Shown: piece by piece, positions 1-64,000 of the stretch
Layout: every line of letters begins with the position of its first letter
Numbering within the stretch: the first letter of the stretch is position 1
NCBI GenBank assembly: GCA_030390025.1
Contig: CM059431.1
Span: 140,432,001 to 140,496,000, forward strand
DNA length: 64,000 bases
Origin: Squalus acanthias
Taxonomy: Eukaryota
Direction: 5' to 3'
The notes under the pieces: generated by a model
Told to the model about the DNA's origin: nothing
Seen by the model: the letters and a program-made list of their open reading frames with translations, nothing else
Database searches by the model: none
Made by a program: the position numbers and the translations under genes

Positions 1-7
1 ATATAGG

Positions 8-600
8 GGAACACAGTAACTAATGATTATAAATGGGGAACGGTGGATATAGGAGAACTCAGTATCTGTTTAATTATAAATGGGGAAGAGGGGGATTTAG
101 GTGAACACAGTAACTGTTTAATTAGAATAAGAATAAAGTTGAATGTAGTGGAACACAGTAACTCTTTAATTAGGAATAGAATAAAGTTGAATGTAGTGGA
201 ACACAGTAACTCTTTAATTAGGAATAGAATAAAGTTGAATGTAGTGGAACACAGTAACTGTATAATTATAAATGGGGATTGGGGGGATAGTTGAACATAG
301 TAACTGTTTAATTAAAAATGGGGAACACGGGGATTAGGAACAGAGAACGGGGGAACTTAAGGAAATAACCTATATATTTAATTATAAATAGAGAACAGGA
401 ATTTTAGGAGAAAACAGTAACGGTTTAATTAGAAACTGGCCTCATGGAACATAATAACCATGTAGTTAGAAGGAGGACACAGGGAGACATAGTTACTGTT
501 TAATAACAAATAGAATGCACGGAATGTCAGGGAAACACAGTATTTCTTTGATTAGAAACAGAGAAACCCAAGGGAACACAACAACTATTTAATTAGAAAG
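8..600. repeat. Minisatellite built on GAACACAGTAACTGTTTAATTA; 48-bp units at ~103-260, degenerate elsewhere
   Basis: Visible tandem copies; 16-aa periodicity in ORF 43-294. Confidence 0.85.
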
Positions 601-1691
601 CGGGACAGGAGAATCACAACCAAATGGTACTCGATTTGACACAGTAATGTAATGGTTAACCTGTTCATGCCTTTGCTCTCTATATTACATTTTGATATTA
701 CATGATATGGTTGATTACACATCGCCGTCTCACGATTGGAGCTGGGTGCAGATACATCGCTAACTGATAGAATTAAAATCTCTGGCTGCTGCCTGATTCC
801 TGCCTTAAATACAGTTAGTCGTCTGAATCCAGTTAAATGAGAATGTGCCGATTACAAAAAAAAACTGCCCGCAACTCCCCACCACTTCCCAAAGAAGCTG
901 GATGCCAGCCGGATTGGCAGAGCCTGGGATCCACGGGGAAATGAAATCACGTGGCGTTTGGCTTTTTGAACCTCAGGATCACGCGAGACGTTAAAAAGTG
1001 ACGGCTAATGTGGACATTTAATCACAATTAATAAATGAAGCCCATTCACATTTAAAGTACTGAGGCTATTGTTAGATTAAGGTTTTCAACAAGGTTCTTG
1101 AAAATTGTAGTGAGGTGTCATCGGTTTATTGAGCATGCAGTACATGCAATAGTATTAAACAGACACTGAAAAGGCACACATTACAGTCACATCTGATGAT
1201 GGTTGTTTGGGAATTCAAAATGTGTTTCAAATACTCATTACAAGAAGATCGTTTTTATATATTTCTGTCGCTCCCTCTATTTAGAAATCCTCACAATTCG
1301 GTATTACATAAATAAATAATTGTTAAAATTCAACTCAATATATACGGATAATTAATTTACATATATTCATCAATCACGATAGCTTTGCTTACTAAAAAAG
1401 CAGTGTTGCTCCATTGGGCTAATATTTATTTTCACCTTAGTTCGTTATCTTATCGATAGTTTCACCCTTGATCCGTATAATTGCAATTCTAACAAGTGAA
1501 ACTTTGAACGATAAGTCTTGCTTGGTTTCTGTATCACTAATGTCAATTAAAAATGATGATGTATGTCCAGATATTTTCCTTTGCAGAAGGAACACTTTCT
1601 CAAAAGTTATCAAACGATTAAAGAGCTCTGAAACATTATGAATCACTTTGGGATGTCATGTCTTTAATTAAATCTCACATTAAATCTCACC

Positions 1692-4600
1692 GCTGTCCTA
1701 GGGGAAGTGTTTGCTAGTGCTGCTGGGGAGGATTTAAACTAATGTGGCAGGGGGTCGGGAACCTGAGCAGGGAGACAGAGGAAAGCATGTCAGGAAGGGA
1801 CAGAAGGTATGGAGTAAAAGGTAAAGTGTTAAATAAGGAAAAAGCAGGAAGTAAGTGTCGCAAAACACATTTGGAAGTTCTTTATCTGAATGCACGTAGC
1901 ATTCGTGACAAAATTGACGAGTTAACGGCACAAATAACTATGTAAGGGTATGATCTTGCGGCCATTACAGAAACATGGCTGCAGGGTGACAACGTCTGGG
2001 AATTAAATATGCCAGGGTATTTAAGAATCAGGAAGGACAGGCAGGAAGGAAGGGGAGGGGGGGGTGGCTATGTTAATAAAGGAAGGAATCACTGTAATAC
2101 AGAGAAATGATATTGGGTCAAAAGATCAGGATAATGAAACAGTTTGGGTAGAGATAAGGAATAATAAGGGGAAAAAAACACTGGTGGGCGTAGTATATAG
2201 GCCTCCTAATAGTTGCAACTCTGTTGGAAGAAGTATTAATCAGGAAATAGTTGGGGCATGTAATAAGGGAACAGCTATAATTATGGGGTATTTTAACTAT
2301 CATATTAACTGGACAAATCAAATTGGGCAGGGCAGCCTTGAGGAAGAGTTTATTGAGTGTCTTAGGGATGGATTTCTTGAGCAGTATGTAACTGATTCTA
2401 CAAGGGGGCAAGCAACCTTGGACCTAGTACTGTGTAATGAGTCTGGGTTAATTAATAATGTCCTAGTTAAGGATCCCCTTGGAATGAGTGACCATAACAT
2501 GGTTGAATTCCATATCCAATTAGAGGGTGAGAAGGTTGGTTCTCAAACAAGCAGACTGAGCTTGAATAAAGGAGACTATGATGGCATGAGAGCAGAATTG
2601 ATTAAAGTGGACTGGGAAAATAGATTAAAGGGTAAGACGGTACATGAGCAGTGGTGTTCATTCAAGGAGTTATCTTACAACTTTCAAAATAAATATATTC
2701 CACTGAGGAAAAAAGGGTGTAAAAGAAATGACAGCCAACCATGGCTAAGTAAAGAAATTAAAGAAATTATCCAACTAAAAACAAGGACATATAAGGTAGC
2801 CAAAGTTAATGGGAGGATAGAAGATTGGGAAGTCTTCAAAAGACAACAAAAAGTAACTAAAGGATTGATTAGGAAAGGGAAAATAGACTATGAAAATAAA
2901 TTAGCAAAAAATATAAAAACAGATAGCAAGAGTTTCTATAGTTATATAAAAAGAAAAAGGGTGGTTAAGGCAAACGTAGGTCCCTTAGAGGACGAGACCG
3001 GGAAATTAATGGTGGGAAACATGGAGATGGCAAAAATGCTGAACAAATATTTTGTTTCAGTCTTTACGGTAGAGGACACTAAGAATATCCCAACACTGGA
3101 CAAACAGGGGGCTCTAGTGGGGGAGAAGCTAAATTCGATTAAAATCACTAAGGAATTGGTACTCAGTAAAATAATGGGACTCAAGGCGGATAAATCCCCT
3201 GGACCTGATGGCTTACATCCTGGGGCTTGAGGGAAGTGACAGTAGGAATTGTGGATGCTTTGGTAATAATTTTCCAAAACTCCCTGAACTCAGCAAAGGT
3301 CCCGGCAGATTGGAAAACTGCTAATGTAACATCCTTATTTAAAAAGGGTTGTTGGCAGAAGGCTGGAAATTATAGACCAGTTAGCCTAACATCTGTGGTG
3401 GGTAAAATTTTGGAGTCTATTATTAAGGAGACAGTAACGGAACATTTAGATACACATAATTTAATAGGACAAAGTCAGCATGGCTTTATGAAGGGGAAGT
3501 CATGTCTGACAAATTTGCTCGAGTTCTTTGAGGATATAACGTACAGGGTGGATAATGGGGAACCAGTGGATGTAGTGTATTTAGACTTCCAGAAGGCATT
3601 CGACAAGGTGCCACATAAAAGATTATTACTCAAGATAAAAAATCACTGGATTGGGGGTAATATTCTGGCATAGGTGGAGGATTGGTTATCTAACAGGAAG
3701 CAGAGAGTTGGGATAAATGGTTCATTCTCGGACTGGCAACCAGTAGCCAGTGGTGTTCCGCAGGGGTCGGTGCTGGGTCCCCAACTCTTTACAATCTATA
3801 TTAACGATTTGGAGGAGGGGACCGAGTGTAACATATCAAAGTTTGCAGATGATACAAAGATGGGAGGGAAAGTAGAGAGTGAGGAGGACATAAAAAACCT
3901 ACAAGGTGATATAGACAGGCTGGGTGAGTGGGCAGAAATTTGGCAGATGCAATACAATATTGGAAAATGTGAGGTTATGCACTTTGGCAGGAAAAATCAG
4001 AGAGCAAGTTATTATCTTAATGGCGAGAAACTGGAAAGTACTGCAGTACAAAGGGTCTTGGTGCAAGAAAATCAAAAAGTTAGTATGCAGGTGCAGCAGG
4101 TGATCAAGAAAGCCAATGGAATGTTGGCTTTTATTGCTAGGGGGATAGAATATAAAAACAGGGAGGTATTGCTGCAATTGTATAGGGTATTGGTGAGACC
4201 GCACCTGGAGTACTGCATACAGTTTTGGTGTCCATACTTAAGAAAAGACATACTTGCTCTCGAGGCAGTACAAAGAAGGTTCACTCGGTTAATTCCGGGG
4301 ATGAGGGGGTGGACATATGAGGAGAGGTTGAGTAGATTGGGACTCTACTCATTGGAGTTCAGAAGAATGAGAGGCGATCTTATTGAAACATATAAGATTG
4401 TGAAGGGGCTTGATCGGGTGGACGCGGTGAGCATGTTCCCAATGATGGGTGAAACTAGAACTAGGGGACATAATCTTAGAATAAGAGGCTCCTCTTTCAA
4501 AACTGAGATGAGGAGAAACTTTTTCACTCAGACGGAGGTGGGTCTGTGGAATTTGCTACCCCAGGAAGCTGTGGAAGCTACTTCATTAAATAAATTTTAA

Positions 4601-4872
4601 AAAGAAATAGACCGTTTCCTAGAAGTAAAGGGAATCAGGGGTTACGGGGAGCGGGCTGGAAATTGGACATGAGTTTGAGTTCGGATCGGTCAAGGCCCTG
4701 TGGGTGGCGGAGCGGGCCCAGGGGCCGAGTGGCCTGGTCCTGCTCCTACTTCTTGTGTTCTTTAGAGTTGAGGTTGGATCCGATCAGCCATGATCTCATT
4801 GAATGGCGGAGCAGGCTCGAGGGGCCGATTGGACTTCTCCTGCTCCTATTTCTTATGTTCTTATGTTCTTAT
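1692..4872 (+). mobile_element. CR1 LINE, 5'-truncated, nearly complete but disrupted ORF2 (APE endonuclease + RT)
   Basis: Motifs [37 protein letters not shown] and KFADD. Stops at 1943, 3671 and 4598; frameshifts at ~2060 and ~3227; 3' tail of (TTCTTATG)n. Confidence 0.95.
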
Positions 4873-5639
4873 TACGTCGTCCTGAAACTGACCATTGCTG
4901 CAGGGTCAGCCCTGGCCCATCAGCCAGAGCATGCTATTTTGACTGACTTCTCCTTCCCTACTTAACAGGCAAGGGCTAAAGTTTGAAATTACTACAAAGA
5001 AAGAGAAGCCAATACAGTAATACATTAACAGACTTAAGGACAGTCTGATTAACCCTATGCTCCAAGTGCCCCCTCTGTTGGTGTTAGAGAATTTCAGGCC
5101 ATCACTCAACAATATCTCATCAGTATCATGTATGTATCTCGACCGACTCAATTTCGCAGATCTCTACCCATTGGTTGCACACATGTTTTCATTCTCCAGA
5201 GACGAATTAACCATTTTACGCAGTGGTGTTATCAACGTGACTAACCATGTCATGGACCCGTTCCTCTGGGCATCTTCAACAAGTGTGTCACATGCTGGTT
5301 GATTCACGGGCTACACATCACTTTTGCTCACAAAGCGATATCCCAGGATCACCCAGCACAAGATATCCGATACAAGACATCCTTGCCCTTTCTGCAAATC
5401 CATCAATGGACCAGGTGCCCGGAGGTGTTGGAATCTCCCGCTGCATGTCCCGATGTTACAGATCGTGAAAAGCTAACCAATACATTCTCCTAATTGTTCA
5501 GTACAAACAAGGACACAACCATTTTTATCAGAAAGTTTTCAATTAGCCATTTTAACTACACTTTCCTGACTTTTACTATATTGTCTATTAATGCCAGGTT
5601 ATTCAGGTGATTTAAGTAAAACAGGGACGGGAACTGATA

Positions 5640-5950
5640 GATAGTATCAGACTGCTTCCATTAGTTGAGGGATCTGTAAAGAATGGCCATTGATTAAATA
5701 ATAAACGTATGAAATTTAGAACTGAGGGTAGGATGAACCTCTTTACATGGAAAGTTGAGAGACTGTGAATTTAACGGAGGCAGAAATTATATCAATATTT
5801 AATTGTACAAATGGTTGAATACAAATAGGTTGAAGGGATGTTGAGAAAGAGCGGGCACAGTGATTGGAACTAATTGTTAGGGTGGAGGGTAATCGCCGAC
5901 TAGGACTGTTTGGTCGAATAGTCTGCTCCCCTGTCCTAGCACTCCATGTT
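5640..5950 (+). mobile_element. Old CR1 3' fragment
   Basis: Decayed similarity to the CR1 terminal region. Confidence 0.5.
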
Positions 5951-6547
5951 GATGACCCGTTGAAATTTTCAGTAAATATCTGTGAATAAAGATGTCTAAT
6001 GTCACATTGACGAGTCAAGTTCCGAATGTCTCCATCATTAGAAACTGCTCAGGAGACAGGCCCCGTTCTATTGGTCCAGGAGACAATGGGGGGCGGAGTC
6101 TGATGGGGAGACCAGCGCCTGCAACATTCACACCAAGATTGCAGAATTACAAATAACCACCATTATTGCACATTGTTTCTACATTAACGGAAACTGTATA
6201 TATTTATTAAACTGGAGTGTCACATTCCATCCAGTAACTTTTGTGTGAGGCAGTTCACGCTGACGCCCACATGTTCTACTCCACTGCTGAAGCTCAGTCA
6301 TGACTGTTCTCTTTGGATCTTGAGCGGGAAGCGCGCTGTTTTAGCGGAATCCATTCTGTTCACCCTGTGAAAGCAGCAGACATCAAACACACGGCACAAA
6401 GTGGAAGAAACGTTCTCTGATTACTGTTTATTTTAACAACAACAAACCATATCCGTCCTAAAGGACAGACGGCTATTCTAAAATGGAACACCTGCTGTAA
6501 TTTAACTCTAGTTAGGACAGGATGCTTTAGATATTTTTTTGTATTTT

Positions 6548-8232
6548 TTAACCAATTAATGTGCAAGGCCATTTCACCATATTCTTCAGCTCTTCCCTGA
6601 ATTTAGTTTGAGTAGCTGCATAAATACATGTGTTTGTACAGGAGCTCAAATACATGAGCATATATCCGGTTTCAGTGGCAATATCGGCAGGGGCTGCATA
6701 ATCGCCTCGATACTGCGCCGTGTTTGTCAGTCTGGTAGTTAAAAAACTAACGATAGCTGTCAGCCACAACAGTATAAAACTGCCCGATACAGTGAACAGT
6801 AAACTGATGGATTTTCTTCGGTTCTCCATCTCTGGATCGCTCTGATTCTCACTGCTGTGACCCCGGAGTCCCCTGTGGGCTCCACTGGCCACTAAAATGC
6901 GTCTGACTGTCAAACAATTAAATAGTAATATCAAAGCAAAAGCAAGCCAAGCAACCAAAATACTTTCCAACCAGGAGTATGCTGCACCTGCAGGCGATGA
7001 AAAAAACTCCACTCTGGCGCGGCAACCCCAGTGAGCATTGTGAATTATTCTTTCAGGTTCATATGCAAACCAAAAAGGGAGGCTCTGTAAACAGATCAGG
7101 ACAGAGACCGTTGCTATAATCGCGGCCGCAGTTCTCACTGTGCAATACTTTGTTTTAAACGTCTCACAAGATATAGCTACAAATCGGTCAAATGTGAACG
7201 AGACTGTAAACCACACCGACACATACAGGCTGATACATTGCATGTACATAATGATCTTACCGACGGAAGTGTAGGACAGGAAGGAATGTGGAAAGTGATG
7301 ACTGATAATGTGGTTCACTAATATATTGATGATCATGACCAGTAGATCTGCTGTTGCCATGGCCACCATGTAGACAGAGATACATTTGGAAAGGCCGCAG
7401 TTTCCTCTGAAGAGAATCACGATTGTCAGTAGGTTCGCTGTGAGAAATAGGTGGAAGAGATCAGTAACGGGGATACTCGGATACGTCTCACAGCTTATTG
7501 TGGGGAAATGTTCGGTACTGTCCCTATTCTGCGTTATGCGCATAGATTTTTTAACATTAATATAAGCGAGGGTAACGAAACTTTATTTAAAGAAATGCAA
7601 TCATTGAAAGTTCAATATCGAGGGACTGACAATCCGCCGTCCTTGCAGCAAACTTCAGTCAAGTATTAAATATAATTTCACGGCAATTAATGGAAAGATA
7701 TAATTCAAATAACACATTCAGCTGAGATAAAACAGTTCAATTCAGTTCGAAACGCTGCCGAGCGGAGGGGAGCAGCTCCCCGAGCAACAGTTATTTCTCA
7801 ATTTACCTTCCAAAGTCCAGTGTTGGGTGGAGGTGGCTGAAGTGCCAGGAATTATCAACTTAAAATAGACAGAGACAAAGGTACGAAACAGATGATTACT
7901 ATGGGCAATGAGCAACACATTTCTTTAGTGATCTATGTACTGTAGGAGGGGCCGGTGAATCAGCCTCGCCCTCCCTCAGTATAGGGAGGAAGGTTGAGCG
8001 CCCGGTGCCCACGATCGAGCGACCAGAACAGTGCCTCAGCGGCCGCGCGGACGAGTAGCATTCCCGCTGATATTCACCGACTGATCCCAGTGGATAAAAG
8101 ACTCTGCAATGAGGACATTGAGATAGTCAACAGCTATTAGACAACAGAATACATTGACTTACCGGGAATGCCAAAGGCTGCGAGCATATGGTAATAAATG
8201 TCCCTTAGCTGCAGAATTGTCGGCCGTAGCAT
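6548..8232 (-). CDS. Class A (rhodopsin-like) 7TM receptor, GPR139/GPR142-like; two exons join(8232..8163, 7437..6548), 319 aa
   Basis: Exon 1 (70 nt) reads MLRPTILQLRDIYYHMLAAFGIP+G and ends at GTAAGT. Exon 2 follows a pyrimidine tract and CAG and continues in phase (ANLLTIVILFRGNCGLSKCISVYMVAMATADLL...TFDRFVAI...NTCIYAATQTKFREEL) with seven hydrophobic segments and no internal stop. The ORF-track start at 7543 is intronic. Confidence 0.9.
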
Positions 8233-8309
8233 TTTTTTAAGAATGTGTGAATTCTGTCCCGCTTTACGGTTCCGACTGGAGTTTATCTGAGATCCGTAAA
8301 TGCTCCCAA

Positions 8310-8317
8310 TTTATACA
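8310..8317 (-). promoter_or_regulatory. Candidate TATA box (TATAAA) about 80 bp upstream of the GPCR ATG
   Basis: Minus strand reads tttgTATAAAttgg; the paralogue has GATAAATATA at a similar distance (~47588). Confidence 0.4.
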
Positions 8318-8355
8318 AATTTCGCTGCCCCGGTGAGAAAACTTGGTTACACAAT

Positions 8356-9097
8356 GGCCCAGAAATTGATCCCGCGACGCGAGAGTACGCACTGCGTACT
8401 CTCGCGTATTCCCACTCCAATTGCCGGTTTTCTGCATGCCCTGCGCATGCGCTGAAAACCGGCAATTGCTCTTTTGAAAAGGGGGCGGTTCCTCGGTGCA
8501 TCGCGTGCGCGCTACAGGCTGCGCGCACGCTGTGCACTTCATGCTTTGGACGCGCAGGTAAGTACTGAAGATTTTAGAAATGTAAAAAGGAGGAGTAAGA
8601 CCCACTTTTAAGAAGGTAAGTAGTGAATTAAGTATTTTTTTGAATTTTTTTTAACATGTATATCTTTTTTAGAGACTTTAAAGACAGGTAAGTTTATTTT
8701 TATAACTTTTTAAAAGATTTTAAATTTTTTCAAAAATTAATTTTTTTAATTTAAATGGTTAATTTAATTAACTATACTTAATTTATTAATGTGATGGATT
8801 TTTTTTTAATTTAATTGAGGTTTAGCTGTTATTTTGGGGGGGTGTAAGATTCATAGATTACACATCAGTGTGTGAAACTTATGAATGGAAGATGGTGTGC
8901 TGCCATTGGCTCTAACTGAGTCACGTGATCCCACAGCTCGCACGAATTCACTACGCCGCTGGGATACGCAAGCACTGCCCAGCTGATGTCTGGAACATCA
9001 AGTTCGTGCGAGCTGGATCTGAAAAAGCACAAGCGAGGTGAGAGATCGCGGGGAAGCCTTACCCCCGCGGGAACAGAGCGAGATCAATTTCTGGGCC
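8356..9097. mobile_element. Non-autonomous DNA transposon (MITE, PIF/Harbinger-like), 742 bp
   Basis: TIR GGCCCAGAAATTGAT(C/T)-type, 19 of 20 nt matching (GGCCCAGAAATTGATCCCGC vs GGCCCAGAAATTGATCTCGC); 3-bp TSD AAT on both sides; AT-rich core. Confidence 0.8.
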
Positions 9098-9379
9098 AAT
9101 AAGTGTCGTTAGTTACAGTCACTTAACAAACAAGGAGCGATTTTCCACTTCGGGGCGCCCGGGCCGCCACTGGGGAAATTGTGAAGCTCAGTCCATGAAA
9201 CTCCGTCCATGAAAATTATTGAGCGGGAAGTAATCCTAGAGGGAATGTTTTCTGTACATGCCCCCTGAAGGCTGAAAGGAACATCCCTCCCGAACACTGC
9301 GTTAGTTCTGGTGACCTCATTAATTCTCTGAAAACTTCAGTCATCCATTGCATAAATTAAATTTGTTATGTACTGTAAT

Positions 9380-12300
9380 TATTATTAGTGATGACTTGGG
9401 TCGAACATGACTGGTGATGATCCTACTTTAACACTACCAATAATGACCATATTCTAACATTCATGGTGGTAATGTTATTGTAACAATACTGGTGGTGACT
9501 CTACTCCAACATTAGCAGTGGGGACTCTGCTATAACATTACCGGTGGTGACATTAATCTAGCATTACTAATTCTGACCACACTCGAACATTACTGCTGAT
9601 GCCCTACTCTAACATTACTGATGGTGATTCCACTTTAACGTTACTGATGGTAGCTATAAGCTAACATTAATTGTTTTGGCCCTATGGTAACATTACTGGC
9701 GGCAATCCTATTCCAATATTATTGGTGATGACCCTACACTACCATAACTGGCGATGATCCTATTCTAACATTACTGGTGGTGACTCTACTCTAACATTAA
9801 TGGTGATGACATTAGTCTATCATTAATGATGGTGGCCCTACTCTGTCCTAACTGGTGGTGATTCTACACTAACATTACTGGTGGTGACCCGACTCTACTA
9901 TTATTGGCGGTGACCTAACCTAACATTACTGATGGTAATTCTATTCTAACATTACTGGTGATGAACCTAGTCTAACATTACTGGTGGTGAACCTACTCTA
10001 TCATTACTGGTGGTCACCCTACTCTAACATTGCTGGTGTTGACCCTACTCTAACATTACTGTGGTGAATTTACTCTAACATTACTGGCGATGATTCTATT
10101 CTAACATTTCCGGTTTTGATGTTAATTTAATATCAATAGTCGTGAACTGCACTAACATTAGTGATGGTGAATCTATTCTATTTTTACTGATGCTAACACT
10201 ACTAAAACGTTAATGGCAGCAACCCTACTGAAATATTACTTGTGTTTATTCTACTCTAAGACTGACGGTGACCCGAAACTAACATTACTGGTGGTGACCT
10301 TACTCCAATATTATTGGTGGTGCATCTATTCTAACATTATATGTGGTATCCATACTCTGACGTTACTGATGAGTACTGTATTCTAACATTACTGCTGGTG
10401 AACAAACTCGCAAATTAATAGTGTTATTCCTATTCTAACATGGTCGTGAAAATAATCTAACAATTTGGTGGCGTCCCACTCTAACTTTACTAATGGTAAC
10501 TATAAGCTAACATTAATGGTACTGGCCCTATCCTAACATTACTGGCGATGATTCTATTCAAATATTATTGGTGATGACCCTACACTAACATTATTGGTGG
10601 GGATAGTAAACTAATATTAATGGGGGTGATCCTATTCTATCATTATTGGTGGTGAGCCTACTCTAACATTAATGGTGATGACCTGACTCTAACATTACTG
10701 ATGGTGACCCTACTCTAACATTACTGGTGGTGACCCTACTCTAACATTACTGTTGGTGACCCTACTCTAACATTATTGGTAGTGTCCCTACACTAACAAT
10801 ACCAGTGTTGACCCTACATTAACATTACAGGTGGTGACCCTACATTAACATTACAAGTGGTGACCCTATATTAAAGTTACTCGTGGTGACCCTACTCTTT
10901 TATTACTGCTGCTGAACCTATCTAACATTAATGGTGGTGACCCTATTCTAACATTACTGGCGGTGACCCAACCCTTACATTACTGGTGATTACCCGACTC
11001 TATCATTACTGGTGGTGTCTCTACTCTAATATTATTGGATTTGATTCTATTCTAATATTACTGGTGACGACGCTACTCTAATATTAGTGTTGATGACCGT
11101 TCTCTATCATTACTGGTGATGCCCATACTCTAACATTGCTGGTGGTGACACTACTCTAACTTTACTGGGGGTGTCTCAGCTCTAACATTATTGGCAGTGA
11201 TTCTATTCTAATATTACTGGTGATGACCCAACTCTAACATTACTGGTGAGGACCCGACTCTAACATTACTGATGATGACCCTATTCTAACATTACTGGTG
11301 ATGACACAACTCTAATATTACTGGTGAGGACTCTACTCTAACATTACTCGTGATGACTCTTCTCTAACATTACTGGTGATGACACTACTCTAATATTACC
11401 TGAGATGACCCTACTCTATCATTACTGTTGGTGACCCTACTCTATCGTTAATGGTGGCGACCCTACTCTAACATTACTGGTGTTGATGTTAATTTAACAT
11501 CAATAGCCGTGACCCCGCAATAATATTATTGATGGTGAATCTACTCTCATTTTACTGCTGTTGACGCTCCTAAATTGTTAATCGCAACAACCCTACTGTA
11601 ATATGACTTGTATTTATTCTACACTCAGACTGATGGTGACCCGAATCTAACTTTAGTGGTGGTGTCCTTACTCCAATATTATTGGTGTGCTTCTACTCAA
11701 AAAATACATGTGGTTTTCACATTCTGACGTTACTGATGATTATTGAACTCTTACATTACTGCTGGTGATCGCACTATAAAATAAATAGTGTTAAAATTAT
11801 TCTAACATGGTGGTGATAATAATCTAACAATTTGGCGGCGGCCCACTCTAACTTTACTGATGGTAACTATACACTATCATGAATGGTGTTGGCCCTATCC
11901 TATCATTACTGGCGGTAATCCTATTAAAATATTATTGGTGATGACACTACACTAACATTACTGGCGGTGATCCTATTCTATCATTAATGGTGGTGACGCT
12001 ACTCCAACATTAATTGTGATGAACGTTATCTAACATTACTGATGCTGGCCCTACTCTATCATTACTGTTGGTGAACCTATTCTAACATTTCTGATGATGA
12101 ACCTGCTCTAACATTACTGGTGGTGACCCTACTCTAACATTACAAGTGGTGGCCCTATTCTAACATTAATAGTGCTGACCCTACACTAACATTACTGCTG
12201 GTCACCCTACTCTATCCTTACTGGTGGTGACCCTACACTATCATTACTGGCGTTGACCCTACTCTAACATTACTTGTGATGACCCTACTCAAACATTACT

Positions 12301-15300
12301 GGTGGTGACTCTACTCGAACATTATTGACGATGATTCTATTCTAATATTACTGGTGATGAGCCTACTTTATTATTACAGGTGGTGAACCTACTCTAACAT
12401 ATCTCCTGGTGACCCTACTCTAGCATTACTGGTGGTGACTCTACTATAACATATCTCGAGGTGACCCTCTTCTAACATTACTGGTGGTGAGACTACTCTA
12501 ACATTATTGGCGGTGATTCTATTCGAATATTACTGGTGATTACACTACTCTAACATTACTAGTGATGACCATAATATATCGTTAATGGTGGTGACCCTAT
12601 TATAACATTACTGGTGGTGAGCCTACCCTATGGTTACTGGTGGTTACACTACTCTATCCTTACTGGTGGTGACCCTATTCTAACATTACTGCTGTTGATG
12701 TTAATTTAACATCAATAGTCGTGACCTGCACTAACATTAGTGATGGTGAATCTACTAAAATTTTACTGCTGTTGACACAACTAAAATGTTAATGGCAGCA
12801 ACCCTACTGTCATATTACTTGTGTTTATTCTACTCTAAGACTGATGGTGACACGAATCTAACATTCGTGGTGGTGAACTTTCTCCAATATTACTGGTGGT
12901 TCATCTACTCTAACAGTACATCAGGTCTCCATATTCTGACATTACTGATGAGTACTGTACTCTAGCATTACTGCTGGGGAACGCACGCTATAATTAATAG
13001 TGTTAATCCTATTCTAACATGATGGTGATCATAATCTAACAATTTGGCGGCGACCCACTTTAACTTTACTGATGGTAACTATACGCTAGCATTAATGGTG
13101 ATGACCCTGCTCGAACATTACTTGCGGTGATCCTATTCTCACATTATTCGTGGTGACCCTACTCTAACATTAATGGTGATGACATTACTCCAGCATTATT
13201 GGTGGTGGCCCTACTCTATCATTACTGTCGGTGATTCTATTCTAACATTTCTGATGGTGACCCTACTCTAAGATTACTTATAATCACCCTACTCTAACAT
13301 TACTGCTGGGGATCCTACACTATCATTACTGGTGGTGATTCTTTTCTAACATTACTGGTGGTGACCCAGCTCTAATATTATTGGCGGTGACCCTACTCTA
13401 ACATTACTGGTGGTGACCCTACTCTAGCATTACTGGTGGTGACCCTACACTAACATTACTGCTGTTGATCCTAATTTATCATTACCTGTTGTGACCCTAC
13501 TCTAACATTACGGTGATAACCCTACTCTCGTATTACTGGTGGTGACGCTACTCTAACATTACTGGTGATGACCCTACTCAAACATTACTGGTGGTGACCC
13601 TACTCTAACATTACTGGTGGTGACCCTTCTCTAACATTAATTGTGGTGACTCTACTCTAACATTACTGGGGGTCATTCTATTCTAACATCACTGTTGATG
13701 TCACTACTCTAACATTATTGGTTATGACCCTGCTCTAACATTACTGGGGATGACCCTACTCTAACATTACTGGTGGTGACCCTACACTAACATTACTGTT
13801 GGTGACGCTAGCTGTCATTACTGGTGTTGACCCTACTCTAACATTACTGGTGGTGACCCTACACTAACATTACTGTTGATGAAACTACACCATCATTATT
13901 GGCGGTGACCCTACACTAACATTAGTTATGGCGACCCTACTCTAACATTACTGGTGGCGACCCCACACTAACATTACTGATGGTGACTGTACTCTATCAT
14001 TACTTGTGACGGGCCTATTCTATCGTTACTGCTGGTGACCTACTCTAACATTACTGCTGTTGATGTTAATTTAACATAAATAGTCGTACCAGCACTGAAA
14101 TTAGTGATGGCGAATCTACTCTCATTTTACTGCTGTTGACACTACTATAACGTTAATGGCACTAATCCTACTGTAATATTACTTGTGTTGATTCTACTCT
14201 AGGACTGATGGTATCCCGAATCTAATATTAGTCGTGGTGATCTTATCCAATGTTTCTGTTGGTGCATCTACTCTAACATTACATGTGGTCTCCATACTCT
14301 GACGTTACTGATGAGTACTTTACTATAACATTACTGCTAGGGAAGGCACGCTATAATAAATAGTGTTAATCCTATTCGAACATGGTGGTGATCATAATCT
14401 AACAATTTGGAGGCAGCCCACTCTAACTTTACTGATGATAACTATACGCTAACATTAATGGTGTTGGCCCTATTCTAACATTACTGGCGTTGATCCTATT
14501 CTAATATTATTGCTGATGACCATACTCTATCATTACTGATGGTGACTCTACTCTAACATTACTGGTGGTGGCCCTACTCTAACATTACTGGTTGTGATCC
14601 TATTCTAGCATTAATCGTAGAGACCATACTCTATCATTAATGGTGATGAACTTACTATAACATTATAGATGGTGGCCCTAATCTATCATTACTGGTGGTG
14701 ATTATATTCTAACATTTTTGGTGGTGACCCTATTCTAACATTACTGGTGGTGACCCTACTCTATCATTATGGTGGTGACCCTACACTAACATTACTGGTG
14801 GTGACCCAGCTCTAACATTACTGGCGGTGACTCTAATCTTACATTGCTGGTGGTGACCCTAATCTATAATTACTGGTGGTGACACTACTGTAACATTAAT
14901 GGCGGTGAACCTACTCTAACATTACTGGTGGCGACCCTAATCTAACATTACTGGTGGTAACTCTACTCTATCATTACTGGTGGTAAGCCTACTCTATCGT
15001 TACTGGTGGTGACCCTACCCTAACATTACTGGTGGTGATTCTATTCTCACGTTAATATTTATGACCATCATCTAACATTACTGGTGGTGACCATACTCTA
15101 TCATTAATGGTAGTTACCCAACTCTAACATTACTGGTGGTGACCCTACACGAACATTACTGGTGGTGACCCTAATCTAACATTACTGTCGGTGACTCTAC
15201 TCTATCATCACTGGTGGTGACCCTACTCTAACATCACTGGTGCTGAGCCTATTCTAACATCACTGTTGGTGACCCCACTCTAACATTACTGGTGTTGATG

Positions 15301-16983
15301 TTAATTTAACATCAGTAGTCGTGACCCCGCACGAACATTAGTGATGGTGAATATACTCTAATTTTACTGCTGTTGACAATACTAAAATGTTAATGTCAGC
15401 ATCCCTACTGTATTATTACTTGTATTTATTCTACTCTAATACGGATGGTGACCCGAATCTAACATTAGTGGTGGTGTCCTTACTCCAATATTATTGGTGG
15501 TACATCAACTCTAAAATTACATGCGGTTTCCATACTCTGACGTTACTGATGAGTACTGTACTCTAAAATTTCAGCTGGTGAACGCACTATAAAATTAATA
15601 GAGTTCATCCTATTCTAACATGGTGGTGATAAAAATCTAACAAATTGGCGGCTACCCACTCTAACTTTACTGATGGTAACTCGACGCTAACATTAATGGT
15701 GTTGGCCTTATCCTATCATTATTGGCGCTAATCTTTTCAAATATTATTGGTGATGATCCTACTTTAACATTACTGGTGAGGATACTGCACTAACATTACT
15801 GGCGGTGATCCTATTCTATCATTAATGGTGGAGACCCTACGCTAACATAAATGATGATGACCTTAGTCTAACATTACTGATGGTGGCCCTACTCTATCAT
15901 TACTGATGGTGGCCCTATTCTATTATTACTGGTGGTGATCCTATTCTAACATTTCTGGTGATGACCCTGCTCTAACATTTCTGGTAGTGACTATACTCTT
16001 ACATTAGTGGTGGTGACCCTACTCTAACATTACTGGTGGTCACCCTACCCTAACATTACTGGTTGTGACCCTACCCTAACATTATTGGTGGTGACTCTAT
16101 TCTATCATTACTGGTGGTGACCCTACACTAACATTGCTGATAGTGACTCTACTCTAACATTACTGGTGGTGACCCTACACTAACATTACTGGTGGTTACC
16201 CTACTCAATCATGAATGTTGGTGACCCTACACTATCATTACTGGTGATGAAGCTACTCTAACATTACTGGCGGTGACCCTACTCTAACATTACTGGTGAT
16301 GACCATACTCTAACATCACTGGTGGTGACTCTACTCTAACATTACTGGCGATGATTCTTTTCTAATATTACTCGTGATGACCCTAATCTATCATTAATGG
16401 TGGTGACCCTAATCTAACATTATTGTTGGTGATTCTACTCTAGCATTTCTGTTTGTGACCTGACTCTAACATTACTGTTATTGATGTTAATTTAACATCA
16501 ATAGTCGTGACCCGCACTAACATTAGTGATGGTGAATCTAGTCGAATTTTACTGATGTTGACACTACAAAAATGTTAATGACCGCAACCCTTCTGTAATA
16601 TTACTCGTGTTTATTCTAATCTAAGACTGTTGGTGACCCGAATCTAACATTACTGGTGGTGACCCTACTCTATCTTTACTGGCAGTGACACTACTCTATT
16701 ATTACTGGTGATGACCCTACTCTAACATTAATGGTGATGACCCTACTCTAACATTACTGGTAATGTCTCTACTCTAGCATTACTGGTGGTGACTTTGCTC
16801 CAACATTACTTCTGATGACAATACTCTAACATTACTGTTGATGACCCTACTCCATCATTACTGGTGGTGCCACTACACTATCATTATTGGTGTTGACCCT
16901 ACTCTAACATTACTGGTGATGAACCTTCTCTAACATTATTGACGGTGAATCTTCACATACATTACTGGTGGCGACCCTACTCT
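9380..16983. repeat. 26-bp satellite array (consensus AACATTACTGGTGGTGACCCTACTCT), roughly 290 units, with higher-order structure
   Basis: Directly visible tandem units; a diverged block recurs at 10118, 11485, 12697, 14062, 15297 and 16483. Confidence 0.95.
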
Positions 16984-16985
16984 GA

Positions 16986-17365
16986 TGTGGCTCAGTGGGT
17001 AACACACTTGCCTCTGAGTCAGAAGGTTGTGGGTTCAAGTCACACTCCAGGGACTTGAACACATAAATCTAGGCTGACACTCCAGTGCAGTGCTGAGGGA
17101 ATGCTGCACTGTCGGATGATGCCGTCTTTCGGCTGAGACGTTAAACCGAGGCCCCGTCTGCTCTCTCAAGTGGACGTAAAATATCCCACGGCACTGCTTC
17201 GAAGAAGAGCAGCGGAGTTATCCCCGGTGTCCTTTGTCAATATTTATCCCTCACCCAACAGTATATCCAACATTACAACAGGGACTGCAAACCAATAAGT
17301 ATTTCATTGGCTGTTAAGCGCTTTGAGACGTCCGGTGGTCGTGAAAAGGCGCTATGTAAATGCAA
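16986..17365 (+). mobile_element. tRNA-derived SINE (SacSINE1/DeuSINE-like)
   Basis: A box GTGGCTCAGTGG, B box GGTTCAAGTC and an L2-like tail (aagcgctttgag...gcgctatgtaaatgcaa); five copies in the window. Confidence 0.8.
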
Positions 17366-18464
17366 TTCAGAATTAAAGGCGTCCAGAAAATTATAACACA
17401 TTACCAAAATAATCAGAGTGACCTAAAAGAAAACATATATCGTACTATGCAAAATAAACGTAAACTATATAAATCAACCAACATGTAAATGTGTGTGTGC
17501 AAGAGATAAAATTCCTTGAAAAGTGAGTGAGATCACCGCATAACCACATATGACTTTAAGCATCAACTCGCTCCACCACCGGCGCACTGTGGCTGCAGTG
17601 TGTACCATCTACAGGTTGAACTGCAGTAGCACATCGAGGCTTCTTCGGCAGCCCACCAGGGTCTCACTAGAAGGACAAGAGCAGTAGGTAAATGGTGGCA
17701 GCATCACCTCCAAGTCACATACTATCTCAACTTGGATATATATCGCTGTTCCTTCAAAGCCGCTGAGTCAAAATCCTGGAACTCCCTCCCTAACAGCACT
17801 GGGGGAGTACCATCATCACACGGAATCTTCTGAAGGGCTACTAGGGATGAGCAATAAATTCCAGCCTTTCCAGTGACGCCCATATCCAGCGACTCACTTT
17901 CAATGCAGCCACGTTCCCCGGTTAGTACTCCTAGCGAAATCGCACATCTGATCTTACTGAAGGTATTTATATTAATTATAATTGCATAGCGTTATAACAC
18001 AGAAATAGACTATTCTGGTCTATTCCCGTGTTTATACTCCACATCAACCTCCATCCACCCCTCTTCAGCTCACCTTATTATCATATCCTTCTATTCCATT
18101 CTCGGACATGTGCTTATCTAGCTTCCCCTTAAGGTCACTAATTTCGCTAGGAATAGAGACGGGAATAAATCTTCAACAGCTGATTAATGATGTCCCAATA
18201 CATTGTTACTGGAACCAATTTTTTTGAAGACGTCTTGAAATTAGATCATTGCTAATTGAAATCGTGACCTACTTGAGAATGAGTAAAATAATAATAGAAA
18301 TGGTTTAATCAGTGCTTTTGGTTTTCCCATTTGATATCCGGGACCCGTAAAACTTCTTGTCTTTGAATAAGTTCGGGAGCCTCACTGGGACTTTCCTTGA
18401 ACCGGATTGCGGGTGAATATGGAGACTTGATGATTCCCCCTTCAGTTCTCAGTGAAGTCTCCAT
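17364..18464 (-). pseudogene. Truncated inverted MS4A-like pseudogene copy (first two coding exons: 18464-18310 and 17422-17364)
   Basis: The minus strand reads METSLRTEGGII...(frameshifted)...TRSFTGPGYQMGKPKAL with the donor site deleted, then tcttttag|VTLIILV..IIFWTPLILN, cut off at a SINE. The DNA aligns to 31831-31995 and 33823-33880. Confidence 0.75.
17555..17890 (+). mobile_element. LINE 3' fragment; mirror copy at 32275-32630 (-)
   Basis: WNSLP-type terminal coding remnant plus an aataaa...gacgcccatatcc tail; same 5' truncation point as the mirror copy. Confidence 0.7.
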
Positions 18465-20251
18465 GTTCCAAGTAAAGACAGGATAATAAACACTTAGTAA
18501 ATAAGAAGGAAGTTCTACACACATTAATATGCCAACATGTCGCTTAATAATGACTAAAGAATACTCTTTATGATTTTACTGTCTGACACTGGCAATTTGT
18601 GACACTTTAACCAAGCTGGCACCGAATCTATAATTGTATATTTCTAATTCAATTAATTTCGATTGTACTTATTAATGTGATGATTTTATGTCATGTTCAT
18701 GAAGTTCTTTTCTTCCAATCTGGAGAAGTGCTTCGATTTCACGATTCTCGTGTTGAGGATTTTAATATTTCAGTTCATAAAACCAGAAAAAAAAACTAAA
18801 CCTCTGAAGTCATCTTTGTTCCCCAGTCTTGAAATTTAGACGTAGGAATGAATTGGGCGCCAATTGATCAACATATTGTTGTTGCCTTCAATTTTTTTTG
18901 CTGTCTGATATTCGTGCTGAAATCGCTAGCGTCTTGGTTTGAAAGAGATTTCGCTCCAATTATCAACCAAAATAATATTTCCAGGGACACATTTAGGTTA
19001 ATCTTCATATGAAGCAGAGTGAAAATCTTCCCACTTACGTTACATCCTTTTGTCTATCATTTTAATATTAAAAGACTTTAAAAAACTTATTAATATTAAT
19101 GTATGAGGTTACACTGTCCATTCAAATAACAATTAACATAATTGCATCAATGTAAAAATTAGTGTTTCAATTCAGTTGAACATATGCAAGTTAAGGCAAT
19201 TGTTTTAATTCTACTTTGTGTGAAGTAGAAATTGAATAAACAGATGTTACAAATAAACTGACGGGATAAGATCCTTCTATTTGCCGGGGAGAGAGAGAGA
19301 GAGAGATTTTGGTGCAAATAGCTTCACTCTCTTCTAATTTAAAAATGCAACATTACCTTGAGCAGGCATTTTAATTTACTTCTGACGTTCGAAACAACAG
19401 TCATCCAAAAACAAGGTATAGAAATAGAAACGTATAGAAGTTACGACACAATACAACAGGCCTGTCGTCCTCACGACTCACTGTTGGCGTTTAACCTCAA
19501 AGCGGACAAATTACCGAAAATAGAATTTGAGAAAAAGGACCTTGTTACAAACTCAGTACTTATATTCAGTAAACAGCCGGCTGTGAAGGATTCAACCACA
19601 GCTTGGAATTTCTACATATAAATGTTAGCATAGAAAATTCTTATCATTACACAGGGAATATTGTGTGTAATGGTTGGATTACATTTAAAACATGAGCGTC
19701 ACTGAAACTTTCAGGCTGAAGATATGCAACAATCCGAGAAAATGCTGTACTATTTATGCAGATAAACTTATCACATTTTTATATATATTTTAACTTTGAG
19801 CGACATCAGACGATATCGAAAAGGCTTTTATACGGCCCCGTCAGATTTTCAATATTAAGTCAGCATAAATTACTTGAGATTATCCATCACCGAACGGGAC
19901 TCTGCCTCCTGTTTTAGAGCCCGAGAGTCTTTAGGGACACATGGGTAATTCTGCCGGAGCTAACGGAAATTAGCGATTGGGTCGCGTTCGGGGCCGGTTT
20001 GGGACATGTTCACTGGTATTGTAAATCGGACTCATTGGGTCACTGGCCTGCTTTTATGTCGTAACTTCTGTGTATTCTTTGGGTCAATAGCATCTCACAG
20101 CATGAGTCCTATCCCTTCATCTTATCTGGACCTGTTCTAAGCATTTCAATTCAGAGGAGAAGAACAGGTATTTGAAAGAAACATGGCACGAATACTGACC
20201 TCCAATGTGAGTCTGGAAATTACCCATTGTCCTATCAGAGGAGAGACGTTT

Positions 20252-20503
20252 CGGGGGTAAAATAGGACATGTGAGGTGAAGTAAAGCAGGTTGGAATCCC
20301 ATTTCCGGACTGTTATACGAACCCTATGATTTTCATTTTTATTGATGCCTCAGGGACTGAAAATCGGGCGGAACATATATCAGGCGACCCATGCGATACC
20401 ACCATTGAAGGCAATGGGACTGAATATCGGGCGGAACATATATCAAGCGACCCATGCGATAACACCTGATTTTTATTTGCGCCCAAGGCCAATTTTACAC
20501 CCC
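20252..20503. mobile_element. Short MITE with an internal 63-bp-period duplication
   Basis: Ends are GGGGGTAAAAT and AATTTTACACCCC; GGGACTGAA.ATCGGGCGGAACATATATCA occurs at 20353 and 20416; absent from the mirror arm near 30310. Confidence 0.65.
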
Positions 20504-21464
20504 TCCGAATTTCCTGAAAATATTCCTCTTTGGTTATTTTATCGGAATGTTATATATTTCAAAGAAAGCATTTGGTACTGGAAATTAAATTGGAAAGCGC
20601 ATTTTCATACGAATGAGTGCAGTGTTCACCCGCTATTGTCCAATTATCCATTACACCTGTTTTGGTTTCCCACCTATGTTCAATTTCAACCGCATGATGG
20701 TCTACCGTTTAATTTTGGTTCATCTGTTATGGAGACTTCAGAGAGACTTCTAGCCTTTACAATGGCTAGAATTTGCAGGCAATCGACCGCTCTTTGGGCT
20801 GAGTACACTTTAGGTAGAGGTAAATGTATTAGCACTCTGCTACTGAACATAATACTGACGTGTTAGTTTTGTTTAGTTTTTATAACAAAATCTGATCTAT
20901 TTAGTTGTGGAAATAAAGTTGACTATCAACCAGCGGTAGATGGTGTAAAGACAATGTTCTGACCAAAAAGTGCATGACTGCAAGAGAGACTAAATGTTCA
21001 TGTTCTTGTTTCCTGTTCTCACATTCACTCCGTGCATCTGACGATTCAATTACCTATCTCGGTTTAGGTGGTAATCTGCAATGTGACTTTAAGACGGCCG
21101 GGCACGCACGTCCGCATGGCATCATCTGGGTCAGGGCTGTGCTTTGTAGCAGCTTCTGCACACTGTCAATAGCAACCGAAACACAGCCCGTGGTTTCAGC
21201 AGCTGCACATTTTTGTGGATGTTGAGAATCCAGCACAATGGGACTGCACCCGCTTGATTCCATTCTTAACTATCCAACTACAGCCACAGTATCTACAGCA
21301 ATGGCTGCTCCCCATTGTTACATTTGGGGTTTCCCACAAAGAAATAAGCTTCGCCCTCTCCCCTTCCTCATTCACAACTGTCCGTTGGAGACATCATCCC
21401 AAGACTTAGAGTCAGCATCCAGATGTGCTGAAGTCGCAAATCTCGGAATCTTATGCCTTTGAAT

Positions 21465-23250
21465 ATAAAAGAGGAAGAAGGGTGTTCCAATTGAGGATTT
21501 TAAGATAATTAAAGTATTTGACAAGGTAGATAGAATTTAAAAAAATGGTGGGGGGAGTCCAGAAATAGTGGACACAGCCGTAAGATTGGAGCTAGTAAAA
21601 TTCAGGATGTTAGGAAGCACGTCTTCACTCAAAGGATAGTGGAAATCTGGAACACTCTACCCAAAAAAAGCTGTATAGGCTGGGGGTTAATTGAAAATGT
21701 AAAACTGAGTTTAATAGATTTGTGTTAGCAACGGTATTGAAGGTTACAGAACCAAGGCCGGTGGATGGAGTTAAGATACAGATCAGCCAATACCGAATGG
21801 AATGGTGGGATAGGCTCCAGGGGTTGAATGGCCTCATCAGTTCCCTATGTTCCTAAATCCAAAATACTGCTGGTCTTTTTCATGACTTTACCTACCTGCA
21901 TGGGTACTTCTGGTTCTCCATTAAATATATGCGACCATTGATTACAAAATCTAATATGTCACACTTATCCACATTAAACACCATCTGTCATCTCTATCCC
22001 CAGTTCTCCAATCTGTTTTCCTGAAGGTGCTCACAATCCTGATCGATGTTTAACAAACCCTTTCCTTTTGTGCTGTTAGCAAATTGAGAGATTATTCTTG
22101 CTATTTTCAAATTTACATCATCTAAATACACAAAACAGAAAACGGGATTCCTGTGGTACACTTCGAACCCAACTCCAAACTTTCTCACTCTAACTAACAT
22201 TAATTTAGCCTAACTTTTTGATACTTGTCAATCAGCCGCCGTTATATCCATGCTGCAGCATCTTTTCTGATCCAGAAGGTCTGATATTTCTCGGGTGTAG
22301 TTACAGGACAGTTAACTATAAAAAGAAGCGAACCATTTTGTTCTTCAAGAAAACCTTGGTCAGGCCTCAGTTAGAAAACGGTGTCCAATTTTGGTCCCCT
22401 CACATGGTGAACTTGAGGATAGAATTGGTGCAGAGGAAGGCCCCGCCTTTAATACCCTGTTTGAAGCATCCTAGGCTCAAAGAAATGGGTCTGTACACTT
22501 TGGAGAAGCTTCGACTTAGTGGTGACTTGATTAAGGTTTATAAGATGATGATGGGATCAAGTTGTCTTTCTCTAGAAAAAATGCTTCAGCTAAATAGTTT
22601 AGGATGGACCAGGAGTCAAAATCTGAAGTTGTATCCTGCCAGATCTAGTTACGATTTCAGGAGATAGTTCTTTTTATCATAGAATAGTGCTCCTGTGGAA
22701 CAGGCTTGTGCGGTGGACGCCGAGTCGCTGAATTCCATTAAGCGAGGGCTGGATCTACTGTGGGCGGGTGCGGAGGGCACCTCGTACAACGGAAAGGTAC
22801 CTGATAAAGTTAATCCGGGCCGGTATGATGCCCTAGACTAATTTTAATCCCATAAACGGATCTGAGAGGAAATTTCCAGATTTTCGATTCATGATCCTGG
22901 GTTTTGATCTGTTTTGTCGCCTCTTCCAGTAGATCACATGGTTTTGGGTGGGGAGTTGAGTTTATATATTGGGAAGCAAAAGATATCACAACTGCACGGG
23001 ACAGGCTGGATGGACTAGTAGGTCTCTTCCTGTCCGCAATTTTTTGTATGTTCCTAACAAACCTTTTGTGGAAAACATTATTAAAAACCTGACAAAAATG
23101 TATACTATGAATTTACTTCATACTCTCCATCTTTACAATCGGTTACTTTTTTTAAAGATGTTGTACAAGTTCTTAAATATGACTTGACTTTCTTAAATCC
23201 ATGCAGACAGCCCTTAAATTAACCCTTGCATTTCTAAATCCTCACTAATT
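21465..23250. mobile_element. Cluster of CR1-type fragments (21465-21855 +, ~21860-22240 -, ~22290-23055 +, ~23055-23250 -)
   Basis: LVRPQLE..VQFWSP in ORF 22218-22667 and CR1 3' ends; fills the axis of the inverted duplication. Confidence 0.7.
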
Positions 23251-24124
23251 TTATCTCGGTTTCTTGATTTGAAGCGTTTGTCCAACGACTGACGTTTGTA
23301 CTCGGGTTACAGATTGGCGCAAAGTTCCGATCTAACGCCAGCGACCCAAATTGGGAGACGGCCTCAAACTGAGATATCAGACCAAAATCAGCAATCATCA
23401 GAAATCCTTGCAGCGTCTCAACAGAACCCAAACTGACTGAACTCCAAATAAATGAACAAAAAATAGTAACCATCTCTCTGCTTCACTGTTTTTTTGCAGA
23501 AATAGATTCGACACAATTTAAACTCAAACTGCAAACCTCCAAAAGATGTGCAGCTGCTGAAACCACTGGCTGTGGTTGAATTGCTATTGACAATGTACCG
23601 AAACTGCTGCAAAGCACAGGCCTGACCCAGATAATTTCATGCGGACGTGCGAGTCCCGCCGTCTTCGAATAACATTGTCGATCACCACATTAACCCAGAT
23701 GGGTTATTGATTGGTCGGATGTAGCGAGTGAAGGTGAGAACAGGAAGCAAGAAAATTAACATTTACTTGTTCTCACAGTCAGGCAATTATTTGGTACAAA
23801 CATCCCTGTATACCGGCCACCACTCGGGCACAGTCAGCATTATTCCCTAACTAAATGGAATCAGAGAATGGTGCAGCACAAATGGAGGACATTCGGCCGA
23901 TCACGCCCGTGCCGGCAGATATCTGACACATTCCGTTGTGAAAACGAAATAACAAAACAAGTACGCAAGTATTGCGTCAGTGCCAGAGTGCTGACCCCTT
24001 GAACTCCGCCATTATCGACCTACAGCGTACTGGGCCCATCGTGAGGAGAATTGGCCGCACGTTTAAGCAGCTGAAAAGGGAAAGGTCGTTTATTTAGCGT
24101 TCTCGGTAACTAAGCGTCATGATT

Positions 24125-24527
24125 TGGGCAGTGATTCTATACTCACCGTTGAGTTAGAAGGTTGAGGGCTAGATTCCCACTCCAGCACAAAATCTAGGTT
24201 GACACTCCCAGTGCCAGTACTGAGGGAATGCTGCACTATCGGAGGTGCCGTCTTCCAGAAGAGACTTTAAAGAAAGTCTCCGTCTATTTCGAAGCAGAGC
24301 AGAGGAGTTCTCCCTGATATCTTGGGACCAATATTTACCCCTCAAACAACATCACTAAAAAACAGTTTGTGTGGTCAATATCACGTTGCTGTTCGTGAGT
24401 CCTTGCTGTGCGCAAGGTAGCTGTCACCCTTCCTACATCACAACAGTGACCTTGCATCAAAACTACTTAATTCGCTGTAAAGTGCGTTGGTCCCGAGGTC
24501 GTGAAAGGTGCTATAGAAATCCAAGTT
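24125..24527 (+). mobile_element. tRNA-derived SINE, same family, decayed
   Basis: Aligns to 16986-17365. Confidence 0.75.
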
Positions 24528-26989
24528 GAAGTTTAAATAGCATCATAGAATAGGACAGCATAGATGGAGGCCATTCGGTCTATCCAGTCAGTGCCGGCTC
24601 TTTCGAAGAGCAATCCAGTTATTCCCACTCCCCGCTCTTTTTCCATATCCCTGCAATTCTTTCTCCTTCAAGTATTTATCAAATTCCCTTTTGAAGACTA
24701 CTATTGAATCGGTTTCCTCTACCCTATCAGGCAGCGCATTCCAAATACTAACCACGTGTTGCATTAACGTTTACCTTTATGTCGCCTCTGGTCCTCCCGA
24801 CAATTACGTTAAATCTGTGCCCTCAGGTTATCGATCCATAAGTCATTGGCAGCAGTTTCTCTTTATTTACTCTATCTAAACCCTTCATGGTTTTAAATAA
24901 CTCAATCAGATCTCTGCTTAGCATTCTCTGCTCTGAGGAGAAGAACCCCAGCTTCTCTAGTCTGTCCACGTGACTGTAATCCCTCAACCCTGGAACAATT
25001 CTAGTAAATCTCTTCTGCACCCTCTCCAAAGTCTTCAGCTCCTTCCGAAAGTGTTTTGCCCAGAATTGTACACAATATTCCCGCTGGGACCGAACGAGTG
25101 TTTTATATAGATTTCGCATAACTTCCTGGCTTTTGTACTCTATGACTCTATTTATTAAACCCAGGATCCATATGCTTAATAAATTGCTTTATTAACATAA
25201 ACGGACACCTTCAAATATTTGCACAAATGCGGGCAGGACTCTCTATTCCTACACCCCCTTTAAAATTGTACCTTTTAGCTTTTATTGTCGCACACATTCT
25301 TCCTAACGAATTGGATTAGCTCTCACTGTTCTGCGTTGAATTTCATCCGCCACGTGTCCGCCCATTCCACCAGCCTGGCTATGTCCTCTTGAAGTCTATT
25401 ACTATCTTACTCACTGGTTATTACACGTCCAAGTTTCGTGTCAAATGCAAATTTCGACATTAAATCCTGTAACCCCAAGTCCAAGTCAGTAATGTATATC
25501 AAAAACAGGAGTGGGCCTAGTACTGAATCCTGGTGAACAACAGTACAGTTCCCTCGATTACAAAAACGAGCCATTCATCACAACTCTCTGGTTTCTATCC
25601 CTCAACCAATTTTGTGTCCATGCTGCTACTGCCCTCTTTAAAATGGGTTTCAATTTTGCTAACAAGACAAATATGCATTATTTCTCAAATCCTTTTGAAA
25701 GTCCATATATACAACATCAGCTGCACTGCCATCATCCACCCTCTCTGTTACTTCATAAAAAAACTCAATCAACTTGATCAAACAGGAATTGCCCTTAACC
25801 AATCCGTGCAGGCTCTCCTTAATTAGTCCATGCTTGTCAAAGTGGCTGGTAATCAGCTCCCGGATTCCCCACCACGGACGTTAAACTGGCATGATTGTAA
25901 TTGCCATCCTGCTCCATTTTTTGAACAAGGATGCAACATTTGCAATCCTCCTGACCTCTGGCGCCACCCCGGTATCTGGCAAGTTTGATCCAAAATTGGC
26001 TCAGTGGCAGGAATCAAAAGGTAATGATCGACGGATGTTTTTGTGATTGGAAGTCTGTTTCCAGTGTGGTTCCGGAGGGCTGAATGCGAAGGTCCTTGCT
26101 TTTTGTTGTTTATATGATTGTTTTAGCCTTCAATGTAGGGGGCATGATGAAGAAGTTTACAGATGATACAACAATAGCCGTGTGGTTGATGGTGAGGATG
26201 AAAGCTGCAGACTGCAGGAAGATATAAATGGCTGGTCAGATGGACAGAAAGTGGCAACTGGAATGCAATCGGTGAAGTATGAAGTAATGTCTTTGGGGAG
26301 AGCTAACAAGGCAATGGAATACCCAATGAATTGTAGGATACTGAGAAGTGTTGAGGAAAAGAGGGTCCTTGGAGTGCATGTCCACAGATCCCTGAACGTA
26401 GCAGGACAGGCAGACAAGGTTGGCTAAGAAGGCATTCGGAATAATTTCCCTTATTAGCTGAAGCATTAAATATAAGAGCAGGGAAATTATGCTTGAACTG
26501 TATAAAACCTTACTTAGGCCACAGCTAGAGTACTGCGTACAGATCTGGTCACCATATTACAGGGATAACGTGATTGTACCGGAGAGAACCAGAGGAGAAT
26601 TGCGAGGCTGTTGCCAGGACTGGAGAAATTTAGCTATGAGAAAAGATTGGATAGGCTGGGGTTGATTTCTTTGGAACAGAGGAGGCTGAGGAGAGACTTG
26701 ATTGAGGTGTATAAAATTATGAGGATGCTAAATCGAGCGGAGAGGAAGGACTTATTTACACAGCAGAGAGGTAAATAACAAGGGGGCATAGAGTTAATGT
26801 ATTAGGTAGAAGGATTAGAGGGGAGATGAAGAGAAGCTTTTTAACCCAGAGGGTGGTGGGGTTCTGGAACTCACTGCCTGAAAGGGCGGTAGAGGCAGAA
26901 ACGCTCAATACATTTTAAAAGTACTTGGATATAGACTTGAAGTGCTGTAACCTACAAGGCTACAGACCAAGAGCTGGAAAGTGAGATAG

Positions 26990-27432
26990 CAAAATACTGC
27001 GGATGCTGGAAATCCGAAATAACAACAGAAAACGCTGGAAAAACTCAGCAGGCCAGGCAGCATCCGTGGAGAGAGAAACAGAGTTAACGTTTCAGGTCGA
27101 AGACCTTTCGTCAGAACTGGAAATAGAAGGAAATGAAATAGATTTAAAGCAAGGATAAAGCTGGGAAAAGGGGGAGGGGATAAAAGTCCAAAAGGAGCGA
27201 TTAAGAGACATTGAGAGACATTAAGAGATGATCAAGGCAAGAGGAGGTGTTAATGTGAAAGGTTGAGGCTAAATGATGTGTGAAATGCACTGGCAAAATG
27301 AAGGACAGCTGCCAGATTCTAGGAGGAAAAAAAAGAGGGGGGGTGTAAACAAAAGGGTGGATGAAAAAATAAAATATTAATGTGATAGGGGCTAGGTTAT
27401 GATCTAAAATTATTGAACTCGATGTTGAGTCC
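26990..27432 (-). mobile_element. Penelope-like element 3' fragment with hammerhead motif
   Basis: The minus strand gives an ORF end GLNIEFNNFRS* (27432-27397), resembling PLE GIY-YIG C-termini, then a CTGACGA...GAAAC motif. Flanked by the direct repeat AGAGCTGGAAAGTG(A/G)GAT. Confidence 0.7.
27082..27118 (-). ncRNA. Minimal type I hammerhead ribozyme motif
   Basis: agtt-CTGACGA-a-aggtc ttc gacct-GAAAC-GTT-aact: core boxes, 5-bp stem II, 4-bp stem I and a palindromic stem III (AACGTT). Confidence 0.6.
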
Positions 27433-28496
27433 AGAGCTGGAAAGTGGGATTAGGCTGGATCGCTCTTTTTCGGCCGCACGGAATCGACTAGACAAATGTA
27501 CCCCTTATGTGCTGTTAATTGATATGCTTGTATGATTCTAGTGATGATTAGAAGATTGTGGCCAGCAACGCGACAATTTCTACCTTACTTCCCTCAGTAA
27601 CCGAGGATGGATCCCATCCAGTACGGCTGACTTATCCACTTTATCGACACCAGCCTTTCTATTACATCCTCTTTATCTGTTTTATCTCATCCAGTATCCT
27701 TCCTGTTTACCGTAGCTTTGGCAAAGTCCTCTTCTTGGAAAACACTGATGCATAGTACTCATTTAATACCTCAGCAATGCCTTCTGCCTCTACCAATAGA
27801 TCAACATTTTTGCACGATTGGCCCCACTGCTCCTATGACACAAATAATTTTGTTGGTATGCCGATATGAGACCTTTGGTTTCCCTTTTATGTTAGGCGCC
27901 AATCTATTCTCGCACTGTCACTTTCCCTCTATTATTTCCTTTTTCACTTCTCCTCTTTGCTTTTTTATATTCAGCCTGATTCTCGCTTACATTATCAAGC
28001 TGACATCTGTCATACATTTTATGCTTCATCCTAGTCTAACCCCTTCGTCATCCAGGGAGCACCGGCTTTGGTTGCCCTCCCATTCCCCCTTGTGGGAATG
28101 TACCTCGACTGTACCCGAACAATCTCCTCTTTAAAGTCCGCCCATTGCTCCATTACATTTCTGCTGCCAATCTGTGACTCCAGTTTACCCGGGACAGATT
28201 CCCTCCTCAATTCGCTGAAAATAGCCCTCCTCCAGTTAAGTTTTTTTATTCTGTATTGCTCATTGTCCTTCTCAATAGCTAATCTAAACTTTATCATACA
28301 ATGATGTCTATTCCGAGATTCTACCCCACTGTGATATTTTCCACTTGACCCGCTTGAACTGCCGAAGTGAAATGCAGCGGCAGCTTTCTGGACAGCCCAT
28401 ATCTCTGAAATACAGTGAGATAATCGACCATCTGAAGTCAGGCTGTGAGAAACCAACTTCCAACAACAGCCCGGGCAGAAAAAAAGGAAACAAAAA

Positions 28497-29275
28497 GAAA
28501 TACTTGTATTTATATAGCGCCATTCACGACCACTGGACGACCCAAAGCGCTTTACATCCAATAAATGTTTTTTTTTTCAAGTGTAGTCATTATTGTAATG
28601 TAGGAAAGGCGGCAGCCAATATGCGCACATCAAGCTTCCACAAACAGCAATATGATAATGATCTGATAATCTGTGTTCAGTGATGTTGATTGAGGGATAA
28701 ATATCGGTCAGGGCAACGGGGATCTCTCCCCTGCTCTTCTTCGAAATAGCGCTTAGGCATATTTTACGTCACTTGAGAGGGCTGACGGGGCCTCGGGCTA
28801 ACGTATCCACTTAATAGTGTTTCCACTTGTGGGGAAGAGCATAACTGGAGGCCATCAGTATAAGATAGTCACAAAGAGATCAAATAGGGAATTCAGAAGT
28901 AACTTGTTTCCCCAGAGAGTGGTGAGAATGTGGAACTCTCTACCACAGGAAGTGGTTGAGGCCAATAGTATAGATGCTTTTAAGGGGAGGCTAGGCAAGC
29001 ATATGAGGGAGAAGGGAATAGAGGGATGTGCTGATAGATTTAGTTGAGGATAGACGGGAGGAGACTCGAGTGGAGCATAAATGCCGGCATGGCCTGTTTC
29101 TGTGCCGTATATCCTATGTAGCCTATTTATCATCTGAAGGACGGCACCTCCGACAGTGCAGCACTCCACTGGAGTGTCAGCCAAGATTTCTGTGCTCAAG
29201 TCTCTGGAGTGGGATTTGAACCGATAACCTTCTGATTCAGAGTCGAGGGTGCTACCAGCTGAACCGCGACTGACA
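28497..29275 (-). mobile_element. tRNA-derived SINE, same family, split by a plus-strand CR1 3' fragment (28817-29120)
   Basis: SINE tail at 28497-28806 and head at 29128-29275, with a CR1 terminal fragment between them. Confidence 0.75.
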
Positions 29276-29719
29276 CTATATAGCGAGAGTAGGGAATTCA
29301 ACGCTCTGATTTCCTTCTTCTATACAGTCCCGAAAGGTAAATAAATTAATCGTCCCCATCTACATTTCTGCAAAGTGTTTGTATAAATCTGTGCAAATTT
29401 CCATTCTGCAGTGACACCGACAAAAATAATTGCACTGACAGACCGTGGTCCGAGTAGGAACAGACTCCAGTCATCATGGTTCTGTTCTAGATCAATAGTG
29501 GGAAGGACACATAATCAGTGAAATGCAATCTCCAAAAGTTCCCCTGCTCCCTTTGTCTCGACGAATCGTTAACCCGTTTATAGAAAATGTGTTTGGGATT
29601 CATATATACACATAATTTATAACTCATAATCTCGCAATATCATAAATTCCGAAAACATGGACCACGGGTTCTAGTGTTTGATGAACAATATCTCGGGTAT
29701 GGTAATGTCATGCTTATTC

Positions 29720-30115
29720 TACTTGACTATGATTTGGTGTCCTTGAGTAATAATCCAGAGAACGTGAGCTGAAATCCCACCTTGCCAGTTTGAGAATTTG
29801 AATTCTGTTTCTGAAAAGTTCTGAAAATAAAAGCTGTTGAAAATAAAAGGCTGGCATCAGTAAAATTAATCATGAAGCTGTCGGGTTGTGGGAAAAACCC
29901 AAACTGGTTCACTGATGTCCTTTAGAGAAGGCAATCTACATTTCTTACCCCGTCTGGACCTCTGTGTGTCTCCAGTCCCAAACCAACGTGGCTGAGTCCT
30001 AACGGCCCCTCTGAAGTGGACTAGCGAGCCTGTCAGCTATATCCAGGACAACTAGGGATCGCATTAAATGCCGACCTTTCCAGCGACGCCCACATGCCTA
30101 GAATGAATAAAAACA
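29720..30115 (+). mobile_element. Second SINE family; a related minus-strand piece lies at ~43790-44045
   Basis: Degenerate tRNA-like head and a tail (ccagcgacgcccacat...gaatgaataaaa) shared with the LINE 3' fragments at 17560-17890 and 32275-32630. Confidence 0.6.
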
Positions 30116-30701
30116 ATTCAACAGATTAATATGTTCTTTTGGTACTCCGTTTCATGAGACAATGAACAAGATAAGAAATTATCATTTGGAGATTATTTTG
30201 AGATAATTGAATAATGAGTGATTCTTGAAAATCTACTGTCCAATGTTAGCGCCTAATCAATCAGTTCAAACGTTGAACCTTCCGATAAAATAACCATCAG
30301 TACGGACACAGGAAGCGTCTGACCACCTATAGGAGCAAGTGTAATATCCAGCCTCACATTACAGATCAGCATTCCCGCAATCTTTCCATCAAATATCAGC
30401 TGTTCTCCTCGGAACTGAACTGACGAAAACAGCTGCAGAAAAGATAAAATGGTTGGACTGTTGCTTTAAGAATCTAGTGAGAGAACAGGGCCAAACTCCA
30501 CCCCCCCCCCCCCCCCCGCCTAACCGGTAATATGAGACACACCCCGCAGTGTTACTCAAGTGTCCGGTCAGAAAGGCTGGCGAGCTCTGAAGGAGGACGC
30601 AGAGTCCCGACCGGTGACCGATACTCACGGGTAAGTTAAGCTGACTTCATATTGTCCATGTGATTCATTTTACCAGAGACATGGCTTTTTTTGCGATCAA
30701 T

Positions 30702-30881
30702 GGGGGCAATTTAAACCCTGGGCGATGGTGTGAAATGGGCGATGTGGAATTAGCCCCCGTTATACGCCCGCCAGATGTTCCTTTCCATTGAGATCCATTG
30801 AAGGGAAAATCTGTCAGGGCAGATAACAGCCCATTCGATGCCGCCCGTGTTACGCTATCGGTCAAAGTTAAAATTGCCCCC
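30702..30881. mobile_element. Short MITE, TIR GGGGGCAATTT
   Basis: 11-bp perfect TIR with flanks AAT and AAC; internal palindromy. Confidence 0.7.
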
Positions 30882-33157
30882 AACGTTTATAGAATTGTGA
30901 CAACTTTATCTGTATATTATCTGCATTTCAAATATTACAGTTTCTTCTCGGATTGGTGGATATTTTCAGTCCGTATTTGTCAGTTGAGGTCCTGTCCTCA
31001 AATGCAATCCAACCATTACATACAATATCACACGAACAAAGGAAACGTGTGGGCAGGATTATTTTTAACAACTGATTATTCAATTTGCATTGAACACGAT
31101 ACAGAAGTAATACTACGTCTTAGCATTCAACCGAAATAAGACACAATGTTTTACATTGATGCTATTACTTTTCTTTTTAGTTCAATAATCCGTGTAACCT
31201 CATACATTAGTAATATTTAGTGTTAAGTGATTTATTATTAAAAATATAGAGAACGTGATGAAACTTAAATGGGAAGATTTTCGCTAGGCTGTATTGAAAA
31301 AAATGCCTAGGTGTGCATGGAAATATTATTTCGGTTGGTAATTACAGCGAAATTCACAATAAAAATAGACGCTTGCGATTCCAGAAATAAAAGACACAAC
31401 AAAGCACTTCATCACCGCAGGAAACATATTGCCATCGATTTGGCACAAATCGATTGTCCCGATTAAAATTGCATGACTGGGCAGAAAGTTGCCTTCAGAG
31501 GTTTAGTTTGTTAGATTTTTTTAACTGAATTATTAAAATCCCCATCATGTGATTCGTGAAAACGAAGCACTCCTCAAGAGTCAAAGGAAATAACCATATG
31601 CACGTGACATGAACGTGTCATATTGATGGGTTCAATCGAAATGAATTGATTTCGTAGAAAATAGTTATAGATTCAATGCCAGGATGGCTATGTCGCAATT
31701 TTCCATTGCCAGATTATAATATTGTAAAGAATGTTGTTTATTTACTATTAAGTCAAATGTTGGCATTCTAATGTCTGTGGAAATAGCTTCTTATTCACTA
31801 AGGGCCATTTGTCCAGTCCTTATTTGGAACATGGCAGCATCACTGAGCATAGAAGAGAGCGTCATCAGTCCCAATATTAACCTACAATCTGGTGCAAGGG
31901 AAGCCCCAATGAGACGAGGAGGCTCCCAGACTCATTAACCAACCAGAAGAATAAACTGTCCAGGAATTCACATGGGAAAACATAAAGCTCTGGGGGTAAG
32001 ATGAAACCCTTTATTTTAATAATTTATTCCTTCTCATGTCGATCATAATTTCAACATGCAATGCTTTAATTTCAAGACGCCTTGAGTAAAATGGATTCGA
32101 GCCGCAAGTGTAGAGACATCATCAATTAGCTGATGGAGGTTAGTTCCCGTCACTAGTCGTAGAGAAATTGTAAACAACTTCAGTGTGATCACATGTAGAA
32201 TTTCACTGGGACTACCAACCGGGAATTATGTTCCTGAGTATATTTATGAGCTATACTTTTAAAAATTAATTCTGGGGATATGGGCCTCGCTAGTAACGTC
32301 AGTATTTATTTCCCAGAGCATTTCCCCATGAAAAAATCTTGGTGCACCCTGTGCTCAACGTGCTTCCACAGTGCCGTTAGCCAAGATCTCAAGGGTTTTG
32401 ACCCAGCGACGATGAAGGAACGGCGGATATCTTCCCATGTCGGGGTGGTGTGTGACCTGGAGCGGAGTTTATGGTGTTCTCATGCGCCAGCTGCCCTTGT
32501 CCTGGGTTGTGGAGTTCCCGGGTTGGAGCAGTGCCGTTAACGAAGCCTTTGCGAGTTGCTGCAGTGCATGCTGTAGATGGCGCACACTGCAGCCATGGTG
32601 CGCCGGTGGTGGAGGGAATGAATGCTTAAGGTGCTCCACAGGCATATGTGTGTTGGAGAATTTCCTCCGTGGCCATCGTCGTAACAAAAGGTTGTTAGTC
32701 CGACGATAATAACTCAGCTCATGATTCTTGCACGAGTGTTTTTTAAAAATAATATCAAGCTTGATTACATTGAACATTAACAATATTAGAATTTATATAA
32801 CTGTTCTGCAGTGTTATAGTAAATGGCAAGAATCCATGTAAATTATACAACCTGGTTCCCCGGCCCGGAGTGATCAGTTTCGGCTCTAGGCTGCCTGTAT
32901 GTCTGCGGGCTCCCAACTGACCATGAGAGCGCTCCCACCTACAAGAGAACCACACAAGCCGTGTTTCCCAGGCGAACAGCGTCATCCCTCCAGGTCTTCC
33001 CTGTGGCTGCGTGAGTCCTGACCAACCCGAGAACGTCTGCCTTGGGGACAAACAGGTTCTGTTTTTATACTATAGTACAAGCTTGATCTGTGCCTACGTA
33101 ATACATAGTTGCCGTTTTGCTGAGGCCACATTTTTAGCTGTTTACCCCACTTAATTA

Positions 33158-33342
33158 GGGCTAGAAAATCGGCTCGGGCGGTGAATCAAAACGGGCGGTA
33201 TCGGATAGGGGGCTGGTATTCCCAGGGCATGATATTCAGTTCCATTGCAGTCAAGTTGACTGAATATTAGGTGCTGCGTTTAACTGGGACGCCGATCCTA
33301 TACCGCCCGTTTTGTGTCACCGACCGAGACGAATTTCTGGCC
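33158..33342. mobile_element. Short MITE with ~48-bp imperfect TIRs
   Basis: GGCTAGAAAATCGGCTCGGGCGGTGAATCAAAACGGGCGGTAT versus the reverse complement of the right end, GGCCAGAAATTCGTCTCGGTCGGTGACACAAAACGGGCGGTAT. Confidence 0.75.
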
Positions 33343-34319
33343 AATTTTTTGGACTTTGCCTCTTTTCTACAAGCTTTCTTTATAATGCAGCAATTAGGTC
33401 ATTTTTTTATCTTTTACCGTGTTATATGGTGTCTTGGCAACTAGTATCTTTTCAGCCTTTTTGTTGACCTGGGCTTTTTGAACTTGTGTCCTTGCGTTTC
33501 CAAACTCTTTATGGTTCATACTTAGAGACAAGAGTCAAGTTCCCCTTTCTCCCACATCTGCTCATTAAGTATGCTGATGAAAGAATGCTAGGACATCTTG
33601 ACCATTTAAATGATCGTAAAGCATTCTAACAATGTGCTAATCGAATCATCTAATTCAGATTTCAACAAAGCTTTACTTGTATCTTACATCTCTCTCCCTC
33701 TCTACCTTTCTTTCTCACCCCTCTCTCGCTACTTCCCCCTCTCTCTAGCTCCCACACACACTGATATTTTTTGTATGATTTTAAATATGTTACCTTTCTT
33801 GGTCAATATTGTTCTCTTTTAGTTTACTCAGATTGTGTTGGGAATATTTTTTATAATATTCTGGACGACTTTAATTCTGAGTCCGATACCGATGCCGGGA
33901 GCACACTGAACACACTGGTGTGGCGGACTGTCGGTGAGTTTCCGTGCAATGTATGTAGTAGATACTGCAGGGAGGAATTTAAATCCGGTTGGAATTGATT
34001 AGATGAGATGCTCGAACTTTTTTGCCATTTTATGCATGGAATTGTAGCACCTTGCTGTAATATTCTTCAGATTGTCGCTATTTTATCGGAGGCATCGACT
34101 ATTCTAAACCGAATAACAATCCCGTTAAAATGGCGAACAAATGGGATGTTACAGGAACGAAAATTCCGAAGGTAAAAGCAGAAATAATAAAGTCTGCACC
34201 CAGATTTATTTAAAATATTTTTTATCGAGATGGTTATTTGTTTATTGCTATCGTATTCAACTTGTGATGGTCTGAACAATTAGCCAGTGAATTACGCTTC
34301 AGAATTTAAAACAGTTATT

Positions 34320-37310
34320 ATAGTTCACCAGAATGATACCGGGGTTAAATTAATTTTAAATAATAGGGCAAGTTGCATAGTCTTAACTTGAATACCCTCG
34401 AGAAAAGAAGGTTAAGGGGTCATCTAACGGAAGTGTTTAAGATGATTAAAGAATCTAACATGGTTGATAGAGAGGAACGATTTCCTCTGGTGGGGGAGTC
34501 CGGAACATAACCTTAAAATTAGAACTAGGCCATTCAGGGGTGACATCAGGACGCACATCTTCACGTAAAGGGTATTGAAAATCTGGTCCTGTCTCTCTCC
34601 AATAGCTGTTGAGGGTGGGGGTCAATTGTAAATTTCAAAACTGAGTCTGATCGATGTATGTCACATGCAGGAGGTTATTGAGGGTTATGGAACCAAGGCA
34701 GGCAGATGAATTCAAATTATAGATCAGCCATGATCTAATTAATAGGCGGAACAGGCTCCAGGGGCTGAATGACCTAGTCGTGATTCTGTCTTCCAATAAT
34801 TATACACAGGCTTCATCAAGTGTAATTGATATTTCTCATTTATTTCACAGTTTATACTTTCTGGGAGCCTGTGGTGCATTGTGGGAAAGACATCATCTAC
34901 AGGCCTTGTAAGTATCTCCACAATGACTCTCCATTTAAACAAAACAGTCCATTGCACGGAATACTGCTCTAATTTGACATTCTGTTTGCTGAGCTGATTA
35001 TTGACATATTCACAAAGTAACCTTTAACTGGGATTGTTTAGATATGTGGTAAGCCGTATAATTGGGTAGTTCTTGGGGATGAAATTGGAAAATTGCAGGG
35101 CGGTTACACAAGCGGTAGTGCATCGGTCGCCCGTTAGACGGCCGGCCCGATATTTAATTATATTGATTTCTTAAACTATATTGACTGTTTTACACTCACT
35201 GGGATTAAACTGGACTTCGTTGGTAGGAAAACGAATCGGCAGCCTTTTTTAACATCTACACCAATGTGTTTTACCCACTAGGCCCAGTTGTAATTCCAAA
35301 CAATTGCTCTCGTTGCACCTTTACTAGCCAAGAGTATTAACGCTATTCGGAACCAAGGCGGCTAGATGGAATTATGCTAGAGATCAGAAATAATCTAACT
35401 GAATGGCGGAACAGTTTCGAGGGGCTGAATGAACTACTCCTGTTCCTATGTTCCTGTGTTCCTAATGACTGTCCAGCCGGGATTTCATTATCTGTTCTTT
35501 AGACTCTAACCCTGACCAGTGCAGTTTCCCACTATTCAAATTGCACTGCAGAATCCAACATATAAAAACATTTTCTTCTACAAATTAGATTGAAATAAAT
35601 CTCACTTCTTCTGTTTCTCTTTTAAGCCAACTACATATCTTGCCATATTAGGTCAAATGTTGTTTCCAGAAAGAAAAAGTAGACTCTAATTTGATTGCTC
35701 TTTCAAAGAGCCGGCACAGACTTTATGGACCTGATGGCCTTCTTCTTTGCTGTAAGCTTCTATTATTCTATTTTTATTGGAATAAATCCGTTTTGTATGG
35801 AAATGTTAACTCCTTAATATCTTCAGATGGGCGCTTTCAATTTGATTTTCCACCCACACAAAAAACTGCATTGTGTATACATCACTAAACTCAGATATTG
35901 TAGTAATCTTTTCCTTATTCTTCGAAGGTGGCGACGTGGCTGCTGCTAAATACAATCAGTGCCCTTCTTGGGGGAGCCAATCTGGTCCTGTATTGCATTT
36001 ACCTCGAGGTTATGACCCCACTCATTTTCTGCCCTTCCGGAACAGTCTGTGAATCTGGGCCCATTACTTTGGCTGTAAGTACAGAATTGAAATATTAATC
36101 GCAGAATTAGAGAATGAAACAGCAGAGCGGGAGGCCATTCGGCCCATCCTGCCAGTGCTTGCTCCTTTAAAGAGTTATCCAGGCATATTCACTCCACTGC
36201 TATTTCTCCATAACTTTGCAAAATTTTCCGGATTGAAGTATTTATCCAATTCCCTTTTGAGAGGCATTATTGAATCCACCGCGCGTTCAGGCAGTACATT
36301 GCCTATCACAACAACTCGCTACATAATTTTTCCTCACGTCGCCTTTGGTTAATTTGCAAATTACCTTAAATGTCTGTCCTCTGGGTACCGACCGTGCTGC
36401 CACTGGAACCAGCTTTTCCTTATTTACTCTATCAAAAGCCTTCATGATTTTGAACAATTCTACTAAATGTCCCCTTAAACTTCTCTGCTCCAAGGAGATC
36501 AACCCAGTTTCTCTAGTCTAGACAGATTACTGACTTTTTTCATCCCTGGTACCTTTCTATAACATCTATGTGCTCCCTCTCTCAGGCTTTGACATCCTTC
36601 CGAAAGTGTGGTGCTTTGAATAGGCCACATTACTGCAGCTGAAGCCTAAGCAATGTCTTATACAGAGTTAACTTAACTAACTTTATATATAAATATTCAA
36701 ATCAGCACTCTCTTTGGCCTTGTTACGTGGGTTGCACAATTAAATAATTTCCTACGAGAAACTTTCGAGATTGCCCTTCACAGTTCAGCTTTCCATTTTG
36801 CAGGCAAACACAGGCGCAATAAAACCAGTGGTCGGCGGATCAACTTGAGAGAGAAGCAGTGAGAAATCCCTTTAGGAGGCGTCTTGTTTCCCATCTTACG
36901 AAGTGTAAACGCAAAGCAGTCAATTCACCGTTTCAATGGGATGAGAGGACTTCCTCTGAAGACATTTATACAGGAAACAAGCTTGAAGTTAAAGTAGATA
37001 TTTAGGGAGTCAACACAAATTTGCTTAAATTCTCCAAATAGTTAAAAAAAAATGATTACATAGATAGTGTGAATTAACCAGTGGCAGAGGGTCGGTAACC
37101 AAAGGACACAGTTTGAAGATAATTGGCAAAAATCACAGAATCTTGAATAATAATATTCAAAGTGAAATTTGATAATACATGAACGGAAAAAAATGGCGAT
37201 GGGGAAAGGGCCGGGGAGTGGAATTGGATATCACTTTCAAGGTATAAGCATATGCACGAAGGGCCGAATGGCCTCGTTCTGTACTGTATAATTCTGTGAT
37301 TATATGAATT
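34320..37310. mobile_element. Several short CR1 3' fragments in MS4A introns (34320-34790 +, 35320-35465 +, 36110-36680 -, ~37070-37310 +)
   Basis: CR1 terminal motifs (gatcagccatgatct...aatggcgga...ggggctgaatg) and RT C-terminal remnants. Confidence 0.7.
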
Positions 37311-37559
37311 GGTACTGCAGAGATTAAAGCAATCTTCGGCCTGTTCGTACCTTGTATGTGCACAAGTTGTAACATTTCCAATTATATTGTCAACTGTTCA
37401 AGTTTGTAACGACCAGACTTTATGCCAGTCGGCTGAGGCGGTGCTGTAGCGCATGCGTTTAATGGCTGCTCCCTCCTCAACCAGGAGTGCAGAGATGCTT
37501 CAATTAAATGTTATTCTAAACTTCCAACATTGCGGTCAGTTTTCCTATCCACAGAGTCA

Positions 37560-37995
37560 TCTGTTGCTCAGTGGGTAGAACTCTCGCCTCTGAGTCAGAA
37601 AGTTGTGGGTTCACAGTCCCGCTCCAGGACCTTGAACACAAAAATCTAGGCTGACATTCCAGTGCATTGCTGAGAGAAAGCTGGACTGTCGGAGGTGCCG
37701 TCTTTCGGATGAGATATGAAAGCAAGGTCTGCTCTCTCAGGTGGACGTCAAAGATCTCATGGAATTTTTCGAAGAAGAGCAGGTGAGTTATCCCCGGTGT
37801 CCTGGCCAATATTTATCCCTCAATCAACATAACAAAACAGATTATCTGGTCAGCATCACGTTGCTTGTGGGAGATTGACTTGTGCGTTTCCTATATTACA
37901 ACAGTGAGAACACTCCAAAAAATACTTAATTGGATGTAAAGCGCTTGGAGACGTCCGGTGGTCGTGAATGGCGCTATATAAATACAAGTCCTTCT
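37560..37995 (+). mobile_element. tRNA-derived SINE, same family (in MS4A intron)
   Basis: Aligns to 16986-17365. Confidence 0.8.
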
Positions 37996-38143
37996 TTTAA
38001 GAGCAACGTTCAGACTTGCAAACGGGTGCTGACCAACTTTTCCACGCCCTGGTCCAGTAATTGCCTCCCCCACCCTGAAATATATTTTCAGCTGAAGACA
38101 TGTTCTCGAATCCCTGTGGGTGGTCGTGTAAAATTGAGTCTAT

Positions 38144-38281
38144 GGGGATGAAATTAGTCTGCTTTACGCTCCTCCCGATTTTCTTTTCCATTAAATTGAA
38201 TTGTAGAGGAAAATCGGGAGGAGCGTAAAACGGACTTCCGACGCCCGTTTAGCACTACTGGTCGAGATCAATTTCACTTCC
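38144..38281. mobile_element. Short MITE with a perfect 21-bp internal inverted repeat (38163-38229)
   Basis: TTTACGCTCCTCCCGATTTTC ... GAAAATCGGGAGGAGCGTAAA; ends GGGGATGAAATT and AATTTCACTTCC. Confidence 0.6.
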
Positions 38282-40268
38282 AATATTTTTCATTGGCCCA
38301 AAATTGGCTAATTTGTGAGCTTCGATTTCAGATTCTCCTTGAATTGTGCTGTCGCTGTCCGAACGACATTTCTCGTTGACAGAAGTCGTCTTATTTATGA
38401 TTGCCCTGAACATGTTCTTGCCACTGCTCCACAGATATACCGTTTCAGTCTCGTACTCGCTCTCTACCTGCTTGCAATATTGGAGATGTTAATATCAATT
38501 GTCGTTTCCATTTCCGGAGGCAAGGATTTATGGTGCCATTCAATGATACAAGTCAATAAGGTATGTATTTGCAAGACGAAATTAACAATCAATATTCCCG
38601 ACTCTGCTGAATATTGACTCTAAATATTCAGAAATTGGTATTAACCTCCCAAAGGTATTGCAATGAGGAATTTGGCGCCACGATTTACAGTAGCCAGCGG
38701 ACGAACGGCGCCCGCCATTCGTTAGACTTGCCATGACCATTTAATTTCGATGACCTTTTGTACTGGAAGCTGCAGTCAGAGATTCAATCGTTGCGGCAAG
38801 CAAGCAACTGTGTGTCTCCTTCACCAATCATAGTGAAGGAAGGAAGTACGAACAACGCAGATTCTGAAATGGGAATTGTAAGTTAGAATAGTGAATTCAA
38901 TGTCAAATCAGGTATTGAAACCGAAAAAGAGAAAGGGACAGGAAGATTGGATTCAGAGAGAGTAAATAGAGACAGAAAGAAAGATAAACTAATTCATGAA
39001 AATTTTTAATTTTTTAAAATAATGTCCGTCAACAACTAAAATCTGTAGGAATAAGATTCCGCATTCGTAATAATTAATTATCAATGCCGGAGAGGTTGTT
39101 TGGCAGTAATTAAACATTGTTACTCTTTCAAAAAAATCTACTTAGACTGATATGGACATTCCCTAGCTTTCTGTGGCGAGATTAGTCCCGCTCTATCTTG
39201 CAAGTGCAGGAAATTCACGCAGCTCAGTACATTTGAATGGGGAGCCAGACAACGAGATGCCATTCTCGAGCAGCCTGACGAATAGCGGTGGGTCTCGGAC
39301 AGCAACTCCAGGTTTTCGAGTAGAACTGCGCATCTGTGCTGGCTGGAAGTAGCTGTCTGATTTGCAAATAAATAATAGTGAGTACCATTAACCTCACCAT
39401 TAAATAGACAGTAATTTCTAGCCCATTATACCGTATACTGCGATTCTCATTTATCGAGGAATTTCACACATTACGTTGAGGAAATCATCAGCATTAACCT
39501 TGGCTTGGATGTTTGCATATTTATTTATTTGCTAATTTATTTACTGTTTTCCAACTATTATGTATTCCTTCCCAGCCTTCCCATGAGCCTACTGATCAGG
39601 ACAACATGTCTCAAACACCAATCACCACGGTCCAACCGACAACAGTCTGATGTCACCACCGTTATAGAAAGTGTTTCAATGGTACGAATGGAGATCTACA
39701 ATGGGACACATTACAGATGAAATTTAATGCAGAGAAGTGTGAAATGTTGTATTTTTGAACGAAGGACGAGGAGAATCTTTATAAAATATTCATTTCTGCG
39801 ACCTTATGTACTGGAAGGCAGTACAGGGATCGAGAGACCGGGGGGTTCAGGGACACTCAACTTTGATGGTGGCAGGACAAGCTGATATAGCTGTTAGCAG
39901 CACACGGGATAAATTGCTTTCTAAATAGTGGCATAGTGTCCAAAAGGACGGAAGATATGCTCAATCTTTGTCAATCACTGATTAGGCCTCCAGTGGAGCA
40001 TTGTGTCCAATTCGGCATACCACACTTTAGAAAGGATATCAAAACCTTGGAGATGATGCAGACGAGATTTACTAGAATGTTAGCAGAGGTGAGCAGTTTC
40101 AGTTACTTCAAGAGCCTATAGAAGCTGAGATTATTCTCCTTAAAGCAGGGAAGGATAAGGGGAGATTTAATAGAGGTGTTCAACATTATGAGGCGTTTTG
40201 ATAGAATAATTTCGGGGAAGCTATTTCCACTGACAGAAGAGTCGTTAACCAGAGGACACAGATTTAAT

Positions 40269-40957
40269 GGCCCTGAATTTGTGGTCAGGGGCTTCCAGCG
40301 GGGAATTGTCTCCGATTCGCAAATAAAATGCCCGCGTACCTGGTGGTCCAGGAAGTCCGGAGATTCGAGGTCCTGCGCCTCTCGGGGTTCCCGCGGTAGA
40401 GGCCCAGGTATCCTAGGGGTGCACGTGATTCTCAAGCTCACCTGGGATCTCGTGAGCTTGCCCAACCAATAAAATAAAGGAATCACCATTCATGCTTATG
40501 GGGATTCCTTCTGTACGGAATCCCCACAAGAATGAATGGGAATACCCCAAAAATACAACTGCACATCAAATTACTAAATAAAAAACATTATATATTTAAA
40601 ATGCCATTTCATTAAATATTCGAAACAAAAACTTAGTTTTTTGAAAAATAAATTTAAATGTTTTAAAGGTGCTAAAATAAGTTTACCTTATTGCAGGTTT
40701 TTTTAATTTATGAATGATTGGATATTAAATTAACATTTTTAAAATCTCTTACGCAGGTTTTACTCGGGATAAGAATTTCACGGGCATTCACTCGGCAGAA
40801 GTTGGACAAATAACACAACTCTCGGGCCGCGATGCCCTTATCCTGGGAACGTATTGGATCTGTCAAGAAAATCTTTGAAAGATCGCAGGAACCGGATATT
40901 CACGCATGCGCGTCTCGCACGAAAACGCGGTACATGCGTGGCCGTAAATTATGGGCC
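40269..40957. mobile_element. Related MITE inserted in a CR1 3' fragment (39690-41235, +)
   Basis: Ends are GGCCCTGAATTT and AAATTATGGGCC, with flanks AAT and ATT. The CR1 reads through across the insertion (gatttaa|gtaattggc). Confidence 0.75.
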
Positions 40958-41775
40958 ATTGTAATTGGCAAAAGTGCATGAGGGCAGATGAGGAGAAATG
41001 TATTTACACAGCGTGTTGTTATGATCTGGATCACACTGCCTGAAAGGACGGTGGAAGCAGATTCAAAATTAACTTTCAAAAAGTAAGTGCATATAAAATT
41101 AAAGCGGAAAAATTGCAGGGCTATGGGGAAAGAGCAGGGTAGTGGGTGTAATTGGATCGTTCTTTCAGGAAATCGGCATAGGCGCGATGGGCCGAATGGC
41201 CTCTTTCTGTGCTGTATCATTCGTGATTCTATGATTAGCAGGAAGACTATTTGCTGCAGTGGCGTCACAATCCAGTTCATGCATGACGTCATTTTTTCTA
41301 TCGAACAACACGTGTGAAGCTAAGAGCATTTCCTCAAAAACCAGCTCATAAATGAACAGAATAAAGAGAAACTTGAGACCTGTCACAACGGATTAGATTG
41401 GGAAAATCACCCTATAATACAACAGATTCCAGCTCTGATTCGTTGTTCTTTCTGTAGTGAACAACCTTGCTGATCTTTGATGCATTAATGAATGTGTTGC
41501 TTAAACGATTGAAATAAACTAATTACTGCTCTTTTACTTTCTTGACCTAAGACCAACTTATTTTCTTTCTACACATCCTGTAATTCCCCCCGCCTCACTT
41601 TTCACCTCTGATCAGCTTCATTACTTGTTGGTGGCGGCGATCAGTCGGGCAATCGCTTGGGTGTCAACTGTACATTTCTCAGCCTGTCCGGAGAGTGATC
41701 ACTCATACCTGTTCCTGGACTCCAGCCCCACACCCCCGCCCCCCACCCCCCACACACACACACACCCCTCCCACT

Positions 41776-41971
41776 GGGGTAATTTTAACATAACAGGCCG
41801 GGAGGGAAAATGACAGGATCGGGTGGAAAGCCAGTTTTACATCCTCCCCACCCCCGCCCCCTCTATATTTTTGTGCTTTGACTTCAATTTGAATAAAAGC
41901 ACTGCGGGGTACAAAATCCGCGTACACCCGATTTCATCAGTTTCCCGACCGTCAGGTAAGGTTAAAATTGC
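41776..41971. mobile_element. Short MITE, decayed
   Basis: GGGGTAATTTTAAC ... GTTAAAATTG with further imperfect inverted similarity. Confidence 0.55.
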
Positions 41972-42884
41972 ATGCAAGAGCGATAATAATTTTCCTGTTC
42001 CCCCGCACTACAAATGCTACGCCAGTCTAGAACCTGCGACATTCCTACTCTGTGCCCCGTAGCAATCAGCTGCTTAAACAGACTGATCTATGGAATAGCA
42101 AATGCAGACGTTAGCTGATGCACCTGTTGTGCCCATATTCCTGTATCCAATTTCCCGGATCTGTCACGGATTATAAGGAATTGTAGCGGATTTCCGATTC
42201 TAGACTGAAAGACTGGGGAGAGGCCTTGCACTCAGAAGACTCCTGATTGGAAAATGTTATTTCCTATTAAATTGGTGAACACCTCCTCTAAAGAAGACGA
42301 ATGTCACCGGTTGCATTCTTCCTCTAAGATCACATGCGGTGACCTCCAGCTCACTGAGACACAGGAATCTACAGGAAAATGATTGGGCTCTTCAGGCAGG
42401 TTGTGCAATTGGAACGATCCTGGGTAATTTGGCAGGAATCTCCCAGCGAGTCAACGAAGCTATTCACAAGGAGTAACATGGCACGGGCGTGTCATGAAAG
42501 TATTTGATAAGTCACCAGGAGAGGTAATTTAACTAAACCGGTCGGACTGTAAACGTGCGGGTTCTGGGCTTCCGCTCGTTAGTAACTCCACCCGTTTTTA
42601 CTCTCCAATGAAAGAAGATTAACATTAGCCCTGTTTTTGTTGGTATCGGAATCACTAACTCACTCATTTCAAGCAACTTCGCCTGCCATTCAGGATAGAA
42701 AGGTTAAAACCAACACTAAAATTGTACGGAGGGATTCCATTCTAAATATTACGATTTAATCTGCGAATATCGCAAACAGTAATTTTTAGACTGACCGCAC
42801 ATCTTTCAGTTGCACAGACCTATTTCTGTTTATTTGTAATAATTTTTCAGCTTGCTGTAGGTGCCTAAAAGAGGTGTTCAATCC

Positions 42885-43420
42885 CTCAGCCTTGCTTTTG
42901 TTACCTCAAGATTCAACTATTCCAATTGTACTCTTGGCCGGTCTTCCACCTTGCACCCTCGGTAAACTTCCGCTGCCTGTATTCTAACTCGCACCAAGTC
43001 CCGTTCACGCATCACCCCCTCAATATACTGAACTACATTGCCTCCTCTCCTGAAACACAACAATTTTAAAATCTCATCCATGTTTTCAAAACTCTCCCTG
43101 GCCGCACACTCTCTATCTCTGTAACCTACTCCAACCCTACAACCATCCGAGATATTTGGCTCCTCCAATTCTGCCCTCTTGCGCATCCCCGATTTTAATC
43201 GCTGCACCATTGACGGCCGTTCCTTCAGCTGCAGAAGCCCTAAACACTGGTAAAACTTCCATAAACCTGTACCACTCTCTACCTCTCTCTCTCTCCTCCA
43301 CTAAGGCGCTGCTTAAAACCTATCACTTTGACCAACCCTTTGGTCACCTGTCCTAATATCTGCATATGTGGCTTGGTGTCAAATTGTGTTTGATAATCGC
43401 TCCTGTGAAGCGCCTTGGGC
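42885..43420 (+). mobile_element. L2-clade LINE 3' fragment
   Basis: Decayed AFVTSR.DYSN..LAGLP-like coding remnant; tail gctcctgtgaagcgccttggg. Confidence 0.7.
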
Positions 43421-44049
43421 TCTGGGGAAGAACTTGGTCTAGTGCTGGAAAGGATTGCCAAGTGTCTTGGACAAGTTGAACATGCACTCAAAGACGTGAG
43501 GCAGAAACTCACTAAAAATTGGGCTTTCGGCTTTCTCCGTTTAAAATCCGCGAGCTTCAGACGCCAATCGTCTGATGCAACTGGTTTGTCGAAATTCGGC
43601 TGGCACCGACAACGAGCCAGCCCTTGGGGAAGGGAGGGAGGCAAAAGTTGAGAGGGTGAGCCCAGGTCCAATCTTGCAACAGCTGCCAAGTCCAAAACTG
43701 TTTAGTTTACCTTCTCTGGGCGGCCTCCACAGTCCCTTAAAGGACTTTCTTTTTATTGTTTTTCGTAGCGGTTTGAATGGCTTGCTCGACCATTTCAGAG
43801 GGCAGTTAAAAGGCAGCCACATTACTGCGGGTCTGGGCCAGACCAGGTAAGCACGGCAGATTTCCTTCCCTAAAGAACATTAGTGAACCACATAAGTTTT
43901 TATGACAAACGATAGCGACCATTACTACTACTCATCCCAGATGTATTTAATTAAGTGAATTTAAATTCCCCAGCTGCCTGGGTGGGATTTGAATTCAGGT
44001 CTCGGGATTATTGCCCAGTGACATTACCACTACGCTACCGTTCCCTGCG

Positions 44050-46150
44050 TAAAGGAATAGACTGGAGAAATTAATGGGACTAAAAGCCGACAATTCCCGG
44101 GAGCTAATGGCCTACAATCTAGGGTTTTAAAAGAAGTTGCTACAGAGATAGTGGGTGCCTTGGTTTTGCTCTTCCAGAATTTCTTAGATTCAATAACGGT
44201 CCCCACCGATTGGAAAGTTTCAACAGTAATCCTGGTATTCAAGAAATAGGAAGAGAGAATATTGAGCAGTACAGGCCAGTTCGCCTGATATCAGTAGTAG
44301 TGAAAATGCTAATGAAGGAATCTTTATTTGGAATATGTTCTGACGAAGGGTCATCGACCTGAAACGTTAACTTTGTTTCTCTCTCCATAGATGCTGCCTG
44401 ACCTGTTGAGTATTTTTAGCATTTTCTGTTTTTATTTCAGATTTCCAGCAACCGCAGTTTTTTGGTTTTGTAATCTATTATTAGGGACTTGGTAACAGGG
44501 CACGTAGAAAATCAAAATATGATTGGGCAGAGTCAACACGGATTTATGAAAGGGAAATCATGCTTGACAAATCTAATAGAATTTCTTGAGGTTGTAACTA
44601 GCAGGGTAGATAAGGGGGAAACAGTGGAGGTATTAGATTTGGTTTTCCAAAATGTATTCGATCGGTTGCCACATAAAAGGTTGCTATGCAAAATAAGGGC
44701 TCATGGGGTTGTGGGCAATATATTAGCATGGATTGAGGATTGGTTATCGGACAGAAAATAGAGAGAAGGATTAAACAGGTTATTTTAAGTTTTGCAGGCT
44801 GTAAATAGTGGGGTAATGCAAGGATCAGTGCTTGGGCTGCAGCTTTTACAATCTATGTCAATGGCTTCGATGAGGGGACGAGTGTAACGTATCCAGGTTT
44901 GCTGATGATGCAAAGCTAGGTGGGAAGGCAAGTTGTGACGAGGATGCAAAGAGGCTGCAAGTGGATATAGACAGGTGAAGTGAGTGGGTAAGCGCATGGC
45001 AGCTGGAATCCACTGTGGAGAAATGTGAAGTTATTCACTTTGGTAAGAAAAATAGAAAAGCAGAGTATTTTTTAAATGGTGAGAGATTTGGAAATGTTGG
45101 TATTCAGAGGGAACTGGGTGTCCTTGCACACAAATCACGGAAAGTTAACATGAAGGTGCAGCAAGCAATTAGTAAAGGAAATGGTCTGTCAGCCTTCATT
45201 ACAAAAGGATTGGAGCATAATTGTAGAAGTCTTACTGCAATTATGTAGGGCCCTGGCGAGACCACAACTGGAGCATCGTGTACAGGTTTGGTCTCATTAT
45301 CTAAGGAAGGATAAACTTGCCATAGAGGGAGTGCAACAGAGGTTCGCTGGACTGATTCCCGGGTTGAGGGGATTGCCTATGAGGAGAGACTGAGTAGACT
45401 AGGCCTATAATCCCAAGAGTTTAGAAGAATGAAAGGTGATCTCATTGAAACGTATACAATTATTGAGGGGCTTGACAGGGTAGATGCAGCAAGGATGTTT
45501 CTCCTGGCCGGGGAATCTACAACTAGGGTCACAATCTCAGAATAAGGGGTCGGCCATTTAGGACTGAGATGTAGAGACATTTCTTCACTCAAAGGGCTGG
45601 GAAACTTCGTAATTCGCTACCCTAGAGGGCTGTCGATGCTCAGTCCTTGACTATTTTGAACACAGAGATCGATAGATATTTGGATAATCAGTGAACCAAG
45701 GGATATGGGGATAGCGCGGGCAGCTGGAGTTGTGGTATAAGATCATCCATGATCTTATTGAATAGAGGAGCAGGCTCGAAGGGCCGAATAGAATCATAGA
45801 ATTTTAGAAATTTACGGCAGAAAAGGAGGCCATTCGACCCATCGTGTCTGTGCCGGCCGAGAAAGAGCCTGCCTGCCTAACCCCATTTTCCAACTGTTGG
45901 GACGCAGCCTGTAGGTTACAGCACTTCAAGTCCATATTCAATACGTTGTAAATGCGATGAGGCTTTCTACCTCTACCACCATTTCAGACAGTGAATTCCA
46001 GACCCCAACGGACCTCTGGGTGGAAACAGTTATCATCATCTCCCGTCAAATCCTTCTACCACTTAATTAAAAACTATGCCTTCTGGTTATTGACCTCTCT
46101 GCTAAATGAAATAGGCCCTTGCTGTGAACTCTATCTAGGCCGCTCATAAT
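44050..46150. mobile_element. Decayed CR1 RT (44050-45790, +) tail-to-tail with a CR1 3' fragment (45790-46150, -)
   Basis: QHGFMKGKSCLTNL and RPQLEH.VQ.W motifs; CR1 terminal hairpins. Confidence 0.85.
44312..44470 (+). mobile_element. Short Penelope-like terminal fragment with hammerhead motif (44337-44371), inserted in a CR1
   Basis: gtt-CTGACGA-agggtc atc gacct-GAAACGTT-aac; homologous to the reverse complement of 26990-27118. Confidence 0.65.
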
Positions 46151-46349
46151 TTCTGATGTTCTTATATTCTTTATTGTATCCCAGCAGTAGGTCTATCACT
46201 GCTGCTGCAAAACTGGTCAGTCATTGTGTTCGAGTACTTGGTATAACACCAATGCTGCAAAAGCAGATTCATCGCCAGTCGTGCAGTAGATTGATCTCCG
46301 TCAGTGCAACAAGAGTGGGGCCGCCAATAGGAATATAATCATCAATAGC

Positions 46350-47245
46350 AGAGGAAGAGCATTGTCACCTCTAGTATAACTGTAGGCACCCTAATACCAG
46401 AGGAGCACGGTCACATCTAATGTATGTTTCGGTTTACCACAAGTACCTTAAAAACAGGATCACCGCTGGTTTAAGTGTAGGGAACCACGAATAGCGTACG
46501 ACCACGTTCAACATTAGTGTTAGTGGAGGGGTACTGCTAGTACAGGAGGAGGACAGTCAGCTCTTGTGTAAATGTACGCTGCCACTAATACCAGAAGAAA
46601 AATGTCAGTATCATTGCAAGTGTGTGAGTACCACTAGTACCGGGAAACATGGTCACACCTAGTATAAGTGTAGGGTACCACTAGACAGGGAGGAGCGTGT
46701 TCACCTCTAATATAAGTATAGGATTAACAATAGTACAGGAGGAGCATGGCCTCCTCTAGTGTATGTGTAGCGGTAACACTAGTACCAGTCGAGGACGGTC
46801 AGCTCGTGTGTAATTGCAGGTTACCACTAATACTAGTAGAGCACTATCACTACCATTGTAAGCGTGGGGTTACCACTACTACTGCTGGCGCACGGTCAAC
46901 ACTATAGTATATGTAAGGGTACCACTCGTACAGTAGAAGCAGGAGCACTGCTGCTGTAAGTGTGGGGAACTACTATAACAGAACGTTTACGTCGACCACC
47001 AGTCTAATTGCAGGGGTATCGCTAGTACCTGAGGAGCAAGGTCACCTCGAGTATCAGTGTAGTTCACCACTAGCATTGAAGGAGCACCCTCATCTCCAGT
47101 GTAAGTGTAGGGGCTACCGTTATTAACGGAGAAGCACGGGCGCCTCTAGTTTAAGTGTAAGGCTTTCACAAGCACAGAAGGAACACTCTCACCTCTAGTG
47201 GAAGTGTAGGTTTACTACAACTGCCAGAGGAACACGGTTACCTTT
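46350..47245. repeat. Degenerate ~49-bp tandem repeat (approx. GTAGGGTACCACTAGTACAGGAGGAGCACGGTCACCTCTAGTATAAGT)
   Basis: Recurrent gtcacctctagt and gtaccactagta motifs at ~49-bp spacing. Confidence 0.8.
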
Positions 47246-47675
47246 AAAGCTGCATGACTGTGGTCATCACGAATACCGCCTGTTCTGGATGAGTTTGAGC
47301 AATAAAACTGAGTCAAGCAGAGGGTCAGGACGTGTAATGCTAGGGGAGCTGCCTCCAATGCTCCTGTAGTAATAGAGGCAGCAGCAGTACTGGGAGATTC
47401 AACTCTCTGATTGTAAAGAATGCTTTAATTTTGTTTTTTTATTGAACTTTCCATTAACAATTTCAACTATTTATTTAATCTGACGTATCAGAAAAAAATC
47501 AATTTACCTGAGTATATTGGTAAAATGATTGTAACTAACGCTAATTATGATTTAACCTGATTGACTCCCTGCAGGACTGTTTTGTGGATAAATATAGGTT
47601 CCCTGCCATTGCTTCAGCCGTGCGCCAGCCAGAGTCTTTCAGCTCCGACACATAATTCATCCATTCTCACAGAAA

Positions 47676-49094
47676 ATGGGTCACTCAACTATTCTGCTGA
47701 TCACAGAGATTTACTACCCGATTCTCGCAGCCGTCGGTGTCCCCGGTGAGCCATTCTAACTTGTTTATTGTTAATCGGTGTTAATTGTAACCCTGTTCAG
47801 CCTGTTGGATCAGGTAACGTGTTTACTAAATGTAAGTATTAAATAGTCGGTAGTGACTGGAGCCAACTCGTGAACCTCCTGTCCACACTTCCCACGCTTC
47901 CCTTAATCCAATAACCTCACTGATGTTGCAATGCTTTATAAAGCTCCAACACAAGGATTTTACCGGATTTCCGGACCGTCTTGTCCCCCCGTGCAGAGTG
48001 AGCGCTGCAGCAGCTCATTAAAATGTGTGGGTGGGTTTCCCAGTTAATGGCTCCAATACTAATCCTGTTCTCACACTGCTCCGTGTTGATAATCACACTG
48101 AATGGAGTAAAAAGCTCTCCACAGGCCTCTCTATATATATTTTAATCAGAAACTGGAACATTATTTCTCTCCTCTCTCTCTCTCTTACAGCGAACTTGTT
48201 GACAATTTTATTCTCTACCGAGAAAACTGCGGCCTTTCCAAGTGTATATCTGTTTACATGGTGGCCATGGCAACAGCAGATATATTTGTCATTATCATCA
48301 ATGTAATAGTTATTATATTTTTGGTTATCACTTTCCACTTTCATTCCTGTACCACACTCCCGTGTGTATGTTCATTCTATACATCACTGCTATCAACCTC
48401 GATGTGTCTGTTTGGTTCACCGTCTCCTTCACATTTGACCGATGTGTAGTTATCTGCTGCCAGAAGTTTAAAGACAAGTATTGCACCGAGAGAACTGCGG
48501 CCGCGGTTATAACAGCGTTCAAGGTCCTGATTTTATTAAAGGACATCCCAGTTTTGTTTGCATTTGAATCTGAGCAAATAATTAGTAAGGTGCAGTGAGG
48601 CTGCGGGTCAAGTGTAGCTTTTTTTTACCTCACCTCCAGGCATAGCATCCGTCTGGTTTCACAGCGCCTGGGTCCTCTGGCTTCCTTTTACTTTAATCGC
48701 CTTGTTTAATTCTTTAACCGTTCAACGTATTTTAGTGGTCAGCAGAGCCCGCAGGGGACTCGGGGGTCACGGGAGTGAAAATGAGAGCGATCCAGAGATG
48801 GAGAACAGAAGGAAATCCATCATTTTACTGTTCACTATATCGGGCAGTTTTATACTATTGTGGCTGACAACTGCCGTGAGTTTTGTAACTATCAGACAGA
48901 CAAATATCAGCTATTAACGAGGTGACCGCACAAACCCTTTATATATCGCCACTGAAACCGGAGCCATGCTGAAGTTTTTGAGTTGCTTTCAAAAACCTTG
49001 TATTTATGTAGCGACCCAGAGGAAATTCAGAGAAGAGCTGAAGAATGTGGTGAAATGTCCCTGGACACTAATTCTGAGATTAGTTAGTAAATGA
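47676..49094 (+). pseudogene. GPR139/GPR142-like receptor pseudogene; exons 47676-47745 and 48191-49094
   Basis: Exon 1 (70 nt) reads MGHSTILLITEIYYPILAAVGVP+G|gtgag; acceptor ttacag ends at 48190. It aligns to the intact gene but has frameshifts near 48207, 48310 and 48626 (T8 run) and premature stops TGA 48596-48598 and TAA 48915-48917. It ends KFREELKNVVKCPWTLILRLVSK*. Confidence 0.9.
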
Positions 49095-50200
49095 GAATAA
49101 GAAGAATCAGGTTAAACAAAAGCTTCCTTGTAACTAAAGCTCAATTTCAACTCCTTTTCCACCGTAAAACGTCTTTCTTTCTGGTAATGTGAAAAATGGA
49201 TGAGTTCTTGTGTAAACCTTTCTTCCATTTTGCAGCATGCGTTTGATGTCTGCAATTTTTTAGTTTTTCACACTGCTTTTGCTGAGTAAACATAACCTAT
49301 TCCAGCGAATTTATCACAATTCAAATTCAGGGATCATAGATAACAATGATGAGGTTCAGCAGTGGAGTCGGAAAGTGGGCAAAAGAGGAATCCACCTTAC
49401 ACTGCAGGTACTGGGATCGGGCGCGCCAGTTTAAAATCATCAATAAAGATTCATTCGGTGCCGAAACAATCAAAGATCTTGCGATCGCTGATATTGGTAC
49501 TTTCCTGCAGGTTTGGAGTGAATATTTCAGGCGCGGGTCTCTCTATCGGACTCCATTCCTCATTGACAAATGGAGCGGGATCATGTCACGTGATCAACGT
49601 TCGAATGTAGGAAACAGTCGATATTCGGCTCATCGATGTGACCTTTCACCTCTTTTGTCCCAGATACTGATTTAAGATCTCGATTGTTCAATGACTGTAG
49701 TGTCTCACTCAGCACAAAGATGGGGCCTGCTGTTGTTTTGTGCTGTCGATAAAAGTATCGGGGTGATATTATTGCTATTATGTCTCAATCGGTCTCCCAA
49801 ACAAAATGTTAAGGAATGTACAAATTAATGTTTATTCATAAGGTTCTTAACTATTACAATTGTTGCAAGTAAATTTTAGAAAACAATGCCAGAAATTCAG
49901 GTAAAATCAAACTGATAATAAGTATTCTTGTCTGTGGCTGAACATCTGGAGACGGTCATAAAGAATCTTTGGTAATTAACATCTTATTATGCGGTTGCAC
50001 ATTGGTTCTATTGAACAAAAGATTGTAAATAAACTGGTACCAAGGAAGATTCCAGAGGTTCAATAGTCACCCTTCCCTTACAGGTTTCCATTTGTCGATA
50101 ACCTACTTTCATTTTGTAATTAGCTGTCTGTGCAGTGCCAGATCTCCCACCCATCCCATAATTTCTCACCGTTTGTAGATGTGGAAGCTTGTTCGCTGCT

Positions 50201-50378
50201 TCATTAAAATCAGAAGTCGCACAACACCAGGTTATAGTCCAACAGATTTATTTAATTTTACAAGCTTTCGGAGCTGTAAAATTAAATAAATCTGTTGGAC
50301 TATAACCTGGTGTTGTGCGACTTCTGATTTTTGTCCACCCCAGTCCAACGCCGGCATCTCCAAATCATTAAAATCAGA
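50201..50378. mobile_element. Fold-back element: perfect 57-bp inverted repeat with a 14-bp flanking direct repeat; probably Penelope-derived
   Basis: Arms at 50206-50262 and 50275-50331 with a 12-nt loop AGCTTTCGGAGC; TCATTAAAATCAGA occurs at 50201 and 50365. Confidence 0.7.
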
Positions 50379-51095
50379 CTGGGTCATTCCCACTTCATTT
50401 CCCCTGCCTTACAGGCCAGTGATGTGTTTCAGAAAGTCCAGCAGGTTAGTTAAAGATGACAAATCGCCCCTCAAAACCAAGATAATTCTGTTTTACTTTC
50501 CTCCTTTCCCAGGTGCTCACTCACTGGATCTCTACCGACCTTATTTTAAACACTGGGATTATTGCGGCCATTGTCGAATCCTCAGGAATCGTCTCTAATT
50601 GAGGAAGCTTGCAAAAGTGTCAATAAACCGGTTCTCCAGTCAGACCCCATTCCGTTATCTCGGGGTGTCTGTGTCCCTGGATTCCAGGTTCCCATTTTAT
50701 CTGGTTGAATTCTGTAATAACATTTCATATCCGTTGATCGCTGCCACTCATACAAGCCCTCCTTCAGTAATTCACTTGTGAACTACTCCGAATATTTACC
50801 AAACAGTCTTTGCTTGTCCATACTATCTACCTGCTAGATTTTTTTGATAATTTATAAGGCATTTACTTTATCCTTAATATTGCTCCCTACATAATGACTT
50901 CTACCCACGCTGTCTCCTATTCTCTATTAAATGGTAGAATACATTTTAATTCCACACCCACTAACACTTTCTTACCTACTTTCTGCTTGTCAACTCCAGC
51001 GCTGGGATCTCCCAGACCTGCCCTACGGCCGGAGGCTCACACACACAGCGAGCAGATTATCGGAAAATTTGGGAAGCGCTTCCATAGCTTGCATT

Positions 51096-54000
51096 CATAA
51101 GAACAACAGAACACAAGAGATAGGAGCAGGAGAAGGCCATTTGGCCCTTTAGAGCCTTCTCCGCCATTCAATAAGATCATGGCTGATCTTCTACCTCAAC
51201 TCCACGTTCCTGCACTACCCCATATCCCTTGATTCGCTTAATATTCAAGAATCTATCGATCTCTGTCTTGAATATACTCAACGACTGAGCCTCCACAGCC
51301 CTCTGGGGTAGAGAATTCCAAAGGTTCACCACACTCTGACTTAAGAAATTCCTGCTCATCTCAGTCGTAAATGGCCGACTCCTTATTCTGAGTCTGTGAC
51401 CCCTGGTGCTGGACTCCGCAACCAGGGGAAACATCCTTCATGCATCTACCCTGTCAAGCCCTGTAAGAATGTTGTATCTTTCAATGAGATCACTTCCCAT
51501 TCTTCTAATCTCTATAGAATATAGAACTGGTCAACTCAATCTCTTCTCATTAGAGAATCCCCCCATAAGAACATAAGAACATAAGAAATAGGAGCAGGAG
51601 TAGACCAATCGGCCCCTCGAGCCTGCTCCGCCATTCAATGAGATCATGGCTGATCTGATCCAACCTCAACTCTAAAGAACACAAGAAGCAGGAGCAGGAC
51701 CAGGCCACTCGGCTCCGCCACCCACAGGGCCTTGACCGATCCGAACTCAAACTCATGTCCAATTTCCAGCCCGCTCCCCGTAACCCCTGATTCCCTTTAC
51801 TTCTAGGAAACGGTCTATTTCTGTTTTAAATGTATTTAATGAAGTAGCTTCCACAGCTTCCTGGCGTAGCAAATTCCACAGACCCACTACCCTCTGAGTG
51901 AAAAAGTTTCTCCTCATCTCAGTTTTGAAAGAGAAGCCCATTATTCTAAGATTATGTTCCCGAGTTCTAGTTTCACCCATCATTGGGAACATCCTCACCG
52001 CGTCCACCCGATCAAGCCCCTTCACAATCTTATATGTTTCAATAAGATCGCCTCTCATTCTTCTGAACTCCAATGAGTAGAGTTCCAATCTACTCAACCT
52101 CTCCTCGTATGTCCACCCCCTCATCCCCGGAATTAACCGAGTGAACCTTCTTTGTACTGCCTCGAGAGCAAGTATGTATTTTCTTAAGTATGGACACCAA
52201 AACTGTATGCAGTACTCCAGGTGCGGTCTCACCAATACCCTATACAACTGCAGCAATACCTCCCTGTTTTTATATTCTGTCCCCCTAGCAATAAAAGCCA
52301 ACATTCCATTGGCCTTTTGATCACCTGCTGCACCTGCATACTAACCTTTTAATTTTCTTGCACCAAGACCCCCAGATCCCTTTTTACTGCAGTACTTTCC
52401 AGATTCTCGCCATTAAGATAATAACTTGCTCTCTGATTTTTCCTGCCAAAGTGCATAACCTCACATTTTCCAATATTGTATTGCATCTGCCAAATCTCTG
52501 CCCACTCTCCCAGCCTATCTATATCCACTTGTAGGTTTTTTATGTCCTCCTCACTGTCTACTTTCCCTCCCATCTTTGTATCATCTGCAAACTTTGATAT
52601 GTTACACTCGGTCCCCTACTCCAAATCGTTAATATAGATTGTAAAGAGTTGGGGACCCAGCACCGAACCCTGCGGAACACCACTGGCTACTGGTTGCCAG
52701 TCCGAGAATGAACCATTTATCCCAACTCTCTGCTTCCTGTTAGATAACCAATCCTCCACCCATGCCAGAATATTACCCCCAATCCAGTGATTTTTTTATC
52801 TTGAGTAATAATCTTTTATGTGGCACCTTGTTGAATGCCTTCTGGAAGTCTAAATACACTACATCCACTGGTTCCCCTTTATCCACCCTGTACGTTATGT
52901 CCTCAAAGAATTCGAGCAAATTTGTCAGACATGACTTCCCCTTCATAAAGCCATGCTGACTTTGTCCTATTAAATTATGTTTATCTAAATGTTCCGTTAC
53001 TGTCTCCTTAATAATAGACTCCAAAATTTTACCCACCACATATGTTAGGCTAACTGGTCTATAATTTCCAGCCTTCTGCCTACAACCCTTTTTAAATAAG
53101 GGTGTTACATTAGCAGTTTCCCAATCTGCCGTTACTTTTGCTGAGTTCAGGGAGTTTTGGAAAATTATTACCAATGCATCCACAATTCCTACTGCCACTT
53201 CCCTCAGGACCCTAGGATGTAAGCCATCAGGTCCAGGGGATTTATCCGTCTTGAGTCCCATTATTTTACTTAGTACCAATTCCTTAGTAATTTTAATCGT
53301 ATTTAGCTCCTCCCCCACTAGAGCCCCCTGTTTGTCCAGTGTTGGGATATTCTTAGTGTCCTCTACCGTAAAGACTGAAACAAAATATTTGTTCAGCATT
53401 TTTGCCATCTCCATGTTTCCCACCATTAATTTCCCGGTCTCATCCTCTAAGGGACCTACGTTTGCCTTAGCCGCCCTTTTTCTTTTTATACAACTATAGA
53501 AACTCTTGCTATCTGTTTTTATATTTTTTGCTAATTTATTTTCATAGTCTATTTTCCCTTTCTTAATCAATCCTTTAGTTACTTTTTGTTGTCTTTTGAA
53601 GACTTCCCAATCTTCTATCCTCCCACTAACTTTGGCTACCTTATATGTCCTTGTTTTTAGTTGGATACTTTCTTTAATTTCTTTAATTAGCCATGGATGG
53701 CTGTCATTTCTTTTACACCCTTTTTTCCTCAGTGGAATATATTTATTTTGAAAGTTGTAAAATAACTCCTTGAATGAACACCACTGCTCATGTACCGTCT
53801 TACCCTTTAATCTATTTTCCCAGTCCACTTTAATCAATTCTGCTCTCATGCCATCATAGTCTCCTTTATTCAAGCTCAGTATGCTTGTTTGAGAACCAAC
53901 CTTCTCACCCTCTAATTGGATATGGAATTCAACCATGTTATGGTCACTCATTCCAAGGGGATCCTTAACTAGGACATTATTAATTAATCCAGACTCATTA

Positions 54001-56846
54001 CACAGTACCAGGTCCAAGGTTGCTTGCCCACTTGTAGGATCAGTTACATACTGCTCAAGAAATCCATCCCTAAGAAACTCAATAAACTCTTCCTCAAGGC
54101 TGGCCTGCCCAATTTGATTTGTCCAGTTAATATGATAGTTAAAATACCCCATAATTATAGCTGTTCCCTTATTACATGCCCCAACTATTTCCTGATTAAT
54201 ACTTCTTCCAACAGAGTTGCAACTATTAGGAGGCCTATATAATACGCCCACCAGTTTTTTTTCCCCCTTATTATTCCTAATCTCTACCCAAACTGTTTCA
54301 TTATCCTGATCTTTTGACACAATATCATTTCTCTGTATTACAGTGATTCCTTCCTTTATTAACATAGCCACCCCCCCCCCTCCCCTTCCTTCCTGCCTGT
54401 CCTTCCTGATTGTTAAATACCCTGGCATATTTAATTCCCAGACGTTGTTACCCTGCAGCCATGTTTCTGTAATGGCCACAAGATCATACCCATACATAGT
54501 TATTTGTGCCGTTAACTCGTCAATTTTGGTACGAATGCTACGTGCATTCAGATAAAGAACTTTCAAATGTGTTTTGCGACACTTACTTCCTGTTTTTTCC
54601 TTATTTACCACTTTACCTTTTACTCCATACCTTCTGTCCCTTCCTGACATGCTTTCCTCTGTCTCCCTGCTGAGCTTCCCAACTCCCTGCCGCACTAGTT
54701 TAAATCCTCCCCAACAGCACTAGCAGCACTCCCCCTACCACAGCGGTCCCGGCCCTGCCCAGGTGCAGACCGTACGGTTTGTACTGGTCCCACCTCCCCC
54801 AGAACCAGTTCCAATGTCCCAGGAATTTGAATCCCTCCCCCTTGCACCATTCCTCTAGCCACGTATTCATTTGAAATATCGTCCTATTTCTACTCTGACT
54901 AGCACGTGGCACTGGTAGCAATCCTGAGATTACTACCTTTGAGGTCCTATTTTTTAATTTACCTCCTAACTCCCTATATTCTGCTTTTAGGACCTCATCC
55001 CCTTTTTTACCTATATCGTTGGTGCCTATGTCATCCCAGAAACCAGTATGGTGAACCATCGTTGCACTCCCTCTATGACAAATATATCCTTCCTTAGGTA
55101 AGGAGACCAAAACTGTGCACAATACTCCAGGTGTGATCTCATCAGGGCCCTATATAATTGCAGGAAGACGTCTTGATGCTTATACTCAAATCCTCTTGTA
55201 AAAAAGGCCAACATACCATTTGCTTTCCTAATTGCTTGATGTACCTGTATGTTAAATTTCAGTGATTAGTGTGCAAGGATACCCAGGTCCCTCTGAACAA
55301 TAACATTTCTCCATTTCGCACCATTTAAAAATACTCAGCTTTTCTGTTTTCCTACCAATGTGGATAACTTCACATTTCTCCATTTGCCATTAGCAAATTT
55401 AGATATATTACTTTTGGACCCCTCATCCAAATCACTGATGTAGATTGTGAATAGCTGCGGGCCAAGCATTGATTCTTGCGGTACCCAATAGTTACAGCCT
55501 GCAAACGCGAAAATGACTCGTTTATTCCTACTCTCTGTTTTCTGTCCGTTAACCAATCCTCAGTCCATGCTAGTATATTACCCCCAATCCCATGAGCCCT
55601 AATTTTGTTGTATAACCTCTTGTGTGGTCCCTGTAGCTCGTCCACCACCATGCGGCCGACCTGCCCTCAAGCCAGTTCACCCGGCTGCTCCATGCCCGGC
55701 CATTCCATGTCCACCAGCGTCCTACAAGAGCCGCTCCGGCCGGCCCATCAGACCGCCGCACCGTCTCGTCCACACCTCCTAAGCGGATTCTGGGGGGAGC
55801 TGTGTGGCGGATCGCCACCTGAACGGGCATATTCCACTTCTCCGCCCGTGGACAAAAAAATCGGACACCTTGCCTTTGAGGCACCTTGCCTTTAAGGTAG
55901 GAGAAAAGGAGTGGGCGGGGACTCAGGATTTTTCAAGAGAATTCTGGGTGCAGTGGATTTCAGCCATTTTGAACCATGCAGTTCTATTAAAAAGCCTTTG
56001 TTTTCCACACATAGATTCAGTCTTAATTCGTGTTTCGCGGCAACCTCAACATGGTCACTAATATTACTACAAGGTTGTTAATTCACCATTTCTCATTGCA
56101 CAATACTAGATCTACGTTCCTGTTCCCTGGTTGGTTGCTCAACATACTGGTCTTGAAAACTATCTTGCATACATTCCATGAATTCGTCCTCCACGCTATT
56201 ACTGCAAATTCGGTTTGCCCAGTCTATATGTAGATCATTACTATATTACCTTTGCTACCTCCGCCTCTAATTTCCTGATTTATTCTCTGCCTTACATTAC
56301 AACTAATGTTTGAGGACCTATAAACAACTCCCACCATTTTATTCAGACCTTTGCTGTTACTTAGCTACACCCAAACTAATTTTACTTCTTGATTTTCAGA
56401 TCTAAGATCCTTTCTCTATACTGTCTCTATCCCATCCTTTATTATCAGGGCTACCCTTCCAGCTTTTCCATTATGCCTATCCCTTCTAAAAGTTATATAT
56501 CCTGGAATATTTATTTCCCAACCTTGGCCACTTTGCAACCACGTCTCCGTTATGGCTTGTAGATTAAACCTTTAATTACTATCTGCGCTATTAATTCATC
56601 TATTTTGTTTCGAATGTTCGCACATTCAGATATAATCGTTTTAGCTTTGACATATTTCTGTTTTTCCCTGCTGTCACCTTAGTCACTGATGCCTTATTAC
56701 CTTTGTTACTCTATCTCTCCCTTCCGGACCCACTCTATTTATTTTTACTCAAAACTCTACTCTGTTCTAGAGCTTTGCAATATCACTGCTTTTAAATGCA
56801 CTCTTTCCTGAACCCACCCGCCCCCGCCCCACTTTCATTAGTTTAA
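51096..56846 (-). mobile_element. Older decayed CR1 that hosts the young CR1 (pieces 51096-51563, 55032-55628, ~55985-56846)
   Basis: RT C-terminal sequence is collinear across the insertion (gagaatccccc|cat|cccagaaacc). An endonuclease-region remnant lies further upstream; that it belongs to the same element is inferred. Confidence 0.75.
51564..55031 (-). mobile_element. CR1 LINE, young copy nearly identical to 1692-4872; includes the 3' part of ORF1 (esterase) and ORF2 with frameshifts
   Basis: The 640-aa ORF 54695-52773 is almost identical to the first copy. IGTND...GLHL ORF1 remnant; (CATAAGAA)n tail at 51564. Confidence 0.95.
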
Positions 56847-57065
56847 TTACATTGGCATTAATGGGCGGACAATGCAAGCAACGTAGAATCATAGAATCAG
56901 AAAGCACATAAGGAGACCATGCGCCCTATCATGCCTCTCCCAGCTCTTTGAAATAGGTATCCAATTAGTCCAACAACCCTGCTTTTTCCCCTCAGCCCAG
57001 CAAACCTTGCCTTTTCAAGTAAATATTCAGTTCTCTTTTAAAGTTACTATTTTTATAAGGGTGTC

Positions 57066-57500
57066 AACAGTGGCTCTGTGGTAGCACACTCGCCTCTGAA
57101 TCAGATAGTAGTGGGTTAAAGTCCCACTCCAGTGACTTGCACACAAAATCTAGGTTGACATACCAATGCAGTAGTAAGGGTGTGCTGCACTGTCGGAGGT
57201 GCCGTCTTTCAGATGGGACATTAAACCGAGTCCCCGACTGCCCTGTCAGGAGGACGTAAAAGATCCCACAGCAATATTTGAAAGAAGAGCAGGGGATGTC
57301 TCCACAGAGTCCTGGACAATATTCATCCCTCAACCAACATCCCTGGTCATCATTGCATGGTTATTGGTGAGACCTGGCTCTGCGCAAATTGGTGTCTCAC
57401 TTCCTACATGACAACAGTGTCAACACTTCAAAAGTATTTCATTGGCTCTAAAGCGCTTTAGGATGTCTTGAATCATGAAAGGAGCTGTAAACATGCAATA
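57066..57500 (+). mobile_element. tRNA-derived SINE, same family, inserted in a minus-strand CR1 3' fragment (56885-57770)
   Basis: Aligns to 16986-17365; CR1 sequence resumes on both sides. Confidence 0.75.
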
Positions 57501-58154
57501 TTTATTTTTTATTATTGAATTCGCTTCCATGACCCTTTTAGGCAATGCATTCTGGATTATAACAGTTCGCTACATAAAATAAATCTCCTCAACTCCTCCC
57601 TAGATCATTATCCAATTGCCTTAAATACGCATCCTCTGATGACTGACCCTCCTGCCAGTGGAAACATGCTCTCCTTATTTACTCAAAGCCCCTCATAATT
57701 TGAACATCTCTGTTAAATCTCCCCTGAACATTCTCTGCTCTATGGAAAACGATCCCAGCTTCTCGTCGTGTCGGCAGTTTTCAGATCTTTCACCAGCTGT
57801 GGGCGAGGGCCCGCCCGAGACCTCACATCCGGGTACCTCCAGTATTGCCTTGATCTCTTCCTTGCTCAGTTCAGCAGATTATCCTTAATTTTTTTCGTAT
57901 AATCAACAATTTAAGAATCACATTTTAAATATGTTAACAAATTCCCGTTTTCAAATGATCCAATCTCTTCCTTTACCGATTTGATCGAATCCCTTTTCAT
58001 TTCATTTCACTGATCGGTATTTAGAAGTTGAAAACAAAATATGATTGATATTTTATTAATTCAAAGTGGGGCTCTCCGTCTATTGATTTGTTCGACTCTT
58101 CCCGCTCTCCTTCTCATCTTGGCCCCGCTCTCCTGGTTCCCTTTCGTTCTGTCG

Positions 58155-58582
58155 GATCCCACACTCTCCCAGATTCCATCCCACGGGTTCCCACACACTG
58201 CCAGATTCCATTTCACGAATTCCCACACTCTGTCAGATTCCACCCCACGGGTCCCAACACTCTGCCAGATTCCATCCCACGTGTTCTTGCACTCTGCCAG
58301 ATCCCATCCCACGGGTTCCCACACTCTGCCAGATTCCATTCCACGGATTCCCACATTCTGCCAGATTCCATCCCACGGGTTCCCACATTCTGCCAGATTC
58401 CATCCCACGGGTTCCCACACTCTGCCAGATCCCATCCCACGGGTTCCCACACTCTGCCAGATTCCATTCCACGGATTCCCACATTCTGCCAGATTCCATC
58501 CCACGGGTTCCCACATTCTGCCAGATTCCATCCCACGGGTTCCCACATTCTGCCAGATCCCATCCCACGGGTTCCCACACTG
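58155..58582. repeat. 32-bp minisatellite TCCCACGGGTTCCCACACTCTGCCAGATTCCA, about 13 copies
   Basis: Visible tandem copies; explains the repetitive ORFs on both strands. Confidence 0.95.
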
Positions 58583-59347
58583 TAAGAAATAGCTGTTAGA
58601 ATCAAAGTTGGGTTTTAATTCTTAGAACAGGGACTGACAACATGCAACCGGGAACAGAAAGCAGAAATGCCAGCAAGATCGAATAACAAGCATCAAAAGA
58701 CAAATAGAAGTGATAAGGGAATCGTAAAATGCAAAACAACACAGGGTGGTGCGATAATAAGCAAAAATGGAGCCGAAATGTCATAAAATGTCCTTTAAGA
58801 AACATAACAAAACATTCCTCAGAAAGATAAGATGGAGGCCTCGTAGCCATGCAGAAAGGGACGGCGAGTGATGCCTTCCCGTTTCACACTTGGACAATAG
58901 GATGTGGGAATAAATAATTGACATCAGGTGATTACCAGTCCACCGAAATATCTATAAATATAAATGACCGAGAGAGGAAATCAGGCAGTTAGGGGCGAAG
59001 GCTTCCCCGAGGTGGCACCTTGGTCAAGTTTAGTCTCTGAGGTGGCTGACGGCCTAACACCTCCAACAGCTTGAGGGATGACCCAACGGAAGTCATCGCT
59101 GCAGCAGACTGCAGGAGTACACCCAATCCGAGACCACCGTACTGCCTCACCGTCCATCCGGTTGTGGCATTCCGCTTCGAGAGTTGTAGATCCCTCTCGA
59201 CTGTCATGGGTTGCATATCTATTATACTTAGCTTAAACCATATGTAATATTTGATTATGCTTTTAAACTGCAGCTGTTTAATAAAAGCCTTGCAACTCCT
59301 AAAACCCTTTGGGTAATCTGTGTGTGGCCAGTGATCCTAATCTTACA

Positions 59348-59546
59348 ACACTCTCCCAGATTCCAGTCCCACGGGTTCCCTCCCTCTGCCAGAGTCCAGT
59401 CCCACGGGTTCCCTCCCTCGGCCAGAGTCCAGTCCCACGGGTACCCAAACTCTGCCAGAACACAGTCCCACGAGTTCCCACACTCTGCCAGAATATAGTC
59501 CCACGGGTTCCGACACTCTGCCAGATTGCAGTCCCACGGGTTCCCG
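59348..59546. repeat. 33-bp variant of the same minisatellite, about 6 copies
   Basis: GTCCCACGGGTTCCC..CTCTGCCAGA units; 11-aa periodicity in overlapping ORFs. Confidence 0.9.
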
Positions 59547-62500
59547 CAGCCCGAGGAGCGGCGAGCGGCGGTATATGGTGAGCCCCGAGGCGTGGTAGGC
59601 CCAGAGCAGCGGAGGCAGCCCGAGAAGCGGCGAGCGGCGGTATAAAGGTGAGCCCCGAGGCGTGGTAGGCCCAGAGCAGCGGAGGCAGCCCTAGGAGCGG
59701 CAAGCGGCGGTGAGCTAGTGGGATTTTCCCTAATCCAGGTCCGGGAGAGGGAAGCAAAAAACAATCTAACTGTTACGTCACCAAGAAGCAGGTAAGTGAT
59801 TGGTTGGTGAATATTTTCCTTCTAAATTTTTCTAAACTTAAAATTTTGCGGTTTCTAGGGTCTCTGTTGTGTAGCGGGGACTACTGTTAAGAAAGGGACC
59901 TTGAGTATATCATTTAATTGAAGTGAAATTGGTGGGATTCATTTAATTTAATTTTAATTAATTAATTAAAGGGTAAGTCATGCCAGGAGAGCTCCGCCCC
60001 TTGATATGCTCCTCCTGCTATATGTGGGAAAGCAGGTACACTTCCTGTGTCCCTGACGACCATGTGTGTGGGAAGTGTATCCAGCTGCAGCTACTGATAG
60101 AACACATTGCGGCTCTGGAGCTGCGGATGGATGCATATTGGAGCATTCGCGACGCTAAGAACGTCGTGGATAGCACATTTAGCGAGTTGGTCACACCGCA
60201 GGTAAAGGGTGTACAGACAGGAAGTGAATGGGTGACCACCAGGCAGAGTAAGAGGTGAAGGCAGGTAGTGCAGGGGTCCCCTGTGGCCATCGCCCTCTCA
60301 AACAGATATAGCACTTTGGATACTGTTGGGGGTGATGACTTGTCAGGGGAAGGCAGCAGCAGCCAACTTCCTGGCACCATGGGTGGCTCTGCTGCACAGG
60401 CTGGGAGGAAAAAGTGTGGAAGAGCTATAGTGATAGGGGACTCAATTGTAAGGGGAATAGATAGGCGTTTCTGCGGCCGCAAACGAGACTCCAGGATGGT
60501 GTGTTGCCTCGCTGGTGCAAGGGTCAAGGACGTCTCGGAGCGGCTACAAAACTAGTTGGAGGGGGAGGGCGAAAAGTCAGTTGTCGTGGTGCACATAGGC
60601 ACCAATGATATAGGTAAAAAACGGGATGAGGTCCTAAAAGCAGAATATAGGGAGTTAGGAGGTAAATTTAAAAATAGGACCTCTAAGGTAGTAATCTCAG
60701 GATTGCTGCCAGTGCCATGTGCTAGTCAGAGTAGAAATAGGAGGACATTTCAAATGAATCCGTGGGGGAGGAATGGTGCAATGGGGAGGGATTCAAATTC
60801 ATTGGACATTGGAACCGGTTCTGGGGGAAGTGGGACCAGTACAAACGGGACGGTCTGCACCTGGGCAGGGCCGGGACTGATGTCCTAGTGGGAGTGTTTG
60901 CTCGTGCTGTTGGGGAGGTTTTAAACTAAAGTGGCAAGGGGTTGAGAACCTGAGCAGGGAGACAGAATAAAGGGAAACAAGGATAAAAGCAGAAGACAGG
61001 AAGGAGAATAACAAAAGTAGAAGGCAAAGAACTCAACGGTTTAAATCAAACATGGTCACAGTAAATAATAATTCATATAGGTGTGAGAGCGTTAAAAAAT
61101 CAAGCCTGAAGGCGTTGTGTCTGAATGCAAGGAGCATTCGGAACAAGGAGGATGAATTAGCTGCGCAAATAGAGGTAAATGAATACGATTTGATTGAGAT
61201 TACCGAAACATGGCTCCAGGGTGGCCAAGGCTGGGAATTCAACATCCAGGGGTATTCAATATTTAGGAAAGATAGGCAAAAAAGAAGGGGAGGTGGGGTA
61301 GCATTGCTGGTTAAAGAGGGGATTAACACAATTGAAAGGAAGGATAGTAACTCTGATGATGCGGAATCTGTATTGTTACAACTGAGAAATAACAAGGTGC
61401 AGAAAACGTTGGTGGATGTGGTATATAGACCTCCAAACAGTAATAAGAAGGTTAGGGACGGCATTAAAAGGAAAATTAGAGAAGCATGCACTAAGGGCAC
61501 AGCAGTCATCAAGGGTGACTTTAATTTACATATAGATTGGGCTAACCAAATTAGTAAAAATACTGTGGAGGAGGAATTCCTAGAATGTATACAGGATGGT
61601 TTTCTGGAACAATATGTCGAGGAACCAACCAAAGATCCGGCCATCTTAGACTGGGTATTATGTAACGAGAAAGGATTAATTAGCAATCTTGTTGTACGAG
61701 GCCCCTTGTGTCAGAGTGATCATAATATGATAGAGTTCTTCATTAGGATGGAGAGTGAAGTAGTTGAATCAGACACTAGGGTCCTGAATTTAAATAAAGG
61801 AAACTACGATGGTATGAGGCGCAAATTGGGTAGGATTGATTGGGGAATGTCACTCAAAGGGTTGACGGTGGATAGGCAATGGCAAACATTCAAAGACTGC
61901 ATGGATGAACTACAGAATTTGTTTATCCCAGTGTGGCATAAGAATAAAACAAAAAGGGTGACTCAACCGTGGCTAACAAGGGAAATTAGGGATAGCATAA
62001 GATCAAAGGAGAGGGCATATAAATTGGCCAGAAAAAGCGGTAACCCTGAGGATTGGGAGCAGTTAAGGATTCAACAAAGGAGGACAAAGGGATTAATTAA
62101 GAAGGGGAAAATAGAATATGAAAGTAAGCTTTCAGGGAACATAAAAAACTGACTGTAAGAGCTTTTATAGATATGTGAACAGAAAAAGATTGGTGAAGTC
62201 AAGCGTACATCCCTTGCAGTCAGAATCAGTGGAAGTTATAATGGGGAACAAATAAATGGCTGACCAATTAAATGCATATTTTGGTACTGTCTTCATAAAG
62301 GAGGAAACAAATAACCTCCCAGAGATGTTGGAGAACATAGGGTCTGATGAAAGGGAGGAACTGAAAGAAATCAGTATTTGCAGGGAAATGGTGTTAGGAA
62401 AATTGACGGGATTGAAGGCCGATAAGTCCCCAGGGCCTGATCACCTACATCCTAGGGAACTTAAGGAAATGGCACTAGAAATAGTTGATGCATTGCTGAT

Positions 62501-64000
62501 CATCTTCCAACATTCGATGGAACCTGGAACTGTACCCATGGATTGGAGGGAAGCTAATGTTACCCCACTATTCAATAAAGGTTGTAGAGAGAAAGCGGGG
62601 AATTACAGACCAGTTAGCCTGACATCGGTATTGGGGAAAATGCTAGAGTCCTTTATAAAGGATGTAATAGCTGAGCACTTGAAAAACTGTGACAGGATCG
62701 GACAAAGTCAATATGGATTTAGAAAAGGTAAATCCTGCTTGACTAATCTACTGGAAATTTTTCAGGATGTAACTGGGAAAATAGATAAGGGAGAACCAGT
62801 AGTTGTGGTGTATTTGGACTTTCAAAAGGCTTTCGATAAGGTCCCGCATAAGAGATTAGCGTGTAAAGTTAAGGCACATGGGATTGGGGGCAAGGTATTG
62901 ACTTGGATAGAGAACTGGTTGGCGGACAGAAAGCAGAGAGTAGGAATTAATGGGTCTTTTTCCGAGTGGCAGGCAGTGACTTGTGGGGTACCGCAGGGAT
63001 CGGTCCTTGGACCCCAGCTATTCACGAGATACATTAATGATCTAGATAATGGAACTAAATGTAATATCTCCAAGTTTACAGATGACACAAAGCTGGGTGG
63101 GCATGTGTGCTGCGAGGAGTTTACCGAGAAACTCCAGGATGATTTGGACAGGTTGGGTGAGTGCGCAGAAGCGTGGCAGATGCAGGTTAACGTGGATAAA
63201 TGCGAGGTTATCCACTTTGGTGTTAAAAACAGAAATGCAGACTATTATCTGAACGGCAATAGATTGGGTGAAGGGGAAGTGCAGCGAGAAATGGGTGTCC
63301 TTGTGCACCAGTCGCTGAAGGTAAGCATGCAGGTGCAGCAGGCGGTGAAGAAGGCAAATGGTATGTTGGCCTTCGTAGCAAAAGGGTTTGAGTATAGGAA
63401 CAGGGATGTCCTGCTGCAGTTGTACAGGGCCTTGGTGAGACCACACCTTCAGTACTGTGTGCAGTTTTGGTCGCCTTATCTGAGGAAGGATGTTCTTGCC
63501 ATGGAAGGAGTTCAGCGAAGATTCACAAGGCTGATACCTGGGAAGTCAGGAATTACATATGAGGAGAGATTGGGTCGTTTGGGCTTATACTCGCTGGAGT
63601 ATAGAAGAATGAGAGGGGATCTCATCGAAACATATAAAATTCTGACAGGTCTGGATAAACTAGATGCAGGATGAATGCTCCCGATGGTCGGAGAGTCCAG
63701 AACCAGCGGTCATAATCTAAGGATAAGGGGTAAGCCATTTAGGACAGAAATTAGGAAGAATTTCTTCACCCAGAGATTGGTGAACCTGTGGAAATCTCTA
63801 CCACAGAAGATAGTTGAGTCCAAGTCATTAAATATATTCAAGAATGAGTTAGATATATTTCTTAAAGCTAAAGGGATCAAGGGATATGGGGAGAGGGCAG
63901 GTACAGGGTACTGAGTTTGAATGATGAGCCATGATCTCATTAAATGGCAGAGCAGGCTCGAGGGGCCGAATGGCCTACTCCTGCTCCTACCTTCTATGTT
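59546..64000 (+). mobile_element. Near full-length CR1 LINE of a second subfamily: GC-rich 5' repeats, ORF1 (Cys-motif + SGNH esterase, 59980-~60930), ORF2 (~60930-63914), 3' UTR
   Basis: ORF1 motifs CSSCYMW...CGKC, IGDS and HIGTND; ORF2 endonuclease and RT motifs. Several stops and frameshifts (60256, 60553, ~62150, 63672). CR1 3' hairpin and tail reach the window end. Confidence 0.93.

Follow-up and report, generated by a model that had tools for sequence, protein, structure and literature searches.

Gene and repeat content of the locus

The locus lies in a 64,000-nucleotide stretch of the Squalus acanthias genome (GCA_030390025.1, contig CM059431.1, positions 140,432,001 to 140,496,000 of the forward strand; hereafter the window). 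Two putative MS4A-like gene remnants face away from each other across a spacer, and a tandem array and a two-exon GPR139-like gene lie outside each of them. The features of the central part are as follows.

16986..17368, plus strand, SINE between the left exon 2 stub and the satellite, with at least 4 relatives in the window
17367..17422, minus strand, left MS4A-like exon 2 stub: 56 bases, 2-nt deletion, ended by the SINE
18311..18464, minus strand, left MS4A-like first coding exon, with the frame broken and the splice donor deleted
17367..21223, minus strand, left arm, the 5' part of an MS4A-like cassette, from anchors and alignments
21224..23533, no strand, spacer of CR1 remnants and low-copy DNA (~22961-23533), not self-complementary
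23534..33880, plus strand, right arm, the 5' part of a paralogous cassette, from alignments and contig depth
31831..31995, plus strand, right MS4A-like coding exon 1, ending in GKHKALG and a GT donor; in-frame TAA at 31936-31938
33823..33933, plus strand, right exon 2; in-frame TGA at 33907-33909
34851..34907, plus strand, right exon 3: 57 nt, FILSGSL motif
35928..36074, plus strand, right exon 4: third hydrophobic segment, two cysteines
38435..38560, plus strand, right exon 5: fourth hydrophobic segment
39576..39650, plus strand, probable last right exon, 24 codons

The SINE is one that we take to be tRNA-headed. The six exons on the right (31831-39650) form a model of 226 codons with AG..GT borders and phase 0 at the internal exons; its weakest part is the probable last exon, which is defined by its acceptor and frame only. 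The frame of right exon 1 is continuous except for the single TAA, and the TGA of exon 2 is spanned by one contig of the public run X1 that differs from the window at 3 positions, which are not itemised. No copies of exons 3-6 were found on the left side. The open reading frame is broken in both genes, by two stops on the right and by reduction to a stub of 1.5 exons on the left, and both genes are dead. The first-pass annotation had described two MS4A-like genes arranged head-to-head; the divergent orientation holds, but both genes are damaged, and exons 3-6 are missing from the left copy.

The MS4A motifs given in the literature include LGAXQI, GYPFWG, FIISGSLS, SLX2N and two loop cysteines (PMC11663944). 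The right model contains LGFTQI, FILSGSLW and two loop cysteines that match them, and THWCG and LLLN that match only in part. It has four hydropathy peaks (2.1, 1.2, 1.7 and 2.5), the second of which is weak. Homolog searches with exon 4 or exon 5 and Pfam searches with single exons gave no match, a weak blank for queries of only 22-50 residues. From the motifs and the exon layout, we infer that the genes belong to the MS4A type. A pyrin domain was sought in 12 frames across the conserved upstream blocks, and none of them matched a death-fold family, although a decayed domain could escape detection.

Inverted homology of the arms and its wider extent

All six short anchors listed in the first-pass annotation are exact reverse complements at their coordinates, nested and collinear, and each occurs once per strand in the window. 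They are 21190-21210/23546-23566 (21 nt), 20531-20547/30280-30296 (17 nt), 19666-19680/31006-31020 (15 nt), 19097-19114/31192-31209 (18 nt), 18231-18243/32067-32079 (13 nt) and 17367-17378/33869-33880 (12 nt). By simple arithmetic, the chance expectation of a lone 12-mer match between arms of such size is ~2; each of the six anchors is embedded in a longer inverted alignment. The expected continuous anti-diagonal was found as nine collinear inner alignments, and with 30 shuffles per alignment as a control, nine of nine exceeded the shuffle maximum, from 47 versus 23 up to 889 versus 40. The inverted alignments, with score and shuffle maximum, are listed below.

20891-21223/23534-23865, 79% identity, 350 versus 29
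20531-20607/30226-30296, 47 versus 23
20084-20252/30312-30480, 146 versus 28
19841-19981/30519-30663, 109 versus 22
19658-19850/30805-31028, 158 versus 35
18140-19256/31059-32169, 889 versus 40
17917-17969/32171-32223, 58 versus 22
17545-17823/32347-32650, 200 versus 30
17367-17506/33742-33880, 112 versus 38

Eight of the nine alignments, excluding the short block around the 17-mer, were pooled as collinear blocks and gave an arm-to-arm identity of 75.2% over 2381 columns (K2P 0.30 ± 0.013). Aligned blocks cover 2595 of the 3857 bases of the left arm (67%). An old inverted homology is thus borne out by inverted blocks at 75% identity. The description of the left side as the reverse complement of the right is correct as to inverted homology, but what is present is a homolog at 75% identity, interrupted by large gaps. 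The block 17545-17823/32347-32650, which contains none of the anchors, is a high-copy repeat (depth >1e5, with 159-167 loose contig ends at 17566).

The best-conserved block (20891..21223, minus strand, 79% identical to 23534-23865) has no codon-position bias and no Pfam match and is probably non-coding. No codon-position bias was detected in any of seven MS4A-side stretches, exon 1 included (p 0.20-0.61), in a test that has low power for short blocks and that detected bias in the GPCR control (p 0.003).

The right arm (~10.3 kb) was previously said to exceed the left (~3.9 kb) through insertion of transposable elements. This is mostly correct: the main gap on the right, 23866-30225 (~6.4 kb), consists mostly of SINE and CR1 repeats, and 77% of it is repeated within the window or matches a CR1 protein, in agreement with contig depth. 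The gap also holds low-copy DNA that has no left counterpart (23917-24112 and 30096-30225), and therefore loss on the left contributed to the difference in arm length. A pair of CR1 elements at 96.9% identity was considered as a component of the mirror and rejected, its flanks being unlike at both ends.

The symmetry extends beyond the limits of 17364-33880 given in the first-pass annotation, which were too narrow, to about 5940/49702. The whole mirror pairs 5.9-21.2 kb with 23.5-49.7 kb, and includes a satellite and two-exon GPR139-like genes that had been missed outside the earlier coordinates; the inner inverted match is left standing. The outer features are as follows.

5940..6528, minus strand, 3' flank of the left GPCR, 70% identical to 49119-49702
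6548..8232, minus strand, left GPR139-like GPCR, intact 319-codon ORF, exons 8232-8163 and 7437-6548
9404..16983, minus strand, satellite upstream of the left GPCR, 294 copies of a 26-bp unit
46227..47218, plus strand, degenerate array of 49-bp units upstream of the right GPCR, related in inverted orientation to the 26-bp satellite
47676..49085, plus strand, right GPR139-like pseudogene, whose exon 2 carries 5 single-base indels and 2 stops

The GPCR exon 1 regions pair as 8143-8257 with 47650-47765, and the exon 2 regions as 6554-7467 with 48161-49073 (77%). The sole other relative of the 26-bp satellite in the window is the mirrored array, which has decayed to a 49-bp dimer unit (score 112 versus 15 for the best of 200 shuffled units). 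For both copies in the window, the array is upstream of the two-exon receptor gene and in gene orientation; the left GPCR is without the stretch that separates the array from the start codon on the right. Divergence of the GPCR flanks (0.38 ± 0.033) is about 2 standard errors above that of the MS4A side. Beyond 5940/49702, in the GPCR intron, and between the satellite and GPCR exon 1, no mirror alignment clearly exceeded shuffles. The stretch 33881-46226 has no collinear left partner, and no aligned DNA links the inner and outer parts of the mirror.

Receptor subfamilies and further copies of the arms

The left GPCR matches 7tm_1 (E 3.6e-22). Its best database relatives are shark proteins with automatic GPR139-like names (1196 matches among 3446 candidates), headed by a Pristiophorus protein (82%). 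The two receptors in the window share 64.6% of residues (dS 0.54, dN/dS 0.41), and their nearest proteins in other sharks are 82% (left) and 76% (right) identical. Of the 120 homologs listed, 74 are nearer to the left copy, and 59 nearer to the right copy, than the copies are to each other. Two trees, a quick one of 122 rows and a careful one of 36 rows selected by hand, built with homologs that were chosen by likeness to the left copy and of which none is known to be from Squalus acanthias itself, placed the two receptors in separate subfamilies with support values of 100/99 and 99/98. Their sister status is rejected, as forced pairing costs 154.5 log-likelihood units (p-AU 5e-50). Both subfamilies include Heptranchias, Pristiophorus and galeomorph members, and so the split between them is older than the main shark lineages. 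It is probably more than 200 million years old, an age that dates the receptors and not necessarily the MS4A arms. A preprint gives ~278-288 Ma for Hexanchiformes versus other elasmobranchs and 256 Ma for the rest on one of two conflicting trees (10.64898/2026.02.13.705779).

Copy number outside the window was assessed with contigs of public runs (X1, X6, X8 and X9; four of 12 runs), all shorter than 900 bases, placed on 17300-37200 at 82% likeness. In X1, contigs that differ from the window at 0-3 positions have a depth of 33-37, seven bins mostly inside the arm blocks have summed depths of 310-691, and repeat bins range from 8e3 to 1.8e6, two to four orders above the anchor blocks. The arm blocks are low-copy and, except for the one repeat block, are not a high-copy transposon. 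The anchors are likewise not part of a dispersed high-copy repeat, with anchor-block depths in the hundreds versus 1e4-1e6 in repeats. Among the 40 difference rows listed of 4898 for X1, arm positions show another letter in 3-11 contigs at a depth of 90-543, and the remainder is often 33-44 for the window's own copy. These alternative letters, taken together with the remainder, suggest that roughly 3-15 further copies of the arms, at least 82% alike, may exist in this species, an estimate for which summed depth is not itself a copy number, as short overlapping contigs inflate it. Only 5 of 159 100-column segments of the arm-to-arm alignment reach 82%, and cross-placement from the opposite arm therefore cannot supply the extra contigs. 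The runs X8 and X9, from other organisms, gave similar contig numbers, and some of their contigs cross the border between spacer and right arm at ~86% identity. The earlier characterization of the arms as unique sequence does not hold, given several more copies at 82% or above in public contigs. The arms can roughly be described as members of a low-copy family with closer relatives elsewhere than each other, a description tied to the 82% placement threshold rather than to a tree of MS4A-like copies.

The same contigs bear on the spacer, where the axis of the inverted structure had been placed (~21.2-23.5 kb). A CR1 remnant adjoins the inner end of the left arm. Contigs related to the right arm run on into the spacer, where the low-copy DNA at ~22961-23533 is the continuation of the right cassette in other copies, and the spacer aligned with itself gave no self-alignment (score 27 versus a shuffle maximum of 43). 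Since relatives extend into the spacer and it is not self-complementary, it is not a fold-back point, and the proposed axis has to be given up.

Origin of the mirrored arrangement

We lean, with modest confidence, toward the view that the two arms are 5' halves of old paralogous MS4A-like cassettes that stand head-to-head in a birth-and-death cluster, through inverted duplication or later inversion, and have since decayed. An ancestral cassette was duplicated long ago to give copies that are now 75% alike, and both lineages produced more copies elsewhere, so that, as the contigs roughly indicate, each arm has relatives nearer than its neighbour. The divergent orientation of the two copies would have arisen with the duplication itself or through an inversion afterwards, two routes that look the same here. 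The left copy lost everything from mid-exon 2 onward, with the SINE at the junction, and the right copy gained ~5 kb of repeats upstream and its two stop codons. Outside each cassette stands a satellite and GPR139-like unit, each of a different old subfamily, and the mirror position of these units need not stem from the same event as the MS4A pair.

A broader event is possible, though we consider it less likely: a single ancient inverted duplication would have copied the entire MS4A-satellite-GPCR unit before the main shark lineages split, more than 200 million years ago, and the window would be its decayed relic, with the GPCR kept on the left and the MS4A exons longest on the right. Order and strand are perfectly nested over 15 kb versus 26 kb, the satellite's lone relative in the window occupies the mirrored place (112 versus at most 15 in 200 shuffles), both receptor subfamilies have Heptranchias, Pristiophorus and galeomorph members, and the MS4A and GPCR parts are similarly diverged. 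The missing link at 33881-46226, which is unpartnered on the left and leaves no aligned DNA between the MS4A part and the satellite-GPCR part, argues against it, as do the GPCR flank divergence some 2 standard errors above the MS4A side and the unaligned GPCR intron.

It is improbable that unique DNA was duplicated by a single fold-back around an axis at 21.2-23.5 kb, in spite of anchors that are nested around a spacer and single in the window: several closer copies are present beyond the window and reach into the spacer, the spacer has no self-alignment (27 versus 43), each arm has closer copies elsewhere (at least 82%) than the other arm (75%), and the GPCR pair are not sisters. Least credible of all is an origin of the matches in a dispersed high-copy repeat or in faulty assembly. 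The high-copy block 17545-17823/32347-32650 speaks for it, but the anchor blocks lie at depths in the hundreds, 2-4 orders below the repeat bins, and include exons and splice sites, 75% identity rules out a mis-joined haplotype, and some X1 contigs agree with stretches of the right arm to within 0-3 differences.

One observation runs against the preferred reading of old paralogous cassettes: the GPCR-satellite-MS4A order is exactly mirrored with similar divergences (0.30 and 0.38), and one large duplication explains this more simply. On the preferred reading, the locus looks like real but ordinary gene-cluster turnover and not like a singular event. As a palindrome the arms serve no present function, and a further pair of dead paralogs within such a cluster matters little in itself. 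Its value is as a pointer to an unannotated multi-copy MS4A-like family interleaved with a large GPR139-like receptor family in the shark; if both families duplicate as one unit, this would open a testable line of inquiry into shark chemosensation and provide a gauge of slow shark non-coding decay.

It is doubtful that the locus is a gene-cluster palindrome older than the living-shark radiation, with GPR139-like receptor, satellite and MS4A-like gene forming one duplicating cassette. If it were, sharks would have undergone a joint expansion of two candidate chemosensor families, and with introns and promoters alignable over more than 200 million years the locus would be a fossil of shark cluster evolution that can be dated. 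In the necklace neurons of rodents, MS4A proteins serve as chemoreceptors that are not GPCRs. Shark chemoreception has been described as V2R-dominated (PMC7776563). Among the papers listed in our literature search, with subscription journals outside it, none dealt with an expansion of GPR139-like receptors in sharks or with its linkage to MS4A genes.

The left GPCR shares its 7tm_1 domain, two-exon layout and family-tree placement with the "probable G-protein coupled receptor 139" family of sharks and rays, whose name is an automatic RefSeq/UniRef label and which is not GPR139 itself. MS4A genes are clustered, on human 11q and as 21 genes in zebrafish, and three have been reported from the spiny dogfish (PMC2826416). 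The window resembles MS4A/CD20 clusters in its four hydrophobic segments, in LGxxQI-, FIISGSL- and, in part, GYPFWG-like motifs in order, in the two cysteines of the second outer loop and in clustered paralogs, whereas it differs in that both copies are broken, the GYPFWG motif is degenerate, single-exon queries gave no profile or database match and no pyrin domain was found in the conserved upstream blocks. Birth-and-death multigene clusters with inverted segmental duplications are a general known class. With such clusters the window has in common paralogous cassettes that lie in both orientations, pseudogenes beside intact genes, and repeat insertion and deletion after duplication. Unlike a typical cluster of this kind, its non-coding DNA aligns at 70-79% although the adjoining GPCR subfamilies predate the shark radiation, and alignment at such an age fits the slow substitution rates reported for sharks (PMC10587355).

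Conserved blocks of the arms

The best-conserved block of the inverted arms, which are the 5′ parts of paralogous MS4A-like cassettes, is 79% identical between its two copies and apparently non-coding:

20891–21223, left-arm copy
23534–23865, right-arm copy, 8 kb upstream of exon 1 of the right MS4A-like gene

The motifs CAGCTG (E-box) and CAGGAA (ETS-like) are retained in this block, which may be an enhancer or a first exon. Both arms also retain a donor-like GTAA(G/T)T, near 19873 on the left (block 19841–19981) and near 30631 on the right (block 30519–30663), and an acceptor is located in the right arm at 31803, 28 bases upstream of the ATG. These sites may mark an untranslated exon.

Interspersed elements and substitution pattern

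The pairwise alignment of two young CR1 LINE copies, mutually inverted and 47 kb apart, has 99 substitutions in 3170 columns (96.9% identity):

1689–4872, CR1 LINE copy
51565–54747, CR1 LINE copy

The whole mirror, comprising the MS4A-like, satellite, and GPR139-like parts, is enclosed between them. The flanks of the two copies are unlike, and they are therefore separate insertions. The inverted pair could serve as a template for inversion. Transversions equal or exceed transitions in old blocks and young copies alike (107 transitions versus 171 transversions in the longest old arm block; 49 versus 50 in the CR1 pair). Six short palindromic elements are MITE-like:

8377–8468
30701–30882
33159–33342
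38156–38236
40486–40539
50206–50331

Tandem repeats and the GPR139-like genes

Identity within the 26-bp satellite (9404–16983) falls with distance from 0.66 at one unit to 0.43 at ten, and a weak rise around lags of 950–1240 bases hints at a higher-order repeat. Further minisatellites have units of 48, 32, 33, and 70 bp, and the 32-bp and 33-bp arrays are relatives of each other:

4–335
58157–58581
59348–59711

The stretch from the satellite to the start codon of the intact left GPR139-like gene (8258–9400) did not align with its right counterpart (47219–47650). It contains small palindromes, is similar to 40545–40688 within the window, and is perhaps an insertion that took the place of the promoter. 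Among the matches listed, many GPR139-like proteins lie together on a few contigs per species; the 74.9-Mb record of Heterodontus and the 9.28-Mb record of Heptranchias are examples. This pattern indicates that these genes are densely clustered in other sharks as well.
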